Positions 1 through 64,000 of a stretch of DNA of 64,000 nt are shown piece after piece. The number at the start of each line of letters is the position of its first letter. Position 1 is the first letter of the stretch. Made by a program: the position numbers and the translations under genes. The notes beneath the pieces were generated by a model. That model was not told where the DNA came from. It did no database searches and worked only from the letters and a program-made list of their open reading frames with translations. The stretch lies in contig JBODTK010000114.1 in the NCBI GenBank assembly GCA_050613775.1, positions 124,001 to 188,000 on the forward strand, written 5' to 3'. This stretch comes from Neocallimastix sp. 'constans'. Lineage: Eukaryota.

Positions 1-729
1 TATAAGTTTGTTTATTTGTTATTTATAATTTATTAAATTTGTTTATTATTTTGTTTATTTGTAGTCTTAGAAAAATATTATTTATTAATTTATTTTAGTT
101 TTTAATTAAAATTATTAATGATTAATTAATTTATTATGATTTTATTTTAATTATTTTTATTTAATTAAATTTTCTTAAATATGGATTTAATTTTTTTGAA
201 TGGATTAATTTTTGGGTTAAGTTAGACAAGAATTTGTTTTTTATTATTTATTTTAATTTAATAATTTTGTTATTTATCAAATTGGTATGGTTCATATAAT
301 TTTAGGAATATAATAATAATTAACACAAATAATAAAATTACAATAAAAAAAAATAATTTATTTTAAAATCAATATTTATTTATTTAAATTTATAAAAGAA
401 AAATAATATAATTATTTATTTAATAAAAAGAAAGTTATTGATTATATTTTATTTCACTAAAAATTACATGTATTTATATTTTTTTATCAAATTAAAATTT
501 GTAAAGCCTAACTATTTTTTTAATAAACTAATTACTAATTATTTTTATAAATAAAACATTTAAATTGAAATTGAATTATTATTTTAGTTAATAATATTAT
601 TGTTATAAATGGTAGTTATATATTATTGAATTATTAATTATTTAATAATAGTTTAATACTAATATATATAAAATAAAAATAAAGAGATTATACAGAATAT
701 TTTATTGTGGTTTAGTTAAATTTAGTAAT

Positions 730-1373
730 TGTAACGGAGGTGCTTCTATTGTAAAGGCGGGATGAGATATAGAAACACAGAAAGGAGAAAACTCAATAGG
801 TTTACACTATCTGTATAAATAATTCGTTTTATTAGAAATATTTTTTATTAATTATAAAATTTAAAATAATTATTAATATTAATCAACAAGGTAATATTTC
901 GAATTACTTATACGTTAATTATTATTAATAAAAGCACGAAGAAAAATATTTTCATTCGTGAAGTTCGCACTATTTATACTTTTAACGGAAAAACAGTTTT
1001 AACATGTAAAAATAATTTTAAAGAAATATTTAGAAATATGTTTGTAATAATTAATAATGTAAAGTTTCTAGAATATAGATTTTAATTGATGAAAATGAAT
1101 CTTATCAAAAAAGAATAAAATAATTTATATAATAAGAATTTCTAAATTCATTTCGGTTGAATTACGAACCGAAAGAATCTTTAACTTTCTATAATTTTAT
1201 ACAGAAAGAATATTCAAGAAGATATTATTAATAATTAATAAAATAATTAATAAAATAATTATTTATGCAAAATGGGTTGAGGTGTGAGTCGAACCCATGA
1301 AGTATTGGTCATGGTCAATGTAACTAACCATTGAACCAAAGTTCTAATTTTACTAACTGAAGATTTCGTTACA
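730..1373 (-). repeat. 3' LTR of element A (644 bp)
   Basis: Near-identical direct repeat of 5992-6618; TG...CA ends; TATAAATA on minus strand at 971-978. Confidence 0.95.
1285..1338 (-). promoter_or_regulatory. Pol III A box/B box (tRNA-like internal promoter) in element A 3' LTR
   Basis: Minus strand TGGTTCAATGG (1338-1328) and GGTTCGACTCA (1295-1285) at tRNA-like spacing. Confidence 0.75.
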
Positions 1374-1705
1374 TGGTCCGCCTCCAGGATTCGGATACCA
1401 GACGAATCTAACAGTTAGGCATAACTTATACTAAAATTAAGCAAACTAAACTAAACTAAACTAAATTAAACTAAACTAAACTAAAATAAAATAAAATAAA
1501 AATAATAATTAACCATTTTATAGTACGAACTTTTTTGAATAAAATTACATGATATTAATAAAGTTACATGAATATAATGTATAATAAGAATACATGAATA
1601 TTAATAATATTTAATAATATAAAATAATATTTAGTAATATTGATATTAATAAATTAATATAAGTTTGATATTAATAAAGTGAAGATTCATTTTCAAGTTT
1701 TAACT

Positions 1706-4150
1706 TTAGTTATTATTGTTAAATTCTTTTAAGAGTTTAGGGCAATTTAAGTTTTCTTCGGGTTCCCAAGATGCTTCAGATAAAGGATAGCCTTTCCATT
1801 TAATAAGATATTGGGTTTTGCCATAATGTTTTCTTTTATCAAGAATTTTTTCAACTTCGTATTCTTCTTCATTGTCAATAATTATCGGTGGTGGTGGTTC
1901 TTTCTTTCGTCCAAAGTGATCTTCATAAAATGGTTCAAGTTCAGAAACATGTATTACAGGATGGATTCTGATTTCTTTTGGTAAGTCTAACTTATATGAA
2001 ACGGGAGAAATTTTCTTAATGATTTTATATGGACCAAGTTTTCTAGGTTTAAGTTTTTTATTTCCATTATGAATTATAAGTGAACTATTAATCCACACTT
2101 TATCACCAGGTTCAAAATTTGGAGCTTCAATACGATGTTTGTTTGCAAATTCTTCTTGCTTTTTTCTTGCTTGTTGTAAATTTCCATTAAGTGTTTTAAA
2201 TAATTCTGAAAGGTCTTTTGTAAATTCATCAGCTCTAGGAACATCTGTACTGTTTGGAATTGATGGTGAATATCTTGGATTATATCCATAGTTTGCATAA
2301 AAAGGTGAGTGCTTAATTGATTCTTGAATTGAATTATTATAACTGAATTCTGCTAGGAATAAAAAATTATACCAATCAGAACCTTTAAAGTTTGAATAAC
2401 ATCTTAAGTATTGTTCAATAACGGAGTTCACCCTCTCCGTTAAACCATTGGTTTGGTGATGGAAGGGAGAAGCAAGTTTTGTTGTAATATTGAAGGATTT
2501 ACAAATAGCTGACCAAAATTTTGAAGTGAATTGAGTATCTTTATCGGAAAAAAAATCGGAGGGTGGTTTATGAATACGGAAGAGATCATTTATGGCTTTC
2601 TTGGGAACAAATAAAACAGAAGCAGCAGCTGGAGATTTAGATTTACTAATAAATTTTTTGTCTTCATTTTCTTTAATATATTTCTTTGAAGCTAGAGATT
2701 CTTTTTCAGTTAAGGGGTAGATTGGATCATAATGAAGTTTTTCATTTTGTTTGGGTTTAATCTCGCTATCAAAAGGACAATAAGGAGGTGATTCATTAGT
2801 GTATATTCCACTGAAAGTGTCTATAAATGGAAGTAATTTTTTTGGTAATGATTTGCTTATTTTATTATTGATTTCTTCATTTTCATTTTTGTCATTTTGT
2901 TTAGTAGTATTTAAAGGAACATAAGAAGTAAAGGAATTAGGGTTGATTAAACAATTTTCAACGCAATAATTGGAATTAAATCTTAAGACTTTATTTTTGA
3001 AGTCAATATCAGGATTGTGAGTAGAAATCCATTCGAAACCTAAAATAGCACAATAAGAAGGAAGGTCAACCACATAGAATTGAGTATTACATTTATGGTT
3101 ATTATAAGTGATGGAAATAAGAAGAGTTTTTCCAAGAATAGTTTGCTTTCCAGCAATGCCAGATACCTTAGGGAAATTAGTTTTGGTTGAATACGGGATA
3201 TTATTTTCTTTAACATAGTAAATATCCATTAAATTAATTTGAGAACCAGTATCGAGAAGAATTTTAGCAGTAGAATTTGTATTATCAATACTCAAAGAAA
3301 ATTCGTAAATAGGAAGATTTGAGTCAGAAACTCTAGGTCTAGAAATAGGTTTTGATTCGGGATTAGAAACATAAGTGCTACTTGATGAAGGTTTATTTTT
3401 ATTTTTATATTTATTTTTAAGTGGACAATTGTCGAGAGAATGTTCAGAGGATCCACAATACAAACAAAGATTTTCTCTTCTTCTTCTTTCTTTTTCTTCT
3501 TGAGATAGAGGTCCATGAGGTTTGGATTTAAATTGCTTTTGGAAAAAGAATGATTTTTTGCCTTTTTTATTTTTATTATTAGTACTATTATTTGAATTTT
3601 GACCTTGAAGATTGGAGAATTGTCTATGAGTAGAAATACGATTATCGATTCTAGATGCAATTGTTTGCATAGCAAGGAGGGTTTGAGGTCCAGGAAACAT
3701 TTCTAAAATTCTAGTAGCAATATGGTCATGTAGACCGGCAAGAAAGGCGTCCATCTTGGCTTCTTCATTCCAGGAAGATTCATCGGCGTATTTATTAAAT
3801 TCTAAAATATAATTTCTGACTTCACCAATTCGTTTTTGTTTGATTGTTCTTAATTTCTGGTTCGCAATAAAGGTAGAATCGTAGCTTCCAAATACTGATT
3901 TTAATCTAGCAATGAATTGATTATAATTAAGGAGACAAGGATCTTGGTTTTCAATGAGAGTAGCAGCCCAATTCATGGCGTTTCCATACAAACGAGAAAT
4001 GATATAGATTACTTTAGCTTCATCGTTTGCAAATCTTTCCGGTTGAATCATAAAAATAAGTTCCATTTTAGCTAGAAATCCTTTAAAGAATCGACGATCA
4101 CCAGCAAAACCGTCCTTAAAGGTAGGATTTTCTTGATTATAGTTGTCCAT
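1706..4150 (-). CDS. Gag-protease-(RT/RNase H deleted)-partial integrase-chromodomain fusion ORF of element A
   Basis: Zinc knuckle [14 protein letters not shown]; protease LLDTGS; RT start VLFVPKK joined in frame to integrase core near 2596; GPY motif; chromodomain [10 protein letters not shown]...YLIKWKGY...SWEPEENL; close homolog of 22304-26503. Confidence 0.92.
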
Positions 4151-4873
4151 ATTGAAATAAATAAGGTAGAGTAGAATAAGTTTTCAAAGATAAAGAATAG
4201 GCGGTAGAATCCAGAAGTTCCCAAAGTGGTAGTAGAGATTCCAATAATCCAAAAGGTAGTAGATAGGTAGTAGAGATTCCAAAAGTTCAAAAGTTGTTTA
4301 TTGGTAGGTTTCCAAGGTTAATGGATAAGAACACAAAATTTTAATAACACTTTATAATATTTTATAATTAAATATTTTTATTTTATAATTATTTATCAAA
4401 AATTACTGAAATATAAACTAGATTATATAGTATTGGGCCAACTAAATATATAATCTATCAAAGTTTTATACGATAAGTTCCTTTAGCCTTTTAGTGATAA
4501 CGCAGATAAAATCGATTGTTAATGTCTTATAGACAAAAGGAAGTAATATTGTTAGATTCTTTATTATGTCTAACTTATTGTTAGCTGAAAAGAATAAAAC
4601 AAATTATTTTCCCCTATATCAATAGTATCTGAACACTAAAATGTTACGAAAACAGAGACCAACTTCTGTCGCTTTGGAAGTCGTATAAACCTTATATTTA
4701 TATTTTAATCTTTGTTTTCTTAATTATAAAATTATAATATTAATTATAAAATTATTGATTGATAAAATAGAATAGTACTATTGACTCACAACTATAGAAA
4801 AAAACCGTCAGTACTATTATAACTAGTGCCGCGAGTAAGCACGAAATAAAATTTTAAAATACTATATAATTTT

Positions 4874-5062
4874 AATCTTACGCCTTCGGTGACGTAAGCT
4901 CCTTATTCGCCAGAGTTGTTGCAAACCTAGAACCGTTTTCCTTTATAATAGGCTACGGTGCTCTCTTATAGAGTTTTACCTAGTCTAGAACCAAATCTAT
5001 TCGTCGAGTGCAACACTAAAGAAGACAATTCTTCTAACTCTGTATATGAGCTCTATTCGCTC
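4874..5062 (-). ncRNA. Conserved structured cis-RNA motif in element A 5' UTR (function unknown)
   Basis: 4874-4913 is identical over 40 nt to 19451-19490; 5037-5062 matches 19655-19680; compensatory stems versus the copies in B and C. Confidence 0.65.
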
Positions 5063-5471
5063 GTATAAACGCTTTTTTAAATAATTAAATAAAAAATAAA
5101 ATTGAACAAGTTTTTCTTGCTATTATTTCAAGCAAGTAATTTATTAAAATAATTAAAAATAAAAAATTATTATTACAATTATTAATATTAATATTATTAT
5201 TATTTTTTTTTTTTTTTTTTTTTTTTACTAAGCTAATTTAAAAAATTATTATTTTTGTGATAAATTAAATGAAAGAAAAATTTTTTTTTATTTATCTAAA
5301 ACTAATTGATTTATTCACTAAATTAATCTAAAATATTTATCTAAAAATTAAAAATTTTTTTCTTATTAAATTAATTTAATATTATTTATCTAATTATAAA
5401 TTAATTTTGTTGGTAAATATTAGAATTAATTTTAAAGGGTTAAGGTAATACAAGATTAATTTAATATTATC

Positions 5472-5507
<36 letters not shown>

Positions 5508-5991
5508 GTTAAGGTAATGCAAGTTTTATCTTAATAGGGTAGTACAAATTTAAATTGAATTATTTGATCGGGTAGTACAAGAATTTTTGTTATAAGAATT
5601 AATTTCAACAACCATAGGATTAGGATTATCCGGTAATATAATAGATTCAAAGGATTGAATTATATAATAGTGAAGGTAACTCAAAACAGACAAGGTGATA
5701 ATTTGAATAGGAATCAATAGGCAGTAATTATTCGTCTGGGAGGAGATAAAATCCGAGATTAAAAGATATAGAAGTCCGGTATTAAAGAGATAGTAGATAA
5801 GAAGATTTATTCAAAGATTATTAGACTAAGATAGAGAGAACCGGAGTAGGTATTTGTTCTTTAATAGTAGAATAGTAAAAGTAGAAACCCAACGATTGCC
5901 AAAAGATATTGAGAAGGTAGAATTCCTAAAGGTAGAATGTCTGTGGGATAGCGTAAAGGTATTGAGGGCTTGGATTAGCAGGTGCTTTTAT

Positions 5992-6618
5992 TGTAACGGA
6001 GGTGCTTCTATTGTAAAGGCGGGATGAGATATAGAAACACAGAAAGGAGAAAACTCAATAGGTTTACACTATCTGTATAAATAATTCGTTTTATTAGAAA
6101 TATTTTTTATTAATTATAAAATTTAAAATAATTATTAATATTAATCAACAAGGTAATATTTCGAATTACTTATACGTTAATTATTATTAATAAAAGCACG
6201 AAGAAAAATATTTTCATTCGTGAAGTTCGCACTATTTATACTTTTAACGGAAAAACAGTTTTAACATAAAAATAATTTTAAAGAAATATTTAGAAATATG
6301 TTTAAATAATTAATAATGTAAAGTTTCTAGAATATAGATTTTAATTGATGAAAATGAATCTTATCAAAAAAAAATAAAATAATTTATATAATAAGAATTT
6401 CTAAATTCATTTCGGTTAAATTACAAACCGAAAGAATCTTTAACTTTCTATAATTTTATACAGAAAGAATATTCAAGAAGATATTATTAATAATTAATAA
6501 AATAATTAATAAAATAATTATTTATGCAAAATGGGTTGAGGTGTGAGTCGAACCCATGAAGTATTGGTCATGGTCAATGTAACTAACCATTGAACCAAAG
6601 TTCTAATCTTACTAACTG
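5992..6618 (-). repeat. Main part of element A 5' LTR
   Basis: Matches 730-1359; interrupted after ...ACTAACTG by element B. Confidence 0.95.
6544..6597 (-). promoter_or_regulatory. Pol III A box/B box in element A 5' LTR
   Basis: Minus strand TGGTTCAATGG (6597-6587) and GGTTCGACTCA (6554-6544); element B starts 22 bp from the first A-box base. Confidence 0.78.
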
Positions 6619-6829
6619 TGTTACGGAACAAATAAAATAATTAAAATTATATATAATTATTAAAGATTAAAAATTATTAATATTAGTGGAATTAAATAAT
6701 TAATATTAAAATATTAAAATAATTATAAATCTAGTTATAATAAATTAGAAAATGTATTAATTATTATCTTTATTTAATATTGTAATACTTAATAATATTT
6801 TAATAGTTTATTATATTTTATTATTATAT

Positions 6830-7190
6830 TTTATTATTAAATTTTTATTATTAAATTTTTATTATTAAATTTTTATTATTAAATTTTTATTATTAAATTT
6901 TTATTATTAAATTTTTATTATTAAATTTTTATTATTAAATTTTTATTATTAAATTTTTTTAAATTTTTATTATTAAATTTTTATTATTAAATTTTTATTA
7001 TTAAATTTTTATTATTAAATTTTTATTATTAAATTTTTATTATTAAATTTTTATTATTAAATTTTTATTATTAAATTTTTATTATTAAATTTTTATTATT
7101 AAATTTTTTTAAATTTTTATTATTAAATTTTTATTATTAAATTTTTATTATTAAATTTTTATTGTTAAATTTTTATTATTAAATTTTTAT
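6830..7190. repeat. 14-bp minisatellite (TAAATTTTTATTAT)n inside B 5' LTR; second copy about 28740-29100 in the 3' LTR
   Basis: Direct reading of a period-14 tandem array. Confidence 0.9.
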
Positions 7191-7726
7191 TCTAATCCAA
7201 TCAAATAACTATTCTAAATGTATAAAAAGAACAAAGTAGTACAATACTTTAGTTCTTTTTTTTTTCTTACAACTTTATTATTATATTATTCTTTTGATAT
7301 TTTCGAGTTTAAATGATAAATTTAGATAGTTAAATTAAAATAAAATTAGTTTAAATAATTAAATTTAAATAGTTTAAATAATAAATTAGTATAGTTTAAA
7401 TAATAAAGTTAGAATAGATTAAATAATAAAAATAAAATAGTTTATTTTAAATAAAGTTAGAATTAAAAATAATTTAAGTTTTGTATTAAGTGTTTAAAGG
7501 TTTTTAGTGTTTGGTTAATAGTTTTAATAATTATAGTTGTTAGTTAAATTAGTTATATTAGGTTATATTAATTTTGAATAATTTATTTTAGTTTAAATTG
7601 TTTAGTATTTAGATTTTTAAATTAGAATAATAGATTAGAATAATAGAATAGAATTTAAAATTTTCTTTAATTATTAGAATATATTATTTTATGATAAAAA
7701 TTCTTCAGTTCTGTACCATAAAGATT

Positions 7727-7744
7727 TGGCGAGCTATGCAGGAC
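7727..7744 (+). promoter_or_regulatory. tRNA primer-binding site of element B (probably tRNA-Arg)
   Basis: TGGCGAGCTATGCAGGAC 8 nt after the LTR; complement ends ...GCTCG-CCA like eukaryotic tRNA-Arg 3' ends (isoacceptor is inferred). Confidence 0.7.
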
Positions 7745-8102
7745 CTGAAGAAATAAAATAATATGAAAATAATAATTTTAGAAAAATTTTATTAATTAAT
7801 AAAGTTTAGAAATAGAAAAAAAAAAAAAATTTTTAATTGATAGAATAAAAATAATAATAAATAAAAAATAAATAATTAATTAGTTAATTAGGAAATAGTA
7901 TAAAATTTTAATTAGAAAAAAAAAATAAAAATAAAAATAAAATAAAATAAAATAAATAAAATAAAATATAAGTAAATAATATAAAAATTTTAATAAAATT
8001 AGAGTTAGAAAAAAAAAATAATAATTATAATAATTAATAGTAATTTAATATTAATTTATTATTTTAACTCAAAGAAGATAACAAAACCAAAAAATATAAT
8101 AA

Positions 8103-8342
8103 TTCATATACAGTGTGTAAACCGTAAGGAAATTAATTAATAACGAATTAGGGTGATTCCAATTTGTTATTAATTAAGGTTTTTAGTCGATTTTGTGAGT
8201 GCGGTTTTCCGTCCCGGAGTAATATAAATTTATACTCCCCACGACACATCTCCGTAGTTCGTTAACTATTCGAGTGTTGGCAGGGTTTCCGGACAAGATC
8301 GAGCACTGGCGAATAATGAACTTATTTCACCGAAGTTATAAG
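8103..8342 (+). ncRNA. Divergent copy of the structured 5' UTR motif in element B
   Basis: TTCATATACAGTGT ... GCACTGGCGAATAATGAA followed by hairpin CTTATTTC-ACCGAA-GTTATAAG. Confidence 0.6.
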
Positions 8343-8750
8343 GTTTTTTTTTTAGAATTATTATATGAATATAAAATAAAGTTGTCATTAATAAAATTCA
8401 GTGGAAAATTTCAATAAACAATATTTCAATCCAATAACAATTATTTTTAAATTCAATTAGTTCAATATTTAATTCAACTAGAGAATTGAAAAATTATACT
8501 CAACACATCCATCCATCAACTTAAATTAAAAAAGTGACAATAAAATTAATAATTAAATTAAAATTTCATTCATCAATCCATCAATTAAGAAATAATATAA
8601 CAAGCGATAATAAAATTAGAAATAAAATAAAATTTCATTAATCCATCCATCAAATTAAGAAATAAATTAGGAAGTGATAATAAAATTTATAATCAAAAAG
8701 AAAACCCATCCATTCATACATCAATTAATAATTTCAAATTAAATTCCAAA

Positions 8751-9806
8751 ATGAAAATATTAGAACTACAAAGAATTCTACCAAGACTCAACGAAAACGC
8801 AAGAGATATAGATTCTTGGTGCGAAGAATTTACAAGAATTATGTCTCTAGCAGATATAAATAATCCAAAAAATATACTCACATGGGCTATCGAATGTGTC
8901 GATGGAAAGTTAAAAGGGACTTTACAAGAATTACATACCAAGAACGAAGAAGAAAATGATATCTACCCTTCTATTGAAGAAATCAAAAAAGCAATAGAAA
9001 ATGAACTTGAGATAACACCCCAAGAGAAATGTAAAAGGTTACAAAGAATGAAAATTAGAAGAGGAGAAAGTATAAAGAACTTTAATTGGAGATACAAGAA
9101 AATTTATAATAATCTACCGAAAATTTACCAAACATTTATTACTGTTGAAGACTACGCAGATTCAATAATCTATCGACCTTATGCTAGATCTCAAGTCATA
9201 ACCCAACGATGTTTCGACTTAGAAGATGCATTCGAAGAAGCTGAATTGGCAGAAAGAGCCGAAGAAATTGGAGATGCCGCTAATGAAGCAGTAATGACAA
9301 CAGTTTTTAATTCCCAACCATTTTATTACAGAAATAATGTTCATCCTTTCAAACAATTTAATTCTTCGATTTATAATAAGAATTATAATCAAAGTTATAA
9401 CCAAAATCACAATCAAAATTATAGTAGAAAGCAATTATACAACTCATACAATAAAAGGAATCAACCAAATTATCAAAATTATAATGAATTTAATGAATTC
9501 CAGCATGGTTTTAGTAATCCAAAGATTGCCAATAATAAAAGAACTTATAATCAAGAAGAATACGAGCAAAAAAATAATCTAGTGAATATTAAGCAAAATT
9601 TCGATGATACAAGACTTAATAATGAATTTACGAATAATGAAACTAACCAGAATAGAAAGAAAATTATTACCAAAAAATCACCGATTACATGCTATCGTTG
9701 TGGACAACAAGGCCATTACTATAAACATTGTCCATATTCTTTCAAACAACTTGCTGAATTCGAAAATCAAAATCAAGGCTCTTCTAACGATCATTTAAAC
9801 TTCTAA
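8751..9806 (+). CDS. gag: Gag of element B
   Basis: C-terminal zinc knuckle CYRCGQQGHYYKHC; lies after PBS/UTR; ends at a slippery site. Confidence 0.9.
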   Translation: MKILELQRILPRLNENARDIDSWCEEFTRIMSLADINNPKNILTWAIECVDGKLKGTLQELHTKNEEENDIYPSIEEIKKAIENELEITPQEKCKRLQRMKIRRGESIKNFNWRYKKIYNNLPKIYQTFITVEDYADSIIYRPYARSQVITQRCFDLEDAFEEAELAERAEEIGDAANEAVMTTVFNSQPFYYRNNVHPFKQFNSSIYNKNYNQSYNQNHNQNYSRKQLYNSYNKRNQPNYQNYNEFNEFQHGFSNPKIANNKRTYNQEEYEQKNNLVNIKQNFDDTRLNNEFTNNETNQNRKKIITKKSPITCYRCGQQGHYYKHCPYSFKQLAEFENQNQGSSNDHLNF

Positions 9807-9826
9807 AAGGGAGAAGGGAAACTCCC
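9794..9826 (+). promoter_or_regulatory. -1 ribosomal frameshift signal, gag/pol of B
   Basis: T TTA AAC slippery heptamer followed by a GGGAG-loop-CTCCC hairpin; same architecture in element C. Confidence 0.75.
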
Positions 9827-12622
9827 ATTAATCAAACCAAAGAAGAAATTGTAGCTACTGCTATTAGAAAAAAAACAAATTTATTAATTGAAAAACCATA
9901 TGGAAAAAACAAAAGGAAAAATAAAGAAAATAATACAATTAATCAAAATAATCAAATTGATTCTAATACAAAAACTAACAATGAGAATATCGAAATCGAA
10001 GATGATGCAGTTTCAATCGACAAAATATATCCAAATGAAACAGAAAAACTTAACCAAATTGATGTTTCTGTAATAAGTCAACCATCAATTAATAAAGCAA
10101 AAAAGAACGCAAGAAAACAAAGAGAAAATGAAATTGTAAACATTAATAATAAAGAAACGAATAAACACAAAGAAAAAGCTAAACTTCCAAGTATCGAGTT
10201 AGCTGAAAAGAAAGTTAAAAACTCTAATTTTAATAAGCAAATCACAATTATGGAAGGACAACCAAAGTATGACATTTGTAAGGATATAAGCTCAAAATTT
10301 GCTAATATTACAGTTCCACAATTATTAGATGTTAGTCCAAAACTTCGTGCAGATTTTATTAAGGCATTAAAACTCAAAAGTCCTGAAACTCTTAATGAAT
10401 CACCTGAAGAAATCGTACTGTCTGCCATGCATAGAGAAGATGTAGCAACTGTTGAATGTTTTATTAATGATATTAAAGGTTTAGCATTTTTAGATACATG
10501 TGCCAGTATCAACATTATCACAAAAAACTTCCTAAATAAATTGAATAAAATTAAACCTATAGGATTTGTTAAGAACAACATTGTACAAGTATTATCAAAA
10601 GAAAACGTTTACACTGAAATTTATTTACTAAATGTTAAAATTGGAAAATTAGTTATACATGATATTTTCAGAGTCATTGATAATGATCAAAATTTGTTTG
10701 ATATATTAATTGGCTACAGAACACTTAAAGAAAACAATTTATTCATCAATCCTCTTAACAATAATCTATGTTTAATGAAAGAAGATGATTCTTGGGAATA
10801 TATTATAAAACTTGGTAAAGGCAATAATGGAAATATTATTAATAATAATGATGATGATGCTGAATCTATAATAATATATGATGAAACAAACTCTGATATT
10901 AATAATAATTCTTATTTATATTGCTTTATAAAGGAAGATAATAGTAAGAAAAATAATACGATACTAAAAGAACCAATAAATACAAAAAATTCAAATCTTG
11001 AAACAGGAAATAAAAAAATAAAAAAACAATTTAATGAAGAAATTAACGAAAAGGATAGAATGATAGAAGTAATAATTAATGGAGTACCGAATAAGTTTAA
11101 AAATAAAATAAAAGAAATCTTTAATGAATTCTATTCTATTCTTGCTACTAAAATTGATGAGTTAAAACCAACCAAGTTACTTCCACATAACATTCAACTT
11201 GAAATGAATACTAAACCAATAAAACAAAAATGTTATAGACTTTCAAAAGTTCAGGCTATAGCACTTAAAAAGGAGTTAGAAAAACTTATTAAAAACAAAT
11301 TAATCGAACCCTCGAACTCTCCTTGGTCTTCTCCGGTTATCCTAGTTCTCAAGAAAAATAAAAAATGGAGATTATGTATTGACTTCCGAAAATTGAATAA
11401 CGTTACAATCAAGGACGCTTATGCGCTACCTCTTATCGATGAAATTTTATTTTCTATTGGTAAACAAGTAAAAATATTCACAACAATTGACCTATTTTCT
11501 GGATTCCACCAAATACCCATGAATAAAGAAGATATTCCAAAAACAAGTTTCACGACAATGTACGGTAATTATCAATTTTTAGTTATGCCTTTTGGATTGT
11601 GTAATGCTCCAGGTACCTTCCAAAGAGAAATGAACAGAATATTTTTCCCTCTTATTGGTGTATGTATGTTTGTTTATATTGATGACTTAGTAATATTCTC
11701 TCCTTCCTTAGAACAACATGTTGAAGATCTTAAAAAAGTATTTGAAATTATAAAAGAAAATGGATTAAAGATTAACTTAGAAAAATGTAATTTCTTTAAA
11801 GAAAAAGTAGAACTATTAGGACATACATTGTCGATTAATGGTATTTCTCCAATTCAAGATAAAATAAAAGTTATTTTAGAATGGATACCTCCCAAAAATA
11901 TCACACAATTACAATCATTTCTCGGTGCAGTTGGATACTATCGTAAATTTATATTCAACTTTGCAAATATTGCAAAACCATTATTCAAACTTTTAAAAAA
12001 GGGAGTTAAATTTATTTGGGAAAATGAACAAGAAGAAAGTTTCAATGAATTAAAAAATAAACTAGTTTCAACTCCAATACTTACTATGCCCGATTTCGAA
12101 AAACAATTTATTATTAGAACTGATGCTTCCTATGACGGAATAGGTGGCGTATTACTTCAAAAGGATGAAAATAACAATGAAAAACCAATTCACTTCGTAA
12201 GTCGCTCTTTAAAACCGGCGGAAAGAAATTATGCAATTACGGATCTGGAAGGAACAGCCGCGACTTACTGCGTTAAAAAATTTAAATCATATATTTCTGG
12301 AAACAAATATACGACGCTTCTTTACACGGATCACAAACCTTTAGTAGGATTATTTAAAAATAAAGAAACAAACAATTCAAGACAAACAAGATGGGTCTTA
12401 CTTTTATCAATGCTTAATGTTAAAGTTTTATACGAACCAGGAAAGAAAAATGTTATCGCTGATGCATTATCAAGGTTAAAAACGAAAAATGATGAATTAG
12501 TTGCAACAATAACTTCTGAAATGAACGAAAATAATCTTTTATCAAGCTTTAAAGATAAATTTGTAATCATTAATGGTGAAAAATTTTTTAAGGATGATGG
12601 AAAATTAAGAAAAGTTATTTAT
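9800..12622 (+). pseudogene. pol: Pol of element B, 5' part (protease, RT, RNase H), cut by insertion of D
   Basis: FLDTCAS, WRLCIDFRKLN, YIDD, RTDAS, ADALSR; frame resumes at 27428 after TSD TTTAT. Confidence 0.92.
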
Positions 12623-12934
12623 TGTAACGAATCTTAAAATGTTAAGGTTTTAGAGAATTAAATAAAAATAAAGTAAGGAAACACAAATTTTATTTATTTA
12701 TTTATTATTTTTATTTATTTTATTAATTTTACTTCATGATATTTAAAAATTAGTAGCAAAATTTACAACTATTTATACTTTTTTCAAGGCATAAAAGTTG
12801 TTCTTGCCACTAAATTACATTTTATTTATTTTTTTTTTTATAAAAACTATTAAATTTAAATTGATTTTTATAATTAATTATATAAAATTTAATTATAACA
12901 ATATAAATAAAATACATTTATAATATTAATAAAA

Positions 12935-12977
<43 letters not shown>

Positions 12978-13492
12978 TTATTTATTTAAAAATATCTAAA
13001 ATATTACTAATAAGAATTTATTTAATTGGCTATAATTTTTATTACAATCTGTTAAAATATTCAAATAAAAATAAAAATACTATTCTAATATAAAGGTTTT
13101 TAATAAAATAAAATATTTTTCAATATAAAATAAAACATTTCGATATAAAATTTTATAATAAAAAGTTAAAATATAATATATAAATTTTTAATTATCAATA
13201 TATAAAAATATTATTAATATAAATTTTCATTATTAATATAAAAAAAAATAAGATTTATTATTAATATTGCTAATATAAGTTTTAAATATATAAAAATATT
13301 ACTTTTAATATAAGATTTAATATAAAAATATAAAGTTTAATATAATTTTTGATTTAATTTTTGATCTTTGGATTTAAAAATTTATTAAAGTACAAAAATA
13401 ATAATGTACACATAATGTATTAGAAATAAATCGTAGATTTAATTAAGAATGCATTATTTAGTACATTCTTATCAAGATGCCCCGACGAAGAC

Positions 13493-16400
13493 TCAAGCTT
13501 CTCTGTAAGCGGAGTTAAACTTTACTAAATTTTTAAAGTGAACATTCCTATCGAGTTGCTTTCCAGTCTTCTGATCGATTAGGGTTGCCGTGTTGAATTG
13601 AATTTTTAAAATTTTAAATGGTCCATTGTAATATGGTTCTAGCTTAGTGCGGCTAAAGTTTCTAACAAGAACAAGATCACCAGCCTTTAATTCTTTTCCC
13701 TTTTTCATACTTATTTGTTCTTCTCGTCTTGTTGCCCAATACTTGTTAGCATTCTTCACATTTTCGCATGCTTCTCTAGTCCATTGATAATGACGAACAA
13801 ATTTTTCCATTAAAATTTCATCATATGATTTACCTGCATTTTCAATTGTTCTTATGGCTATATCATAAGGCTGTTGGTCTTCTCTTCCATATACTAATTC
13901 AAAACTAGAATGTCCAGTAGCTGTATTTTTGGTAGTTCGAAGTGCCCATAAAGCAGAAGGTAAAACTTCATCCCAATCTTGATTTTTCCTTCCTAATAAA
14001 CGAAGTAATTTTCCAATTTCTTTATTTCGATTTTCAGTAAGGCCATTTGATTCAGGGTGGTAAGTAGCTACAAATTTAACATATACATCATAAAGATCAA
14101 GAAAGATTTTAGTCATATCAGAAGTGAATTGGACTCCATTATCAGTAGTAATAACTTGAGGGACACCATGTCTTGCAAAAACGTTTATTAAAAATTTAAT
14201 TATATCAGAGGAAGTTATGTTTTCAGTGGGTTCGGCTTCAACCCATTTGGTAAAGTAATCAACAGTTACTATAATATATTGATTATTATTTCTTGTTTTT
14301 GGTAACGGTCCTATAATATCTAATCCTAAATGCACAAAGGGACCCTCCACTTTAGTTGGATGGTTTTCGGTTGGTTCTGGATATGGTTGAGGACGATTTA
14401 ACTGGCATTTTTCACAATTACTAACAATTCTTTTGATATCTTTAATCATATGATTCCAATAAAAGTTTTTCTTAAGTCTTTGATATGTTTTGTAATATCC
14501 TTCGTGGCCAATATTATGAGCTTCTAAAATTAATTTAAACCTTTCATTTTCGTCCGTTATTAATTTTCTATAATTTCCATTGTCGATAAAGTAATCTTCA
14601 CCATCAATAACAGTAAACTTTTCATTAATAAATTCCTTTATAACTTTAGATAATAATTCTTCATTATTTCCATTAGTAATTTTTGTTAATAATATCTTTC
14701 TCTCTTCCTTACTTTTCATTCTTGAAAGAGCATCAGCTAACACATTCTTTTTGCCTGATTCATATTTTATATTAATTCCAAGCATACTAGCGGTTAGACA
14801 CCATCTTGTTTGCCTTGCATTCAAAGGTTCTTTATTCTTAAATAAACCAACTAATGGTTTATGATCTGTGTAAATAGTTGTAGGTAGTGGATTTCCTTCA
14901 ATATAAGATTTAAATTTAGTCATACAGTAAAACAAAGCGGTTCCTTCCAAATCGGTAATACCATAATTCTTTTCAGCTTTCTTTAAACTTCTACTTATAA
15001 AGTGTATTGGATGCTCCTTACCGGTTTCTTCTTCTTTTTGTAAAAGAACTCCACCAATTCCATTATACGAAGCATCAGTTCTAATGATAAAAGGTTTGTC
15101 AAATGACGGAAATTTTAGAATAGGCGCATTGATTAATTTTTCTTTTAGGAGTTCAAAGCTTTCTTGTTGTTCTTTATTCCATTCATATTTAGTATTCTTT
15201 TTCAATAATTTACATAAAGGTGAGGTAATTTGAGCATATTTAGGGATAAAGTCACGATAATACCCTATTGCTCCTAGAAATGATCTTAATTCATGAATTG
15301 ATGAAGGGGCTTCCCACTTCTTAATAGCTGTTATTTTACTTTCCATGGGACTTAATCCTTTAGTAGTAAGTTTGTGACCTAATACATCAACTTCAGTTTG
15401 AAGAAAATGGCACTTTTCAATATTAATTTTTAATTTGTTTTCTTTAAATACTTCTAATACTTGTTTAATATGAATTAAATGTTCTTCGATACTTTTTGAA
15501 TAGATCAAAACATCATCAATAAATACGTAAACAAATTCACCAATAAAAGGGAATAAAATTTTATTCATTTCTCTTTGGAAGGTTGAGGGAGCTCCAGTAA
15601 GTCCAAAAGGCATAACCTTAAATTGATAATTTCCAAACTTAGTAGTGAAAGTGGTTACTTCAACGCTTTCTTCATCCATTAAGATTTGGTGAAAACCAGA
15701 AAATAAATCAAGAGTTGTAAATATTTTAGCTCCTCCGAGACTATCAAAAATTTCATCTATATATGGAACTGAATAAGAATCTTTTTCTGTCATATCATTG
15801 ACTTTTCGGTAGTCAATGCACAAGCGCCACTTTCCATTGTGTTTTAGAATAAGTACTACTGGAGATGACCATTCTGAACAGGATGGTTCTATCAATCCTT
15901 TCTTAATAAGTTTTGTAAGTTCTTCTTTTAAGATATCTGATTTTAATTTAGTTAACCTATAACTTCTTAATTTTACTGGCTTTGCATTTGCTTTTAAACG
16001 GATCTTATGTGGTGAAAGTTTAGAAGGAGTTAGTTCTTCTGTTGAAGTGGCAACTATGTCAATCATTTCTTTGAGAATTTTAATAATTTGTTCTTTATAA
16101 TCTTTATTTAAGGTACTTAAAAATTCATCACTCTCAATAAATTCCATTGGAGTTAATTCCTTTATAATTTCCTTTTCATTATTCGTTTCTTTAACTTTTC
16201 TAATAGTGCAAATTATACTTTCTTCATCATAATATTGATTATTTATTTTAGCTATTTCTTCGTATTCACTTTCTGACAAAAGTTTACATAAACTGTTTAA
16301 GGTCGGATGAATAAATAAACAATGATCGATTTGAGTTTTAAAGTTTATTAACATATCATAAAAAGAGTCTTCTTTCTCAATAATTCTAAAGTCCGCATTA

Positions 16401-17497
16401 AATTCATAATTATTAATTTTTACTGGTAATCGAACAATAATTCCTTCCGAGTATTCTTCATCTTGTGTTGCTAGTTGGATTCTTCCACGACTTTTTCCAA
16501 CTGTTTCATATTCACCAGGTAATTTATCAAAATACTGCTTAGTAACGATGCTTAGGTTACTACAAGAATCAATTAAAAGTTTTCCTAGTACTCCGTCAAC
16601 ACTTGCATCAACCATTGCTAAGTCTTCTTCGGCTACTTCATTACTTTTACTTATGTAGCTATGATCATAGTTATTTACTAATAAAGTTCGTGCTATTACA
16701 TTGTCTACAGTCCCAATTATTTTAGACTTTTCTAACTTTAAACCTTGAGTTAATTGTGAACGAATTTTCGGACATGCATTCAAGAGTTGACCTATCGTAA
16801 TACTGGATTTAAGATTATTTAAATCATCCATAATATTGTAAGGTTCTTTATTATTCATCATTTTAATATTCCTTTTTACTAACTGAGTATTTCCATTATT
16901 AGTTTCTTTAGTTTTTGTTGAAATTAATTTTTCCAAAGTATTAGTTTTATTTTGTTGATTATCTTTATTCATTTCTAGATCTTCTATTTCATTATCGATT
17001 ACGAGTATATCTTCAGATTCAACTTTTTCCTTTCCTTTTGATGAATAATTGTTGTTTTCTTCTTTACTTTCTCTTACTCTTGTTATTTTTCTTAATTCCT
17101 TTTCTTTTTGTTTTTCTTTGTTAATATTTGGTTGAGTTAAAATTGAAGGAAGTATTTGATTTTTATAAACTTTATTTGGTTTATTATGTAGCTCATTTTC
17201 TTTCTTCTTTCTTAAAGCAGGAGTTGCGAAAGGACGTGGATTATCTTTTAAACTTTTATGTACTTTCTTGGAATTATTTTCTTCTTTTTCGCTGTTATTA
17301 TCATTCATTTTTCTTTTTATAGCATTTATAATGATATCATCCTCACTTTCAGTTGTGTCACTAAAATCAGATTCTTCAGATTCTTCATTAAAGGAATTAT
17401 TATCAATTGGAGTATTCTTAGTAAAAGTATTATTTTGTAAATTATTTAATGAAGCTATTGTTTTGTCATTGGGAGTGCTTCTGCTCCCATTTAGAAG
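13493..17497 (-). CDS. pol: Pol of element C (protease, RT, RNase H, integrase), reached by -1 frameshift
   Basis: LIDSCS, WRLCIDYRKVN, FIDD, RTDAS, HHCC finger, LDIIGP..TDNG..E core, GPF motif; slippery TTTAAAC at 17503-17497 plus hairpin 17488-17471. Confidence 0.93.
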   Translation of the reverse strand, partial: LLNGSRSTPNDKTIASLNNLQNNTFTKNTPIDNNSFNEESEESDFSDTTESEDDIIINAIKRKMNDNNSEKEENNSKKVHKSLKDNPRPFATPALRKKKENELHNKPNKVYKNQILPSILTQPNINKEKQKEKELRKITRVRESKEENNNYSSKGKEKVESEDILVIDNEIEDLEMNKDNQQNKTNTLEKLISTKTKETNNGNTQLVKRNIKMMNNKEPYNIMDDLNNLKSSITIGQLLNACPKIRSQLTQGLKLEKSKIIGTVDNVIARTLLVNNYDHSYISKSNEVAEEDLAMVDASVDGVLGKLLIDSCSNLSIVTKQYFDKLPGEYETVGKSRGRIQLATQDEEYSEGIIVRLPVKINNYEFNADFRIIEKEDSFYDMLINFKTQIDHCLFIHPTLNSLCKLLSESEYEEIAKINNQYYDEESIICTIRKVKETNNEKEIIKELTPMEFIESDEFLSTLNKDYKEQIIKILKEMIDIVATSTEELTPSKLSPHKIRLKANAKPVKLRSYRLTKLKSDILKEELTKLIKKGLIEPSCSEWSSPVVLILKHNGKWRLCIDYRKVNDMTEKDSYSVPYIDEIFDSLGGAKIFTTLDLFSGFHQILMDEESVEVTTFTTKFGNYQFKVMPFGLTGAPSTFQREMNKILFPFIGEFVYVFIDDVLIYSKSIEEHLIHIKQVLEVFKENKLKINIEKCHFLQTEVDVLGHKLTTKGLSPMESKITAIKKWEAPSSIHELRSFLGAIGYYRDFIPKYAQITSPLCKLLKKNTKYEWNKEQQESFELLKEKLINAPILKFPSFDKPFIIRTDASYNGIGGVLLQKEEETGKEHPIHFISRSLKKAEKNYGITDLEGTALFYCMTKFKSYIEGNPLPTTIYTDHKPLVGLFKNKEPLNARQTRWCLTASMLGINIKYESGKKNVLADALSRMKSKEERKILLTKITNGNNEELLSKVIKEFINEKFTVIDGEDYFIDNGNYRKLITDENERFKLILEAHNIGHEGYYKTYQRLKKNFYWNHMIKDIKRIVSNCEKCQLNRPQPYPEPTENHPTKVEGPFVHLGLDIIGPLPKTRNNNQYIIVTVDYFTKWVEAEPTENITSSDIIKFLINVFARHGVPQVITTDNGVQFTSDMTKIFLDLYDVYVKFVATYHPESNGLTENRNKEIGKLLRLLGRKNQDWDEVLPSALWALRTTKNTATGHSSFELVYGREDQQPYDIAIRTIENAGKSYDEILMEKFVRHYQWTREACENVKNANKYWATRREEQISMKKGKELKAGDLVLVRNFSRTKLEPYYNGPFKILKIQFNTATLIDQKTGKQLDRNVHFKNLVKFNSAYREA

Positions 17498-18402
17498 TTT
17501 AAAGACTTTTTGGAATATATTTCTTTTTTATTTTTTTCCATAATCTTATTTAATTGAGGGCAATAGTATGAGTAATGACCTTCTTCCTTACAGAAGAAGC
17601 AAGTTTTAACAGATAAATTTCTCATTTTCTGGGTTGATTCTTCTATAATATCTTGAGGTTTCAGTTTATTATTTGTTTGACTTGTTTGGAAAGTTTCGTT
17701 TCTTCTTTTAGGATAAAGTCTTGAAGTAGTACTGTTTTGATTATTTTGATTATGCTGGGAATTATTAACATTATAGGTATTAATATTATTGTTCCTTACA
17801 GAAAGTCTATCTACTTTCTCGGCAATTTTGAAAGCTTTCTCCATACTTATATCATCTTTAAGGGATAATTTCTTCCAGGCTTCATAATTATTTTGAATAG
17901 AATCAATATAATCTAGTACACCAATGCGCTTTCTTCTCTTTTTATCAAGTTTAGTGTACAAAGTTCTATATCTTACATTAAAGTCTTTAATCTTTTCGTT
18001 TCTTTTAATTCGCATTGCACGAAGTTCTTTAAGAAGTAAATTTTGGTCTTCTTTAATACCGTAAAAATTTTCAAGACTTGAAATAATTTTTCCAAGAGAA
18101 GGAAATTTAATATCATCATCAACATTTTCTTCTTCATCATCTTCTTCTTCTTCATCTGATGAATCATCACTTTCATCATCACTATCTTCTCCCAAATCTT
18201 CAATAACGCGTTGTACTTCACCAGAGCTGGTAAGTAAACAAGCATTAAATATTGTTTCTGGATCTGTAATACCTTGTATCTTGATCCAAAGTTTTAATTC
18301 AGTAGCCCAGGACTTAATATCTAAATTGTCCTTGCTAAGTTTCAAAATATCTCTTAATTCTTTTTTCAATTCTTTAAAGCTCAAAGTTGTTTCCTTGGAC
18401 AT
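17491..18402 (-). CDS. gag: Gag of element C
   Basis: Zinc knuckle CFFCKEEGHYSYYC; similar to B Gag (IKDFNVRYR versus IKNFNWRYK); acidic D/E tract. Confidence 0.9.
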   Translation of the reverse strand: MSKETTLSFKELKKELRDILKLSKDNLDIKSWATELKLWIKIQGITDPETIFNACLLTSSGEVQRVIEDLGEDSDDESDDSSDEEEEDDEEENVDDDIKFPSLGKIISSLENFYGIKEDQNLLLKELRAMRIKRNEKIKDFNVRYRTLYTKLDKKRRKRIGVLDYIDSIQNNYEAWKKLSLKDDISMEKAFKIAEKVDRLSVRNNNINTYNVNNSQHNQNNQNSTTSRLYPKRRNETFQTSQTNNKLKPQDIIEESTQKMRNLSVKTCFFCKEEGHYSYYCPQLNKIMEKNKKEIYSKKSLNF

Positions 18403-18560
18403 TTTGTCTAAATATGAGGTGATTAAATACGAATAAATTTGGGAAATCCAACTTTCAAAATATAATTTAATAGGTAATTTAATATCGAATCAATTTTTAA
18501 AACAATATATTTTAGTAACTTTTGAAAATAATAATTTTATTTGCTTTCTTTAGTAGATAT

Positions 18561-18870
18561 AAGCTCGAAATCCTTATCGACAACTTAGTAGAAATTATAA
18601 AGCACGAGGTTCTTTTCGACTACTTTATTAAGAATAATTTTTAAGTTCGAAATCTATATCGACAACTTAATAGAATAATTTTTAAGTTCGAAATCTTTAT
18701 CGACAACTCAATAGAATAATTTTAAGTTCGAAATCTTTATCGACAACTTAATTGAATAATTTTAAGTTCGAAATCTTTATCGACAACTCAATAGAATAAT
18801 TTTAAGTTCGAAATCTTTATCGACAACTTAATAGAATATTTTTCAAGCTCGAAATCTTTATCGACCACTT
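18561..18870. repeat. About 40-bp tandem repeat (7-8 copies) in element C 5' UTR
   Basis: Unit AAGTTCGAAATCTTTATCGACAACT(T/C)AATAGAATAATTTT. Confidence 0.9.
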
Positions 18871-19450
18871 GAATTTTGTAATTTAGTATATTTGTAGTAA
18901 TAAATTTAGAAGCAAAGTTTTATTTATTATTTTCATCTTTCAAAAAATTTTTCTTTTTAAACGATAAATATTGTATTATTATAGCTAATAAAATTATTAA
19001 TTAATTATAATTATTAAATACAAAAAATAATCTTTATTGTCGTACAATCTGATAGTACACACTGTCTGACGTGCAGCTTACCTAATGGTGTCATGCCACG
19101 CGTGTGCCACGATTACTATATTCAATATAAAATATAGCAGTTCAGAGCCCACTAGCCCAATTACTATGTAGGATAAACTTAATCCGATAATCTATGTACG
19201 GAATAAAAATAAATTTTAAAAGTATTCAATAATATTTTTATTAACTAATAAAAATTAACTAAAAACACAATATTTTCAAAGTAAATTAAGATTCTTTTAC
19301 AGGAATTATTAAACAAATAAAGTATCAGTAATAAAAAAAAAATAAAAAAAATTTAAATGGCGAAGTTAGCCAAAGTCTGATACTTTATATAATAAAGTGC
19401 CTTATAACTAGCACAAAGAAAAGTAAAAAAAATATATATATAAAAAAAAC

Positions 19451-19680
19451 AATCTTACGCCTTCGGTGACGTAAGCTCCTTATTCGCCAGTGCTTGGAAA
19501 GTACCCGCACCTTCGTGTGTTGAAACGTTGAAGGCTGAACTATTATTACCGGGTCGGTAACCAAATACCTTCGTCTACTTTCCAATTAATCTCCAAATTA
19601 ACTACTATTCAATAACCTACTATGAATAGAGTTAATTTGTTGCTATCTGAGAATACACTGTGTATGAGCTCTATCCGCTC
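19451..19680 (-). ncRNA. Structured 5' UTR motif in element C
   Basis: Sense GAGCTCATACACAGTGT ... GCACTGGCGAATAAGGAGC-TTACGTCACCGAAGGCGTAAG; internal stem TTGGAAAGTA/TACTTTCCAA. Confidence 0.65.
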
Positions 19681-19870
19681 CTTGTTATAATTTTACAAAA
19701 TTTGTTTTTTTAGAATCTTAATTTTACTTATTTAAAAAAAATTTTTTTTATATATATATCAAACAAGCGCCATAGGTTAATCAAAGGATTAACGACTTAC
19801 TTGTTTATCAATATAAAATAAAAAAAAATTAAAAAAAAATCTATGTTATTTACTATTATTTCTATTTAAT

Positions 19871-19888
19871 TCCCCGATATCTCCACCA
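19871..19888 (-). promoter_or_regulatory. tRNA primer-binding site of element C (probably tRNA-Ala)
   Basis: Minus strand TGGTGGAGATATCGGGGA, 6 nt from the LTR; complement ...TCTCCA-CCA resembles tRNA-Ala 3' ends. Confidence 0.8.
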
Positions 19889-20189
19889 TATAAATGTTAA
19901 GGTTTTAGAGAATTAAATAAAAATAAAGTAAGGAAACACAAATTTTATTTATTTATTTATTATTTTTATTTATTTTATTAATTTTACTTCATGATATTTA
20001 AAAATTAGTAGCAAAATTTACAACTATTTATACTTTTTTCAAGGCATAAAAGTTGTTCTTGCCACTAAATTACATTTTATTTATTTTTTTTTTTATAAAA
20101 ACTATTAAATTTAAATTGATTTTTATAATTAATTATATAAAATTTAATTATAACAATATAAATAAAATACATTTATAATATTAATAAAA

Positions 20190-20231
<42 letters not shown>

Positions 20232-20750
20232 TTATTTATTTAAAAATATCTAAAATATTACTAATAAGAATTTATTTAATTGGCTATAATTTTTATTACA
20301 ATCTGTTAAAATATTCAAATAAAAATAAAAATACTATTCTAATATAAAGGTTTTTAATAAAATAAAATATTTTTCAATATAAAATAAAACATTTCGATAT
20401 AAAATTTTATAATAAAAAGTTAAAATATAATATATAAATTTTTAATTATCAATATATAAAAATATTATTAATATAAATTTTCATTATTAATATAAAAAAA
20501 AATAAGATTTATTATTAATATTGCTAATATAAGTTTTAAATATATAAAAATATTACTTTTAATATAAGATTTAATATAAAAATATAAAGTTTAATATAAT
20601 TTTTGATTTAATTTTTGATCTTTGGATTTAAAAATTTATTAAAGTACAAAAATAATAATGTACACATAATGTATTAGAAATAAATCGTAGATTTAATTAA
20701 GAATGCATTATTTAGTACATTCTTATCAAAAAAATTAGAAATTAGAATGC

Positions 20751-20804
20751 TGGCATAGTGGTTAGTCACTATGACCTCAGCCTGAACCACTAGGGTTCGA
20801 CTCA
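20751..20804 (+). promoter_or_regulatory. Pol III A box/B box in element D 5' LTR
   Basis: TGGCATAGTGG (20751-20761) fits TRGCNNAGYGG; GGTTCGACTCA (20794-20804); T-run follows; element C ends 23 bp before the A box. Confidence 0.82.
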
Positions 20805-21363
20805 CACCTTTACTAAAATTTTATATCATTTAAATTTTAAAAGAATTTTTATACTTCATTTCTGTATTTGTTTCTGTATTTGTTTCTGTATAAATTTCTG
20901 TAAAAAATTAACAAAAGAAATTCTTAGAAATTAATAGAAACAAATCAGATAGAAATTCTATTTTAATTTATCTTTTATCATTATTTCTTTTAGATTCTTT
21001 TTAACCGAAAATAATCAATTTTTATGAAACTTTTTAATGATTTTATGGTTTTAAATTTTTATGGATTTAAATTTTGAAAAACTATAAATAGGAGTGAATT
21101 TCGCAGCCAAAAGATTTTAAATATTGTGTTTTTATTAATTATTAAATTAATTAATAAGTAATTCGAAATATTACAATAATTAATCTTTATAATTAATATT
21201 TTTAAATTTCTTAATTAATAAAACTATATTTTAAAAAACCAAATTACTTATTAATCAAAAAGTGCTTACCTATTGTGTTACACTCTTTAAAACACGGATA
21301 TTCCAATATTCGTTACAATAAAAACACCACTAAACTAAGCACAATACCTTTGCACTTTTACTC

Positions 21364-21730
21364 TTTTTGGAACCCCGTTAAGGAATCCCATTTTCTACTA
21401 CTATTTTTGGAACCCCGTTAAGGAATCCCATTTTCTACTACTATTTTTGGAACCCCGTTAAGGAATCCCATTTTCTACTACTATTTTTGGAACCCCGTTA
21501 AGGAATCCCATTTTCTACTACTATTTTTGGAACCCCGTTAAGGAATCCCATTTTCTACTACTATTTTTGGAACACCGTTAAGGAATCCCATTTACTACTA
21601 TTCTTTTTTGGAACCCCGTTAAGGAATCCCATTCTCTACTACTCTTTTTGGAACCCCGTTAAGTAATCCCATTCTCTATTACTCTTTTTGGAACCCCGTT
21701 AAGGAATCCCATTTTCTACTATTTTTGAAA
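21364..21730 (+). repeat. 40-bp tandem repeat (about 9 copies) in element D 5' UTR
   Basis: Unit TTTTTGGAACCCCGTTAAGGAATCCCATTTTCTACTACTA. Confidence 0.93.
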
Positions 21731-22282
21731 CCACTTACCAAGACTATAAATTTCTCTACCAAAATTCATGCACGAATTTATAAATTCAATCGGAACCCTT
21801 GAATTTTACTATATATTAAAATTATTAATATTTTCAATAATCCATATAACCATCCTTGAAATTAAAATTATTTATATTGAAATTAAATATTTACTTCTTC
21901 TAATAATTAATTATATTGTATATTTATTATTCAATCAAAATTAATGATTATAATAACTAAAAAAAAAAAAAAAAAAAAAAAAAATTAGTAATAATTAATA
22001 TTTAATAATTAATATTTAATAATTAATAATAATAATTAATAATCAATAATTAGTAATAATTAATAGTAATAATCAATATTCAATAATTAGTAATAATTAA
22101 TAGTAATAATCAATATTCAATAATTAGTAATAATTAATAGTAATAATCAATATTCAATAATTAGTAATAATTAATAATAATAATTAATAATAATTAGTAA
22201 TAATCAATATTTAATAATTAATAATAATTAATAATAATTAATAATTAATAATTAATAATTAGTAATCAATAATTAGAATTAA

Positions 22283-26503
<4,221 letters not shown>

Positions 26504-26571
26504 ATATAAATCATTTAATCAAAAATAAATTTTATTTCATCAAAGTACTATTAATCATTCTAACTTATGAT

Positions 26572-26602
<31 letters not shown>

Positions 26603-26825
26603 TTATTTTATATTATTCAAAAACATTTATTCTAAGATAGTTTTATTTTTATACTTTATTTTTAAAACTTAAAATTCATGTAATTTTTATTATCCAATGT
26701 ATTAATTAAATTATCACTCCTATAAGTATTTTAGTTATAGTTTATTATTATAAAAGTTAGAATTAGAAATAGTTTAGATTTAAAGCAAAAGATTCGTCTG
26801 GCATCCGAATCCTAGAGGAGGACCA

Positions 26826-27427
26826 TGTAACGAATCTTAAAAAATTAGAAATTAGAATGCTGGCATAGTGGTTAGTCACTATGACCTCAGCCTGAACCAC
26901 TAGGGTTCGACTCACACCTTTACTAAAATTTTATATCATTTAAATTTTAAAAGAATTTTTATACTTCATTTCTGTATTTGTTTCTGTATTTGTTTCTGTA
27001 TAAATTTCTGTAAAAAATTAACAAAAGAAATTCTTAGAAATTAATAGAAACAAATCAGATAGAAATTCTATTTTAATTTATCTTTTATCATTATTTCTTT
27101 TAGATTCTTTTTAACCGAAAATAATCAATTTTTATGAAACTTTTTAATGATTTTATGGTTTTAAATTTTTATGGATTTAAATTTTGAAAAACTATAAATA
27201 GGAGTGAATTTCGCAGCCAAAAGATTTTAAATATTGTGTTTTTATTAATTATTAAATTAATTAATAAGTAATTCGAAATATTACAATAATTAATCTTTAT
27301 AATTAATATTTTTAAATTTCTTAATTAATAAAACTATATTTTAAAAAACCAAATTACTTATTAATCAAAAAGTGCTTACCTATTGTGTTACACTCTTTAA
27401 AACACGGATATTCCAATATTCGTTACA
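26826..27427 (+). repeat. 3' LTR of element D (602 bp), with A box 26861-26871 and B box 26904-26914
   Basis: Matches 12623-12639 + 20729-21317. Confidence 0.95.
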
Positions 27428-28509
27428 TTTATAATGAAAAAGAAAGAATTAAACTTATACTTAGTGCTCACAAAATTGGTCACGAAGGAGTATTTAAAAC
27501 TTATAATCGACTTAAAAGAGATTATTATTGGACCAATATGATATTGGATGTGAAATACATAGTTAGAACTTGCAAAAGATGTCAGCTTTTTAGACCTCAG
27601 TCATTTAATTATCAAACTGAAGATATAGCAACAAAACCAGGTTTACCATTCACAAGAGTTGGTCTAGATATTATAGGCCCATTACCCACAACAAAAAATG
27701 GAAATAAATATATAATTGTTTTAGTAGATTACTTAACAAAATGGGTAGAAGCAGAGCCAACTAAATACATAGAATCTGATGATGTTATAAGATTTTTATC
27801 CAAAGTTTTTTCTCGTCACGGTATTCCTGAAATAATTGTAACAGACAATGGACCCCAGTTTAATTCCGATAAAACAAAAGCATTCCTCGACTTATATGGT
27901 GTTTATGTTCATTTTATAGCAACCTATCATCCAGAATCAAATGGAGAAGTCGAAAACCGCAACAAAGAAATTGGGAAATATTTAAGACTTCTTTGTAATA
28001 AAAATACTTCTCAGTGGGATGAAATATTACCAAGTGCTTTATGGGCGTTGCGTACAAGTAAAAATGAAACAACGAAATTTTCTAGTTTCGAATTATTATA
28101 TGGTAGACGTGATCTCCAGCCATTCGAATTAGTATTGAACTTAGACAAAAAAGAAGATTTCGAAAGTAATGAAGAATTTTTAATAAGAAGATTTACAACC
28201 CATTATAAATGGATAAAGGAAGCAATCAATAATATTCAAACTGCCAATAAAATATGGGAAGACAGAAGAAAACAGATGAAAAGACTTAAAGCTGAATATA
28301 AATCCGGAGATTTAGTAATGATTAAGTGTATAAATAGAAGAAAACTTGAACCTTTCTTTTTAGGCCCTATGAAAATCGTTAAGAAACAATTCAACACAGT
28401 AACACTTTGTGATCCAGTAACAAACGAAATTGCCGATAGAAATGTTCACTTAAAAAATATTGTTCCATATCAATTATGCGAAATCGAGACTTCAGGGGAC
28501 GAAGTCTGA
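27428..28509 (+). pseudogene. pol: Pol of element B, 3' part (integrase)
   Basis: Continues ...KLRKVIY|NEKERIKL; HHCC finger; LDIIGP, TDNG, E motifs. Confidence 0.92.
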
Positions 28510-29677
28510 GCTTAGGGGTGGCATTATGTTACGGAACAAATAAAATAATTAAAATTATATATAATTATTAAAGATTAAAAATTATTAATATTAGTGGAAT
28601 TAAATAATTAATATTAAAATATTAAAATAATTATAAATCTAGTTATAATAAATTAGAAAATGTATTAATTATTATCTTTATTTAATATTGTAATACTTAA
28701 TAATATTTTAATAGTTTATTATATTTTATTATTATATTTTATTATTAAATTTTTATTATTAAATTTTTATTATTAAATTTTTATTATTAAATTTTTATTA
28801 TTAAATTTTTATTATTAAATTTTTATTATTAAATTTTTTTAAATTTTTATTATTAAATTTTTATTATTAAATTTTTATTATTAAATTTTTATTATTAAAT
28901 TTTTATTATTAAATTTTTATTATTAAATTTTTATTATTAAATTTTTATTATTAAATTTTTATTATTAAATTTTTATTATTAAATTTTTATTATTAAATTT
29001 TTATTATTAAATTTTTTTAAATTTTTATTATTAAATTTTTATTATTAAATTTTTATTATTAAATTTTTATTGTTAAATTTTTATTATTAAATTTTTATTC
29101 TAATCCAATCAAATAACTATTCTAAATGTATAAAAAGAACAAAGTAGTACAATACTTTAGTTCTCTCTCTTTTTCTTACAACTTTATTATTATATTATTC
29201 TTTTGATATTTTCGAGTTTAAATGATAAATTTAGATAGTTAAAATAAAATTAGTTTAAATAATTAAATTTAAATAGTTTAAATAATAAATTAGTATAGTT
29301 TAAATAATAAAGTTAGAATAGATTAAATAATAAAAATAAAATAGTTTATTTTAAATAAAGTTAGAATTAAAAATAATTTAAGTTTTGTATTAAGTGTTTA
29401 AAGGTTTTTAGTGTTTGGTTAATAGTTTTAATAATTATAGTTGTTAGTTAAATTATTTATATTAAGTTATATTAATTTTGAATAATTTATTTTAGTTTAA
29501 ATTGTTTAGTATTTAGATTTTTAAATTAGAATAATAGATTAGAATAATAGAATCGAATTTAAAATTTTCTTTAATTATTAGAATATATTATTTTATGATA
29601 AAAATTCTTCAGTTCTGTACCAACTGAAGTGTAAGAAATATAGAAATATTTTCTATATTTCTTAGTCTAAATATAAA

Positions 29678-31263
29678 TGTCAAAGTTTTAAGATAATTTG
29701 GTCTTAACGATTAGGTCAAGATGCCAAATTATAGTAATTAATTACTAATTTAATTTTATTCTTATTTAATACATATTGTTATTAGTAAATTTTATAATTT
29801 AATTTTTATTTAAAATATAAATTTTATTTAATCTTAATAATATTTTATTACATTATTATTTTATATAATTATTACTATAATTTAAATTACAATAATCCTA
29901 CAAAGGATTAATCAAAAGAATTTAAACATGTATTTATATAAAATAATTAATTATTAAAATATTAATTATTAATATGAATATGTAAATAATATTAATATAA
30001 GTTTGATATTGATAATATAAAATTAGATAATAATATAAATATTTAATATAAATAAAATATAAGAATCAAATATTGCTAAATATTATAATTTATAATTAAA
30101 ATATAATATGTAGAAATTAATTTAATATGACAATCACGTGTTTACATTATTTAATATATATTAAATTCAATATGTTAATAATATTTAGTAATTAGTTGGC
30201 CTAGACTAATTCCTAAATATTTTAATAAAGTTAATTTAATAATAATTATTATATTATTATTATTTATTAATATTGAAATTCAAATAACTGAATTATCGAA
30301 ATTGAAATTGAATTGAAATTCAGTTATTATCTTAACAATGCCCTTCCACAAAAATCGGATTCCAGACGATTTGTGTAACATTGTTAAAAAAAATTTTGTT
30401 AAGTTATTAAAAAAAATTTTTAATTTTTTAAAGTTAATTAGGAATTAAAAGGTCACTTGAATCTTTAGGAGAAGACCTTTTAAGTGACAATTTCATGAAA
30501 TTTGAAATTTGTCAAAATTTGTTAAAATTAAAATTTTATTATAAAATTCAATGTTTTTAAATATGATGGTACCAACATTATTATATATTTCCTTGTAAAA
30601 TTTTGAAATTGAAATTTTGAAATTTAATTGAAATTAACATTTCAATTTTTACCATTAACTTTGAAATTATTGAAAATTTTAAAAATATACTAAATAATAA
30701 ATATATAAAAATATAAAATTACTATTAAATAGTTGAATATTTGATTTTTATTAAATTTTGAAATTTCGTAATGTCGAAATTTGAAATTTTAAAATTTTTA
30801 ATTTTTAATTTTCTAAATTCTGAAATTGTAATTGAAAATTTTATCAATTTAATTATTGAATATATTTTATCAATATAATTTATTGAATATATTATAATAT
30901 TCAATTTAAAATATTATTAATCTTGATAATTATGAAAGCGTCCTTATCATAATTATCATTTTATCATCAAAGAATATTATAGAGAAAAGCGTCCTTTTCA
31001 ATATAATATTAAGCAAATTTTAATTAATCTATTAAATTTCAAATATTGAATCAATTTAGAATGCTCCTCCTTCCTTCTTTCATATTATTATTTTTCTATG
31101 ATTAATTCAGAAATTTAAAATTTAATAAGTTTAATGTAATTTTGCTATTTATAAATTTATAACTGATGTTTAAAAGTAAATTATTATTGCAATTCAATCG
31201 AAGAGAATATTTATTTATTTGTTTAAAATATAGAATTGATTGATTTTATGTAATAGAAATTTA

Positions 31264-31294
<31 letters not shown>

Positions 31295-33114
31295 AATATT
31301 TAAAATTTAAATTATAAAATTGTATATATTAGTATATAACATTTTTGGAATTTTAACGATTGTTTTAAGAAATATAATTTTGTTTATTTTTTGAATAATT
31401 TGTAATTATTACTTTTGTAATACAGTATTTAAAATGAATAAATTTTACTTAAACTTTTAATATAGAAATTAAAAATTGACTTTAATAAACGATATAATGT
31501 TTGATTAAATTGTAAAAATATTTTAATAAAAAGCGAGACATGAGGATTATAAGAGTAGTACAGTGCAGTATAAGTAGTTTAATGAATAAATTAATTATTA
31601 TTTATTGAAATTCATATGTTATATAGTTCTTATTCCCATGATAGGGAGGAGAGAAGTCTGATTCATGTGAATTTACCTTTATCTTTGTTTCTTTGAACTT
31701 TTGAATAACTTTTTGTATAACTGGGGTGTTAATTACTGTAACTGATACTCTTTTATGAATTTTTTCATTGTTGTTTGAAGTGTGGGATGTAGGTTTTGGT
31801 TTGGTTCTTCGTTTAGGCTTTCTTCTTAAGGTTAGTTTAGTTTCTACTTTTGCTTCCATGTTAGTTATCCTTTTATTGTTATTATCGTTATTGTTATTAT
31901 CGTTATTGTTATTATCATTATTGTTATTGATTAGATGATTATCACACTGATATGGGTTTTCAATATTTTCTTTTTTGTTATGGCTAACTTCAGCTTTTTT
32001 GTATAAGCTTATATCGTGAATTTTATCATCAGCATTATTCTTCATTTCATTAATACCTTCTTTTTGTTTCGTACATGATTTTGGTTCTATATAATTTAAG
32101 GACCTATTAACTTGGACAAGGAATAAGGAACTTCTTCTACGTAATTGTTCCAATAAATTAATTTGATTTATAATGTCCTGACAAGTTTTACTTTCTAAAG
32201 AATTTTCTTCCTTCAACTGTTTTACTTTTGATTTAAGGACGTGAATAAGTTTTTGAATTCTTATTAATTCGTCCAATCGATCATGAAGTTCTTTCTCAGC
32301 CTTACCAATAAACCTGTTATATTCACTAATGGGAATCATATCTTCTTTATCCTTCATTGGGTTAGATATATCATTTCTTTTAAATGATATATCTGAAGTA
32401 ATTTTTATAACTTTAGGCATCTTAAGGTAATCGATAGATTGTTGGTAGGATTATTGTTAAAGTTTTAAGATAATTTGGTCTTAACGATTAGGTCAAGATG
32501 CCAAATTATAGTAATTAATTACTAATTTAATTTTATTCTTATTTAATACATATTGTTATTAGTAAATTTTATAATTTAATTTTTATTTAAAATATAAATT
32601 TTATTTAATCTTAATAATATTTTATTACATTATTATTTTATATAATTATTACTATAATTTAAATTACAATAATCCTACAAAGGATTAATCAAAAGAATTT
32701 AAACATGTATTTATATAAAATAATTAATTATTAAAATATTAATTATTAATATGAATATGTAAATAATATTAATATAAGTTTGATATTGATAATATAAAAT
32801 TAGATAATAATATAAATATTTAATATAAATAAAATATAAGAATCAAATATTGCTAAATATTATAATTTATAATTAAAATATAATATGTAGAAATTAATTT
32901 AATATGACAATCACGTGTTTACATTATTTAATATATATTAAATTCAATATGTTAATAATATTTAGTAATTAGTTGGCCTAGACTAATTCCTAAATATTTT
33001 AATAAAGTTAATTTAATAATAATTATTATATTATTATTATTTATTAATATTGAAATTCAAATAACTGAATTATCGAAATTGAAATTGAATTGAAATTCAG
33101 TTATTATCTTAACA
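29678..33114 (-). mobile_element. Element G: 3.4-kb non-autonomous LTR element related to H
   Basis: 660-bp LTRs 29678-30337 and 32455-33114; 5-bp TSD ATAAA at 29673-29677 and 33115-33119; PPT GGAAGGG on minus; no pol. Confidence 0.94.
31602..32420 (-). CDS. Orphan 272-aa protein (N-terminal coiled coil, Asn-rich and basic C-terminus) at the gag position of element G
   Basis: Intact ATG ORF starting 35 nt inside the 5' LTR boundary, sense to the element; no capsid, knuckle or pol motif recognised. Confidence 0.7.
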   Translation of the reverse strand: MPKVIKITSDISFKRNDISNPMKDKEDMIPISEYNRFIGKAEKELHDRLDELIRIQKLIHVLKSKVKQLKEENSLESKTCQDIINQINLLEQLRRRSSLFLVQVNRSLNYIEPKSCTKQKEGINEMKNNADDKIHDISLYKKAEVSHNKKENIENPYQCDNHLINNNNDNNNNDNNNNDNNNKRITNMEAKVETKLTLRRKPKRRTKPKPTSHTSNNNEKIHKRVSVTVINTPVIQKVIQKFKETKIKVNSHESDFSPPYHGNKNYITYEFQ

Positions 33115-33986
33115 ATAAATTTTATTAATTACAAATTAATCTAAATATAAATTTTATTAATTAAAAAATTAAAATACGTAAGTATAATAATATTAAATAT
33201 TAAAAAATAATAATAGAATTTTCACAAATACAATTATGTTTAAAATTTAAAATTCTTCTAAATAATTTCCACAATAATATTAAATAATAAATAAATTAAA
33301 ATTAATATTTAATATTCTAAAATTATTTTCACAATAATATTAAATAATAATTAAATTAAATTAAATAATAAATTTCTTTGAAATAATTCGTTCTAATTTA
33401 ATACAATTAAGAAAATCTTCAGGTTTTTCTGCTAGTCTTTTCCTGAAGATACAACAGCTGACTAGCAAACAATAGCTTAATTAAGAAATAATTAATATAT
33501 TATATTAAATAATTATTAATTAAATAAACACATGAAAAATAAATAATAATAATTAATTAATTAAACAGACACATGATAAAAAAAAAAATAATAATAATAA
33601 ATAAATATAAAATAAGATTAATTAATAAATAAAAAAGTATAAAATAACGATTGATTTCTGTTTTTTCAGAGATCAAGAGTTATTATTATTAAAAATATTA
33701 ATAAAGATAAATATTAAAAATAATAATAACCTAAAATTTAAAGTTTAAAATTTTTTTTAATAAAATTTTGTGTTTTAAAAACTTATTTTTATATACGAGT
33801 CTTCTACTTTTTCTAATTTTCGTCTATTTAAATATAAGTATTTTTCTTTATTTTTTTTTAATAATAAACTCAATCAATATAAAAAATAAACTCTTATAAA
33901 AAATTTCTTTTTATTAGAGTTTCTTACAATAATAACTCTTCTTTTATATATAATAATTTTATATATAATAATAATTATAGTTAAAA

Positions 33987-34034
<48 letters not shown>

Positions 34035-34094
34035 ATTATAATTTTTATAAAAATTATATTATACTCTATACATTCACTTTATTTTTATTTCATA

Positions 34095-37000
34095 ATGAAT
34101 ATTAATATTGCAGGTACTTCAGAAAACAATGGAAATAATGACATTTCCATTTCAAAAAATAAGCCGGATGAAACATCAAAGTTAATTTCAACTATTACGG
34201 AATATATTCCAACCTTCTTCTCACCCAATGGCATACTAACACAAGAAAAAGAAAATGAAAATAACTTGAATATGATAGAAATTATTAGCCAATGTGAGCT
34301 CTTTTTCCATGACCACCCGAATTCTTTTACTGCTGAAGAAAGTAAATGTTCTTTTTTAATTCACAAATTACAAGGTCCTTCAAAAAAATGGGGTTTATCT
34401 CTTAAGGAAGAAGGGATTCTTCAAACACTTGGATATGAGAAATTTAAAGAATTACTAATCAACAATTTTGGTGATAGCAAAGAACAGAGGTATTCTCTTA
34501 TTGAAAAACTATTAAATTTAAGACAAAGGACCCTTGGAAAGGCAGCCTTTTATACTATAGAATTTAGAAGGCTTGCCAAAAGAATTGGATGGAATGATGG
34601 AGTCTACATTGACTTAATAAGAAGAGGACTCCTAGAAGAAGTTCAAAAAGAATTTGATAAAGCCGAACGGCCTTCTAACTTATTTGAAGCTACTAATTTG
34701 ATTATCACATTGGATAAGAAATGTTATTTGGAAACCAACCTAAAGTCTAAAGATAAAAGTCCTAAGGATACCTATCACAAAAGGAAATTCTCCGAATCCA
34801 AAAGGAGTGAATATAGAAATAAAAATTATCAGAAATATAAGAAAAGTAAAATTGATAATCTATTATCAGCAAATTTCACTCCTAACAAGAAAAATATGAT
34901 GACCTCCACTTTTTTATTAGTAGTCAACAATGATAAAATTAAAATTAAATTATTAATAGATTCTGGCTCTTCCAGAAGTTTCATTTGTCAAAATTTCGTT
35001 AAAATAAATAAGATTCCGTATTCTGGTCTACCATCTCCTGTTAACATTCAACTACCAAATGGAAAATCTATGAATATTAAGTATGTGACTAAACCTCTTA
35101 AACTCAGCTTTATGGATCACCATGAAACATTTGAATTTAATATTGCCAGTTTACAACTCCAAGGAATTACTGGAATTCTAGGAAGAGATTGGCTTAACAA
35201 ACATAAGCCCTATATAAATTTTGAAAAAAATACTATTTACTTCTTAGAAAAGTACTGTGCAAAACATTGTGATTCAGCAAAAGGGAATAAATTTATCTTC
35301 CATTCTAAAGATTTCACTGCTTCTATGGTCCCTGACGATACAATTGTCTACGATAATCTTCTTAATGAAGAAAATGATGTAGATCTTTGTGCTGCTTTAC
35401 AAGAAATCCCTATTGAACGTACTAAAGAACAAAGCATTGAAACAAAAAAAGAAATTGTTGAAAAATATTACTTCAATTTAAAGAAAACATTTGAGAAAAA
35501 AGAAGCCGACAAATTGCCACCCCACAGAAATTATGACATGTCTATAGATTTAATCCCAGGAAGTCAACTATACTACGGTCCAATATATTCTTTATCCATC
35601 ACAGAAATGAAAGCCTTAAAGGAATATATAAATGAAAATTTAAATAAGGGATTTATTCGGAAGTCGAATTCACCCGCTGGTGCTCCAGTTCTCTTTGTAA
35701 GAAAACATGATGGGACGTTAAGACTTTGTGTTGACTATCGCAAGTTGAATTCAATTACTATTAGAAATAGTTACCCTATACCAAGGATAAATGATCTTAT
35801 TGAATCCTTCCAGGGTGCGGTAATTTTTACACGTCTGGATCTCAGATCAGCATACAATTTAATAAGAATACGAGAAGGACATGAATATTTGACGGCGTTT
35901 AGGACTCCCATAGGACATTACGAATACTTAGTAATGCCGTTCGGGCTAAGAAATGCACCTTCAGTCTTCCAACACTTTGTACAGGATATATTCTCTGATG
36001 TTATTGGAAGATTTGTTCAAATCTACTTGGATGATATTATTATTTATTCTAAAAGTAGTAAAGAACATACAAGTCATGTTTCCCTCATATTGAGTAGGCT
36101 AATAGAAAATGGATTATACGCAAAATTAGAAAAGTGCGACTTCCATGTCCAGGAAACAAATTTCTTAGGATTCAGAATCTCTTCTAAAGGACTTATTATG
36201 AATGAAGATAAGCTGAAATCTATTCTAGAGTGGCCCGTTCCAAAAAATCTCAAGGAACTTCAAAGCTTTCTTGGCTTATGCAATTTCTATAGGAGGTTTA
36301 TAAAAGACTTTGCTCAAATCATGGAGCCACTCAGAAAATTATTAAAAAAGGATAATCAGTACATATGGAATGAGAAAGCCGATGAAGCATTTACTAGGTT
36401 AAAAGAATCCTTCAAAAGTAACAAACTCCTTATTCATCCTGACCCAGATAAAGAATTCATTGTAGAAACAGATGCAAGTGACTTCGCCGTTGGATGTATC
36501 TTGTCTCAAAAAAGTGAAGAAGATAATCAGCTTCACCCAGTAGCATTTTATTCTAGATCCATGACCCTAACTGAATCTAATTATACTTTATATGATAAAG
36601 AGCTTTTAGCTGTCATAACCGCATTAGAAGTGTGGAGACATCACTTGGAAGGTTCAAAGCTACCAGTTCAAATTATAACAGATCATAAAAACTTACTCTA
36701 TTTCAAAAAACCTCATCACTTAAACCAAAGACAAATAAGATGGGGTTTATTTCTCTCAAAATTTGATTACAGAATATCATATAGATCTGGAGAAAAAAAC
36801 AGCAGACCAGATGCACTTTCCAGGAGACCAGACTACAAGGAATTGCAAGATGGTAAAAAATCTATCAAAACAACTCTTTTAAAAGAAGAAGATTTCTGTT
36901 GTACTACTATAGAAAATATTAACAAATTGATAGAAGCTCAGAAAAAAGACAAATATTGTAGAGATATTTTCTCAAAACTAAAAAATAAAGACTCCCAATT

Positions 37001-38156
37001 AAAATCTTCTGTTTTTAGCATAGTTGAAGGAATCCTTCACTTTCAGAAAAGGATCATTGTACCTTTTCCATTAAAACCTAACATCTTAAGGTCGTTCCAC
37101 GACACACCAGTTAATGGTCACCAAGGTGTCAATAAGACTCTTGAAAAATTAAAGCGCTATTATTGGTGGCCAAATATGCGTAATGACGTTCAAAATTATG
37201 TATACTCTTGTGAAGTTTGTGGGAAGAACAAAATACGTCGCCATAAGCCGTACGGGAAAATCCAACCATTACCAGTTCCCAGCAAACCTTGGGAAATCAT
37301 CGGTGTGGATTTCATTGTTTCTCTCCCCAATTCACAAAATTGTACGTGTATCATGGTTGTCTCGGATCACCTTACCAAGATGATTCATCTGATCCCTTGT
37401 TCAGATGTACCTTCAGCTGAATTAACTGCAAGACTTCTTCTTGCTAACGTTTTTCGCTTTCACGGGTTCCCAAAAGTTATTGTTTCGGATCATGGATCCC
37501 AGTTTTCATCCGAATTCTGGACTTCCTTATGCCACTCCTTAGGTGTTAAACCGAGCCTTGCGACAGCCCACCATCAGCAGAGTAATGGACAAATCGAACG
37601 AGCAAACTCAGTGATCGAACAATATCTACGTTGTTATTGCTCCTCTGCCCAAACAGACTGGTGTTTTTATCTTCCCTTGTGTGAAATCGCATACAATAAT
37701 TCCTTACATAAATCAATTGGTAAATCCCCCTTTTACGCCAATTATGGATTCAACCCATGCTGCAACATTGATTCTCCTCCAATCCTCTTAAAAGATAATG
37801 CTTCCGTTCTTACTCGTGACTGGGCTGCCCACTTTGACTCATTAAAGAAACACTTAATTAAGGCTAAGGAAGATTTTAAAAGATTCGGAGACAATAAAAA
37901 ATCTTCTGGACCAATTCTTAAGGTTAACGATAAAGTCTGGCTCAAACGTTATTATTTCACAAATGAGCCTGCTAAAAAGCTGTCAAATCAATATCTTGGC
38001 CCTTTTAGAATTTTAGAAGAACGGGGAAGAATGAATTATCGGTTGGAATTACCAGAAAACATGCATCTCCACCCGATATTTCATATCTCCCAATTGGAAC
38101 CCTATACGGAAAGAAAGAAGGAATTAATAGAAGTTAATAATAACATAAATAATTAA
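34095..38156 (+). CDS. Single-ORF Gag-Pol polyprotein of element E
   Basis: [42 protein letters not shown]; ends without a chromodomain. Confidence 0.95.
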   Translation: MNINIAGTSENNGNNDISISKNKPDETSKLISTITEYIPTFFSPNGILTQEKENENNLNMIEIISQCELFFHDHPNSFTAEESKCSFLIHKLQGPSKKWGLSLKEEGILQTLGYEKFKELLINNFGDSKEQRYSLIEKLLNLRQRTLGKAAFYTIEFRRLAKRIGWNDGVYIDLIRRGLLEEVQKEFDKAERPSNLFEATNLIITLDKKCYLETNLKSKDKSPKDTYHKRKFSESKRSEYRNKNYQKYKKSKIDNLLSANFTPNKKNMMTSTFLLVVNNDKIKIKLLIDSGSSRSFICQNFVKINKIPYSGLPSPVNIQLPNGKSMNIKYVTKPLKLSFMDHHETFEFNIASLQLQGITGILGRDWLNKHKPYINFEKNTIYFLEKYCAKHCDSAKGNKFIFHSKDFTASMVPDDTIVYDNLLNEENDVDLCAALQEIPIERTKEQSIETKKEIVEKYYFNLKKTFEKKEADKLPPHRNYDMSIDLIPGSQLYYGPIYSLSITEMKALKEYINENLNKGFIRKSNSPAGAPVLFVRKHDGTLRLCVDYRKLNSITIRNSYPIPRINDLIESFQGAVIFTRLDLRSAYNLIRIREGHEYLTAFRTPIGHYEYLVMPFGLRNAPSVFQHFVQDIFSDVIGRFVQIYLDDIIIYSKSSKEHTSHVSLILSRLIENGLYAKLEKCDFHVQETNFLGFRISSKGLIMNEDKLKSILEWPVPKNLKELQSFLGLCNFYRRFIKDFAQIMEPLRKLLKKDNQYIWNEKADEAFTRLKESFKSNKLLIHPDPDKEFIVETDASDFAVGCILSQKSEEDNQLHPVAFYSRSMTLTESNYTLYDKELLAVITALEVWRHHLEGSKLPVQIITDHKNLLYFKKPHHLNQRQIRWGLFLSKFDYRISYRSGEKNSRPDALSRRPDYKELQDGKKSIKTTLLKEEDFCCTTIENINKLIEAQKKDKYCRDIFSKLKNKDSQLKSSVFSIVEGILHFQKRIIVPFPLKPNILRSFHDTPVNGHQGVNKTLEKLKRYYWWPNMRNDVQNYVYSCEVCGKNKIRRHKPYGKIQPLPVPSKPWEIIGVDFIVSLPNSQNCTCIMVVSDHLTKMIHLIPCSDVPSAELTARLLLANVFRFHGFPKVIVSDHGSQFSSEFWTSLCHSLGVKPSLATAHHQQSNGQIERANSVIEQYLRCYCSSAQTDWCFYLPLCEIAYNNSLHKSIGKSPFYANYGFNPCCNIDSPPILLKDNASVLTRDWAAHFDSLKKHLIKAKEDFKRFGDNKKSSGPILKVNDKVWLKRYYFTNEPAKKLSNQYLGPFRILEERGRMNYRLELPENMHLHPIFHISQLEPYTERKKELIEVNNNINN

Positions 38157-39411
38157 AGAGATTTTCACAAAAATCTTTTCTAAAGGGAGCAATGTAAGAA
38201 ATATAGAAATATTTTCTATATTTCTTAGTCTAAATATAAATTTTATTAATTACAAATTAATCTAAATATAAATTTTATTAATTAAAAAATTAAAATACGT
38301 AAGTATAATAATATTAAATATTAAAAAATAATAATAGAATTTTCACAAATACAATTATGTTTAAAATTTAAAATTCTTCTAAATAATTTCCACAATAATA
38401 TTAAATAATAAATAAATTAAAATTAATATTTAATATTCTAAAATTATTTTCACAATAATATTAAATAATAATTAAATTAAATTAAATAATAAATTTCTTT
38501 GAAATAATTCGTTCTAATTTAATACAATTAAGAAAATCTTCAGGTTTTTCTGCTAGTCTTTTCCTGAAGATACAACAGCTGACTAGCAAACAATAGCTTA
38601 ATTAAGAAATAATTAATATATTATATTAAATAATTATTAATTAAATAAACACATGAAAAATAAATAATAATAATTAATTAATTAAACAGACACATGATAA
38701 AAAAAAAATAATAATAATAAATAAATATAAAATAAGATTAATTAATAAATAAAAAAGTATAAAATAACGATTGATTTCTGTTTTTTCAGAGATCAAGAGT
38801 TATTATTATTAAAAATATTAATAAAGATAAATATTAAAAATAATAATAACCTAAAATTTAAAGTTTAAAATTTTTTTTAATAAAATTTTGTGTTTTAAAA
38901 ACTTATTTTTATATACGAGTCTTCTACTTTTTCTAATTTTCGTCTATTTAAATATAAGTATTTTTCTTTATTTTTTTTTTAATAATAAACTCAATCAATA
39001 TAAAAAATAAACTCTTATAAAAAATTTCTTTTTATTAGAGTTTCTTACATGAAGATTTCGTTACAGTAATTAAAATAAATTTATATTGATAACGAAAATT
39101 TTAATAACTAATTAAATAGATTTGATTATTTTCAATATAACATAATACAAAAGAAATATAATATTAATATATTAAGTGGGCAAGGACAATATTCTTGGCT
39201 AAAGATTTTTAATACATTATATGGAATCGGATCAATAATTCAAAAAGGAATTATAAGTTAATTGGTGATTTATTAACTTAAGATTTCTATTTAGTAATAT
39301 TTGAAGAATATTGGAAAGTTCCAATTATATAGAATAGAATAATCTATAAGGTTAGAATAATTTATATTATTCTAGCACAATTAGTATTATTTATTCATTC
39401 TGTATTAAAAT

Positions 39412-40128
39412 TGATATGGGCACAGATCACACACAATATTTTAAAAACACAATATTAAATATTATAAATAAATTTTTATTAGTTTAAAAGTATTTTATAA
39501 ATTTTTATTTTATTTTTATTGTCGTCCTTTTTCAAAAGAAAGAAAATTTCTTCCTTTTATAGTTTTTTTTTTTTTTTACATGAATCTTGAATTGAACATT
39601 AACATATACATTTATTTATATTATTCTATTATGAATGTTATTTTAATATTAATATATTTTAAAATTAACCTATTCTAAAGTATCTATTTTAAAATATAGT
39701 TGTATAATTATTAATGATTTATTTATATTTAAAATTTTAACTGTCTATTCTAATAATGTTTTAATTTATCAATTAATATATAATTTAATATTCTTGTAAA
39801 TTATTAATATTATATTCTCATAAAGTTTATTATTGTAAAAAGAATACAGAAAATAATAATCTATTTTAGAGAAAACAATAAAAATAATAGTTGGTATTGT
39901 CAATCGATTTAATTTTATACAGAATTAAATATTTCTGTATTTATTTTATTAAAAACAATTTATAGATAATTATTTTTATTATAAATAATTTTATTGTAAA
40001 TAATTTTTTTTTTATTATTATAACTATTTTAATTTTAAATAATTTCATTATTATAAACATTTTATATTTTTTTCTTTTTATCATTCTTATATATGCTTAT
40101 TTGAGGTAAATAAGCTAGTTCCGGATCA
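39412..40128 (-). mobile_element. Solo LTR J (717 bp), 4-bp-TSD clade
   Basis: TGAT...ATCA ends; TSD AAAT at 39408-39411 and 40129-40132; TATAAAAGG on minus strand. Confidence 0.75.
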
Positions 40129-40132
40129 AAAT

Positions 40133-43100
40133 TGTTGAGGTTCGGGACAGAATAATAAATATAGAAATAAACACTAAAATAAAAAAAAATTAAAAATTAA
40201 AATATATTTTTTTTTAAAATATTTTATTTATTTATTTAATAAAAATTATTCAATTAGAAACTAAAAATTAATTAATTTCTTTAATAAGATTATATTTTTT
40301 TCAGATTATTTTTCTCAAATACAATTTTCTCATCTATTTATATTTTTTTTTATCGTTAGAAATGGTCAAGCCATTTCTTTAGAATATTTTAGAGTTACAT
40401 GTTTTAATTGTATTTAAATTATAAATTCATAATCTATTCTATTATGATAAATAATTATTATATATTATTAAATTCTAAACTATTTATTATTAATTGTAGT
40501 GATAATATATTTTAAAAATAATTTTATTACTTTTACAGAACTATTAGTAATAGAGTATTATTTAATTTTATTCTATTTTTAAATAAAAGTATTTTAGATT
40601 ATTATCTATTATTAATCTTATTATAAATAGGGTGTATTTTGGAAGGAAGTATTACTAATTTTAATGACAAGGATCATGGATTTAAGTAAAATATTTTTAA
40701 ATCATTATTAATTATATTAATTTTTATTAATAATAAATAATCTGTCTTAGTAATATTTGTAAAATAAAATTTTCTTTAATAATAAAATATTGATAGAATA
40801 AATCATATTAATAAAACTAGATATTGATAATAATATTGATATTAATAATATGGTATTAATTTTAATAATAAGGTATTGATATTGATAAAGAATTTATATT
40901 AATAATAATAAATTTAATATTAGTAATAATTTGGCAGTAATAGAACATAAGAAAGTTCTCCAAGTAAGGAAATAAATAATTTAATTTTAGTGGTTAAGTT
41001 ATTTTTATGAAAAATAATAAAATTAACATTATTTGTTCATTCCTTAACAAGATGCCCTCGCTAAGACTCAAGCTATACAGAAGCTGAGTTAAACTTGATT
41101 ATGTTCTTTAAGTGAACATTGCGGTTCATTTGTATACCCGACTTAGGATCGGCCAATGTTACTGTGTTGAATTGTTTCTTAATTACTTGGAGTGGTCCAA
41201 CAAAATATGGTTCTAACTTGGTTCGAGTAAAATTCCTTACTAAAACTAAATCACCAGGTTTTATTCTTTTAGCCTGATTCATACTATTCTTTTGTTCTCT
41301 ACGAGTAGCCCAGTATTTATTTGCATTTTTGATATTGGCCGCAGCTTCCATAGTCCATAAATAGTGATTGACAAATTTTTCCAATAGAATTTCATCCGAA
41401 GATTTGTTTACACTTTTAGTTGGTCTAACAGCTATGTCAAAGGGTTGTTGGTCTTCTCGTCCATAAACAAGTTCAAAGCTAGAGTGATTAGTAACCGAAT
41501 TTTTGGTTGTACGAAGAGCCCATAAAGCGGAAGGTAAGACTTCGTCCCATTCTTTTTGTTTATTTCCTAAAAGTCTAAGTAGTTTTCCAATTTCTTTATT
41601 TCGGTTTTCTGTAAGACCGTTCGTTTCTGGATGATAAGTTGTACTGAACCTCACATACACATCATAAAGATCTAGGAACATTTTTGTCATATCCGAATTG
41701 AATTGAACACCATTATCAGTTGTAATTGTTTGAGGCACACCATGACGAGAGAATACATTAATTAAAAATTTTATTACATCTTTTGAAGTTACATTTTCAG
41801 TTGGCTCGGCCTCTACCCATTTAGTAAAATAGTCCACGATTACCAAAATATATTTATTATTGTTTGATGTTTTCTCTAGAGGTCCAATTATATCTAAACC
41901 TAAATGTGTGAAAGGTCCTTCAACTTCTGTAGGAATATCTTCTGTGGGTTCTGGGTATGCTTTGGGTCTATTTAATTGACATTGTTCGCATTTTGAAATA
42001 ATTCTTTTAATATCATTTACCATGTTGCTCCAATAGTAACTTTTTCGTAATCGCTGGTAAGTTTTATTATATCCTTCATGTCGTATGCCATGAGCTTCAA
42101 GAATGAGTTTGACCTTTTCATTAGTATCAGTGATTAATTTCCTATAAGTATTTCCATCTATAAAGTATTCAATTCCATCAATTGTTGTAAATTTTTCTTC
42201 CATAAATTCTTTTACAACTTTAGATAATAAAGATTCATCAACTTTTGAAGAGAGTTTTGTTGCCAATATTTTCTTATCATTTATACTTTTCATTCGAGAA
42301 AGAGCATCAGCTACAACATTCTTTTTGCCAGGTTCATATCGAATTTCTACACCTAAAAGATTTACAGCTAAACACCATCTGGTTTGTCGAGCACTTGTTG
42401 GTTCTTTCTTGTTGAATAATCCTACTAAGGGTTTATGGTCAGTATAGATTATTGTTTTAATGGGATTTCCCATAATATAAGGTTTAAATTTTGTTAAGCA
42501 ATAAAATAGAGCAGTTCCTTCTAGATCTGTAATTCCGTAATTTCTTTCATGTTTAGTTAATGTTCTACTTATATAGTGTACAGGATGCTCTTTTTTCGTT
42601 TCATCATCTTTTTGTAATAGGACACCACCAATGCCATCATACGATGCATCCGTTCGAATAATAAATTCTTTCTCGAAACATGGAAATTTTAAAATTGGTG
42701 CATTCATTAATTTTTCTTTAAGTATATTAAAGCTATCATTTTGCTCTTTATTCCATCGGAATTCAACATCTTTTCTTAACAATTTGCAGAGAGGAGCTGT
42801 TATTCGAGCATATTTATCGATGAAGTCTCGATAATATCCTATCGCCCCTAGGAAAGACCGTAATTCATGGAGGTTTGAAGGAGGTTTCCATTTTTTAATT
42901 GATTCAATCTTGCTATCAAGAGGGCTCAGACCTTGTGCAGATACTTTGTGACCGAGGACTTCAACTTCTGTTTGCATAAACGAATATTTTTCAATATTGG
43001 TTTTAAGTTTGTGTTCTTTGAAAACAGCGAGTACTTTAGCAATATGTTCGAGGTGTTCTTCTAAAGATTTTGAGTATATAAGGATATCGTCAATGAAATT

Positions 43101-43766
43101 GAAAACAAAATCACCAATGAAAGGAAAAAGAATTTTGTTCATCTCACGTTGGAAAGTTGCTGGAGCGTTAGTAAGTCCGAAAGGCATGACTTTGAATTGA
43201 TAATTTCCGAATTTTGTGGTAAAACTGGTAACTTCAACGCTTTCTTCATCCATAAGTATTTGATGATATCCGGAGTAAAGGTCCATTGTAGTAAATATTA
43301 TAGCACCATCTAAACTATCGAATATTTCATCAATATTTGGAAGAGAATATGAATCTTTTATAGTAGCATCATTGACTTTTCTATAGTCAACACACATTCT
43401 CCATTTACCATTTGGTTTAGGAACAAGAACAACAGGCGAAGACCATTCTGAGTATGATGGTTCAATAAGTCTTTTATTTATTAATTTGGTAAGTTCTTCT
43501 TTAAGAATATCTGTTTTAAGTTTTGAGATTCTATAAAATTTTTGTTTAATTGGCCTAACACCAGGTTTAAGGTGAATTTTATGTGGAGATAAGTTCGAAG
43601 GTGTTAATTCTTCAGAAGAGGTCGCAATTATAACTATATTATCTTCTAAAAGTTTAATTATTTGATCTCGATACTTTTTATTAAGAGTATTGATAAATTT
43701 TTCGTTATGAATATATTCTCGAGGAGGAAGACCTTCCATTTTCTTAAGTTCTTTCTTAATAGATTC
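40133..43766 (-). mobile_element. Element F: 5'-truncated relative of C (3' LTR 40133-41049 plus pol)
   Basis: LTR TGTTGAGG...CCTTAACA; PPT region nearly the same as C (AGATGCCC..AAGACTCAAGC); gag and protease missing. Confidence 0.88.
41073..43739 (-). pseudogene. pol: RT-RNase H-integrase part of element F pol
   Basis: [20 protein letters not shown], integrase core; strongly similar to C pol; 5' end lost. Confidence 0.9.
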
Positions 43767-43780
43767 ATTAAGAAAGAACT

Positions 43781-45433
43781 TACCCAGATTTTAAAAAGGA
43801 ATTTATCATTCGTACTGATGCTTCTCTTAAAGGTATTGGTGGTGTTCTTTTACAGAAGGAAGGGGATAGTCTTGAACATCCTATCTGTTGCGTAAGTAGA
43901 ACACTCTCTACATCTGAAAAGAATTACTCTGTAACGGACTTAGAAGGATTAGCTGTCATATTTAGTTTAAAATATTTTAGTCAATATATATTAAGTAATA
44001 AAAATTTAACAAAATTTATTACTGATCATAAACCATTACTTGGGTTTTTCAAAAAAAGCATTCCTACTTCTAATCGTCATGCAAGATGGATAGAAGAATT
44101 TAACAAATATAAGATTGAACTTATTTATGAGAAAGGAAAGAAAAATGTATTCGCTGATGCGTTATCAAGATTACCTTCTAAAAATTCAAAAGGAATTATT
44201 CAATGCGCTAATGCAATATTAGCCGACTTTAATCCAAGGGATTTGGATCTACCAGAAGGTATAATAAAATACTTCACTAAGAATTATCAAGTTGTTGATA
44301 ATACTCTATATTATAAAAAAGATGATCTTTATTTAAAAGTCATTTATAAAGATGAAGACAAAAAGGATATTATTAATCGTGCCCATTTAGTAGGACATGA
44401 AGGAGCAGAGAAAACTACTAATAGAATTATGCAATCTTACTATTGGCCTGGCATTTGGAATGATGTAAGAATGTGGATAAAAAGTTGTCACAAATGTCAA
44501 ACATGCAGGCCTAAACCATTTCCAAAAAGTTCTGGAGATAATGCTACCCCTGTTGAACAACCATTTACCAGAGTAGGACTCGATATAATAGGACCGTTAC
44601 CAACTACTAAAAGTGGTAACAATTATATAATAACTTTAGTTGATTATTTTACCAAGTGGGTTGAAGCTAAAGCAATCCCGAACATGAAATCCGAAGAAGT
44701 AATAAAATTTCTTGTTGAAATATTTACAAGACATGGACCACCTGAAATAATAATTACAGACAATGGTAGTTCCTTTATCTCTGAAGTAACAAAGATGATG
44801 ATTGACCTTTATGATTCATGGGTTCATTACGTTTCCCCGCATCATCCAGAATGGAATGGAATGATTGAGAACCGAAACAGAGAAATAGGGAAGTTATTAA
44901 GATTATTAGTAGAAAATGAGTCTGAATGGGATGAATATCTTCCATCGGCTTTATGGGCCTTAAGAACTACTAAAAATTCAAAAACAAAATTTAGTAGTTT
45001 CGAATTACTTTATGGCAGACACGACACTTGGCCATTAGAAGTCATGTTCCCCGACATTTATAAAGATCCAAATGAATCAGAAGAAGAATATATATTTCGA
45101 CGTTTCTTAAGACATCAAAATTGGGTAAAACAGGCTACTGAATATTCGGAGTATGCAAATAAATATTGGGAACACCGTATTGGATTTCAAAATGCACTAA
45201 AGAAGACATATAAACCAGGAGATTACGTAATGATAAGACTTATAGGAAGAAGTAAATTAAATCCTTACTTTTACGGACCTTTTAAAGTTGTTAATAAACA
45301 AAAATTCAATACCTTAGTATTAGAAGATCCGACTACTGGAAAACTTTTAAATAGAAATGTTCATATTAAAAATGTTTTTCCATATGTACTTCAAGAAAAT
45401 TCTTTGACTTCAAGGGACGAAGTCATCTCTTAA
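43781..45433 (+). pseudogene. pol: Element K pol fragment (RNase H-integrase), 5'-truncated
   Basis: Frame reads YPDFKKEFIIRTDAS from 43781, same frame as the 44243 ORF; HHCC, LDIIGP, TDNG, GPF. Confidence 0.88.
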
Positions 45434-45445
45434 GGGCCGACGAAT

Positions 45446-46167
45446 TGATACAGATTGGAATTCTTACACATAAAATTATTAGAAAGCTTGAATAATATCT
45501 AACCTATTCAACAACAAATTAATAAATTAAAATTTGAAATTAAAATCATAACAAATAAATTTATTTTAATTAAATTCTAAAACTCGAAATTGTACTTTAA
45601 TTCTATTTTAATTTTTAAAATAATAAAATACTAATGTTAATTAATTTCTCTTTTTAATTAAAAGTAAATAGTTTGTAAACAATTTTCTCTTTTTTTATTA
45701 TTTTGAATTCTTTGTTTATAATAATTCTTGTATTAATTGTTTATTTGTTTATTTTATTGTTTATTTTTATAAATATAATTATTCTTAATTGTTTTATTAT
45801 TAAAAATTGTAAATACTTTAAATTTTTGTAAAAATATAAATACTTGTAAATATTTTATAAAATTAATTTCTCGTTGTTATTAGAAATGTAATAAAAAAAT
45901 AATAACCAAATATTATATTAATAAATAATAATAAAAATTAATAAATAATAATAAAAATTAATATATAATAATAAAAATTAATATATAATAATAAAAATTA
46001 ATAAATAATAATAAAAATTAATAAATATAATAATAAAAATTAATTCTAAACACAAAAGAAATGTATAATTTTGAAAAATTAATAACAATTCAGTGTTAAG
46101 CTAGAATAATAATAACTTAATTATTAATAATAATAAAACAAATTCATTTATATTAAATTTTATATCA
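45446..46167 (+). repeat. Probable 3' LTR of element K (right end uncertain)
   Basis: TGATAC directly after hairpin GACTTC-AAGGGAC-GAAGTC and a purine tract; candidate end TATATCA. Confidence 0.5.
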
Positions 46168-46235
46168 AACTTGATACATCTATTATCACTTTTGAAGTAA
46201 TAACTTCAAATTAAGATAATAGAAACGTTTGTCAA

Positions 46236-46876
46236 TGTAAGAATATAGATTTATTTCTTATAAAATAATCTATCTTCTTATTTAATTAATTTATATTTCA
46301 TTTATATTTCATTTATATTTCAATATTTATTAACATGTAAAAAATATATTAATTTATCCAAATTAATATATTGAAAAATAATGTAAACAAATTTGTTATA
46401 ATGTATTAATTACTTAAAAATATTATTTATATTTTATTATTTCAATTAGTTGATAATTTATAAGATTTTAGTAATCGGTTAATTAATTTTTTCCCCAATA
46501 TTATTATGATTGGGTTTTTATTAATTAATACGATGATTAATATATTAGAATATTAATCGAAGTTATTCAGGTTTTTCTACTAATCTTTTCCTGAATATCA
46601 ATTTGTTAAGATTAGATACCTTTATTTGATTTGTTAACTTTATCTTATCTATTTTATTTATTTAATAATTACATCTATTTAATAATTTCATCTATTAAAA
46701 TAATTATAAATAAAAAAGTATAAAAGAACTCAAATTTCTTTGATTAAAGAAATTAGAGTTATTATTATATAATGCTATATAATAAATTAAAAGAAATAAA
46801 GTCTTTTATTTATATCTATATTTAGTGTTTATAATAAACTCTATATAAAGTTAAGTATAAATTTTTATATCTTAAA
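46236..46876 (+). repeat. LTR I, related to the element E LTR (may continue to 54329 beyond H)
   Basis: Starts TGTAAGAA; shares TTCAGGTTTTTCT.CTA.TCTTTTCCTGAA, AAAAAAGTATAAAA and AGAGTTATTATTAT with the E LTR; TSD not cleanly recovered. Confidence 0.65.
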
Positions 46877-48155
46877 TATTATGTTAAGATTTTGATATAA
46901 TTTATAGTTTAAATTTAAATAAAATAATATGGTTTATTAAAAAATATTCACTAAGTCGATATGTCTATATAGTAATATACTATATAGATATATAATAAAA
47001 ATAATAAATATTTAAATGTTTAGTTTAATAAAAATTTATTTATAATAAACTTTGATAATTAGAATTATCAAATTAATTTAATTTTAAATTTGTTTATTTT
47101 ATTTAATAATAAAATATCTATAATATATTACTATTAAGGTAATTTTACAATAACCTTACAAAGAACATAAAAGATAGATTTTTACATCTTTCTTTTATAC
47201 TTTGTAAGTTACATAATAATAATATTTAATTATAAGATAGTAATAATATAGTAATATAAATACTAATAAAATATAAGGATAAATTTAATTATATAATTAA
47301 TTTGAATAATTGAATTTAATATAGATATGTTGTAAACATATATAAAAACATAATATAAATAAAATACACGTGACGTCAAATGTATCATTGAAATTAATTA
47401 TTAATATAAACCTTATTTATTAATATTCTCAGAATTATTAGGCCTAAGATAACCCTTTAAATATTAAACAAGAATTTATATTAATTATTAGTTATTTAAA
47501 TATATATATTATTTATAATTAAATAAATAATATTTTTAATTATTGAAATGTAAATAACTGAAATTGAGATTTCAATTCAGTTATAATTTCAACAACGCCC
47601 TCCCATAAAAATAGGATTCAAGACGATTTTTGTATAACGATATGGAGGTCTAAATTTTTTTTAAAAAAATTTTGAAATTTCATAAATTAAAAAATTTTTT
47701 AATTTCAAAGGAAGAAGGTCACTTGAGTCCTTTTAAATTTTTATAAAAACCCCATTTCAAGTGACCATTTCATTGAAATTTTGAAATTTCTAAAATTTAG
47801 TAAAATTAAAATTTAGTTAATAAAATTGATGGTTGTGAATATAATGGTACCATTTTTGAATGAATTTGATATAGAATTTTTGAAATTGAAATTTTGAAAT
47901 TTAATTTCAATTAACTTCTTAATTTGTTGCATTAAATTTTAAAAAAATGAAAATTATAATAATTTATAAAATTTTGATTATGTTGAATTATAAATTGATT
48001 GTTAAGAGTGTAATATAGCTATATTTTTTGAATTTTTGAATTTTGAAATTTTGAAATTGAAATTTCATTTTAGAAATATTGAAAAATTAAAATTAACTAA
48101 AAAAATAGATAATAATAAAGTAAAAGTTAAAAATTAATAATAAAAATAAAATTTC

Positions 48156-48187
<32 letters not shown>

Positions 48188-48193
<6 letters not shown>

Positions 48194-51100
48194 ATATGCA
48201 ATCGAAGTAAACTTCCTTCCATTCTTTAAATATAATAAATAAATGTCTTGATTTCTTGGGTTATTTTCAACTTCTTCTGAAGGAACCCAATCATAGGAAT
48301 TTTTATATTTATACCTTACACGATATTCATAACATTTTTTCTTATAATTGGTCCTAAATCCTGCGATTTCTATAATATCCTTAATAGATTCATTATGAGA
48401 TCTTCTTTTTCTATATTCTGGAGGAGTAGGAATGAAAGGCTCGAGCTCGGATATATGGAATATTGGATGGTGTTTAGGGAAAGGAGATCTTTTTAAATCT
48501 ATTTTATAATTATTATTATCTAAAGCTTCAAGTACTTTATAAGGTCCGTACTTACAAGGTGATAATTTAGAATAATCTTCGATATTAAGAGAAGGAGGAG
48601 TTTGAACCCATACTAAGTCACCTTCTTTAAAAACAGGAGGTTCTAATCTTTTCTTATCAGCATGCCTTTTATATAATTCTTTGGAACGTAGTAAGACGTC
48701 TTTAATGTGATTAAAACTAGTATTTACATTTTTTATATATTTAAAATTAGTATCCATTTGAGGTAATAAAAAGAATTCGTCCATGGAAGGATGGAACCCA
48801 TAATTTATAAAGAAAGGAGTTTCCTTAGTAGATTCGTTAACCGAATTATTATATGCAAATTCTGCAAGGTAGATCCAATCTATCCAGTCATCATGATAAT
48901 AAGCTCTTGAATAAGCCCTAAGATATTGTTCAATAAAAGAGTTACACCTTTCAACTTGTCCGACGGTTTCATGATGATCTGTGGTAGCTATATTATTTTT
49001 AATTTTTAATAAGTGCATAAATTCATTCCAAAGAGCACTTGTAAATTGTGATCCTCTGTCTGTATAAATATCTTGAGGTAAACCATGTAGTTTAAAGATA
49101 TTATTCATAAAGGCCTTAGCAGTTTGTTTTGCATCAGGTATTTGTTTAAAGGGAATTAAGTGGATCATTTTAGAAAAATGATCGACAACTACCATAATAA
49201 CTGTATATCCTTTAGAATCAGGAAGACCGCATAAAAAGTCTATTTCAATAGATTTCCAAGGTCTTTCGGGAGTATCCAAAGGTTGTAGAAGACCATATTT
49301 TCTGTGCCTATTTATTTTGTTTCTTGCACAGGATTGACAAGAGTTTACATATTTGGTCACATCTTCTTTTATTTTAGGCCACCAAAAGTTTCTTGTTATT
49401 AACTCTAAAGTTCTTCTAATTCCTAAATGACCGGCTGCGGGCTTTTCATGATATTTTGTTAATATTTCTAATCGGAGAACTTCAGGAATATAGACTAGAT
49501 TATTATAAAATATTAAATTGTCCTTTAATTTAAACTTTTCCATTTTTCTAAAGGGCTTATAAGACATATCATTTTTTACATTTTGAGGACTAAAGTAAAG
49601 TCGAATATCCTCAGCTGTAGCGTCAGACTTGGTAGCATCAATAATTCTTTCTAAAAGGTCACTTACAATACTAACAAAACATGGAATTTCTTTAACATTT
49701 TTAATGTCTAAAATATTTTCAGGTTTTTCTTCAGTGTTGTTTTTAATATAGTCAGGTCTTCTAGATAGACTGTCAGGTTTTCCGTTTTTGTTTCCCTGTC
49801 TATACTTTATTATGAAATTATATTCTTGGAAGAAAAGGTACCATCTGTGTTGTCTTTGATTTGCAACCTTTCCTCCTAATGTGTATATTAAGTTCCTATG
49901 ATCCGTATAAACAGTGATTTGGTATTTAGCACCAAGGAGTAGATGTCTCCAAGCAATAAAAGCATCCCTTATAGCGAGTAGTTCTTTGTCAGTAATTGTA
50001 TAATTTATTTCGGCGTTTAGTAAACTTCTAGAATAATATGCTACTGGATGTAAATTATTATCTTTATCCCTTTGAGATAGAACAGCACCAATAGCATAAT
50101 TACTTGCATCACATTCTACTATAAAAGGTTTTGTAATATCAGGATGAAGTAGAATTGGAGAAGTAATTAATCTTTTCTTTAATTCCTTAAAAGCATTTTC
50201 ACATTCATTCGTCCATAAAAATTTAATATTTTTCCTTGTTAAATTATGTAAAGGTTTTGCAATTTTTGCAAAATCTTTAACAAATCTTCTATAGTAATTA
50301 CATAGGCCAATAAATCTTTGAACATCTTTTAAATTTTCTGGTCTTGGCCACTCTTCTATAGATTTAATTTTCTTTGGGTCAGTAGATACACCATCACCAG
50401 ATAAAATGTAACCTAAAAATTCAACTTTATTCTGGTCAAATTCACATTTTTCTAATTTTGCATATAAATTATTATTAATTAAAGTTTGAAGGACGTTTCT
50501 GACTTGATTATGATGCTCCTCCAAATCTTTGGAATAAATTAAAATATCATCTAAATATAAGATCACACACTTTTCTAAGTATGGTCTAAGAATAGAGTTA
50601 ATAAATGATTGAAAAGTGGCAGGCGCATTTTTTAATCCAAACGGCATAACTAAATATTCATAATGGCCATATTTAGTTCTAAACGCAGTTTTATATTCGT
50701 CACCCTCTTTTATTCTTATTAAATTATAAGCAGAACGTAAATCCAATTTCGTAAAATATTTTGCTCCCTTTACTTTTTCTATTATATCTGTTATTAGAGG
50801 GAGAGGATATGAATTTCTTATAGTTACTGCATTTAATTTTTTATAGTCTACACATAACCGAAGGGAACCATCTTTTTTCTTTTGAAAAAGGACAGGATAT
50901 CCAGCAGGAGATTCTGATGGTCTAATAAATCCTTTTTCTAAATTTTCTTTTATATAGTCCTTAAGAACTTGTGATTCTTCTTCAGTTAATGGATAAATTG
51001 GGCCGTAATGGAGTGTAGCGTCTTTTTCTAAAACAATCTTACAGTCGGTTAAACGGTGAGGAGGTAATTTATCTGCCTCTTTTTTGCTAAATACGATTGC

Positions 51101-51889
51101 TAAATCTTGATATTGATGAGGAATTTCTTCTATTTTTGGTTCCTCATTTTCAATTTCAACTTTATCTTTAGTTGAAAGAAAACAATATATTAAAAAATTA
51201 TAACTAAATTCTTTTTTATTATTATATAAATCTCGATGATTTTTGTTAAATTTTTTGGAAGAAAATTTACTTTTAGATTTATTTAAATATTTTACATATA
51301 CATAAATTTTAGAATTTTTATTAATAGAATTTTTATATTTATTAAACTTTGGATTTTTTGAAAAATTTTTTAATTTTTTTAAATTAAATTTTTTGGAGAT
51401 ATTTTTTGAATTATTTTTTGATCGATTTTTTGAAAAATTTTTATAATAAAATTTATTTTTTATTTTTCTTTTAAAAAATTTATCTTTAAAAATTTTTCTT
51501 TTCAACGAGTTTAAATAAAAATTATTTTCCTTATGTTTTATGGATTTATTTTTATGATTATTTAAAGAATTATAATTTAAATAAGAATATAAGGTATTAT
51601 TTTTATAATTGTAATGTATTTTGAATTTCCTAATAAACTGATTTCCAAAAAGTAAATCAGTTGGAATACAATTTGAAATTAAAAATTTTTCTTTAAAATC
51701 TTGAAAATAAAATTTATTATTTTTAAAAAATTTAATTTGAAAATTTAACCAAACAAATTGATCTAATTTGGTAGTTCTGCCTGAAATACCTTTAACTAGG
51801 ATTTTATTTTTTGTTTTTTGAATATTTAGTTTTAATTTATTTGCTAATTTTTCTGTGATAAAATTGCAAAAGGATCCTGAATCTAACAT
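48188..51889 (-). CDS. pol: Pol of element H (protease, RT, RNase H, integrase, divergent chromo-like tail)
   Basis: LDSGS, LRLCVDYKKLN, YLDD, ECDAS, HHCC, IDFL..TDRG..E, GPY, then YEYRVRYK...WVPSEEV; true start is upstream via a frameshift near 52090. Confidence 0.93.
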
Positions 51890-52083
51890 AGATTCAGAAG
51901 TTAATTTTTGAATTTTTTCATTTTTAATTGAAAAATTATTTAAGAATTTAATAGGAATATAAGATTTGAATAAAAGGAATGTAGATGGGAGATTTGATTC
52001 ATTGATTGAATCAAGTGTAGGAAAATTATAATAAATTGTTTTTAAATTTTTTGATGTTCTGGACTCCTTTTGAAGCCCATCAA

Positions 52084-53154
52084 TTAGTTTTTTTGGTTAT
52101 TATGTTGATAATTATTATTGTTATTATTATTAAAATAATTATTGTTAGATTTATTTTTAGTATAATAATAATTATTATTATTTTAATTCTTGCTATTGTT
52201 TACATGTGGTCTTGAATGTTTCTTTCTCAAATTTTTATTATCAATATTATTTCTTAATTGGTCCTTACTTTTAATATTATTTTCAAATAAGATGCACTTA
52301 GTATAAATATCACCAAGCTTTGTAGGGAATTCTTCCATTTTATCTATTTCTTCTTGGAACTTTGGGTGAAGTCCATTATAGAAAAATAAGACTAAAGCTT
52401 CTTCGTCCCAAGACAGACCAGTAGTTAACGTTCTAAACTTTTCTATATAATCATTTATTTTCCCATACGAATGTTTTAATTTTACTAACTGGATTTTAGC
52501 CAATTTTTTACTTGCAACATTCGTAAAAGTTTTCTTTATATCACTTAATAATTTCTTTAGTGTTCCTGGATGATTGTTCTCGTTATAGGTAGCAATAAAC
52601 CAATTTCTTGCACCGTCTCTCAAACGAGATTTGAAAAAGTTTATTTTTACTTCTTCTGGTAATCCTAAGTTAGGATAAGTTGAGAAAGTATCTTCACATA
52701 ATTGACAAAATAAGTCTGTGTCATTAGTGTTTCCTGAGAAGAATCCAGGTTCAGGTACTTGTTGCAAATTATTAGAATAACTATTTTTCATGATGACATC
52801 ATTGTCTGCATCACGTCTGGTAGAAATAGAGGCGTTATTATCTTGATTTTGTGGTACAGATTGGCTAGAAGAGGGATCATCATTGGTACTAATTTTTATA
52901 TCTAATTTTTCATTGAATATTTTAGTTAAATTAGAAAGTTGATTAATAATATTTTTATTATCTCTATTAAGTGTATAGAGTTTTTTCTGTAAGTCTTGAT
53001 TATATTTATTAAAATCTTCTTTTAATAAAAAGCTATCATTAACAGAAGAAGCTAATTCTGATACGGTAACTTGGGCGTCAGACCTTAACTTCTGACATTG
53101 GGGCAATGTCAGGTATTGAACTAGCCCAGACGTTCGTATAGTAAGACATATCAA
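52084..53154 (-). pseudogene. gag: Gag of element H with an in-frame premature TAA at 52185-52183
   Basis: Capsid-like PEPGFFSG..., FYNGLHP; frame continues past the stop to TAA at 52086-52084, next to slippery AAAAAAC and hairpin GGGCTTC-AAAA-GGAGTCC. Confidence 0.8.
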
Positions 53155-53684
53155 GGTAGCAACTAAAACTAGGGTAAGGTTATTGTTAAGATTTTGATAT
53201 AATTTATAGTTTAAATTTAAATAAAATAATATGGTTTATTAAAAAATATTCACTAAGTCGATATGTCTATATAGTAATATACTATATAGATATATAATAA
53301 AAATAATAAATATTTAAATGTTTAGTTTAATAAAAATTTATTTATAATAAACTTTGATAATTAGAATTATCAAATTAATTTAATTTTAAATTTGTTTATT
53401 TTATTTAATAATAAAATATCTATAATATATTACTATTAAGGTAATTTTACAATAACCTTACAAAGAACATAAAAGATAGATTTTTACATCTTTCTTTTAT
53501 ACTTTGTAAGTTACATAATAATAATATTTAATTATAAGATAGTAATAATATAGTAATATAAATACTAATAAAATATAAGGATAAATTTAATTATATAATT
53601 AATTTGAATAATTGAATTTAATATAGATATGTTGTAAACATATATAAAAACATAATATAAATAAAATACACGTGACGTCAAATG

Positions 53685-54065
53685 TGATATACGGGACTTT
53701 TATGTGCAATAAATTATAAGCAGTGGGTTTTAAATAATGGTAGTTTAGTAAATTTTATTAATAAAATTATAATATTCGTACAATTAAATAATAATTCTAA
53801 TTCCTCAAATTTTACAAGAGAGTTCTCTATTTCTAATATAAATAATTTAATTTATAAGAAATAGGTAATATATTAATTACATATTCTAATATATAGAACT
53901 ATATAAATTTTATATGAATTAAAGTATTATAATTATTATAATTATAATAATACATATTGAAATAAAATAAAATAAAATAATTATTATCAAAAAGATATAA
54001 ATTTAATATTTAATAATTATTATTAAATATACAAATATGTTACTACACATATTTGTTTTATATCA
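53685..54065. mobile_element. Solo LTR L (381 bp) inserted in H 5' LTR
   Basis: Absent from the other H LTR; TGATAT...ATATCA ends; 4-bp TSD AATG at 53681-53684 and 54066-54069. Confidence 0.88.
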
Positions 54066-54335
54066 AATGTATCATTGAAATTAATTATTAATATAAACCT
54101 TATTTATTAATATTCTCAGAATTATTAGGCCTAAGATAACCCTTTAAATATTAAACAAGAATTTATATTAATTATTAGTTATTTAAATATATATATTATT
54201 TATAATTAAATAAATAATATTTTTAATTATTGAAATGTAAATAACTGAAATTGAGATTTCAATTCAGTTATAATTTCAACATATTAATGATTAATAATTT
54301 AATTATAATTTTTTAATTAAATTATTACATACAAA

Positions 54336-54640
54336 TGTTAAGGTTTTAGAGAATTAAATAAAAATAAAGTAAGAAACACAAATTTTATTTATTTATTTAT
54401 TATTTTTATTTATAAATTTATTTGATTTTATTTGATGATATTTAAAAATTAGTAGCAAAATTTACAACTATTTATACTTTTTTCAAGGCATAAAAGTTGT
54501 TCTTGCCACTAAATTACATTTTATTTATTTTTTTTTTTTTTATAAAAACTATTAAATTTAAATTGATTTTTAATTTTTATAATTAATTATATAAAATTTA
54601 ATTATAACAATATAAATAAAATACATTTATAATATTAATA

Positions 54641-54679
<39 letters not shown>

Positions 54680-55161
54680 TATCTAAAATATTACTAATAA
54701 GAATTTATTTAATTGGCTATAATTTTTTATTACAATCTGTTAAAATATTCAAATAAAAATAAAAATACTGTTCTAATATAAAGGTTTTTAATAAAATAAA
54801 ATATTTTTCAATATAAAATAAAACATTTCGATATAAAATTTTATAATAAAAAGTTAAAATATAATATATAAATTTTTAATTATCAATATATAAAAATATT
54901 ATTAATATAAATTTTCATTATTAATATAAAAAAAATAAGATTTATTATTAATATTGCTAATATAAGTTTTAAATATATAAAAATATTACTATTAATATAA
55001 GATTTAATATAAAAATATAAAGTTTAATATAATTTTTGATTTAATTTTTGATCTTTGGATTTAAAAATTTATTAAAGTACAAAAATAATAATGTACACAT
55101 AATGTATTAGAAATAAATCGTAGATTTAATTAAGAATGCATTATTTAGTACATTCTTATCA
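54336..55161 (-). mobile_element. Solo LTR of the element C family, 15 bp upstream of the tRNA gene
   Basis: Nearly identical to 12640-13474; 4-bp TSD CAAA at 54332-54335 and 55162-55165. Confidence 0.95.
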
Positions 55162-55176
55162 CAAATTTTTAATAAA

Positions 55177-55269
55177 GCTCCTGTAGCCTAGAGGTTTAAG
55201 GCGTCGTGCTTATAAGGGTGCACCTCTTATGCTACGCGAAGATCGCGGGTTCGACCCCCGCCAGGAGCA
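55177..55269 (+). tRNA. tRNA-Ile(UAU) with 19-nt intron (55215-55233)
   Basis: Acceptor stem GCTCCTG/CAGGAGC; anticodon stem TCGTG/CGCGA around CT-TAT-A; T arm GCGGG-TTCGACC-CCCGC; intron at the canonical 37/38 position. Confidence 0.93.
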
Positions 55270-55342
55270 TATTTCAATTTTTATAATTATATTTTTTTTT
55301 AAAAAAATATAAAAATAAAAATAGAATTATAAATAATAAATA

Positions 55343-55374
<32 letters not shown>

Positions 55375-55850
55375 TTTAAAACAAAATGTTTAATTAAATA
55401 TTATTATTATTTTTTTTAAAAAAATAATTAATAATTAAATATCTAATTTTGTATTATTTCTATTAGTTTTTGAAGAAAAACTCTATTTTTTTTTATGGGG
55501 AAGTAATTAATTTTACGTTTTTATATTTTAAATAGGAAAAATAGAAAACAAATTTCATTAATTGATATTATCTTCTTACTTGATTTATGACAGAACTATA
55601 AATTATATAATTAAACATTTACTTCAAAAATTTTTAATTAATAATATCCTTACTTCTCTATTTTAAAACTTCATATTTTAGTTTCATTTAAATTGCATTC
55701 AGTTCTTTTCTTTTGTCCTCAAAACTCATAACTATCAAAAATATATATATTACTATACAATGAGAGACATATTGTTAATAAATTACTTTAATGACTTCTT
55801 TATTTTTTATTCATTAATAGCTTTATATATGTTTTCATTTATTCAAATGA

Positions 55851-56001
<151 letters not shown>

Positions 56002-57275
56002 TGTTAGAATATGTGAAATATATGTTAAATGTATTGTATTATATGTAATATATGAGCCACAATGTATTAATATAAAAGCATGTAAATTTATTAAATTTAA
56101 ATATTTGCAGCTCTTTATCATAAAATATATTAATATAGTTGACATAATAATAAAACCCAAACTATTGACTCTTAACAGATTAAGAGTCTCATCGACTCTT
56201 TAAAGGAATATTTATATCATTAGCCGGAATTGAAAAATGTCAACTTGAATAAAATACCTAGGATCCAGAATTTATAATAAAAGTTGTCATTATGTCAACT
56301 TTAGAGAAGATTGATCTACTTTGAAGAAAAATGATCTTAAAATTTCAAGAATATGAAAACACGTAAAAATTATGTATTTTACGAAAGAAAATTCCCCTGA
56401 AAGAAATAATATGCTAAATAAAATAATAAATTAGAATATAAGACATGTATAATATAAATGAGAGACGTAACAATTAATATGCAGAATATTTTTTGAGACT
56501 CCTAATTAAGATTAATAAGGAATACAAATAAATCATTAATTGGTAAATAAACAACTTTTGAATATTAAAGGCTATCTATTCACAACTAATCAGGTTAATA
56601 ATTAAATAAAATGACCTGAAACCATAGAAGTTAACCATAAGAGTTGTCAAATATAAATATAGACGTAAAAACTAGAGAGTTAAACCATGAGTTGTCAAGA
56701 GTACGTAAAATCAAAGAGGTAAACCATGTGTTATCAATTAGGCGTAAGCCCTAATGAGGTTGCCAAAATATAATAATAGGATGGTACAAATAAGAGTAAC
56801 CAATCCGAAAAATATACTTTGAATATAATAATTAATAATTTTACCTATAATAAAAATATAAAAGTTTTAAGACTTTTAACCCCAAAAATGTCATATAAAT
56901 ATAGGGTAATAATATAGTTGTTAAAATAAAACAAGCTAATATATAAATAAGTATATAAAATTACAATTAATGAAAATTAAATTATAGCATATTAATATTG
57001 GAATAGATATAGTATAGTACAGATATTCACTTTCAAACCAAAATTATTCTTTTAAAATAATTTGATTTAAGGGGGGAATGTTAGAATATGTGAAATAAAT
57101 GTGAAATATACGTTAAATATATTGAAATGTATTGTAATATATGTAATATATGAGCCACAATGAATTAATATAAAAGCATGTAAATTTATTAAATTTAAAT
57201 ATTTGTAGCTCTTTATCGTAATATATATTAATAAAGTTGACATAATTATAAAACCCAAACTATTGACTCTTAACA
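56002..57275 (+). mobile_element. TRIM-like non-coding LTR element inserted in the (AAT)n tract
   Basis: Short LTRs 56002-56177 and 57079-57275 (TGTTAGAA...CTCTTAACA); PPT AAGGGGGGAA at 57069-57078; no coding capacity. Confidence 0.85.
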
Positions 57276-57670
<395 letters not shown>

Positions 57671-57699
57671 TAATTGTGAATTATCCATTTATTTATCTA

Positions 57700-58154
57700 T
57701 GATACCACAACAAGAGTGGTTATACATATTTTGAAAGAAATTGTTCCAAATGAATGGAACAGAAACCATTTCGATGACATCAACCACAATAATAATCTTG
57801 AAAACATGATATTTAATAATCGTGTATTATTATTTAATCAAAATAAGTGTAATAGAAACTCCAAAATAGATTACAATAACAACACAATAAGATTTTATTT
57901 TATTAAAATTTTTTATTAAAAATATTTTTTTCTTAATATTATACATCGAAAAAAATGTGAAAAGTATCTTCTATTTATACTTTTCCTAAATATATTGATA
58001 ATATATTATTTTATTTAATTTGCATATATGTTAATATAAAACTATCCTAATGAATTTTATTAAATAATAAATTTATAAACTATAGCTAAATTTAGAAAAA
58101 TATAATTATTAATTAAACTAAATACTGAATAATTTAAATTAAGTACATTTATTA
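57700..58154 (-). mobile_element. Probable old solo LTR of the 4-bp-TSD clade inside the copia 5' LTR
   Basis: TGATAC start; CTATTTATACTTTT core as in the C LTR; TCTA on both sides; right terminus degenerate (ATTA). Confidence 0.5.
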
Positions 58155-58499
58155 TCTATTTATTATTTTAATATTATAAGTAAAATCTTTATTTATTTTC
58201 AATTTAAAAACAATGCTGAAAGAGTTATGATTAAATTTTGAAACTTAATTTTCATAAAATAAGATATTAATTTATTTTGTTTTAAACTTTAATCAATTCA
58301 TTTAAATCATTGTAAAACAATAATTTTCTCAGAATTATTTTTTTTTAAAAATTATTACATTAAAAATTTGTCTTGTGGCTTAAAGAATATAATTCATAAA
58401 TTTTTACTTTATTTATTATTTTATAAATCAAAGAATAATTTACATTTTTGAATTACACAAGAAAAATTTTTAATTTAAAAAGTGATTGGGATAATCACA

Positions 58500-59157
58500 T
58501 CTTTACAATAAAAACAAAGTCATAGAAATGACGCAAAACATGGTTTATGACTTATCGTTGCTAATGATTTTCAATATAGAAACGAAGATCAGTTCTGAAG
58601 TAAATAGAGCAACATCTAGCTTCAGAATGTTTGAAAAACTTAAGGAAATGTACGGCAATAATAATAATGACACCGAATACTGGCTCAGAAAATTAAGAAA
58701 ATTAAAAACAAATGATTGAAGCCAGATTATGAAAACTGCCAATGAAGTTAAAAAAAACTTTGGAGAAATGCAAGAAGCAAATGTAATCATCACAGAAAGA
58801 GAAAAATTAAAGTACATGTACAATATTATACCAGATGACTTTAAAATTCTTATAGACGTTACTTTGAATACTACCACTGACGAATTATATGACTACATAA
58901 AGGAAAGAATTTATGCTAGGTCGTGTTTAGAAAATTTGGAAGAAAGTAAAAATGATTACAACAATGACCCAATGGATGTTGATTTGCTTTCCTACTATAA
59001 TAGAAACAAAAATAAAGGAATCAGGAATCGTAGAATCAACAACAAAAAAAGTAAAACAAATATGAAGAAAGATAACAGACCTTTCTGCCATATTTGTGAA
59101 GTAAGAGGACATTCTACAAGAGAATGTCAATATAATAACAAATTGTTTAAAATATGA
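58500..59157 (+). pseudogene. Copia gag remnant
   Basis: LKEMYG, DPMDVD, CCHC knuckle; internal stop at 58717-58719. Confidence 0.7.
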
Positions 59158-60369
59158 AATAAGCAATGATATACATAACGATAAAAAGACGGTAAATAAT
59201 AATAATGAAAATAATATAGATAACTTACCTTCTACTTCCAATAATATCCTGAATTGTAAAAATGTTAATCTGGAAATTTCAAATTTCAAATTTCAAATGA
59301 ATTTCTTAAAAATACTGATAAAAGTAGGAAAGAAAAAGAAGTCATCCGTGACGATGAAACTCATAAACCATACAATCCTGTTACTCCTTTTACTTCCATT
59401 GTTTATATTCCTACAATTAATAAAATTATTGATAAAAAACCAAAAATCATAGAAAATAAAGAAATTATTAAAAATAATAATTCTGATAATATAAATAATT
59501 CAAAAAAATGATACTTACAAGAATGAAAAAAAAATTTTAATAATAAAAATTTTTCAAAAAATGACAAAATTCTTCATAAAATACTTTCTAAAATTGAAAA
59601 TATTTTTTTATTAATAAAAATTTTTCAAAAATCGACAAAAATTTTACTTCAAAATTATTGGAAGATAATTCTCAATTTAATGTTAATCATAACAAATTTA
59701 AATTTAAATTAAATTCTAATAATGACATTAACAAATTAAATAATAATTCAAATTTAAAGGTTAATAAATCACTTGATAATGATGATTTAAAGGATCTTTC
59801 ACATAAACATATTAATGATGATCATAAAATTATGGAAGAGAAAAATTTTTAAAAAAATGACAGAAATTTTATTAATGAAAAAATTATTCAAAATGATGAA
59901 AATAATTATATCAATAATTCTTCTAAAAATAATGAGCTTAATCTACTTAATAACAATGACAACTCTCCTGATCTTAATAGTAATGCTTCTTCAATTAATA
60001 GTCATCAATGTAATCATAATAAAAACAAAAATTATATTAATGAAAGTCCTAGTTTGGAGGGGATTAAAACTGTTGAAAATAATACTGAAAGTTTTGAAAA
60101 TTCTTCTCATAATAACTCTAAAAATAATTTGTTCCTTGATCACAATTCTTGCCTGGAACATTCTTCTAATTCACCTGAAAATTACCATACAATTATTAAT
60201 TCCATAATTAATGGTGAAGACTATGATATACCTGATTTTCCTAATAATAATAATACTTCTCAAAATGATATTAAAATGAATAATATTACTTCTAACCCAT
60301 TAAGAAAAAGACCGCGTAGTTCTTCAATTCCTGATTTTTCTAATACCATTGATTCAAAAGTAGTGTACG

Positions 60370-60830
60370 ACCATAAGGGAGAAATTAAGGCCTATACTGA
60401 TTCGGACTTTGGAAGTGACTTGGAAGAAAGAAAATCTACTTCTGGAGGTATAATTCTAATGGGAAATTCACCAGTTTATTGGATTTCTTAAAAATAATTT
60501 TGTATAGCTACATCTACCACCAAGACAGAATATATAAGTACTTCTGAAAATTTGAAGAAATTTTTATGGATAAGAAACATATTAAAAGAATTAATAAATT
60601 ATAATAAAACCATAACAATATATACAGATATTTAGCTAACAAAACAACAATAGAAAATAGAGAAATAAATACAAAATTAAAACACAAACATAAGATTCCA
60701 TTTCAATAAAGATAACGATAACATTGATAAGAAAATAGTTAAATTAGAAAATATAGATACAAATAATATGCTAGCAGATACATTAACAAAAAATACAAAA
60801 GGGATAAAAATTTTAATTTTTACAAATATG
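60370..60830 (+). pseudogene. Copia RNase H remnant
   Basis: AYTDSDFGSDLEERKSTSGGIILMGNSPVYWIS*..STTKTEYI..IYTD..MLADTLTK, with stops and frameshifts. Confidence 0.8.
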
Positions 60831-61642
60831 TTTTTTTACAAATAAATCTAATTTGAAGGGGAGTGTGAACTATCCATTTATTTATCTATTTTATTCATTT
60901 ATTTATTTATTATAATTTTTTGCATAACATAAATCTTTGCTAAAGCATTTTTAATTTATTTTTAATTTATTTTATGTAAACTATATCACATTTATGAATC
61001 ACATAATGTATTATATAAAGATTACGTTTAGTATGATTTAACTTTCTGTTAACCTTTTATACAATTACTGTATAATAAATTTACTATAATATTAATAAAG
61101 CTAGTAATAATAATAATAATAATAATAATAATTATATAAAGATTGTTTTTTTTTTAAAGTATAAAATAATATACAAATAAATAATTTTAATAATTTAAAT
61201 TTGTAATTAAATAATAGAAAAGTACAAATCATAAATATTTATGTAAAAAATTAAGTTTAAAATGTAAATTAACATTATTTATAATAATCCATCTTTTACA
61301 TTTATCATGCGCATGTAAATAGTTTCTTTATTCAAGTGAAATAATTATATAGTTAATATAAAAATAATATTTTATTCTTTAGAAGAAAACTCAAGACCTT
61401 CGTCAATAAATAATTTCCAAATTAATGAATAAATGTATAAATAATTAATAACTAAATAAGTTCCTTTAATGAATTAAAAGTCTCATTTGTACTCTTAACA
61501 TTCTTAAAACATTAATAAATTTATATAAAATATCTCTAATAAAATGAAGTATTAATTAAATATTATTTTAATACAAAATAATAATAGTTTTCTAAAACAC
61601 AAAATAATTATAATATAAATTTTTAAATTATAAATTTATTAA

Positions 61643-62930
61643 ATGAATGACTTTTTTCCTTTCAAAAAGGAGATAATATTGAATGTCAAAAATTTTAATA
61701 TATTACATGATAATTTAACTAACGTTCTAGAGAAAGATGACATAAACGATTTTCTAATTATAGATTTAATAGCTAAAACCCAAAAAGATAAAAATAAAAC
61801 TGAAGATGATCTAAGGGAATTTAAAAAGAAAAATTCATAAAATGATACAATGGATGAACAAATTAAAGGGTATAAAGGCAAAAAGAGAAGAAGATGATAC
61901 TCCTTCCCTTAAATAAAAAATATTCAATCATTTACTTGTATGGAATCTTCCGGAAATAGGATATCCTAAAAGGAAAAAGTAGCATACTTATTAAAATCAT
62001 TACCATCTAGCTATAAAAGAAAAATAACTCTAAAGAATGACGAAACAGCTGTTGACCTAAAAACTACTATAGTAAAGTACGTAAATACTTGGTTACATGT
62101 TGATGATCTTTCTGCTAATGAAGAAGAGGCGGATGATCTAATGAATATCGACTATGCTGGGAAACTTGGTCCCAAAGAACAGAAAAATTTAAAGACCAAG
62201 AATAATAATAAAAAAATTTTCTAAAAAAAAGAAAATTCCAGTAAACCAGTTAATAAAAATAAATTTAATAATTATCACAATAATAAAAATAATAAATATT
62301 GTGAAATATGTAAAAGAAGTGGTCATACCACCAAAGAATGTAGGTATAATCCAAGAAATCCAAATGGATTATATAATAAATACTACATTCCAGATAAACA
62401 AAAATTTAAAAAAAAATTACCATCCACATAATAATGGACAAAATGAAAGAACAATCAGATATATTAATGTTTATAACGAATGTTATGATAATGTATCTTA
62501 CATTATATAATATACATGATAAAAATGAAAAATTTTAATATTAATCATAATAATGAAGAAAAATCAAAATGGTTCAGCGCTGAGGAAGATATAACTAATG
62601 ATTTAAGTCTACTTAAAAATTATAAAATAGAAAAAATTAAATTAAGATCTGAAAATAATATTTTTGGAAAATTCGAGTTTACCATCAGTAGCCATTATTT
62701 TAAATTTAAAAAGGTATTATATTTTTAAAATGTGGCTAAAAATATTATTAGTGGTACAGAATGGGCCAAATAAGGTGTTAAAAACTTGACTAAAAAAGAT
62801 AAACACATTAGTATTATTCAAATATTAAATAGCAAATACACTAATATTCCTACATTTCAAGCTAATAATAATAATGAAATTAAAATAGTATTAATAGATT
62901 ATAATATTGAAGATGAAAGAAACAACAAAA
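61643..62930 (+). pseudogene. Second heavily decayed copia-like gag/protease remnant
   Basis: CEICKRSGHTTKEC knuckle near 62300; KKVLYF*NVAKNIISG resembles the copia protease end; many stops. Confidence 0.55.
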
Positions 62931-62931
62931 A

Positions 62932-63021
62932 TACTTTAATTAAAAAATAAAAATATTTTAAAAGTTTAATTTAAATAAATATATTAAACTTTTAAAATAT
63001 TTTTATTTTTTAATTAAAGTA
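62932..63021. repeat. Perfect 39-bp inverted repeat with 12-nt spacer
   Basis: 62932-62970 is the reverse complement of 62983-63021. Confidence 0.9.
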
Positions 63022-63224
63022 AAATATAATATCAAGTTACTATTAAATAAATTAAAATTATTTATATTGGCTCTTTAAAAGAATTAGTAAAAAAATTTAA
63101 ATTAAATAATGAATATATTTTAAAAATATAATAAATTCATAAAAATATCGAAATAAAAAATCAATATTTTTAGAGATAATAAATATTAATTATTTTATTT
63201 TAATAAAAATTATTTCAATACAAT

Positions 63225-64000
63225 GAGTGTGTGGCATTTCGCAAAATTTCATTTCGGAAAAGTTTCATTTCGCAAAATTTTTTGTGTCATTTCGAAAAAT
63301 TTCATTTCGCAAAATTTTAATAAATAGATAAATAAATAATAAAATAAATAAATAAAAAATTTAATTTAATATATAAAAAAAAATTTATAAATTATAAATA
63401 ATTAAATAAATATTTTTTTTATTTTATTATATTTTTATTTATTAGATAAAAAAAAAAAAAAAAAAAAATAGTTAATAATTGTAGAATTATTTTTCTTTTC
63501 ATAGATTATTGAATCAATAAATAATAATAACAATTATAATAATAATAAAATTTAATAATTATATAAATTATAAAATTTTATTATTATTATAAATTTAATT
63601 ATTTAATTTATTAATTGAAAAATAAAACTTTTAAATATTTAGATATTAATATTAAAAAAATAAAATAATTTTAAAAAGGATTTTTAGGTAACAATATATT
63701 AAAAAAAAAATACTATAAATAAAAAATAAGCTCAATTTTATTTAAAATTTATATAATTAAATATATTGAATAAGATTGAATAATTGAAAATTAATTAAAA
63801 ATATTTAACAAAATGGAAGAACTAAAAATAGATATTAGTGAAACTAATAAAGGAAAAGAACAAATAATTATTAATAAAAAATATAAATATAATTATTCAT
63901 ACACTAAAAAGAATAAATCAAAGGTATATAGATGTACCGAATATAAAACTTTAAATAAATGTAAATCTTACATTATTTTTAATGATAAAAAAGAAATTTT
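63225..64000 (+). mobile_element. Left end of a probable MULE (Mutator-like) DNA transposon
   Basis: GAGTGTGTGG followed by five CATTTCG(C/G/A)AAAA(T/G)TT subrepeats (63235-63318), upstream of a FLYWCH-like ORF; other end is outside the window. Confidence 0.6.
63813..64000 (+). CDS. N-terminus of a FLYWCH-like zinc-finger/MULE transposase (partial, runs off the window)
   Basis: MEELKIDISETNKGKEQIIINKKYKYNYSYTKKNKSKVYRCTEYKTLNKCKSYIIFND; T-x-K-G...Y.Y...YRC...C pattern. Confidence 0.65.
   Translation, partial: MEELKIDISETNKGKEQIIINKKYKYNYSYTKKNKSKVYRCTEYKTLNKCKSYIIFNDKKEI

Follow-up and report, generated by a model that had tools for sequence, protein, structure and literature searches.

A tRNA-gene-like insertion target within the long terminal repeats of Neocallimastix chromoviruses

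The nest and its A/B-box cassettes

The window, by which we mean the whole 64,000-nt stretch of DNA that was analysed, is an AT-rich pile of nested Ty3/gypsy LTR retrotransposons. A single true tRNA gene lies among them and serves as an internal control. The elements are arranged as follows.

730-39065, minus strand: element A, a chromovirus; TSD GTAAT
730-1373, minus strand: 3′ LTR of A, unbroken; A box at 1328-1338, B box at 1286-1295
1706-4183, minus strand: ORF of A, with gag, protease region, integrase C terminus, SH3 and chromodomain
5992-6618, minus strand: main piece of the 5′ LTR of A (LTR nt 15 to end)
39050-39065, minus strand: outer piece of the 5′ LTR of A (F TSD plus LTR nt 1-11; the A TSD GTAAT is next)
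6619-29622, plus strand: element B, a non-chromoviral gypsy element splitting the 5′ LTR of A; TSD ACTG
12623-27427, plus strand: element D, an intact chromovirus in the pol of B; TSD TTTAT
12640-20728, minus strand: element C, a relative of B, within the 5′ LTR of D; TSD AAAA
29630-39049, plus strand: element F, a self-priming gypsy element with no chromodomain, splitting the 5′ LTR of A; TSD TGAAG
29678-33114, minus strand: element E, a non-autonomous relative of G, within the 5′ LTR of F; TSD ATAAA
45446-46234, plus strand: LTR of family I (B/C clade)
46236-54329, plus strand: F-like solo LTR, split by G
46882-54281, minus strand: element G, with a diverged chromodomain-like tail
54336-55161, minus strand: solo C LTR; TSD CAAA
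55177-55269, plus strand: tRNA-Ile gene (anticodon UAU, with an intron)

The TSDs of A, B, C, D, E and F agree on both sides, which rules out an assembly artefact as the source of the nest; those of the F-like solo LTR differ at 2 of 5 nt. Pfam places a chromodomain at the C terminus of both A and D, after the SH3 domain. The gag-PR-RT-RH-IN order with a C-terminal chromodomain is complete in D, which has a 1406-aa frame at 22283-26503 and two identical LTRs. The 825-aa ORF of A is short of RT and RNase H by deletion, and A is a non-autonomous deletion derivative. In a quick tree B, C, I and J group together (100% support) and F and G sit on separate long branches, closer to the chromoviruses, so that at least three lineages are represented among the inserted elements. 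E and G have in common the 3′ internal region, the start of the LTR and the position of R. The tail on the G integrase (48188-48400, at the end of the G ORF) is not called by Pfam, and downstream of the tRNA gene a small element, H, with LTRs of 182 nt (55996-57275) lies in an AAT microsatellite.

The LTRs of A and D each contain an A box and a B box.

6587-6597, minus strand: A box of the 5′ LTR of A (T8 at 6597, LTR nt 36)
6545-6554, minus strand: B box of the 5′ LTR of A (G53 at 6553)
6528-6531, minus strand: first T4 run past this B box, a possible weak Pol III terminator
20751-20803, plus strand: A box (20751-20761) and B box (20794-20803) of the 5′ LTR of D
26861-26913, plus strand: A and B boxes of the 3′ LTR of D, unbroken

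A sequence-only reading had placed minus-strand boxes at 6597 and 6554 with 44 nt from T8 to G53, as in D; these positions are correct, and both D LTRs agree. Four A+B box pairs occur in the window, all within A or D LTRs, against 0.04 expected per 64 kb from 100 Markov resamples (the intron-bearing tRNA, with a spacing of 65, falls outside this pair test). The cassette has the A- and B-box consensus of a type 2 Pol III promoter at tRNA-like spacing. Pairing in the A cassette reaches 3 of 5 positions in the T-stem, 1 of 7 in the acceptor and 1 of 4 in the D-stem, against 5/5 (T-stem) and 7/7 (acceptor) in tRNA-Ile, in keeping with the earlier statement that the T-arm cannot pair. Cassettes of 11 elements behave alike (T-stem 2-4/5, acceptor 1-5/7, D-stem 0-2/4), and they do not form a cloverleaf. 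ARAGORN and Rfam call tRNA-Ile as the sole tRNA in the window and leave the LTR cassettes uncalled; over the 11 metagenome loci described below, Rfam gave no credible family and three sub-threshold matches. A functional tRNA at the LTR cassette was rejected for want of a cloverleaf and of any ARAGORN or Rfam tRNA call.

Two earlier statements needed revision. The sequence between the boxes had been described as diverged, but within the A/D clade its mean identity is 0.74, against 0.65 for the downstream U3, and it is able to base-pair with the boxes. The A locus had also been called an independent replicate of D; the insertion events are indeed independent, but the boxes are homologous. As the A and D LTRs are homologous, only the insertions count as independent replicates.

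Conservation and folding of the cassette

Relatives were collected by a box-blind metagenome scan with a motif upstream of the PPT. It returned 48 matches, from which 11 AT-rich LTR starts were kept and 37 were discarded for a GC content of 36% or more. Nine of the 37, inspected by eye, were chance-like, and tblastn found gypsy homology in only one discarded match, L031, which was used as an outgroup. One locus, L035, is D's own family. The B box is exact in 9 of the 11 LTR starts and carries one mismatch in L003 and L013. In 7 of the 11, T8 at nt 35-36 and a spacing of 43-45 go together with an A box that has no more than one mismatch. Departures take several forms: L018 has a two-mismatch A box at a spacing of 44, in L003 the cassette is displaced by 17 nt and C56 is gone, in L013 the spacing is shorter and the A box decayed, and L044 retains the B box only.

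Eight elements (A, D, L005, L021, L023, L027, L009 and L014) share the A box T-R-G-Y-N-Y-R-N-T-G-G and the B box G-G-T-T-C-G-A-N-N-C; variation in this set is confined to consensus N positions, with T8 at nt 35-36 and spacings of 43-45. When the distant L009 and L014 are compared with A, D and L005, the boxes are 64-91% identical and the flanks 20-60%. The sequence-only reading had proposed weighing the boxes against the rest of U3, and in six A/D-clade families the B box is clearly the more conserved (identity 0.93, against 0.65 in the downstream U3). The corresponding values are 0.77 for the A box, 0.74 for the spacer and 1.00 for the TATA box; within the A/D clade the A box by itself exceeds background only moderately. 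The B box provides the top-ranked 10-nt windows among 127 in U3. GC is 0.42-0.52 in the cassette vs 0.15-0.18, the decayed L003 being the exception. Conservation of the consensus with no cloverleaf supports the earlier suggestion that boxes and spacing are kept as a promoter or TFIIIC-type site, not as a tRNA.

The B box is absent from the window LTRs of B, C, E, F, G, I, H and the F-like solo LTR (0/8), and was found downstream of none of eight outgroup integrases, one of them nearly uninformative. In a quick tree the protein-coding elements with boxes fall into one clade, to which L044 is sister (100%), and L018 is more distant. A protein scan and two DNA patterns yielded no loci in viral contigs. 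A scan of genome contigs yielded 11 loci, one of them in the clade (L049) and ending before its LTR; the L049 genome, searched with the D LTR, gave 13 short AT-rich matches and nothing else. Permissive LTR blastn was swamped by AT-rich noise. The raw RNA run X22 contained almost nothing of the element, with 11 poor reads, none of them across the boxes, too few to bear on transcription.

Some further observations concern the relatives themselves. L009, L013 and L014 are short LTR elements, apparently non-coding, whose termini are of the A/D type and which carry the cassette along with signals for self-priming; they are probably TRIM-like passengers of the clade; the internal parts of L013 and L014 measure about 0.7-0.9 kb, and the L014 LTRs exceed 400 nt. 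A 15-nt motif ~17 nt upstream of the 3′ LTR (1369-1405, 26794-26830 and 30333-30369, and in L031) is common to A, D, E, the short elements and the GC-rich outgroup chromovirus. Loci L049-L057 are eukaryotic retrotransposon contigs that contaminate several bacterial and archaeal genome records.

The boxes might instead be kept for a transcript, if selection acted on a short Pol III RNA of about 85-110 nt, folded into two hairpins and made from U3 in the manner of foamy-virus LTR cassettes, for example a decoy for host RNA silencing, with targeting as its by-product. Single folds place the A box in hairpin 1 and the B box in hairpin 2 in D, L005, L021, L023, L027, L003 and the sequence-unrelated L018, with z from -1.4 to -3.7; A has hairpin 1 only. 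When arms are swapped, the native arms of hairpin 1 fold better (32 of 5040 permutations are as low, a figure that is not a true P value because the hairpin sequences are related). A T4 run lies 4-23 nt past the B box in 9 of 10 elements, and a T5 run that near in 6 of 10, T runs being common by background in this AT-rich DNA. Hairpin 2, however, has no arm specificity (960/5040) and is missing in A. L009, L013 and L014 are unstructured (z -0.97, +1.75 and -0.16), with perfect boxes in L009 and L014, while L003 keeps its hairpins with the B box lost. Covariation in fixed columns is not above shuffles (61/500), 2 of 16 pairs have double changes and the RNAalifold covariation term is +1.23; this lack of significance is partly due to the pairing register, which slips between families, and a claim of proven RNA covariation was rejected. 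Fold energies range from -9.9 to -24.6 kcal/mol in 10 of 11 elements, with -36.8 in L018 alone, and stems of about 15 bp or less are short for Dicer. Template-switch repair of quasi-palindromes could, moreover, yield the same arm pattern with no selection. We regard an RNA product, the chief rival of the reading favoured below, as unlikely to be what is selected. A loose end at 1317 in run X5 is a further family variant of the A-box hairpin region, and its altered 3′ arm could still pair.

Insertion offsets and the separate TATA and self-priming unit

We express offsets as the number of bases between the near end of an element and T8, with later insertions removed. Element B begins at 6619, points its 5′ end at the A box and has a 4-bp TSD (ACTG), as first described, and the reported gap of 22 bp corresponds to 21 intervening nt, or 22 by coordinate difference. 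Beyond B the 5′ LTR of A resumes, and two further insertions, F and E, are found there. Relative to T8 of A, the offsets are 21 nt for B, 24 for F and 72 for E, and C lies 22 nt from T8 of D. Relative to T8 of the true tRNA, they are 22 nt for the solo C LTR, 24 for the F-like solo LTR and 72 for G. The geometry said to be common to C at D and the solo LTR at tRNA-Ile is thereby borne out, with an offset of 22 in both. The tRNA side of this comparison is one tRNA gene (C, F-like and G), and B itself is found only at the LTR box.

Counted from +1 of the mature tRNA, or from the position that corresponds to it, the upstream distance is 14-17 nt for B, C, I and F and 65 nt for E and G. In the F LTR, E stands 48 nt in from the 5′ end, whereas G lies close to the 3′ end of the F-like LTR; the common value of 72 therefore does not reflect a shared target sequence, and an exact match at 72 in an LTR of 700-850 nt has a calculated chance of about 1 in 700. 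The offsets of 24 and 72 hold only if B and the solo C LTR came last, an order that is assumed. LTR substitutions number 5/641 in A, 6/874 in F, 5/1091 in B, 1/660 in E, 0/834 in C and 0/602 in D, and the G LTRs are identical; the difference between E and B has P of about 0.2 if they are of the same age, and LTR divergence is compatible with that order of arrival but does not establish it.

Public runs X4 and X5, recorded as feces metagenomes, were also used; this source fits a host among the anaerobic gut fungi, as does a 72%-identical protein labelled Orpsp1 (Orpinomyces sp.). In X4 an A-family LTR runs into the 5′ end of family I after 1360 (28 of 30 nt match from 45450), and this junction is 22 nt from T8 of the A-family LTR, or 23 if gapped. 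Contig breaks occur at 1360/1331 in both X4 and X5. The loose ends examined were the best-supported ones, which gives at least one junction, and a second read search added no further clear junction in its 17 best-supported loose ends. None of the 11 metagenome LTR starts has a clean insertion 21-24 nt from T8; they were located through the PPT and are therefore 3′ or collapsed LTRs. Insertion counts are small: apart from the window, a single junction in a single run contributes to them. The earlier proposal that targeting is clade-wide goes further than these counts allow; the boxes extend across the clade, but insertions are seen only at A and D in the window and at the one A-family junction in X4.

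Some neighbouring structures are of separate note. A truncated C-like element, J, meets the pol of family I head-on (41027-46235), and the family I LTR abuts the F-like solo LTR; from this contact, a fourth element may once have lain ~20 nt from T8 of the tRNA. Two cases misfit the offsets. A 377-nt insert in the 5′ LTR of G (53686-54062), about 290 nt from the tRNA, has 7-bp inverted ends like C/I LTR starts and a 4-bp TSD, and is probably a solo LTR or MITE. The other, L018:1-260, is a rearranged boxed LTR copy with an LTR-like end 10 nt from a putative T8 and the B box lost. A G-like pol adjoining in L023 was excluded as a targeting case, as no G LTR is present at the junction.

The four A/D LTR copies contain three insertions, every one of them at LTR nt 12-15 of about 600; a post hoc calculation puts the chance of this at about 4e-5. 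All three are in 5′ LTRs, upstream of the boxes and with the promoter spared, and both 3′ LTRs are clean. Such a pattern would suit a cassette selected as a decoy landing pad, one that draws tRNA-targeting elements to a harmless edge for the benefit of the chromovirus or the host. The 3′ LTR, however, offers the same site, and an insertion there would disrupt U3; that 2 of 2 targeted LTRs are 5′ is expected one time in four, and surviving copies are a filtered sample. Selection as a landing pad is distinctly improbable.

Insertions could also follow the LTR terminus, the local AT-rich sequence or chance, with the boxes irrelevant. Because the distance between T8 and the LTR start does not vary, the two reference points are confounded within A and D, and insertion events are few. 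Yet the same lineages recur at the same three offsets at the true tRNA, which has no chromovirus terminus, and E lies beyond the start of F at exactly the distance of G. We find this account very unlikely, and a tRNA-gene-like target inside the chromovirus LTR is well supported as a real feature; its purpose is an inference.

Intron-less class I tRNAs have a box spacing of 43-45. The same spacing in the LTRs, together with the decayed versions in L003, L013 and L044, might point to a neutral relic of a captured tRNA gene or of a tRNA-derived SINE head, bound by TFIIIC through inertia. The consensus positions are nevertheless invariant though flanks are 20-60% alike and polyproteins about 70-75% identical, and neutrality is highly improbable.

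Downstream of the cassette lies a separate unit.

6232-6240, minus strand: TATA box of the 5′ LTR of A, identical in aligned families; putative Pol II promoter
6190-6199, minus strand: 10-nt self-priming segment complementary to the PBS; putative 5′ end of the genomic RNA
5982-5991, minus strand: PBS of A, complementary to its own LTR, with no TGG

In 9 of 10 elements the PBS can pair over 10-11 nt with a segment of the element's own LTR (the L013 LTR is cut short). This segment follows a TATA-like site by 38-50 nt, and six different matched pairs occur. Self-priming sites with matched changes are seen at 5982-5991, 6190-6199 and 21318-21327 and in L003, L005, L009, L014, L018, L023 and L027, and F, E and G appear to be self-priming likewise. 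A and D are probably primed by Tf1/Tj1-type self-priming, a mechanism taken from PMC4600332, and the genomic RNA would then start 209-357 nt downstream of the B box. Because this start lies far downstream and T4-T5 runs occur within 4-60 nt of the B box, the cassette is not the genomic promoter; it is located in U3, apart from the putative Pol II promoter. Boxes serving as the genomic RNA promoter, as proposed for Helenus (a pattern described in PMC10886601) and shown for Cassandra, would suit the same kind of box in an LTR and its presence in the short non-coding L009, L013 and L014, but the T runs, the RNA 5′ end that self-priming needs behind the TATA box and the 1406 aa encoded by D make this the least probable explanation of all.

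A putative chromatin barrier and its known counterparts

The reading that we favour, with some reserve, is that TFIIIC and TFIIIB come together on the first 100 nt of the A/D LTR, where they probably form a chromatin barrier, and that other integrases read this assembly as a tRNA gene. TFIIIC would bind the boxes and set TFIIIB over the outer edge of the LTR, with a start expected near LTR nt 14-17. Box conservation and the Ty3-like offsets make such binding very probable. The integrases of B/C/I, F and E/G would likely take the Pol III-factor complex for a tRNA gene, and targeting is, in all likelihood, a by-product of that complex. The chromodomain is predicted to steer the element into H3K9-methylated nests, and D indeed lies inside B. 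A tDNA-type barrier at the outer boundary could then shield the Pol II promoter, which is the weakest step; by analogy with tDNAs, a barrier or open-chromatin role comes out slightly ahead of an even chance as the selected function, the insulator activity suggested earlier being likewise an inference. Two features of the data count against it: the boxes are dispensable in some relatives (L003, L013 and L044), and both can lie in hairpins, for which a DNA barrier has no need.

Each new chromovirus copy would plant two fresh targets within transposon nests. An insertion at nt 12-15 of the 5′ LTR spares the promoter and the genomic RNA and so would cost the chromovirus little. Retrotransposition restores the outer end of the 5′ LTR from the 3′ LTR, and an insertion that severs only the outer 11-14 nt is tolerated, as these are rebuilt. 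Whether such a boundary-element tRNA mimic makes every chromovirus copy a target for at least three independent tRNA-targeting lineages, and thus a mobile safe harbour, is an evenly balanced proposition. If it does, nests would be built by feed-forward and tRNA targeting would be freed from host tRNA genes. The model would also suggest how chromoviruses stay expressible after integration into heterochromatin, explain ordered nesting without recourse to chance, and add the anaerobic gut fungi, with offsets of three classes, to the organisms in which tRNA genes are targeted.

The ingredients are known singly, as tRNA-like boxes in TRIM LTRs, foamy-virus Pol III cassettes in U3, tRNA targeting and tDNA barriers. 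Apparently new is their combination, in which a protein-coding clade has a conserved A+B cassette, fixed in U3, that other retrotransposons use as a tRNA gene. This combination was not found in the portions consulted of the literature on gut-fungus LTR elements, chromovirus or Pol III LTR boxes, tRNA targeting and tDNA barriers.

Among TRIMs, the cassette resembles the fungal, tRNA-derived Helenus, in which A and B boxes are conserved in the LTR with no functional tRNA (PMC10886601). Cassandra and Ajax are 5S-derived TRIMs, and the term 'TRIMp3' is that of Kojima 2024 (PMC10886601). Unlike A and D, Helenus is non-autonomous, 311-1263 bp long and tRNA-primed, with a Pol III genomic RNA proposed (PMC10886601). 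Here the boxes occur in protein-coding chromoviruses (D being intact) and in short relatives, upstream of a TATA/self-priming unit; the LTR boxes of Helenus/TRIMp3 are thus present, and the size under about 1.3 kb and tRNA-primed PBS are not. Kojima expects autonomous partners not to share such LTRs, and mentions that 'not a few' Repbase LTRs hold tRNA-like pieces, which are not followed up there (PMC10886601). The strings 'Neocallimast' and 'nested' have 0 occurrences in the text of PMC10886601.

The foamy viruses SFVagm and BFV likewise have an A/B-box unit in the U3 of an autonomous LTR element, apart from the Pol II promoter and with a two-hairpin fold; they also have a T-run terminator, to which the T runs past the A/D B box may correspond (PMC3993851, PMC6950176). 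Their cassettes are long-stem dumbbells of 111-128 nt that are processed to miRNAs (PMC3993851, PMC6950176). The A/D cassette, known here from sequence alone, differs from this dumbbell in that its stems are short and not universal; it matches in its U3 location and has no conserved 111-128-nt two-hairpin precursor of about -30 kcal/mol. No tRNA-type targeting of the foamy cassette is described in the parts of PMC3993851 and PMC6950176 cited here.

In their position just upstream of +1, B, C, I and F resemble Ty3, Tj1, DGLT-A, Tca8 and Tyl6 (PMC5911963, PMC6673722, PMC4600332, PMC5006619). DGLT-A inserts on average 15 bp from its target and Ty3 within 20 bp (PMC5006619, PMC6673722), and Ty3 reaches Pol III start sites via TFIIIB (PMC6673722, PMC5911963). 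F is self-priming like Tj1, and the chromodomain-like tail of G recalls Skipper-2. Unlike the tRNA-targeting gypsy elements listed in these sources, those described here have the LTR of another retrotransposon among their targets, and B and C have a TSD of 4 bp; the 65-nt upstream offset of E and G is not listed there for Ty3, Tj1, DGLT-A, Tca8 or Tyl6.

Chromodomains direct integration to H3K9me (PMC4600332), and tDNAs are heterochromatin barriers that need TFIIIC and Pol III, as at the S. pombe cen1 tDNA-Ala (PMC2040200). The tDNA barriers are host genes with tested activity (PMC2040200), whereas the A/D cassette is transposon-borne and its barrier role putative. TRE5-A inserts at non-tRNA A/B-box loci of Dictyostelium rDNA (PMC5391098) and Ty3 at the relic gene ZOD1 (PMC5911963). 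As in these two cases, a tRNA-targeting element here would report a Pol III complex at tRNA-less A and B boxes; the TRE5-A and ZOD1 targets are host loci, whereas the target described here is itself mobile.

Follow-up and report, generated by a model that had tools for sequence, protein, structure and literature searches.

In the 64-kb stretch of DNA analysed here (the window), several retrotransposons lie at a few recurring distances upstream of tRNA-type A and B boxes, some at a tRNA gene and others inside the LTRs of chromoviruses. The question that this locus raises is whether the boxes in these LTRs act as targets for tRNA-targeting elements, as the original prediction held, or whether they are bystanders in a pile of repeats. 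The window is a strongly AT-rich stack of Ty3/gypsy LTR retrotransposons. The closest named relatives are JGI Orpsp1 models (51% to the C pol and 68% to the D pol), which we take to be from Orpinomyces, and 17 of the 20 sequencing runs that contain this DNA are animal faeces metagenomes. On these grounds, an anaerobic gut fungus (Neocallimastigomycota) is the likely host. The features are collected in Table 1.

Table 1. Features of the window that are discussed in the text (positions are those of the window; distances are counted from T8)
Feature	Position	Strand	Remarks
Chromovirus A	730-39065	-	Deletion derivative of the D clade; 5-bp TSD GTAAT
A 3' LTR	730-1373	-
A and B boxes, A intact 3' LTR	1285-1338	-	No insertion upstream
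A 5' LTR, split in three	5992-6618, 29627-29629, 39055-39065	-
A and B boxes, A 5' LTR	6544-6597	-	T8 at 6597 (LTR nt 36), box spacing 43, both equal to D
Element B	6619-29622	+	C clade; 4-bp TSD ACTG; U3 end 22 nt from A T8
Chromovirus D	12623-27427	+	Inserted in B pol; 5-bp TSD TTTAT; identical LTRs
D 5' LTR, split	12623-12639 and 20733-21317	+	C inserted after LTR nt 17
Element C	12640-20728	-	tRNA-type PBS; 4-bp TSD AAAA; U3 end 23 nt from D T8
A box, D 5' LTR	20751-20761	+	T8 equivalent 20751 = LTR nt 36
B box, D 5' LTR	20794-20804	+	43 nt after T8
D single ORF, 1404 aa with chromodomain	22289-26503	+
D 3' LTR, intact	26826-27427	+
A and B boxes, D intact 3' LTR	26861-26914	+	No insertion upstream
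Element F	29630-39049	+	Self-priming, chromovirus lineage; 5-bp TSD TGAAG; 25 nt from A T8 after removing B
Element E	29678-33114	-	Non-autonomous, inside F LTR; 5-bp TSD ATAAA; 73 nt from A T8 after removing B
Old F-like LTR enclosing G (tentative)	46236-54329	+	TSD imperfect, GTCAA/TACAA
Element G	46882-54281	-	Self-priming; 5-bp TSD TATTA; 73 nt from tRNA T8 after removing solo C
Solo LTR, family C	54336-55161	-	4-bp TSD CAAA; 23 nt from tRNA T8, 15 bp upstream of mature 5' end
Intron-containing tRNA gene, read as Ile-UAU	55177-55269	+	T8 55184; internal reference target

Six elements, A to F, form a nested pile at 730-39065. B and F split the 5' LTR of A, E lies within the first LTR of F, D sits in the pol of B, and C lies within the 5' LTR of D. 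Around the tRNA gene there are G, a solo LTR (J) inside the LTR of G, and the solo C LTR. The TSDs are perfect in 9 of the 11 elements whose ends could be set, the exceptions being element I and the old F-like LTR. They are 4 bp long for B, C, the solo C LTR, and J and 5 bp long for A, D, E, F, and G. All six insertions close to boxes (C, the solo C LTR, B, F, E, and G) have perfect TSDs, and A, D, and I are located away from A and B boxes.

The elements that carry the boxes, A and D, are chromoviruses. D is an autonomous element of 6.7 kb with an intact ORF in the Ty3/gypsy order gag-PR-RT-RH-IN, based on Pfam. A shares 61 to 72% identity with D in protein and 67% across the LTR, and it is without the D residues from about 530 to 1114. 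Its one open ORF (1706-4183) holds gag, the protease region, and the chromodomain; relative to D, the RT, RNase H, and integrase together lack about 585 residues. From its sequence, A is a recent in-frame deletion derivative. The C-terminal chromodomain (PF00385) is found with E values of 9e-18 in D and 6e-18 in A, and there are HP1-family matches as well. Both LTRs have a TATA box followed downstream by an 11-nt self-priming complement, about 370 to 400 nt beyond the boxes. As far as the accessible part of PMC4600332 describes them, fungal Tf1/sushi chromoviruses such as MAGGY resemble A and D in the C-terminal chromodomain, the self-priming PBS, and the 5-bp TSD; A and D differ from them in that their U3 contains a conserved unit of Pol III boxes. 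A and D also share a nearly identical GC-rich motif, about 45 nt long, that takes in the PPT and the sequence immediately before it (26790-26834 and 1365-1409). This motif is partly common to E and G and also to further families in four runs, and when it was compared with prokaryotic genomes, all 28 matches were unrelated bacterial sequences. The 5' leaders of D (21319-21759) and C (18560-18880) contain arrays with a period of 40 to 41 nt that are unrelated to each other.

Both boxes that had been predicted in the D LTR, at 20751 and 20794, are present. One correction concerns the start of this LTR: the D 5' LTR begins at 12623, before the C insertion, and 20729-20732 is the second TSD copy of C. 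A relaxed scan of the 64-kb window for A plus B boxes, with an A-box consensus and the B-box consensus given in PMC5391098, returned five pairs, namely, the two D LTRs, the two A LTRs, and the tRNA gene. One hundred shuffles gave a mean of 0.19 pairs and a maximum of 3. The four pairs in LTRs represent only two independent families. T8 is at LTR nt 36 in both A and D, the boxes are 43 nt apart in both, and the two sequences are identical over 17 of 17 bases around the B box, while the spacer is alike at 12 of 26 positions. All four differences in the A box fall on degenerate positions (P of about 0.045, given the A-box consensus used). The unit has a GC content of 43 to 52%, compared with 17 to 20% in the remaining LTR. 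In the tRNA gene the spacing is 64, with an insertion of about 20 nt. The first T4 run after the B box is at LTR nt 104 in D and 102 in A, which is weak evidence in AT-rich DNA. Because of these positions, the predicted transcript would be nearer 80 to 90 nt than the roughly 75 nt proposed originally. Contigs were identical across both D boxes in three of the four runs compared (X5, X2, and X12). Contigs covering the boxes were absent for X4 and X5 in the comparison of the C/D junction and present for X5 at the D 3' LTR start; these records were filtered, and the gap is uninformative. The LTR sequence available for three more distant chromoviruses, L030, L031 (only about 55 nt), and L032, contained no boxes.

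Two other interpretations of the unit were discarded. It is not a tRNA or a pseudo-tRNA, as there is no cloverleaf fold, neither ARAGORN nor Rfam finds a tRNA match on the LTR units, and the T-stem is broken (2 of 5 pairs in D and 3 of 5 in A, against 5 of 5 in the tRNA gene). A role in driving the genomic RNA, as proposed for Helenus, was rejected because a T4 run closes the unit and because the LTR contains a TATA box and a self-priming start of its own. It is thus unlikely that the unit makes genomic RNA, which would instead come from this separate Pol II start.

The tRNA gene serves as the reference. That a real tRNA gene is present at this locus, as the original prediction stated, was confirmed with ARAGORN and with the Rfam tRNA model (57 bits). 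ARAGORN gave no assignment, and the identity as an intron-containing tRNA-Ile(UAU) is our reading of the Rfam alignment. Upstream of the gene there may be older layers. The end of the old F-like LTR would lie 25 nt from T8 and, by arithmetic, a B-like 3' LTR end would lie at about 21 nt; both are tentative, because the TSD of the F-like LTR is imperfect and its whole-LTR score against F is not above that of shuffles, the shared blocks being 33 nt at 91% and 89 nt at 78%. The solo LTR J (53685-54065), inside the 5' LTR of G, has a 4-bp TSD (AATG) and no A or B box near it. It is possible that J is an off-target or a non-targeting insertion, and if it belongs to the clade of C and B, targeting is not strict.

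Distances were counted from T8 up to the base of the inserted element that lies closest to it. The distances of C, the solo C LTR, and B need no reconstruction, those of F and E were measured without B, and that of G was measured without the solo C LTR. The values 23 and 73 are each seen twice, once at an LTR unit and once at the tRNA gene. For C (end at 20728, T8 at 20751, 22 bases between) and the solo C LTR (end at 55161, T8 at 55184), our counts are the same as those in the original prediction. The two insertions also agree in orientation, with the U3 end toward the boxes, and in having 4-bp TSDs, as had been noted. Under a null of uniform insertion along the host element, the probability of landing no more than 1 nt away from the corresponding distance at the tRNA gene is about 0.0005 to 0.001 each for C, B, and E, calculated post hoc. 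The values 25 and 73 are valid only if F and E were inserted before B and G before the solo C LTR. The divergence between LTRs (5 substitutions in 1,091 nt for B, 3 of them outside a microsatellite; 0 in 855 for F; 1 in 660 for E) is not in favour of F and E preceding B, with a conditional P of 0.05 when all five B substitutions are counted. As T8 is at nt 36 in both LTR families, a distance to T8 inside an LTR is inseparable from a distance to the LTR end, and only the tRNA locus and E separate these two reference points. An insertion is present in both 5' LTRs of A and D (2 of 2) and in neither 3' LTR (0 of 2), numbers too small for a test. All of this positive evidence comes from one window with one real tRNA gene. 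Within that scope, the same distances are found at the LTR boxes and at the tRNA gene, and these repeats are therefore likely to be mobile landing pads.

The inserted elements do not form a single tRNA-targeting clade, as had been assumed. In a tree of 43 rows (a quick version, with the careful search unfinished and with Ty3 and DGLT-A outside it), F and G group with the chromoviruses of the A/D type, and C and B form a separate clade on a long branch. F had been counted together with C and B; this grouping was rejected, as F is self-priming and belongs to the chromovirus lineage in the tree. A self-priming complement of 13 nt is present in F, G, and E, and none comparable was found in B and C. 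The LTR of E is related to that of G, with similar ends and pre-PPT motifs. Given that F and G self-prime and group with A and D, and that C and B stand apart, there are apparently three lineages (C/B, F, and E/G) at the same two kinds of target. E (31602-32450) has only a 282-amino-acid ORF without a Pfam match; it has LTRs that are 1 base apart and self-primes like G. No Chromo domain match was found in C, B, F, or G, and their tails did not score above shuffles against the D chromodomain; a recognisable chromodomain in G was rejected on these grounds. The match to the Ty3-G Gag-Pol is 360 bits for C and 507 bits for D. C is thus less Ty3-like than D, and for this reason the Ty3 mechanism cannot be transferred to C by descent.

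Could the start of any LTR, AT-rich and in open chromatin or bound by integrase, be a general hot spot for nesting, with the boxes as bystanders? The insertion sites of B, C, and F all lie at LTR nt 12 to 18, which is what such a hot spot would give. LTR-like starts are also seen 3 nt past the end of C in contigs of X4 and X1 (see below), which means that LTR ends without boxes also have close neighbours. Against this, 23 and 73 recur at the tRNA gene, the site of E would fall outside the A LTR, and none of the six other families with paired LTRs in the window (B, C, E, F, G, and I) has an insertion at nt 12 to 18. We consider the hot spot improbable. We think much the same, with marginally less inclination, of the idea that the unit is bound by TFIIIC alone, as an untranscribed ETC-like site or boundary, and that the targeting elements recognise TFIIIC or its chromatin. 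The missing cloverleaf and the poor T-stems are in line with this idea, but the A box is conserved, the spacing is tRNA-like, and a T4 run is present in both families. Moreover, according to the accessible parts of these papers, Ty3 integration depends on both boxes and on TFIIIB and does not use sites bound by TFIIIC alone (PMC5911963), and a B box by itself attracts TRE5-A poorly (PMC5391098), although these are other elements.

The numbers are small, two of the reconstructions need an order of insertion that LTR divergence does not support, and the TSD of the old F-like LTR is imperfect. One may therefore ask whether the distances match by chance and were made exact by removing inner elements post hoc. 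This is very unlikely, as C and the solo C LTR (23 and 23) and B (22) need no such removal, the single-event probabilities given above are low, and six of six TSDs are perfect. It is harder still to believe, to the point that we give it hardly any weight, that the integrases of C and B read a DNA sequence that the start of the LTR has in common with the region upstream of the tRNA. The two TSDs of C are alike at three of four bases, and for that reason the argument made originally, that AAAA and CAAA differ, is weak on its own. The stronger argument for the claim it was meant to carry, that position is set by distance rather than by sequence, is that the 30 nt upstream of T8 match the tRNA flank at only 9 positions in D and 10 in A; the TSD of B is ACTG. 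The targets of E and G share no sequence beyond AT richness either, and relative to these targets the two elements face in opposite directions.

The preferred reading therefore remains that the boxes in the A and D LTRs are landing pads. As at a tRNA gene, TFIIIC and TFIIIB are likely to be loaded on them, and each A or D LTR copy would thereby become a target for tRNA-targeting retrotransposons. C, B, and F would integrate approximately at the Pol III start site, 14 to 17 bp upstream of the equivalent of tRNA position 1, and E and G about 65 bp upstream of it, past the TFIIIB footprint. The original idea of a landing pad is supported further by the A family, which has the same box geometry, by the distances of B (22) and F (25), and by the matching distance of E and G (73 each); it has lost the notion that one clade is attracted. 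The further claim, that the boxes explain much of the nested pile, holds for four of the six elements at 730-39065 (B, C, E, and F) but not for A or D.

Why an autonomous chromovirus would keep such a unit is a matter of speculation. A tDNA can act as a barrier. Boundary activity has been noted for TFIIIC sites (PMC3159450), and chromodomains direct integration to H3K9-methylated chromatin (PMC4600332), in the accessible parts of both papers. It is conceivable, although we are not convinced, that the chromovirus retains it as a barrier of the tDNA type, protecting its Pol II promoter in the heterochromatin to which the chromodomain targets the element. Its role as a landing pad could then be a cheap side effect of the barrier: insertions into the 5' LTR would leave promoter and progeny intact, and they would cost little because the 5' U3 is not copied into progeny. 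The complete reading is a gut-fungal autonomous chromovirus with a working Pol III promoter as heterochromatin barrier at its LTR edge, used by three independent tRNA-targeting lineages at 22 to 23, 25, and 73 nt. Taken as a whole, it is somewhat more doubtful again, and we offer it tentatively.

Each component has a counterpart among known systems, here compared on the basis of the accessible parts of the cited papers. DGLT-A integrates at a mean of 15 bp upstream of mature tRNA, and DGLT-A of D. lacteum integrates at 55 to 65 bp (PMC5006619). Tj1 of S. japonicus is self-priming, targets Pol III genes, and makes a 5-bp TSD (PMC4600332). Counted from the position-1 equivalent, C and B at 14 to 15 bp and F at 17 bp resemble Ty3 of S. 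cerevisiae, DGLT-A of Dictyostelium, and Tj1 (PMC5911963, PMC5006619, PMC4600332), and E and G at 65 bp resemble the D. lacteum element (PMC5006619). F and G self-prime as Tj1 does, whereas the TSD of C and B is 4 bp, unlike that of Tj1 (PMC4600332). In contrast to Ty3, DGLT-A, and Tj1, the target here is also found inside the LTR of another retrotransposon, three distance classes occur on the same targets, and C and B form their own long-branch clade. Dada is different in that it targets by sequence (PMC8869645). TRE5-A integrates at bare A and B box motifs, with the A box setting the distance (PMC5391098). Its insertions on the Dictyostelium rDNA palindrome resemble our case in that boxes without tRNA context are targets and in that the insertion distance reads out Pol III factor binding, but there the boxes belong to rDNA instead of a mobile element, and TRE5-A is of the non-LTR type (PMC5391098, PMC3159450).

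The other counterpart is found in Helenus, Ajax, and Cassandra (TRIMp3), where Pol III boxes also lie within the LTR, in both copies (PMC10886601). These elements are non-autonomous and shorter than 1.3 kb, and their promoter is proposed to make their own genomic RNA (PMC10886601). D is autonomous and 6.7 kb long; its TATA box and self-priming start lie apart from the unit, which ends at a T4 run. Of the tRNA-like sequence in TRIMp3 LTRs, A and D have the boxes but no tRNA fold or Rfam match. In the accessible part of PMC10886601, not a few Repbase LTRs are said to contain tRNA-like pieces, and the LTR unit is not described there as a target for other elements. Each feature has thus been published on its own: tRNA-type boxes within an LTR for Helenus, and integration at bare A and B boxes for TRE5-A. 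A literature search, whose coverage excluded most subscription journals, Repbase reports, and supplements such as Table S1 of PMC10886601 (which may list autonomous LTR elements with tRNA-like pieces), did not turn up an autonomous chromovirus that carries such a unit. Within the same coverage it found no LTR-borne Pol III unit acting as a target and no paper on tRNA-targeting elements in anaerobic gut fungi. The arrangement in A and D is a new combination of known parts that rests on one locus.

Targeting of tRNA genes is usually a safe-haven strategy that is bounded by the number of Pol III genes in the host, and this bound would be lifted if a retrotransposon spreads such targets. If the complete reading is true, the target set of tRNA-targeting elements would be mobile and self-amplifying, and it would be steered to heterochromatin by the chromodomain of another element. 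Ordered nesting, with the chromovirus first and the tRNA-targeting elements afterwards, would be a predictable route to repeat piles in large AT-rich fungal genomes, and the presence of a Pol III promoter in an autonomous LTR would have an explanation that can be tested. Insertion distances would also report, at no extra cost, on the binding of Pol III factors in an organism for which genetic tools are scarce. Even if the barrier idea is dropped, anaerobic gut fungi would be added to the few hosts in which LTR elements target tRNA genes.

We also looked for further loci. In contigs aligned to the start of the D 3' LTR, no clear new insertion at LTR nt 12 to 18 was seen among the 24 loose ends listed of 63; these are mostly blends and come from related families that have the pre-PPT motif and the start of the LTR in common, and partial A-box-like motifs occur in some of them. 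Behind the end of C, none of the 24 loose ends listed of 201 had a tRNA start at +16; they are AT-rich and mostly blends of several contigs. The C U3 end had no match in metagenome contigs. Viral contigs gave no match to the C pol and none to the box pattern, and the 64 distant relatives (25 to 33%) that they gave against the D alignment looked non-fungal and were left out of the analysis. In a scan of metagenomes with the D-clade alignment, generic RT patterns were used on 5 of 64 parts, and 80 loci were kept. Four of these look gut fungal by similarity and AT content, the closest being L029 (69%), which is without PPT or LTR. A strict scan of the 80 loci for A plus B boxes gave three pairs, at two distant loci outside the D clade: these are the tRNA-like pairs near distant Ty3/gypsy elements at L072 (minus strand, about 5610 and 5779) and L097 (16668). 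Behind the U3 end of C (20728-20731), an LTR-like start follows after 3 nt in one contig of X4 and two contigs of X1. The one in X4 resembles the LTR start of L030, and a blend in X5 has the same motif in register. These starts would fit a later insertion with a 5-bp TSD, as further stacking at the 25-nt position.

The remainder of the window contains other remnants. At 56002-57275 there is a small non-coding LTR element with LTRs of about 175 nt in an (AAT)n microsatellite, for which no clean TSD was found. At 41073-45433, a C-like pol on the minus strand and a B-like pol on the plus strand, both without their 5' halves, are joined back to back near 43772-43790, either by a deletion or by an assembly join. 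An ORF at 59853-60491, which has no Pfam match, ends in a copia-type RNase H-like start that was recognised by eye and is probably a copia remnant.
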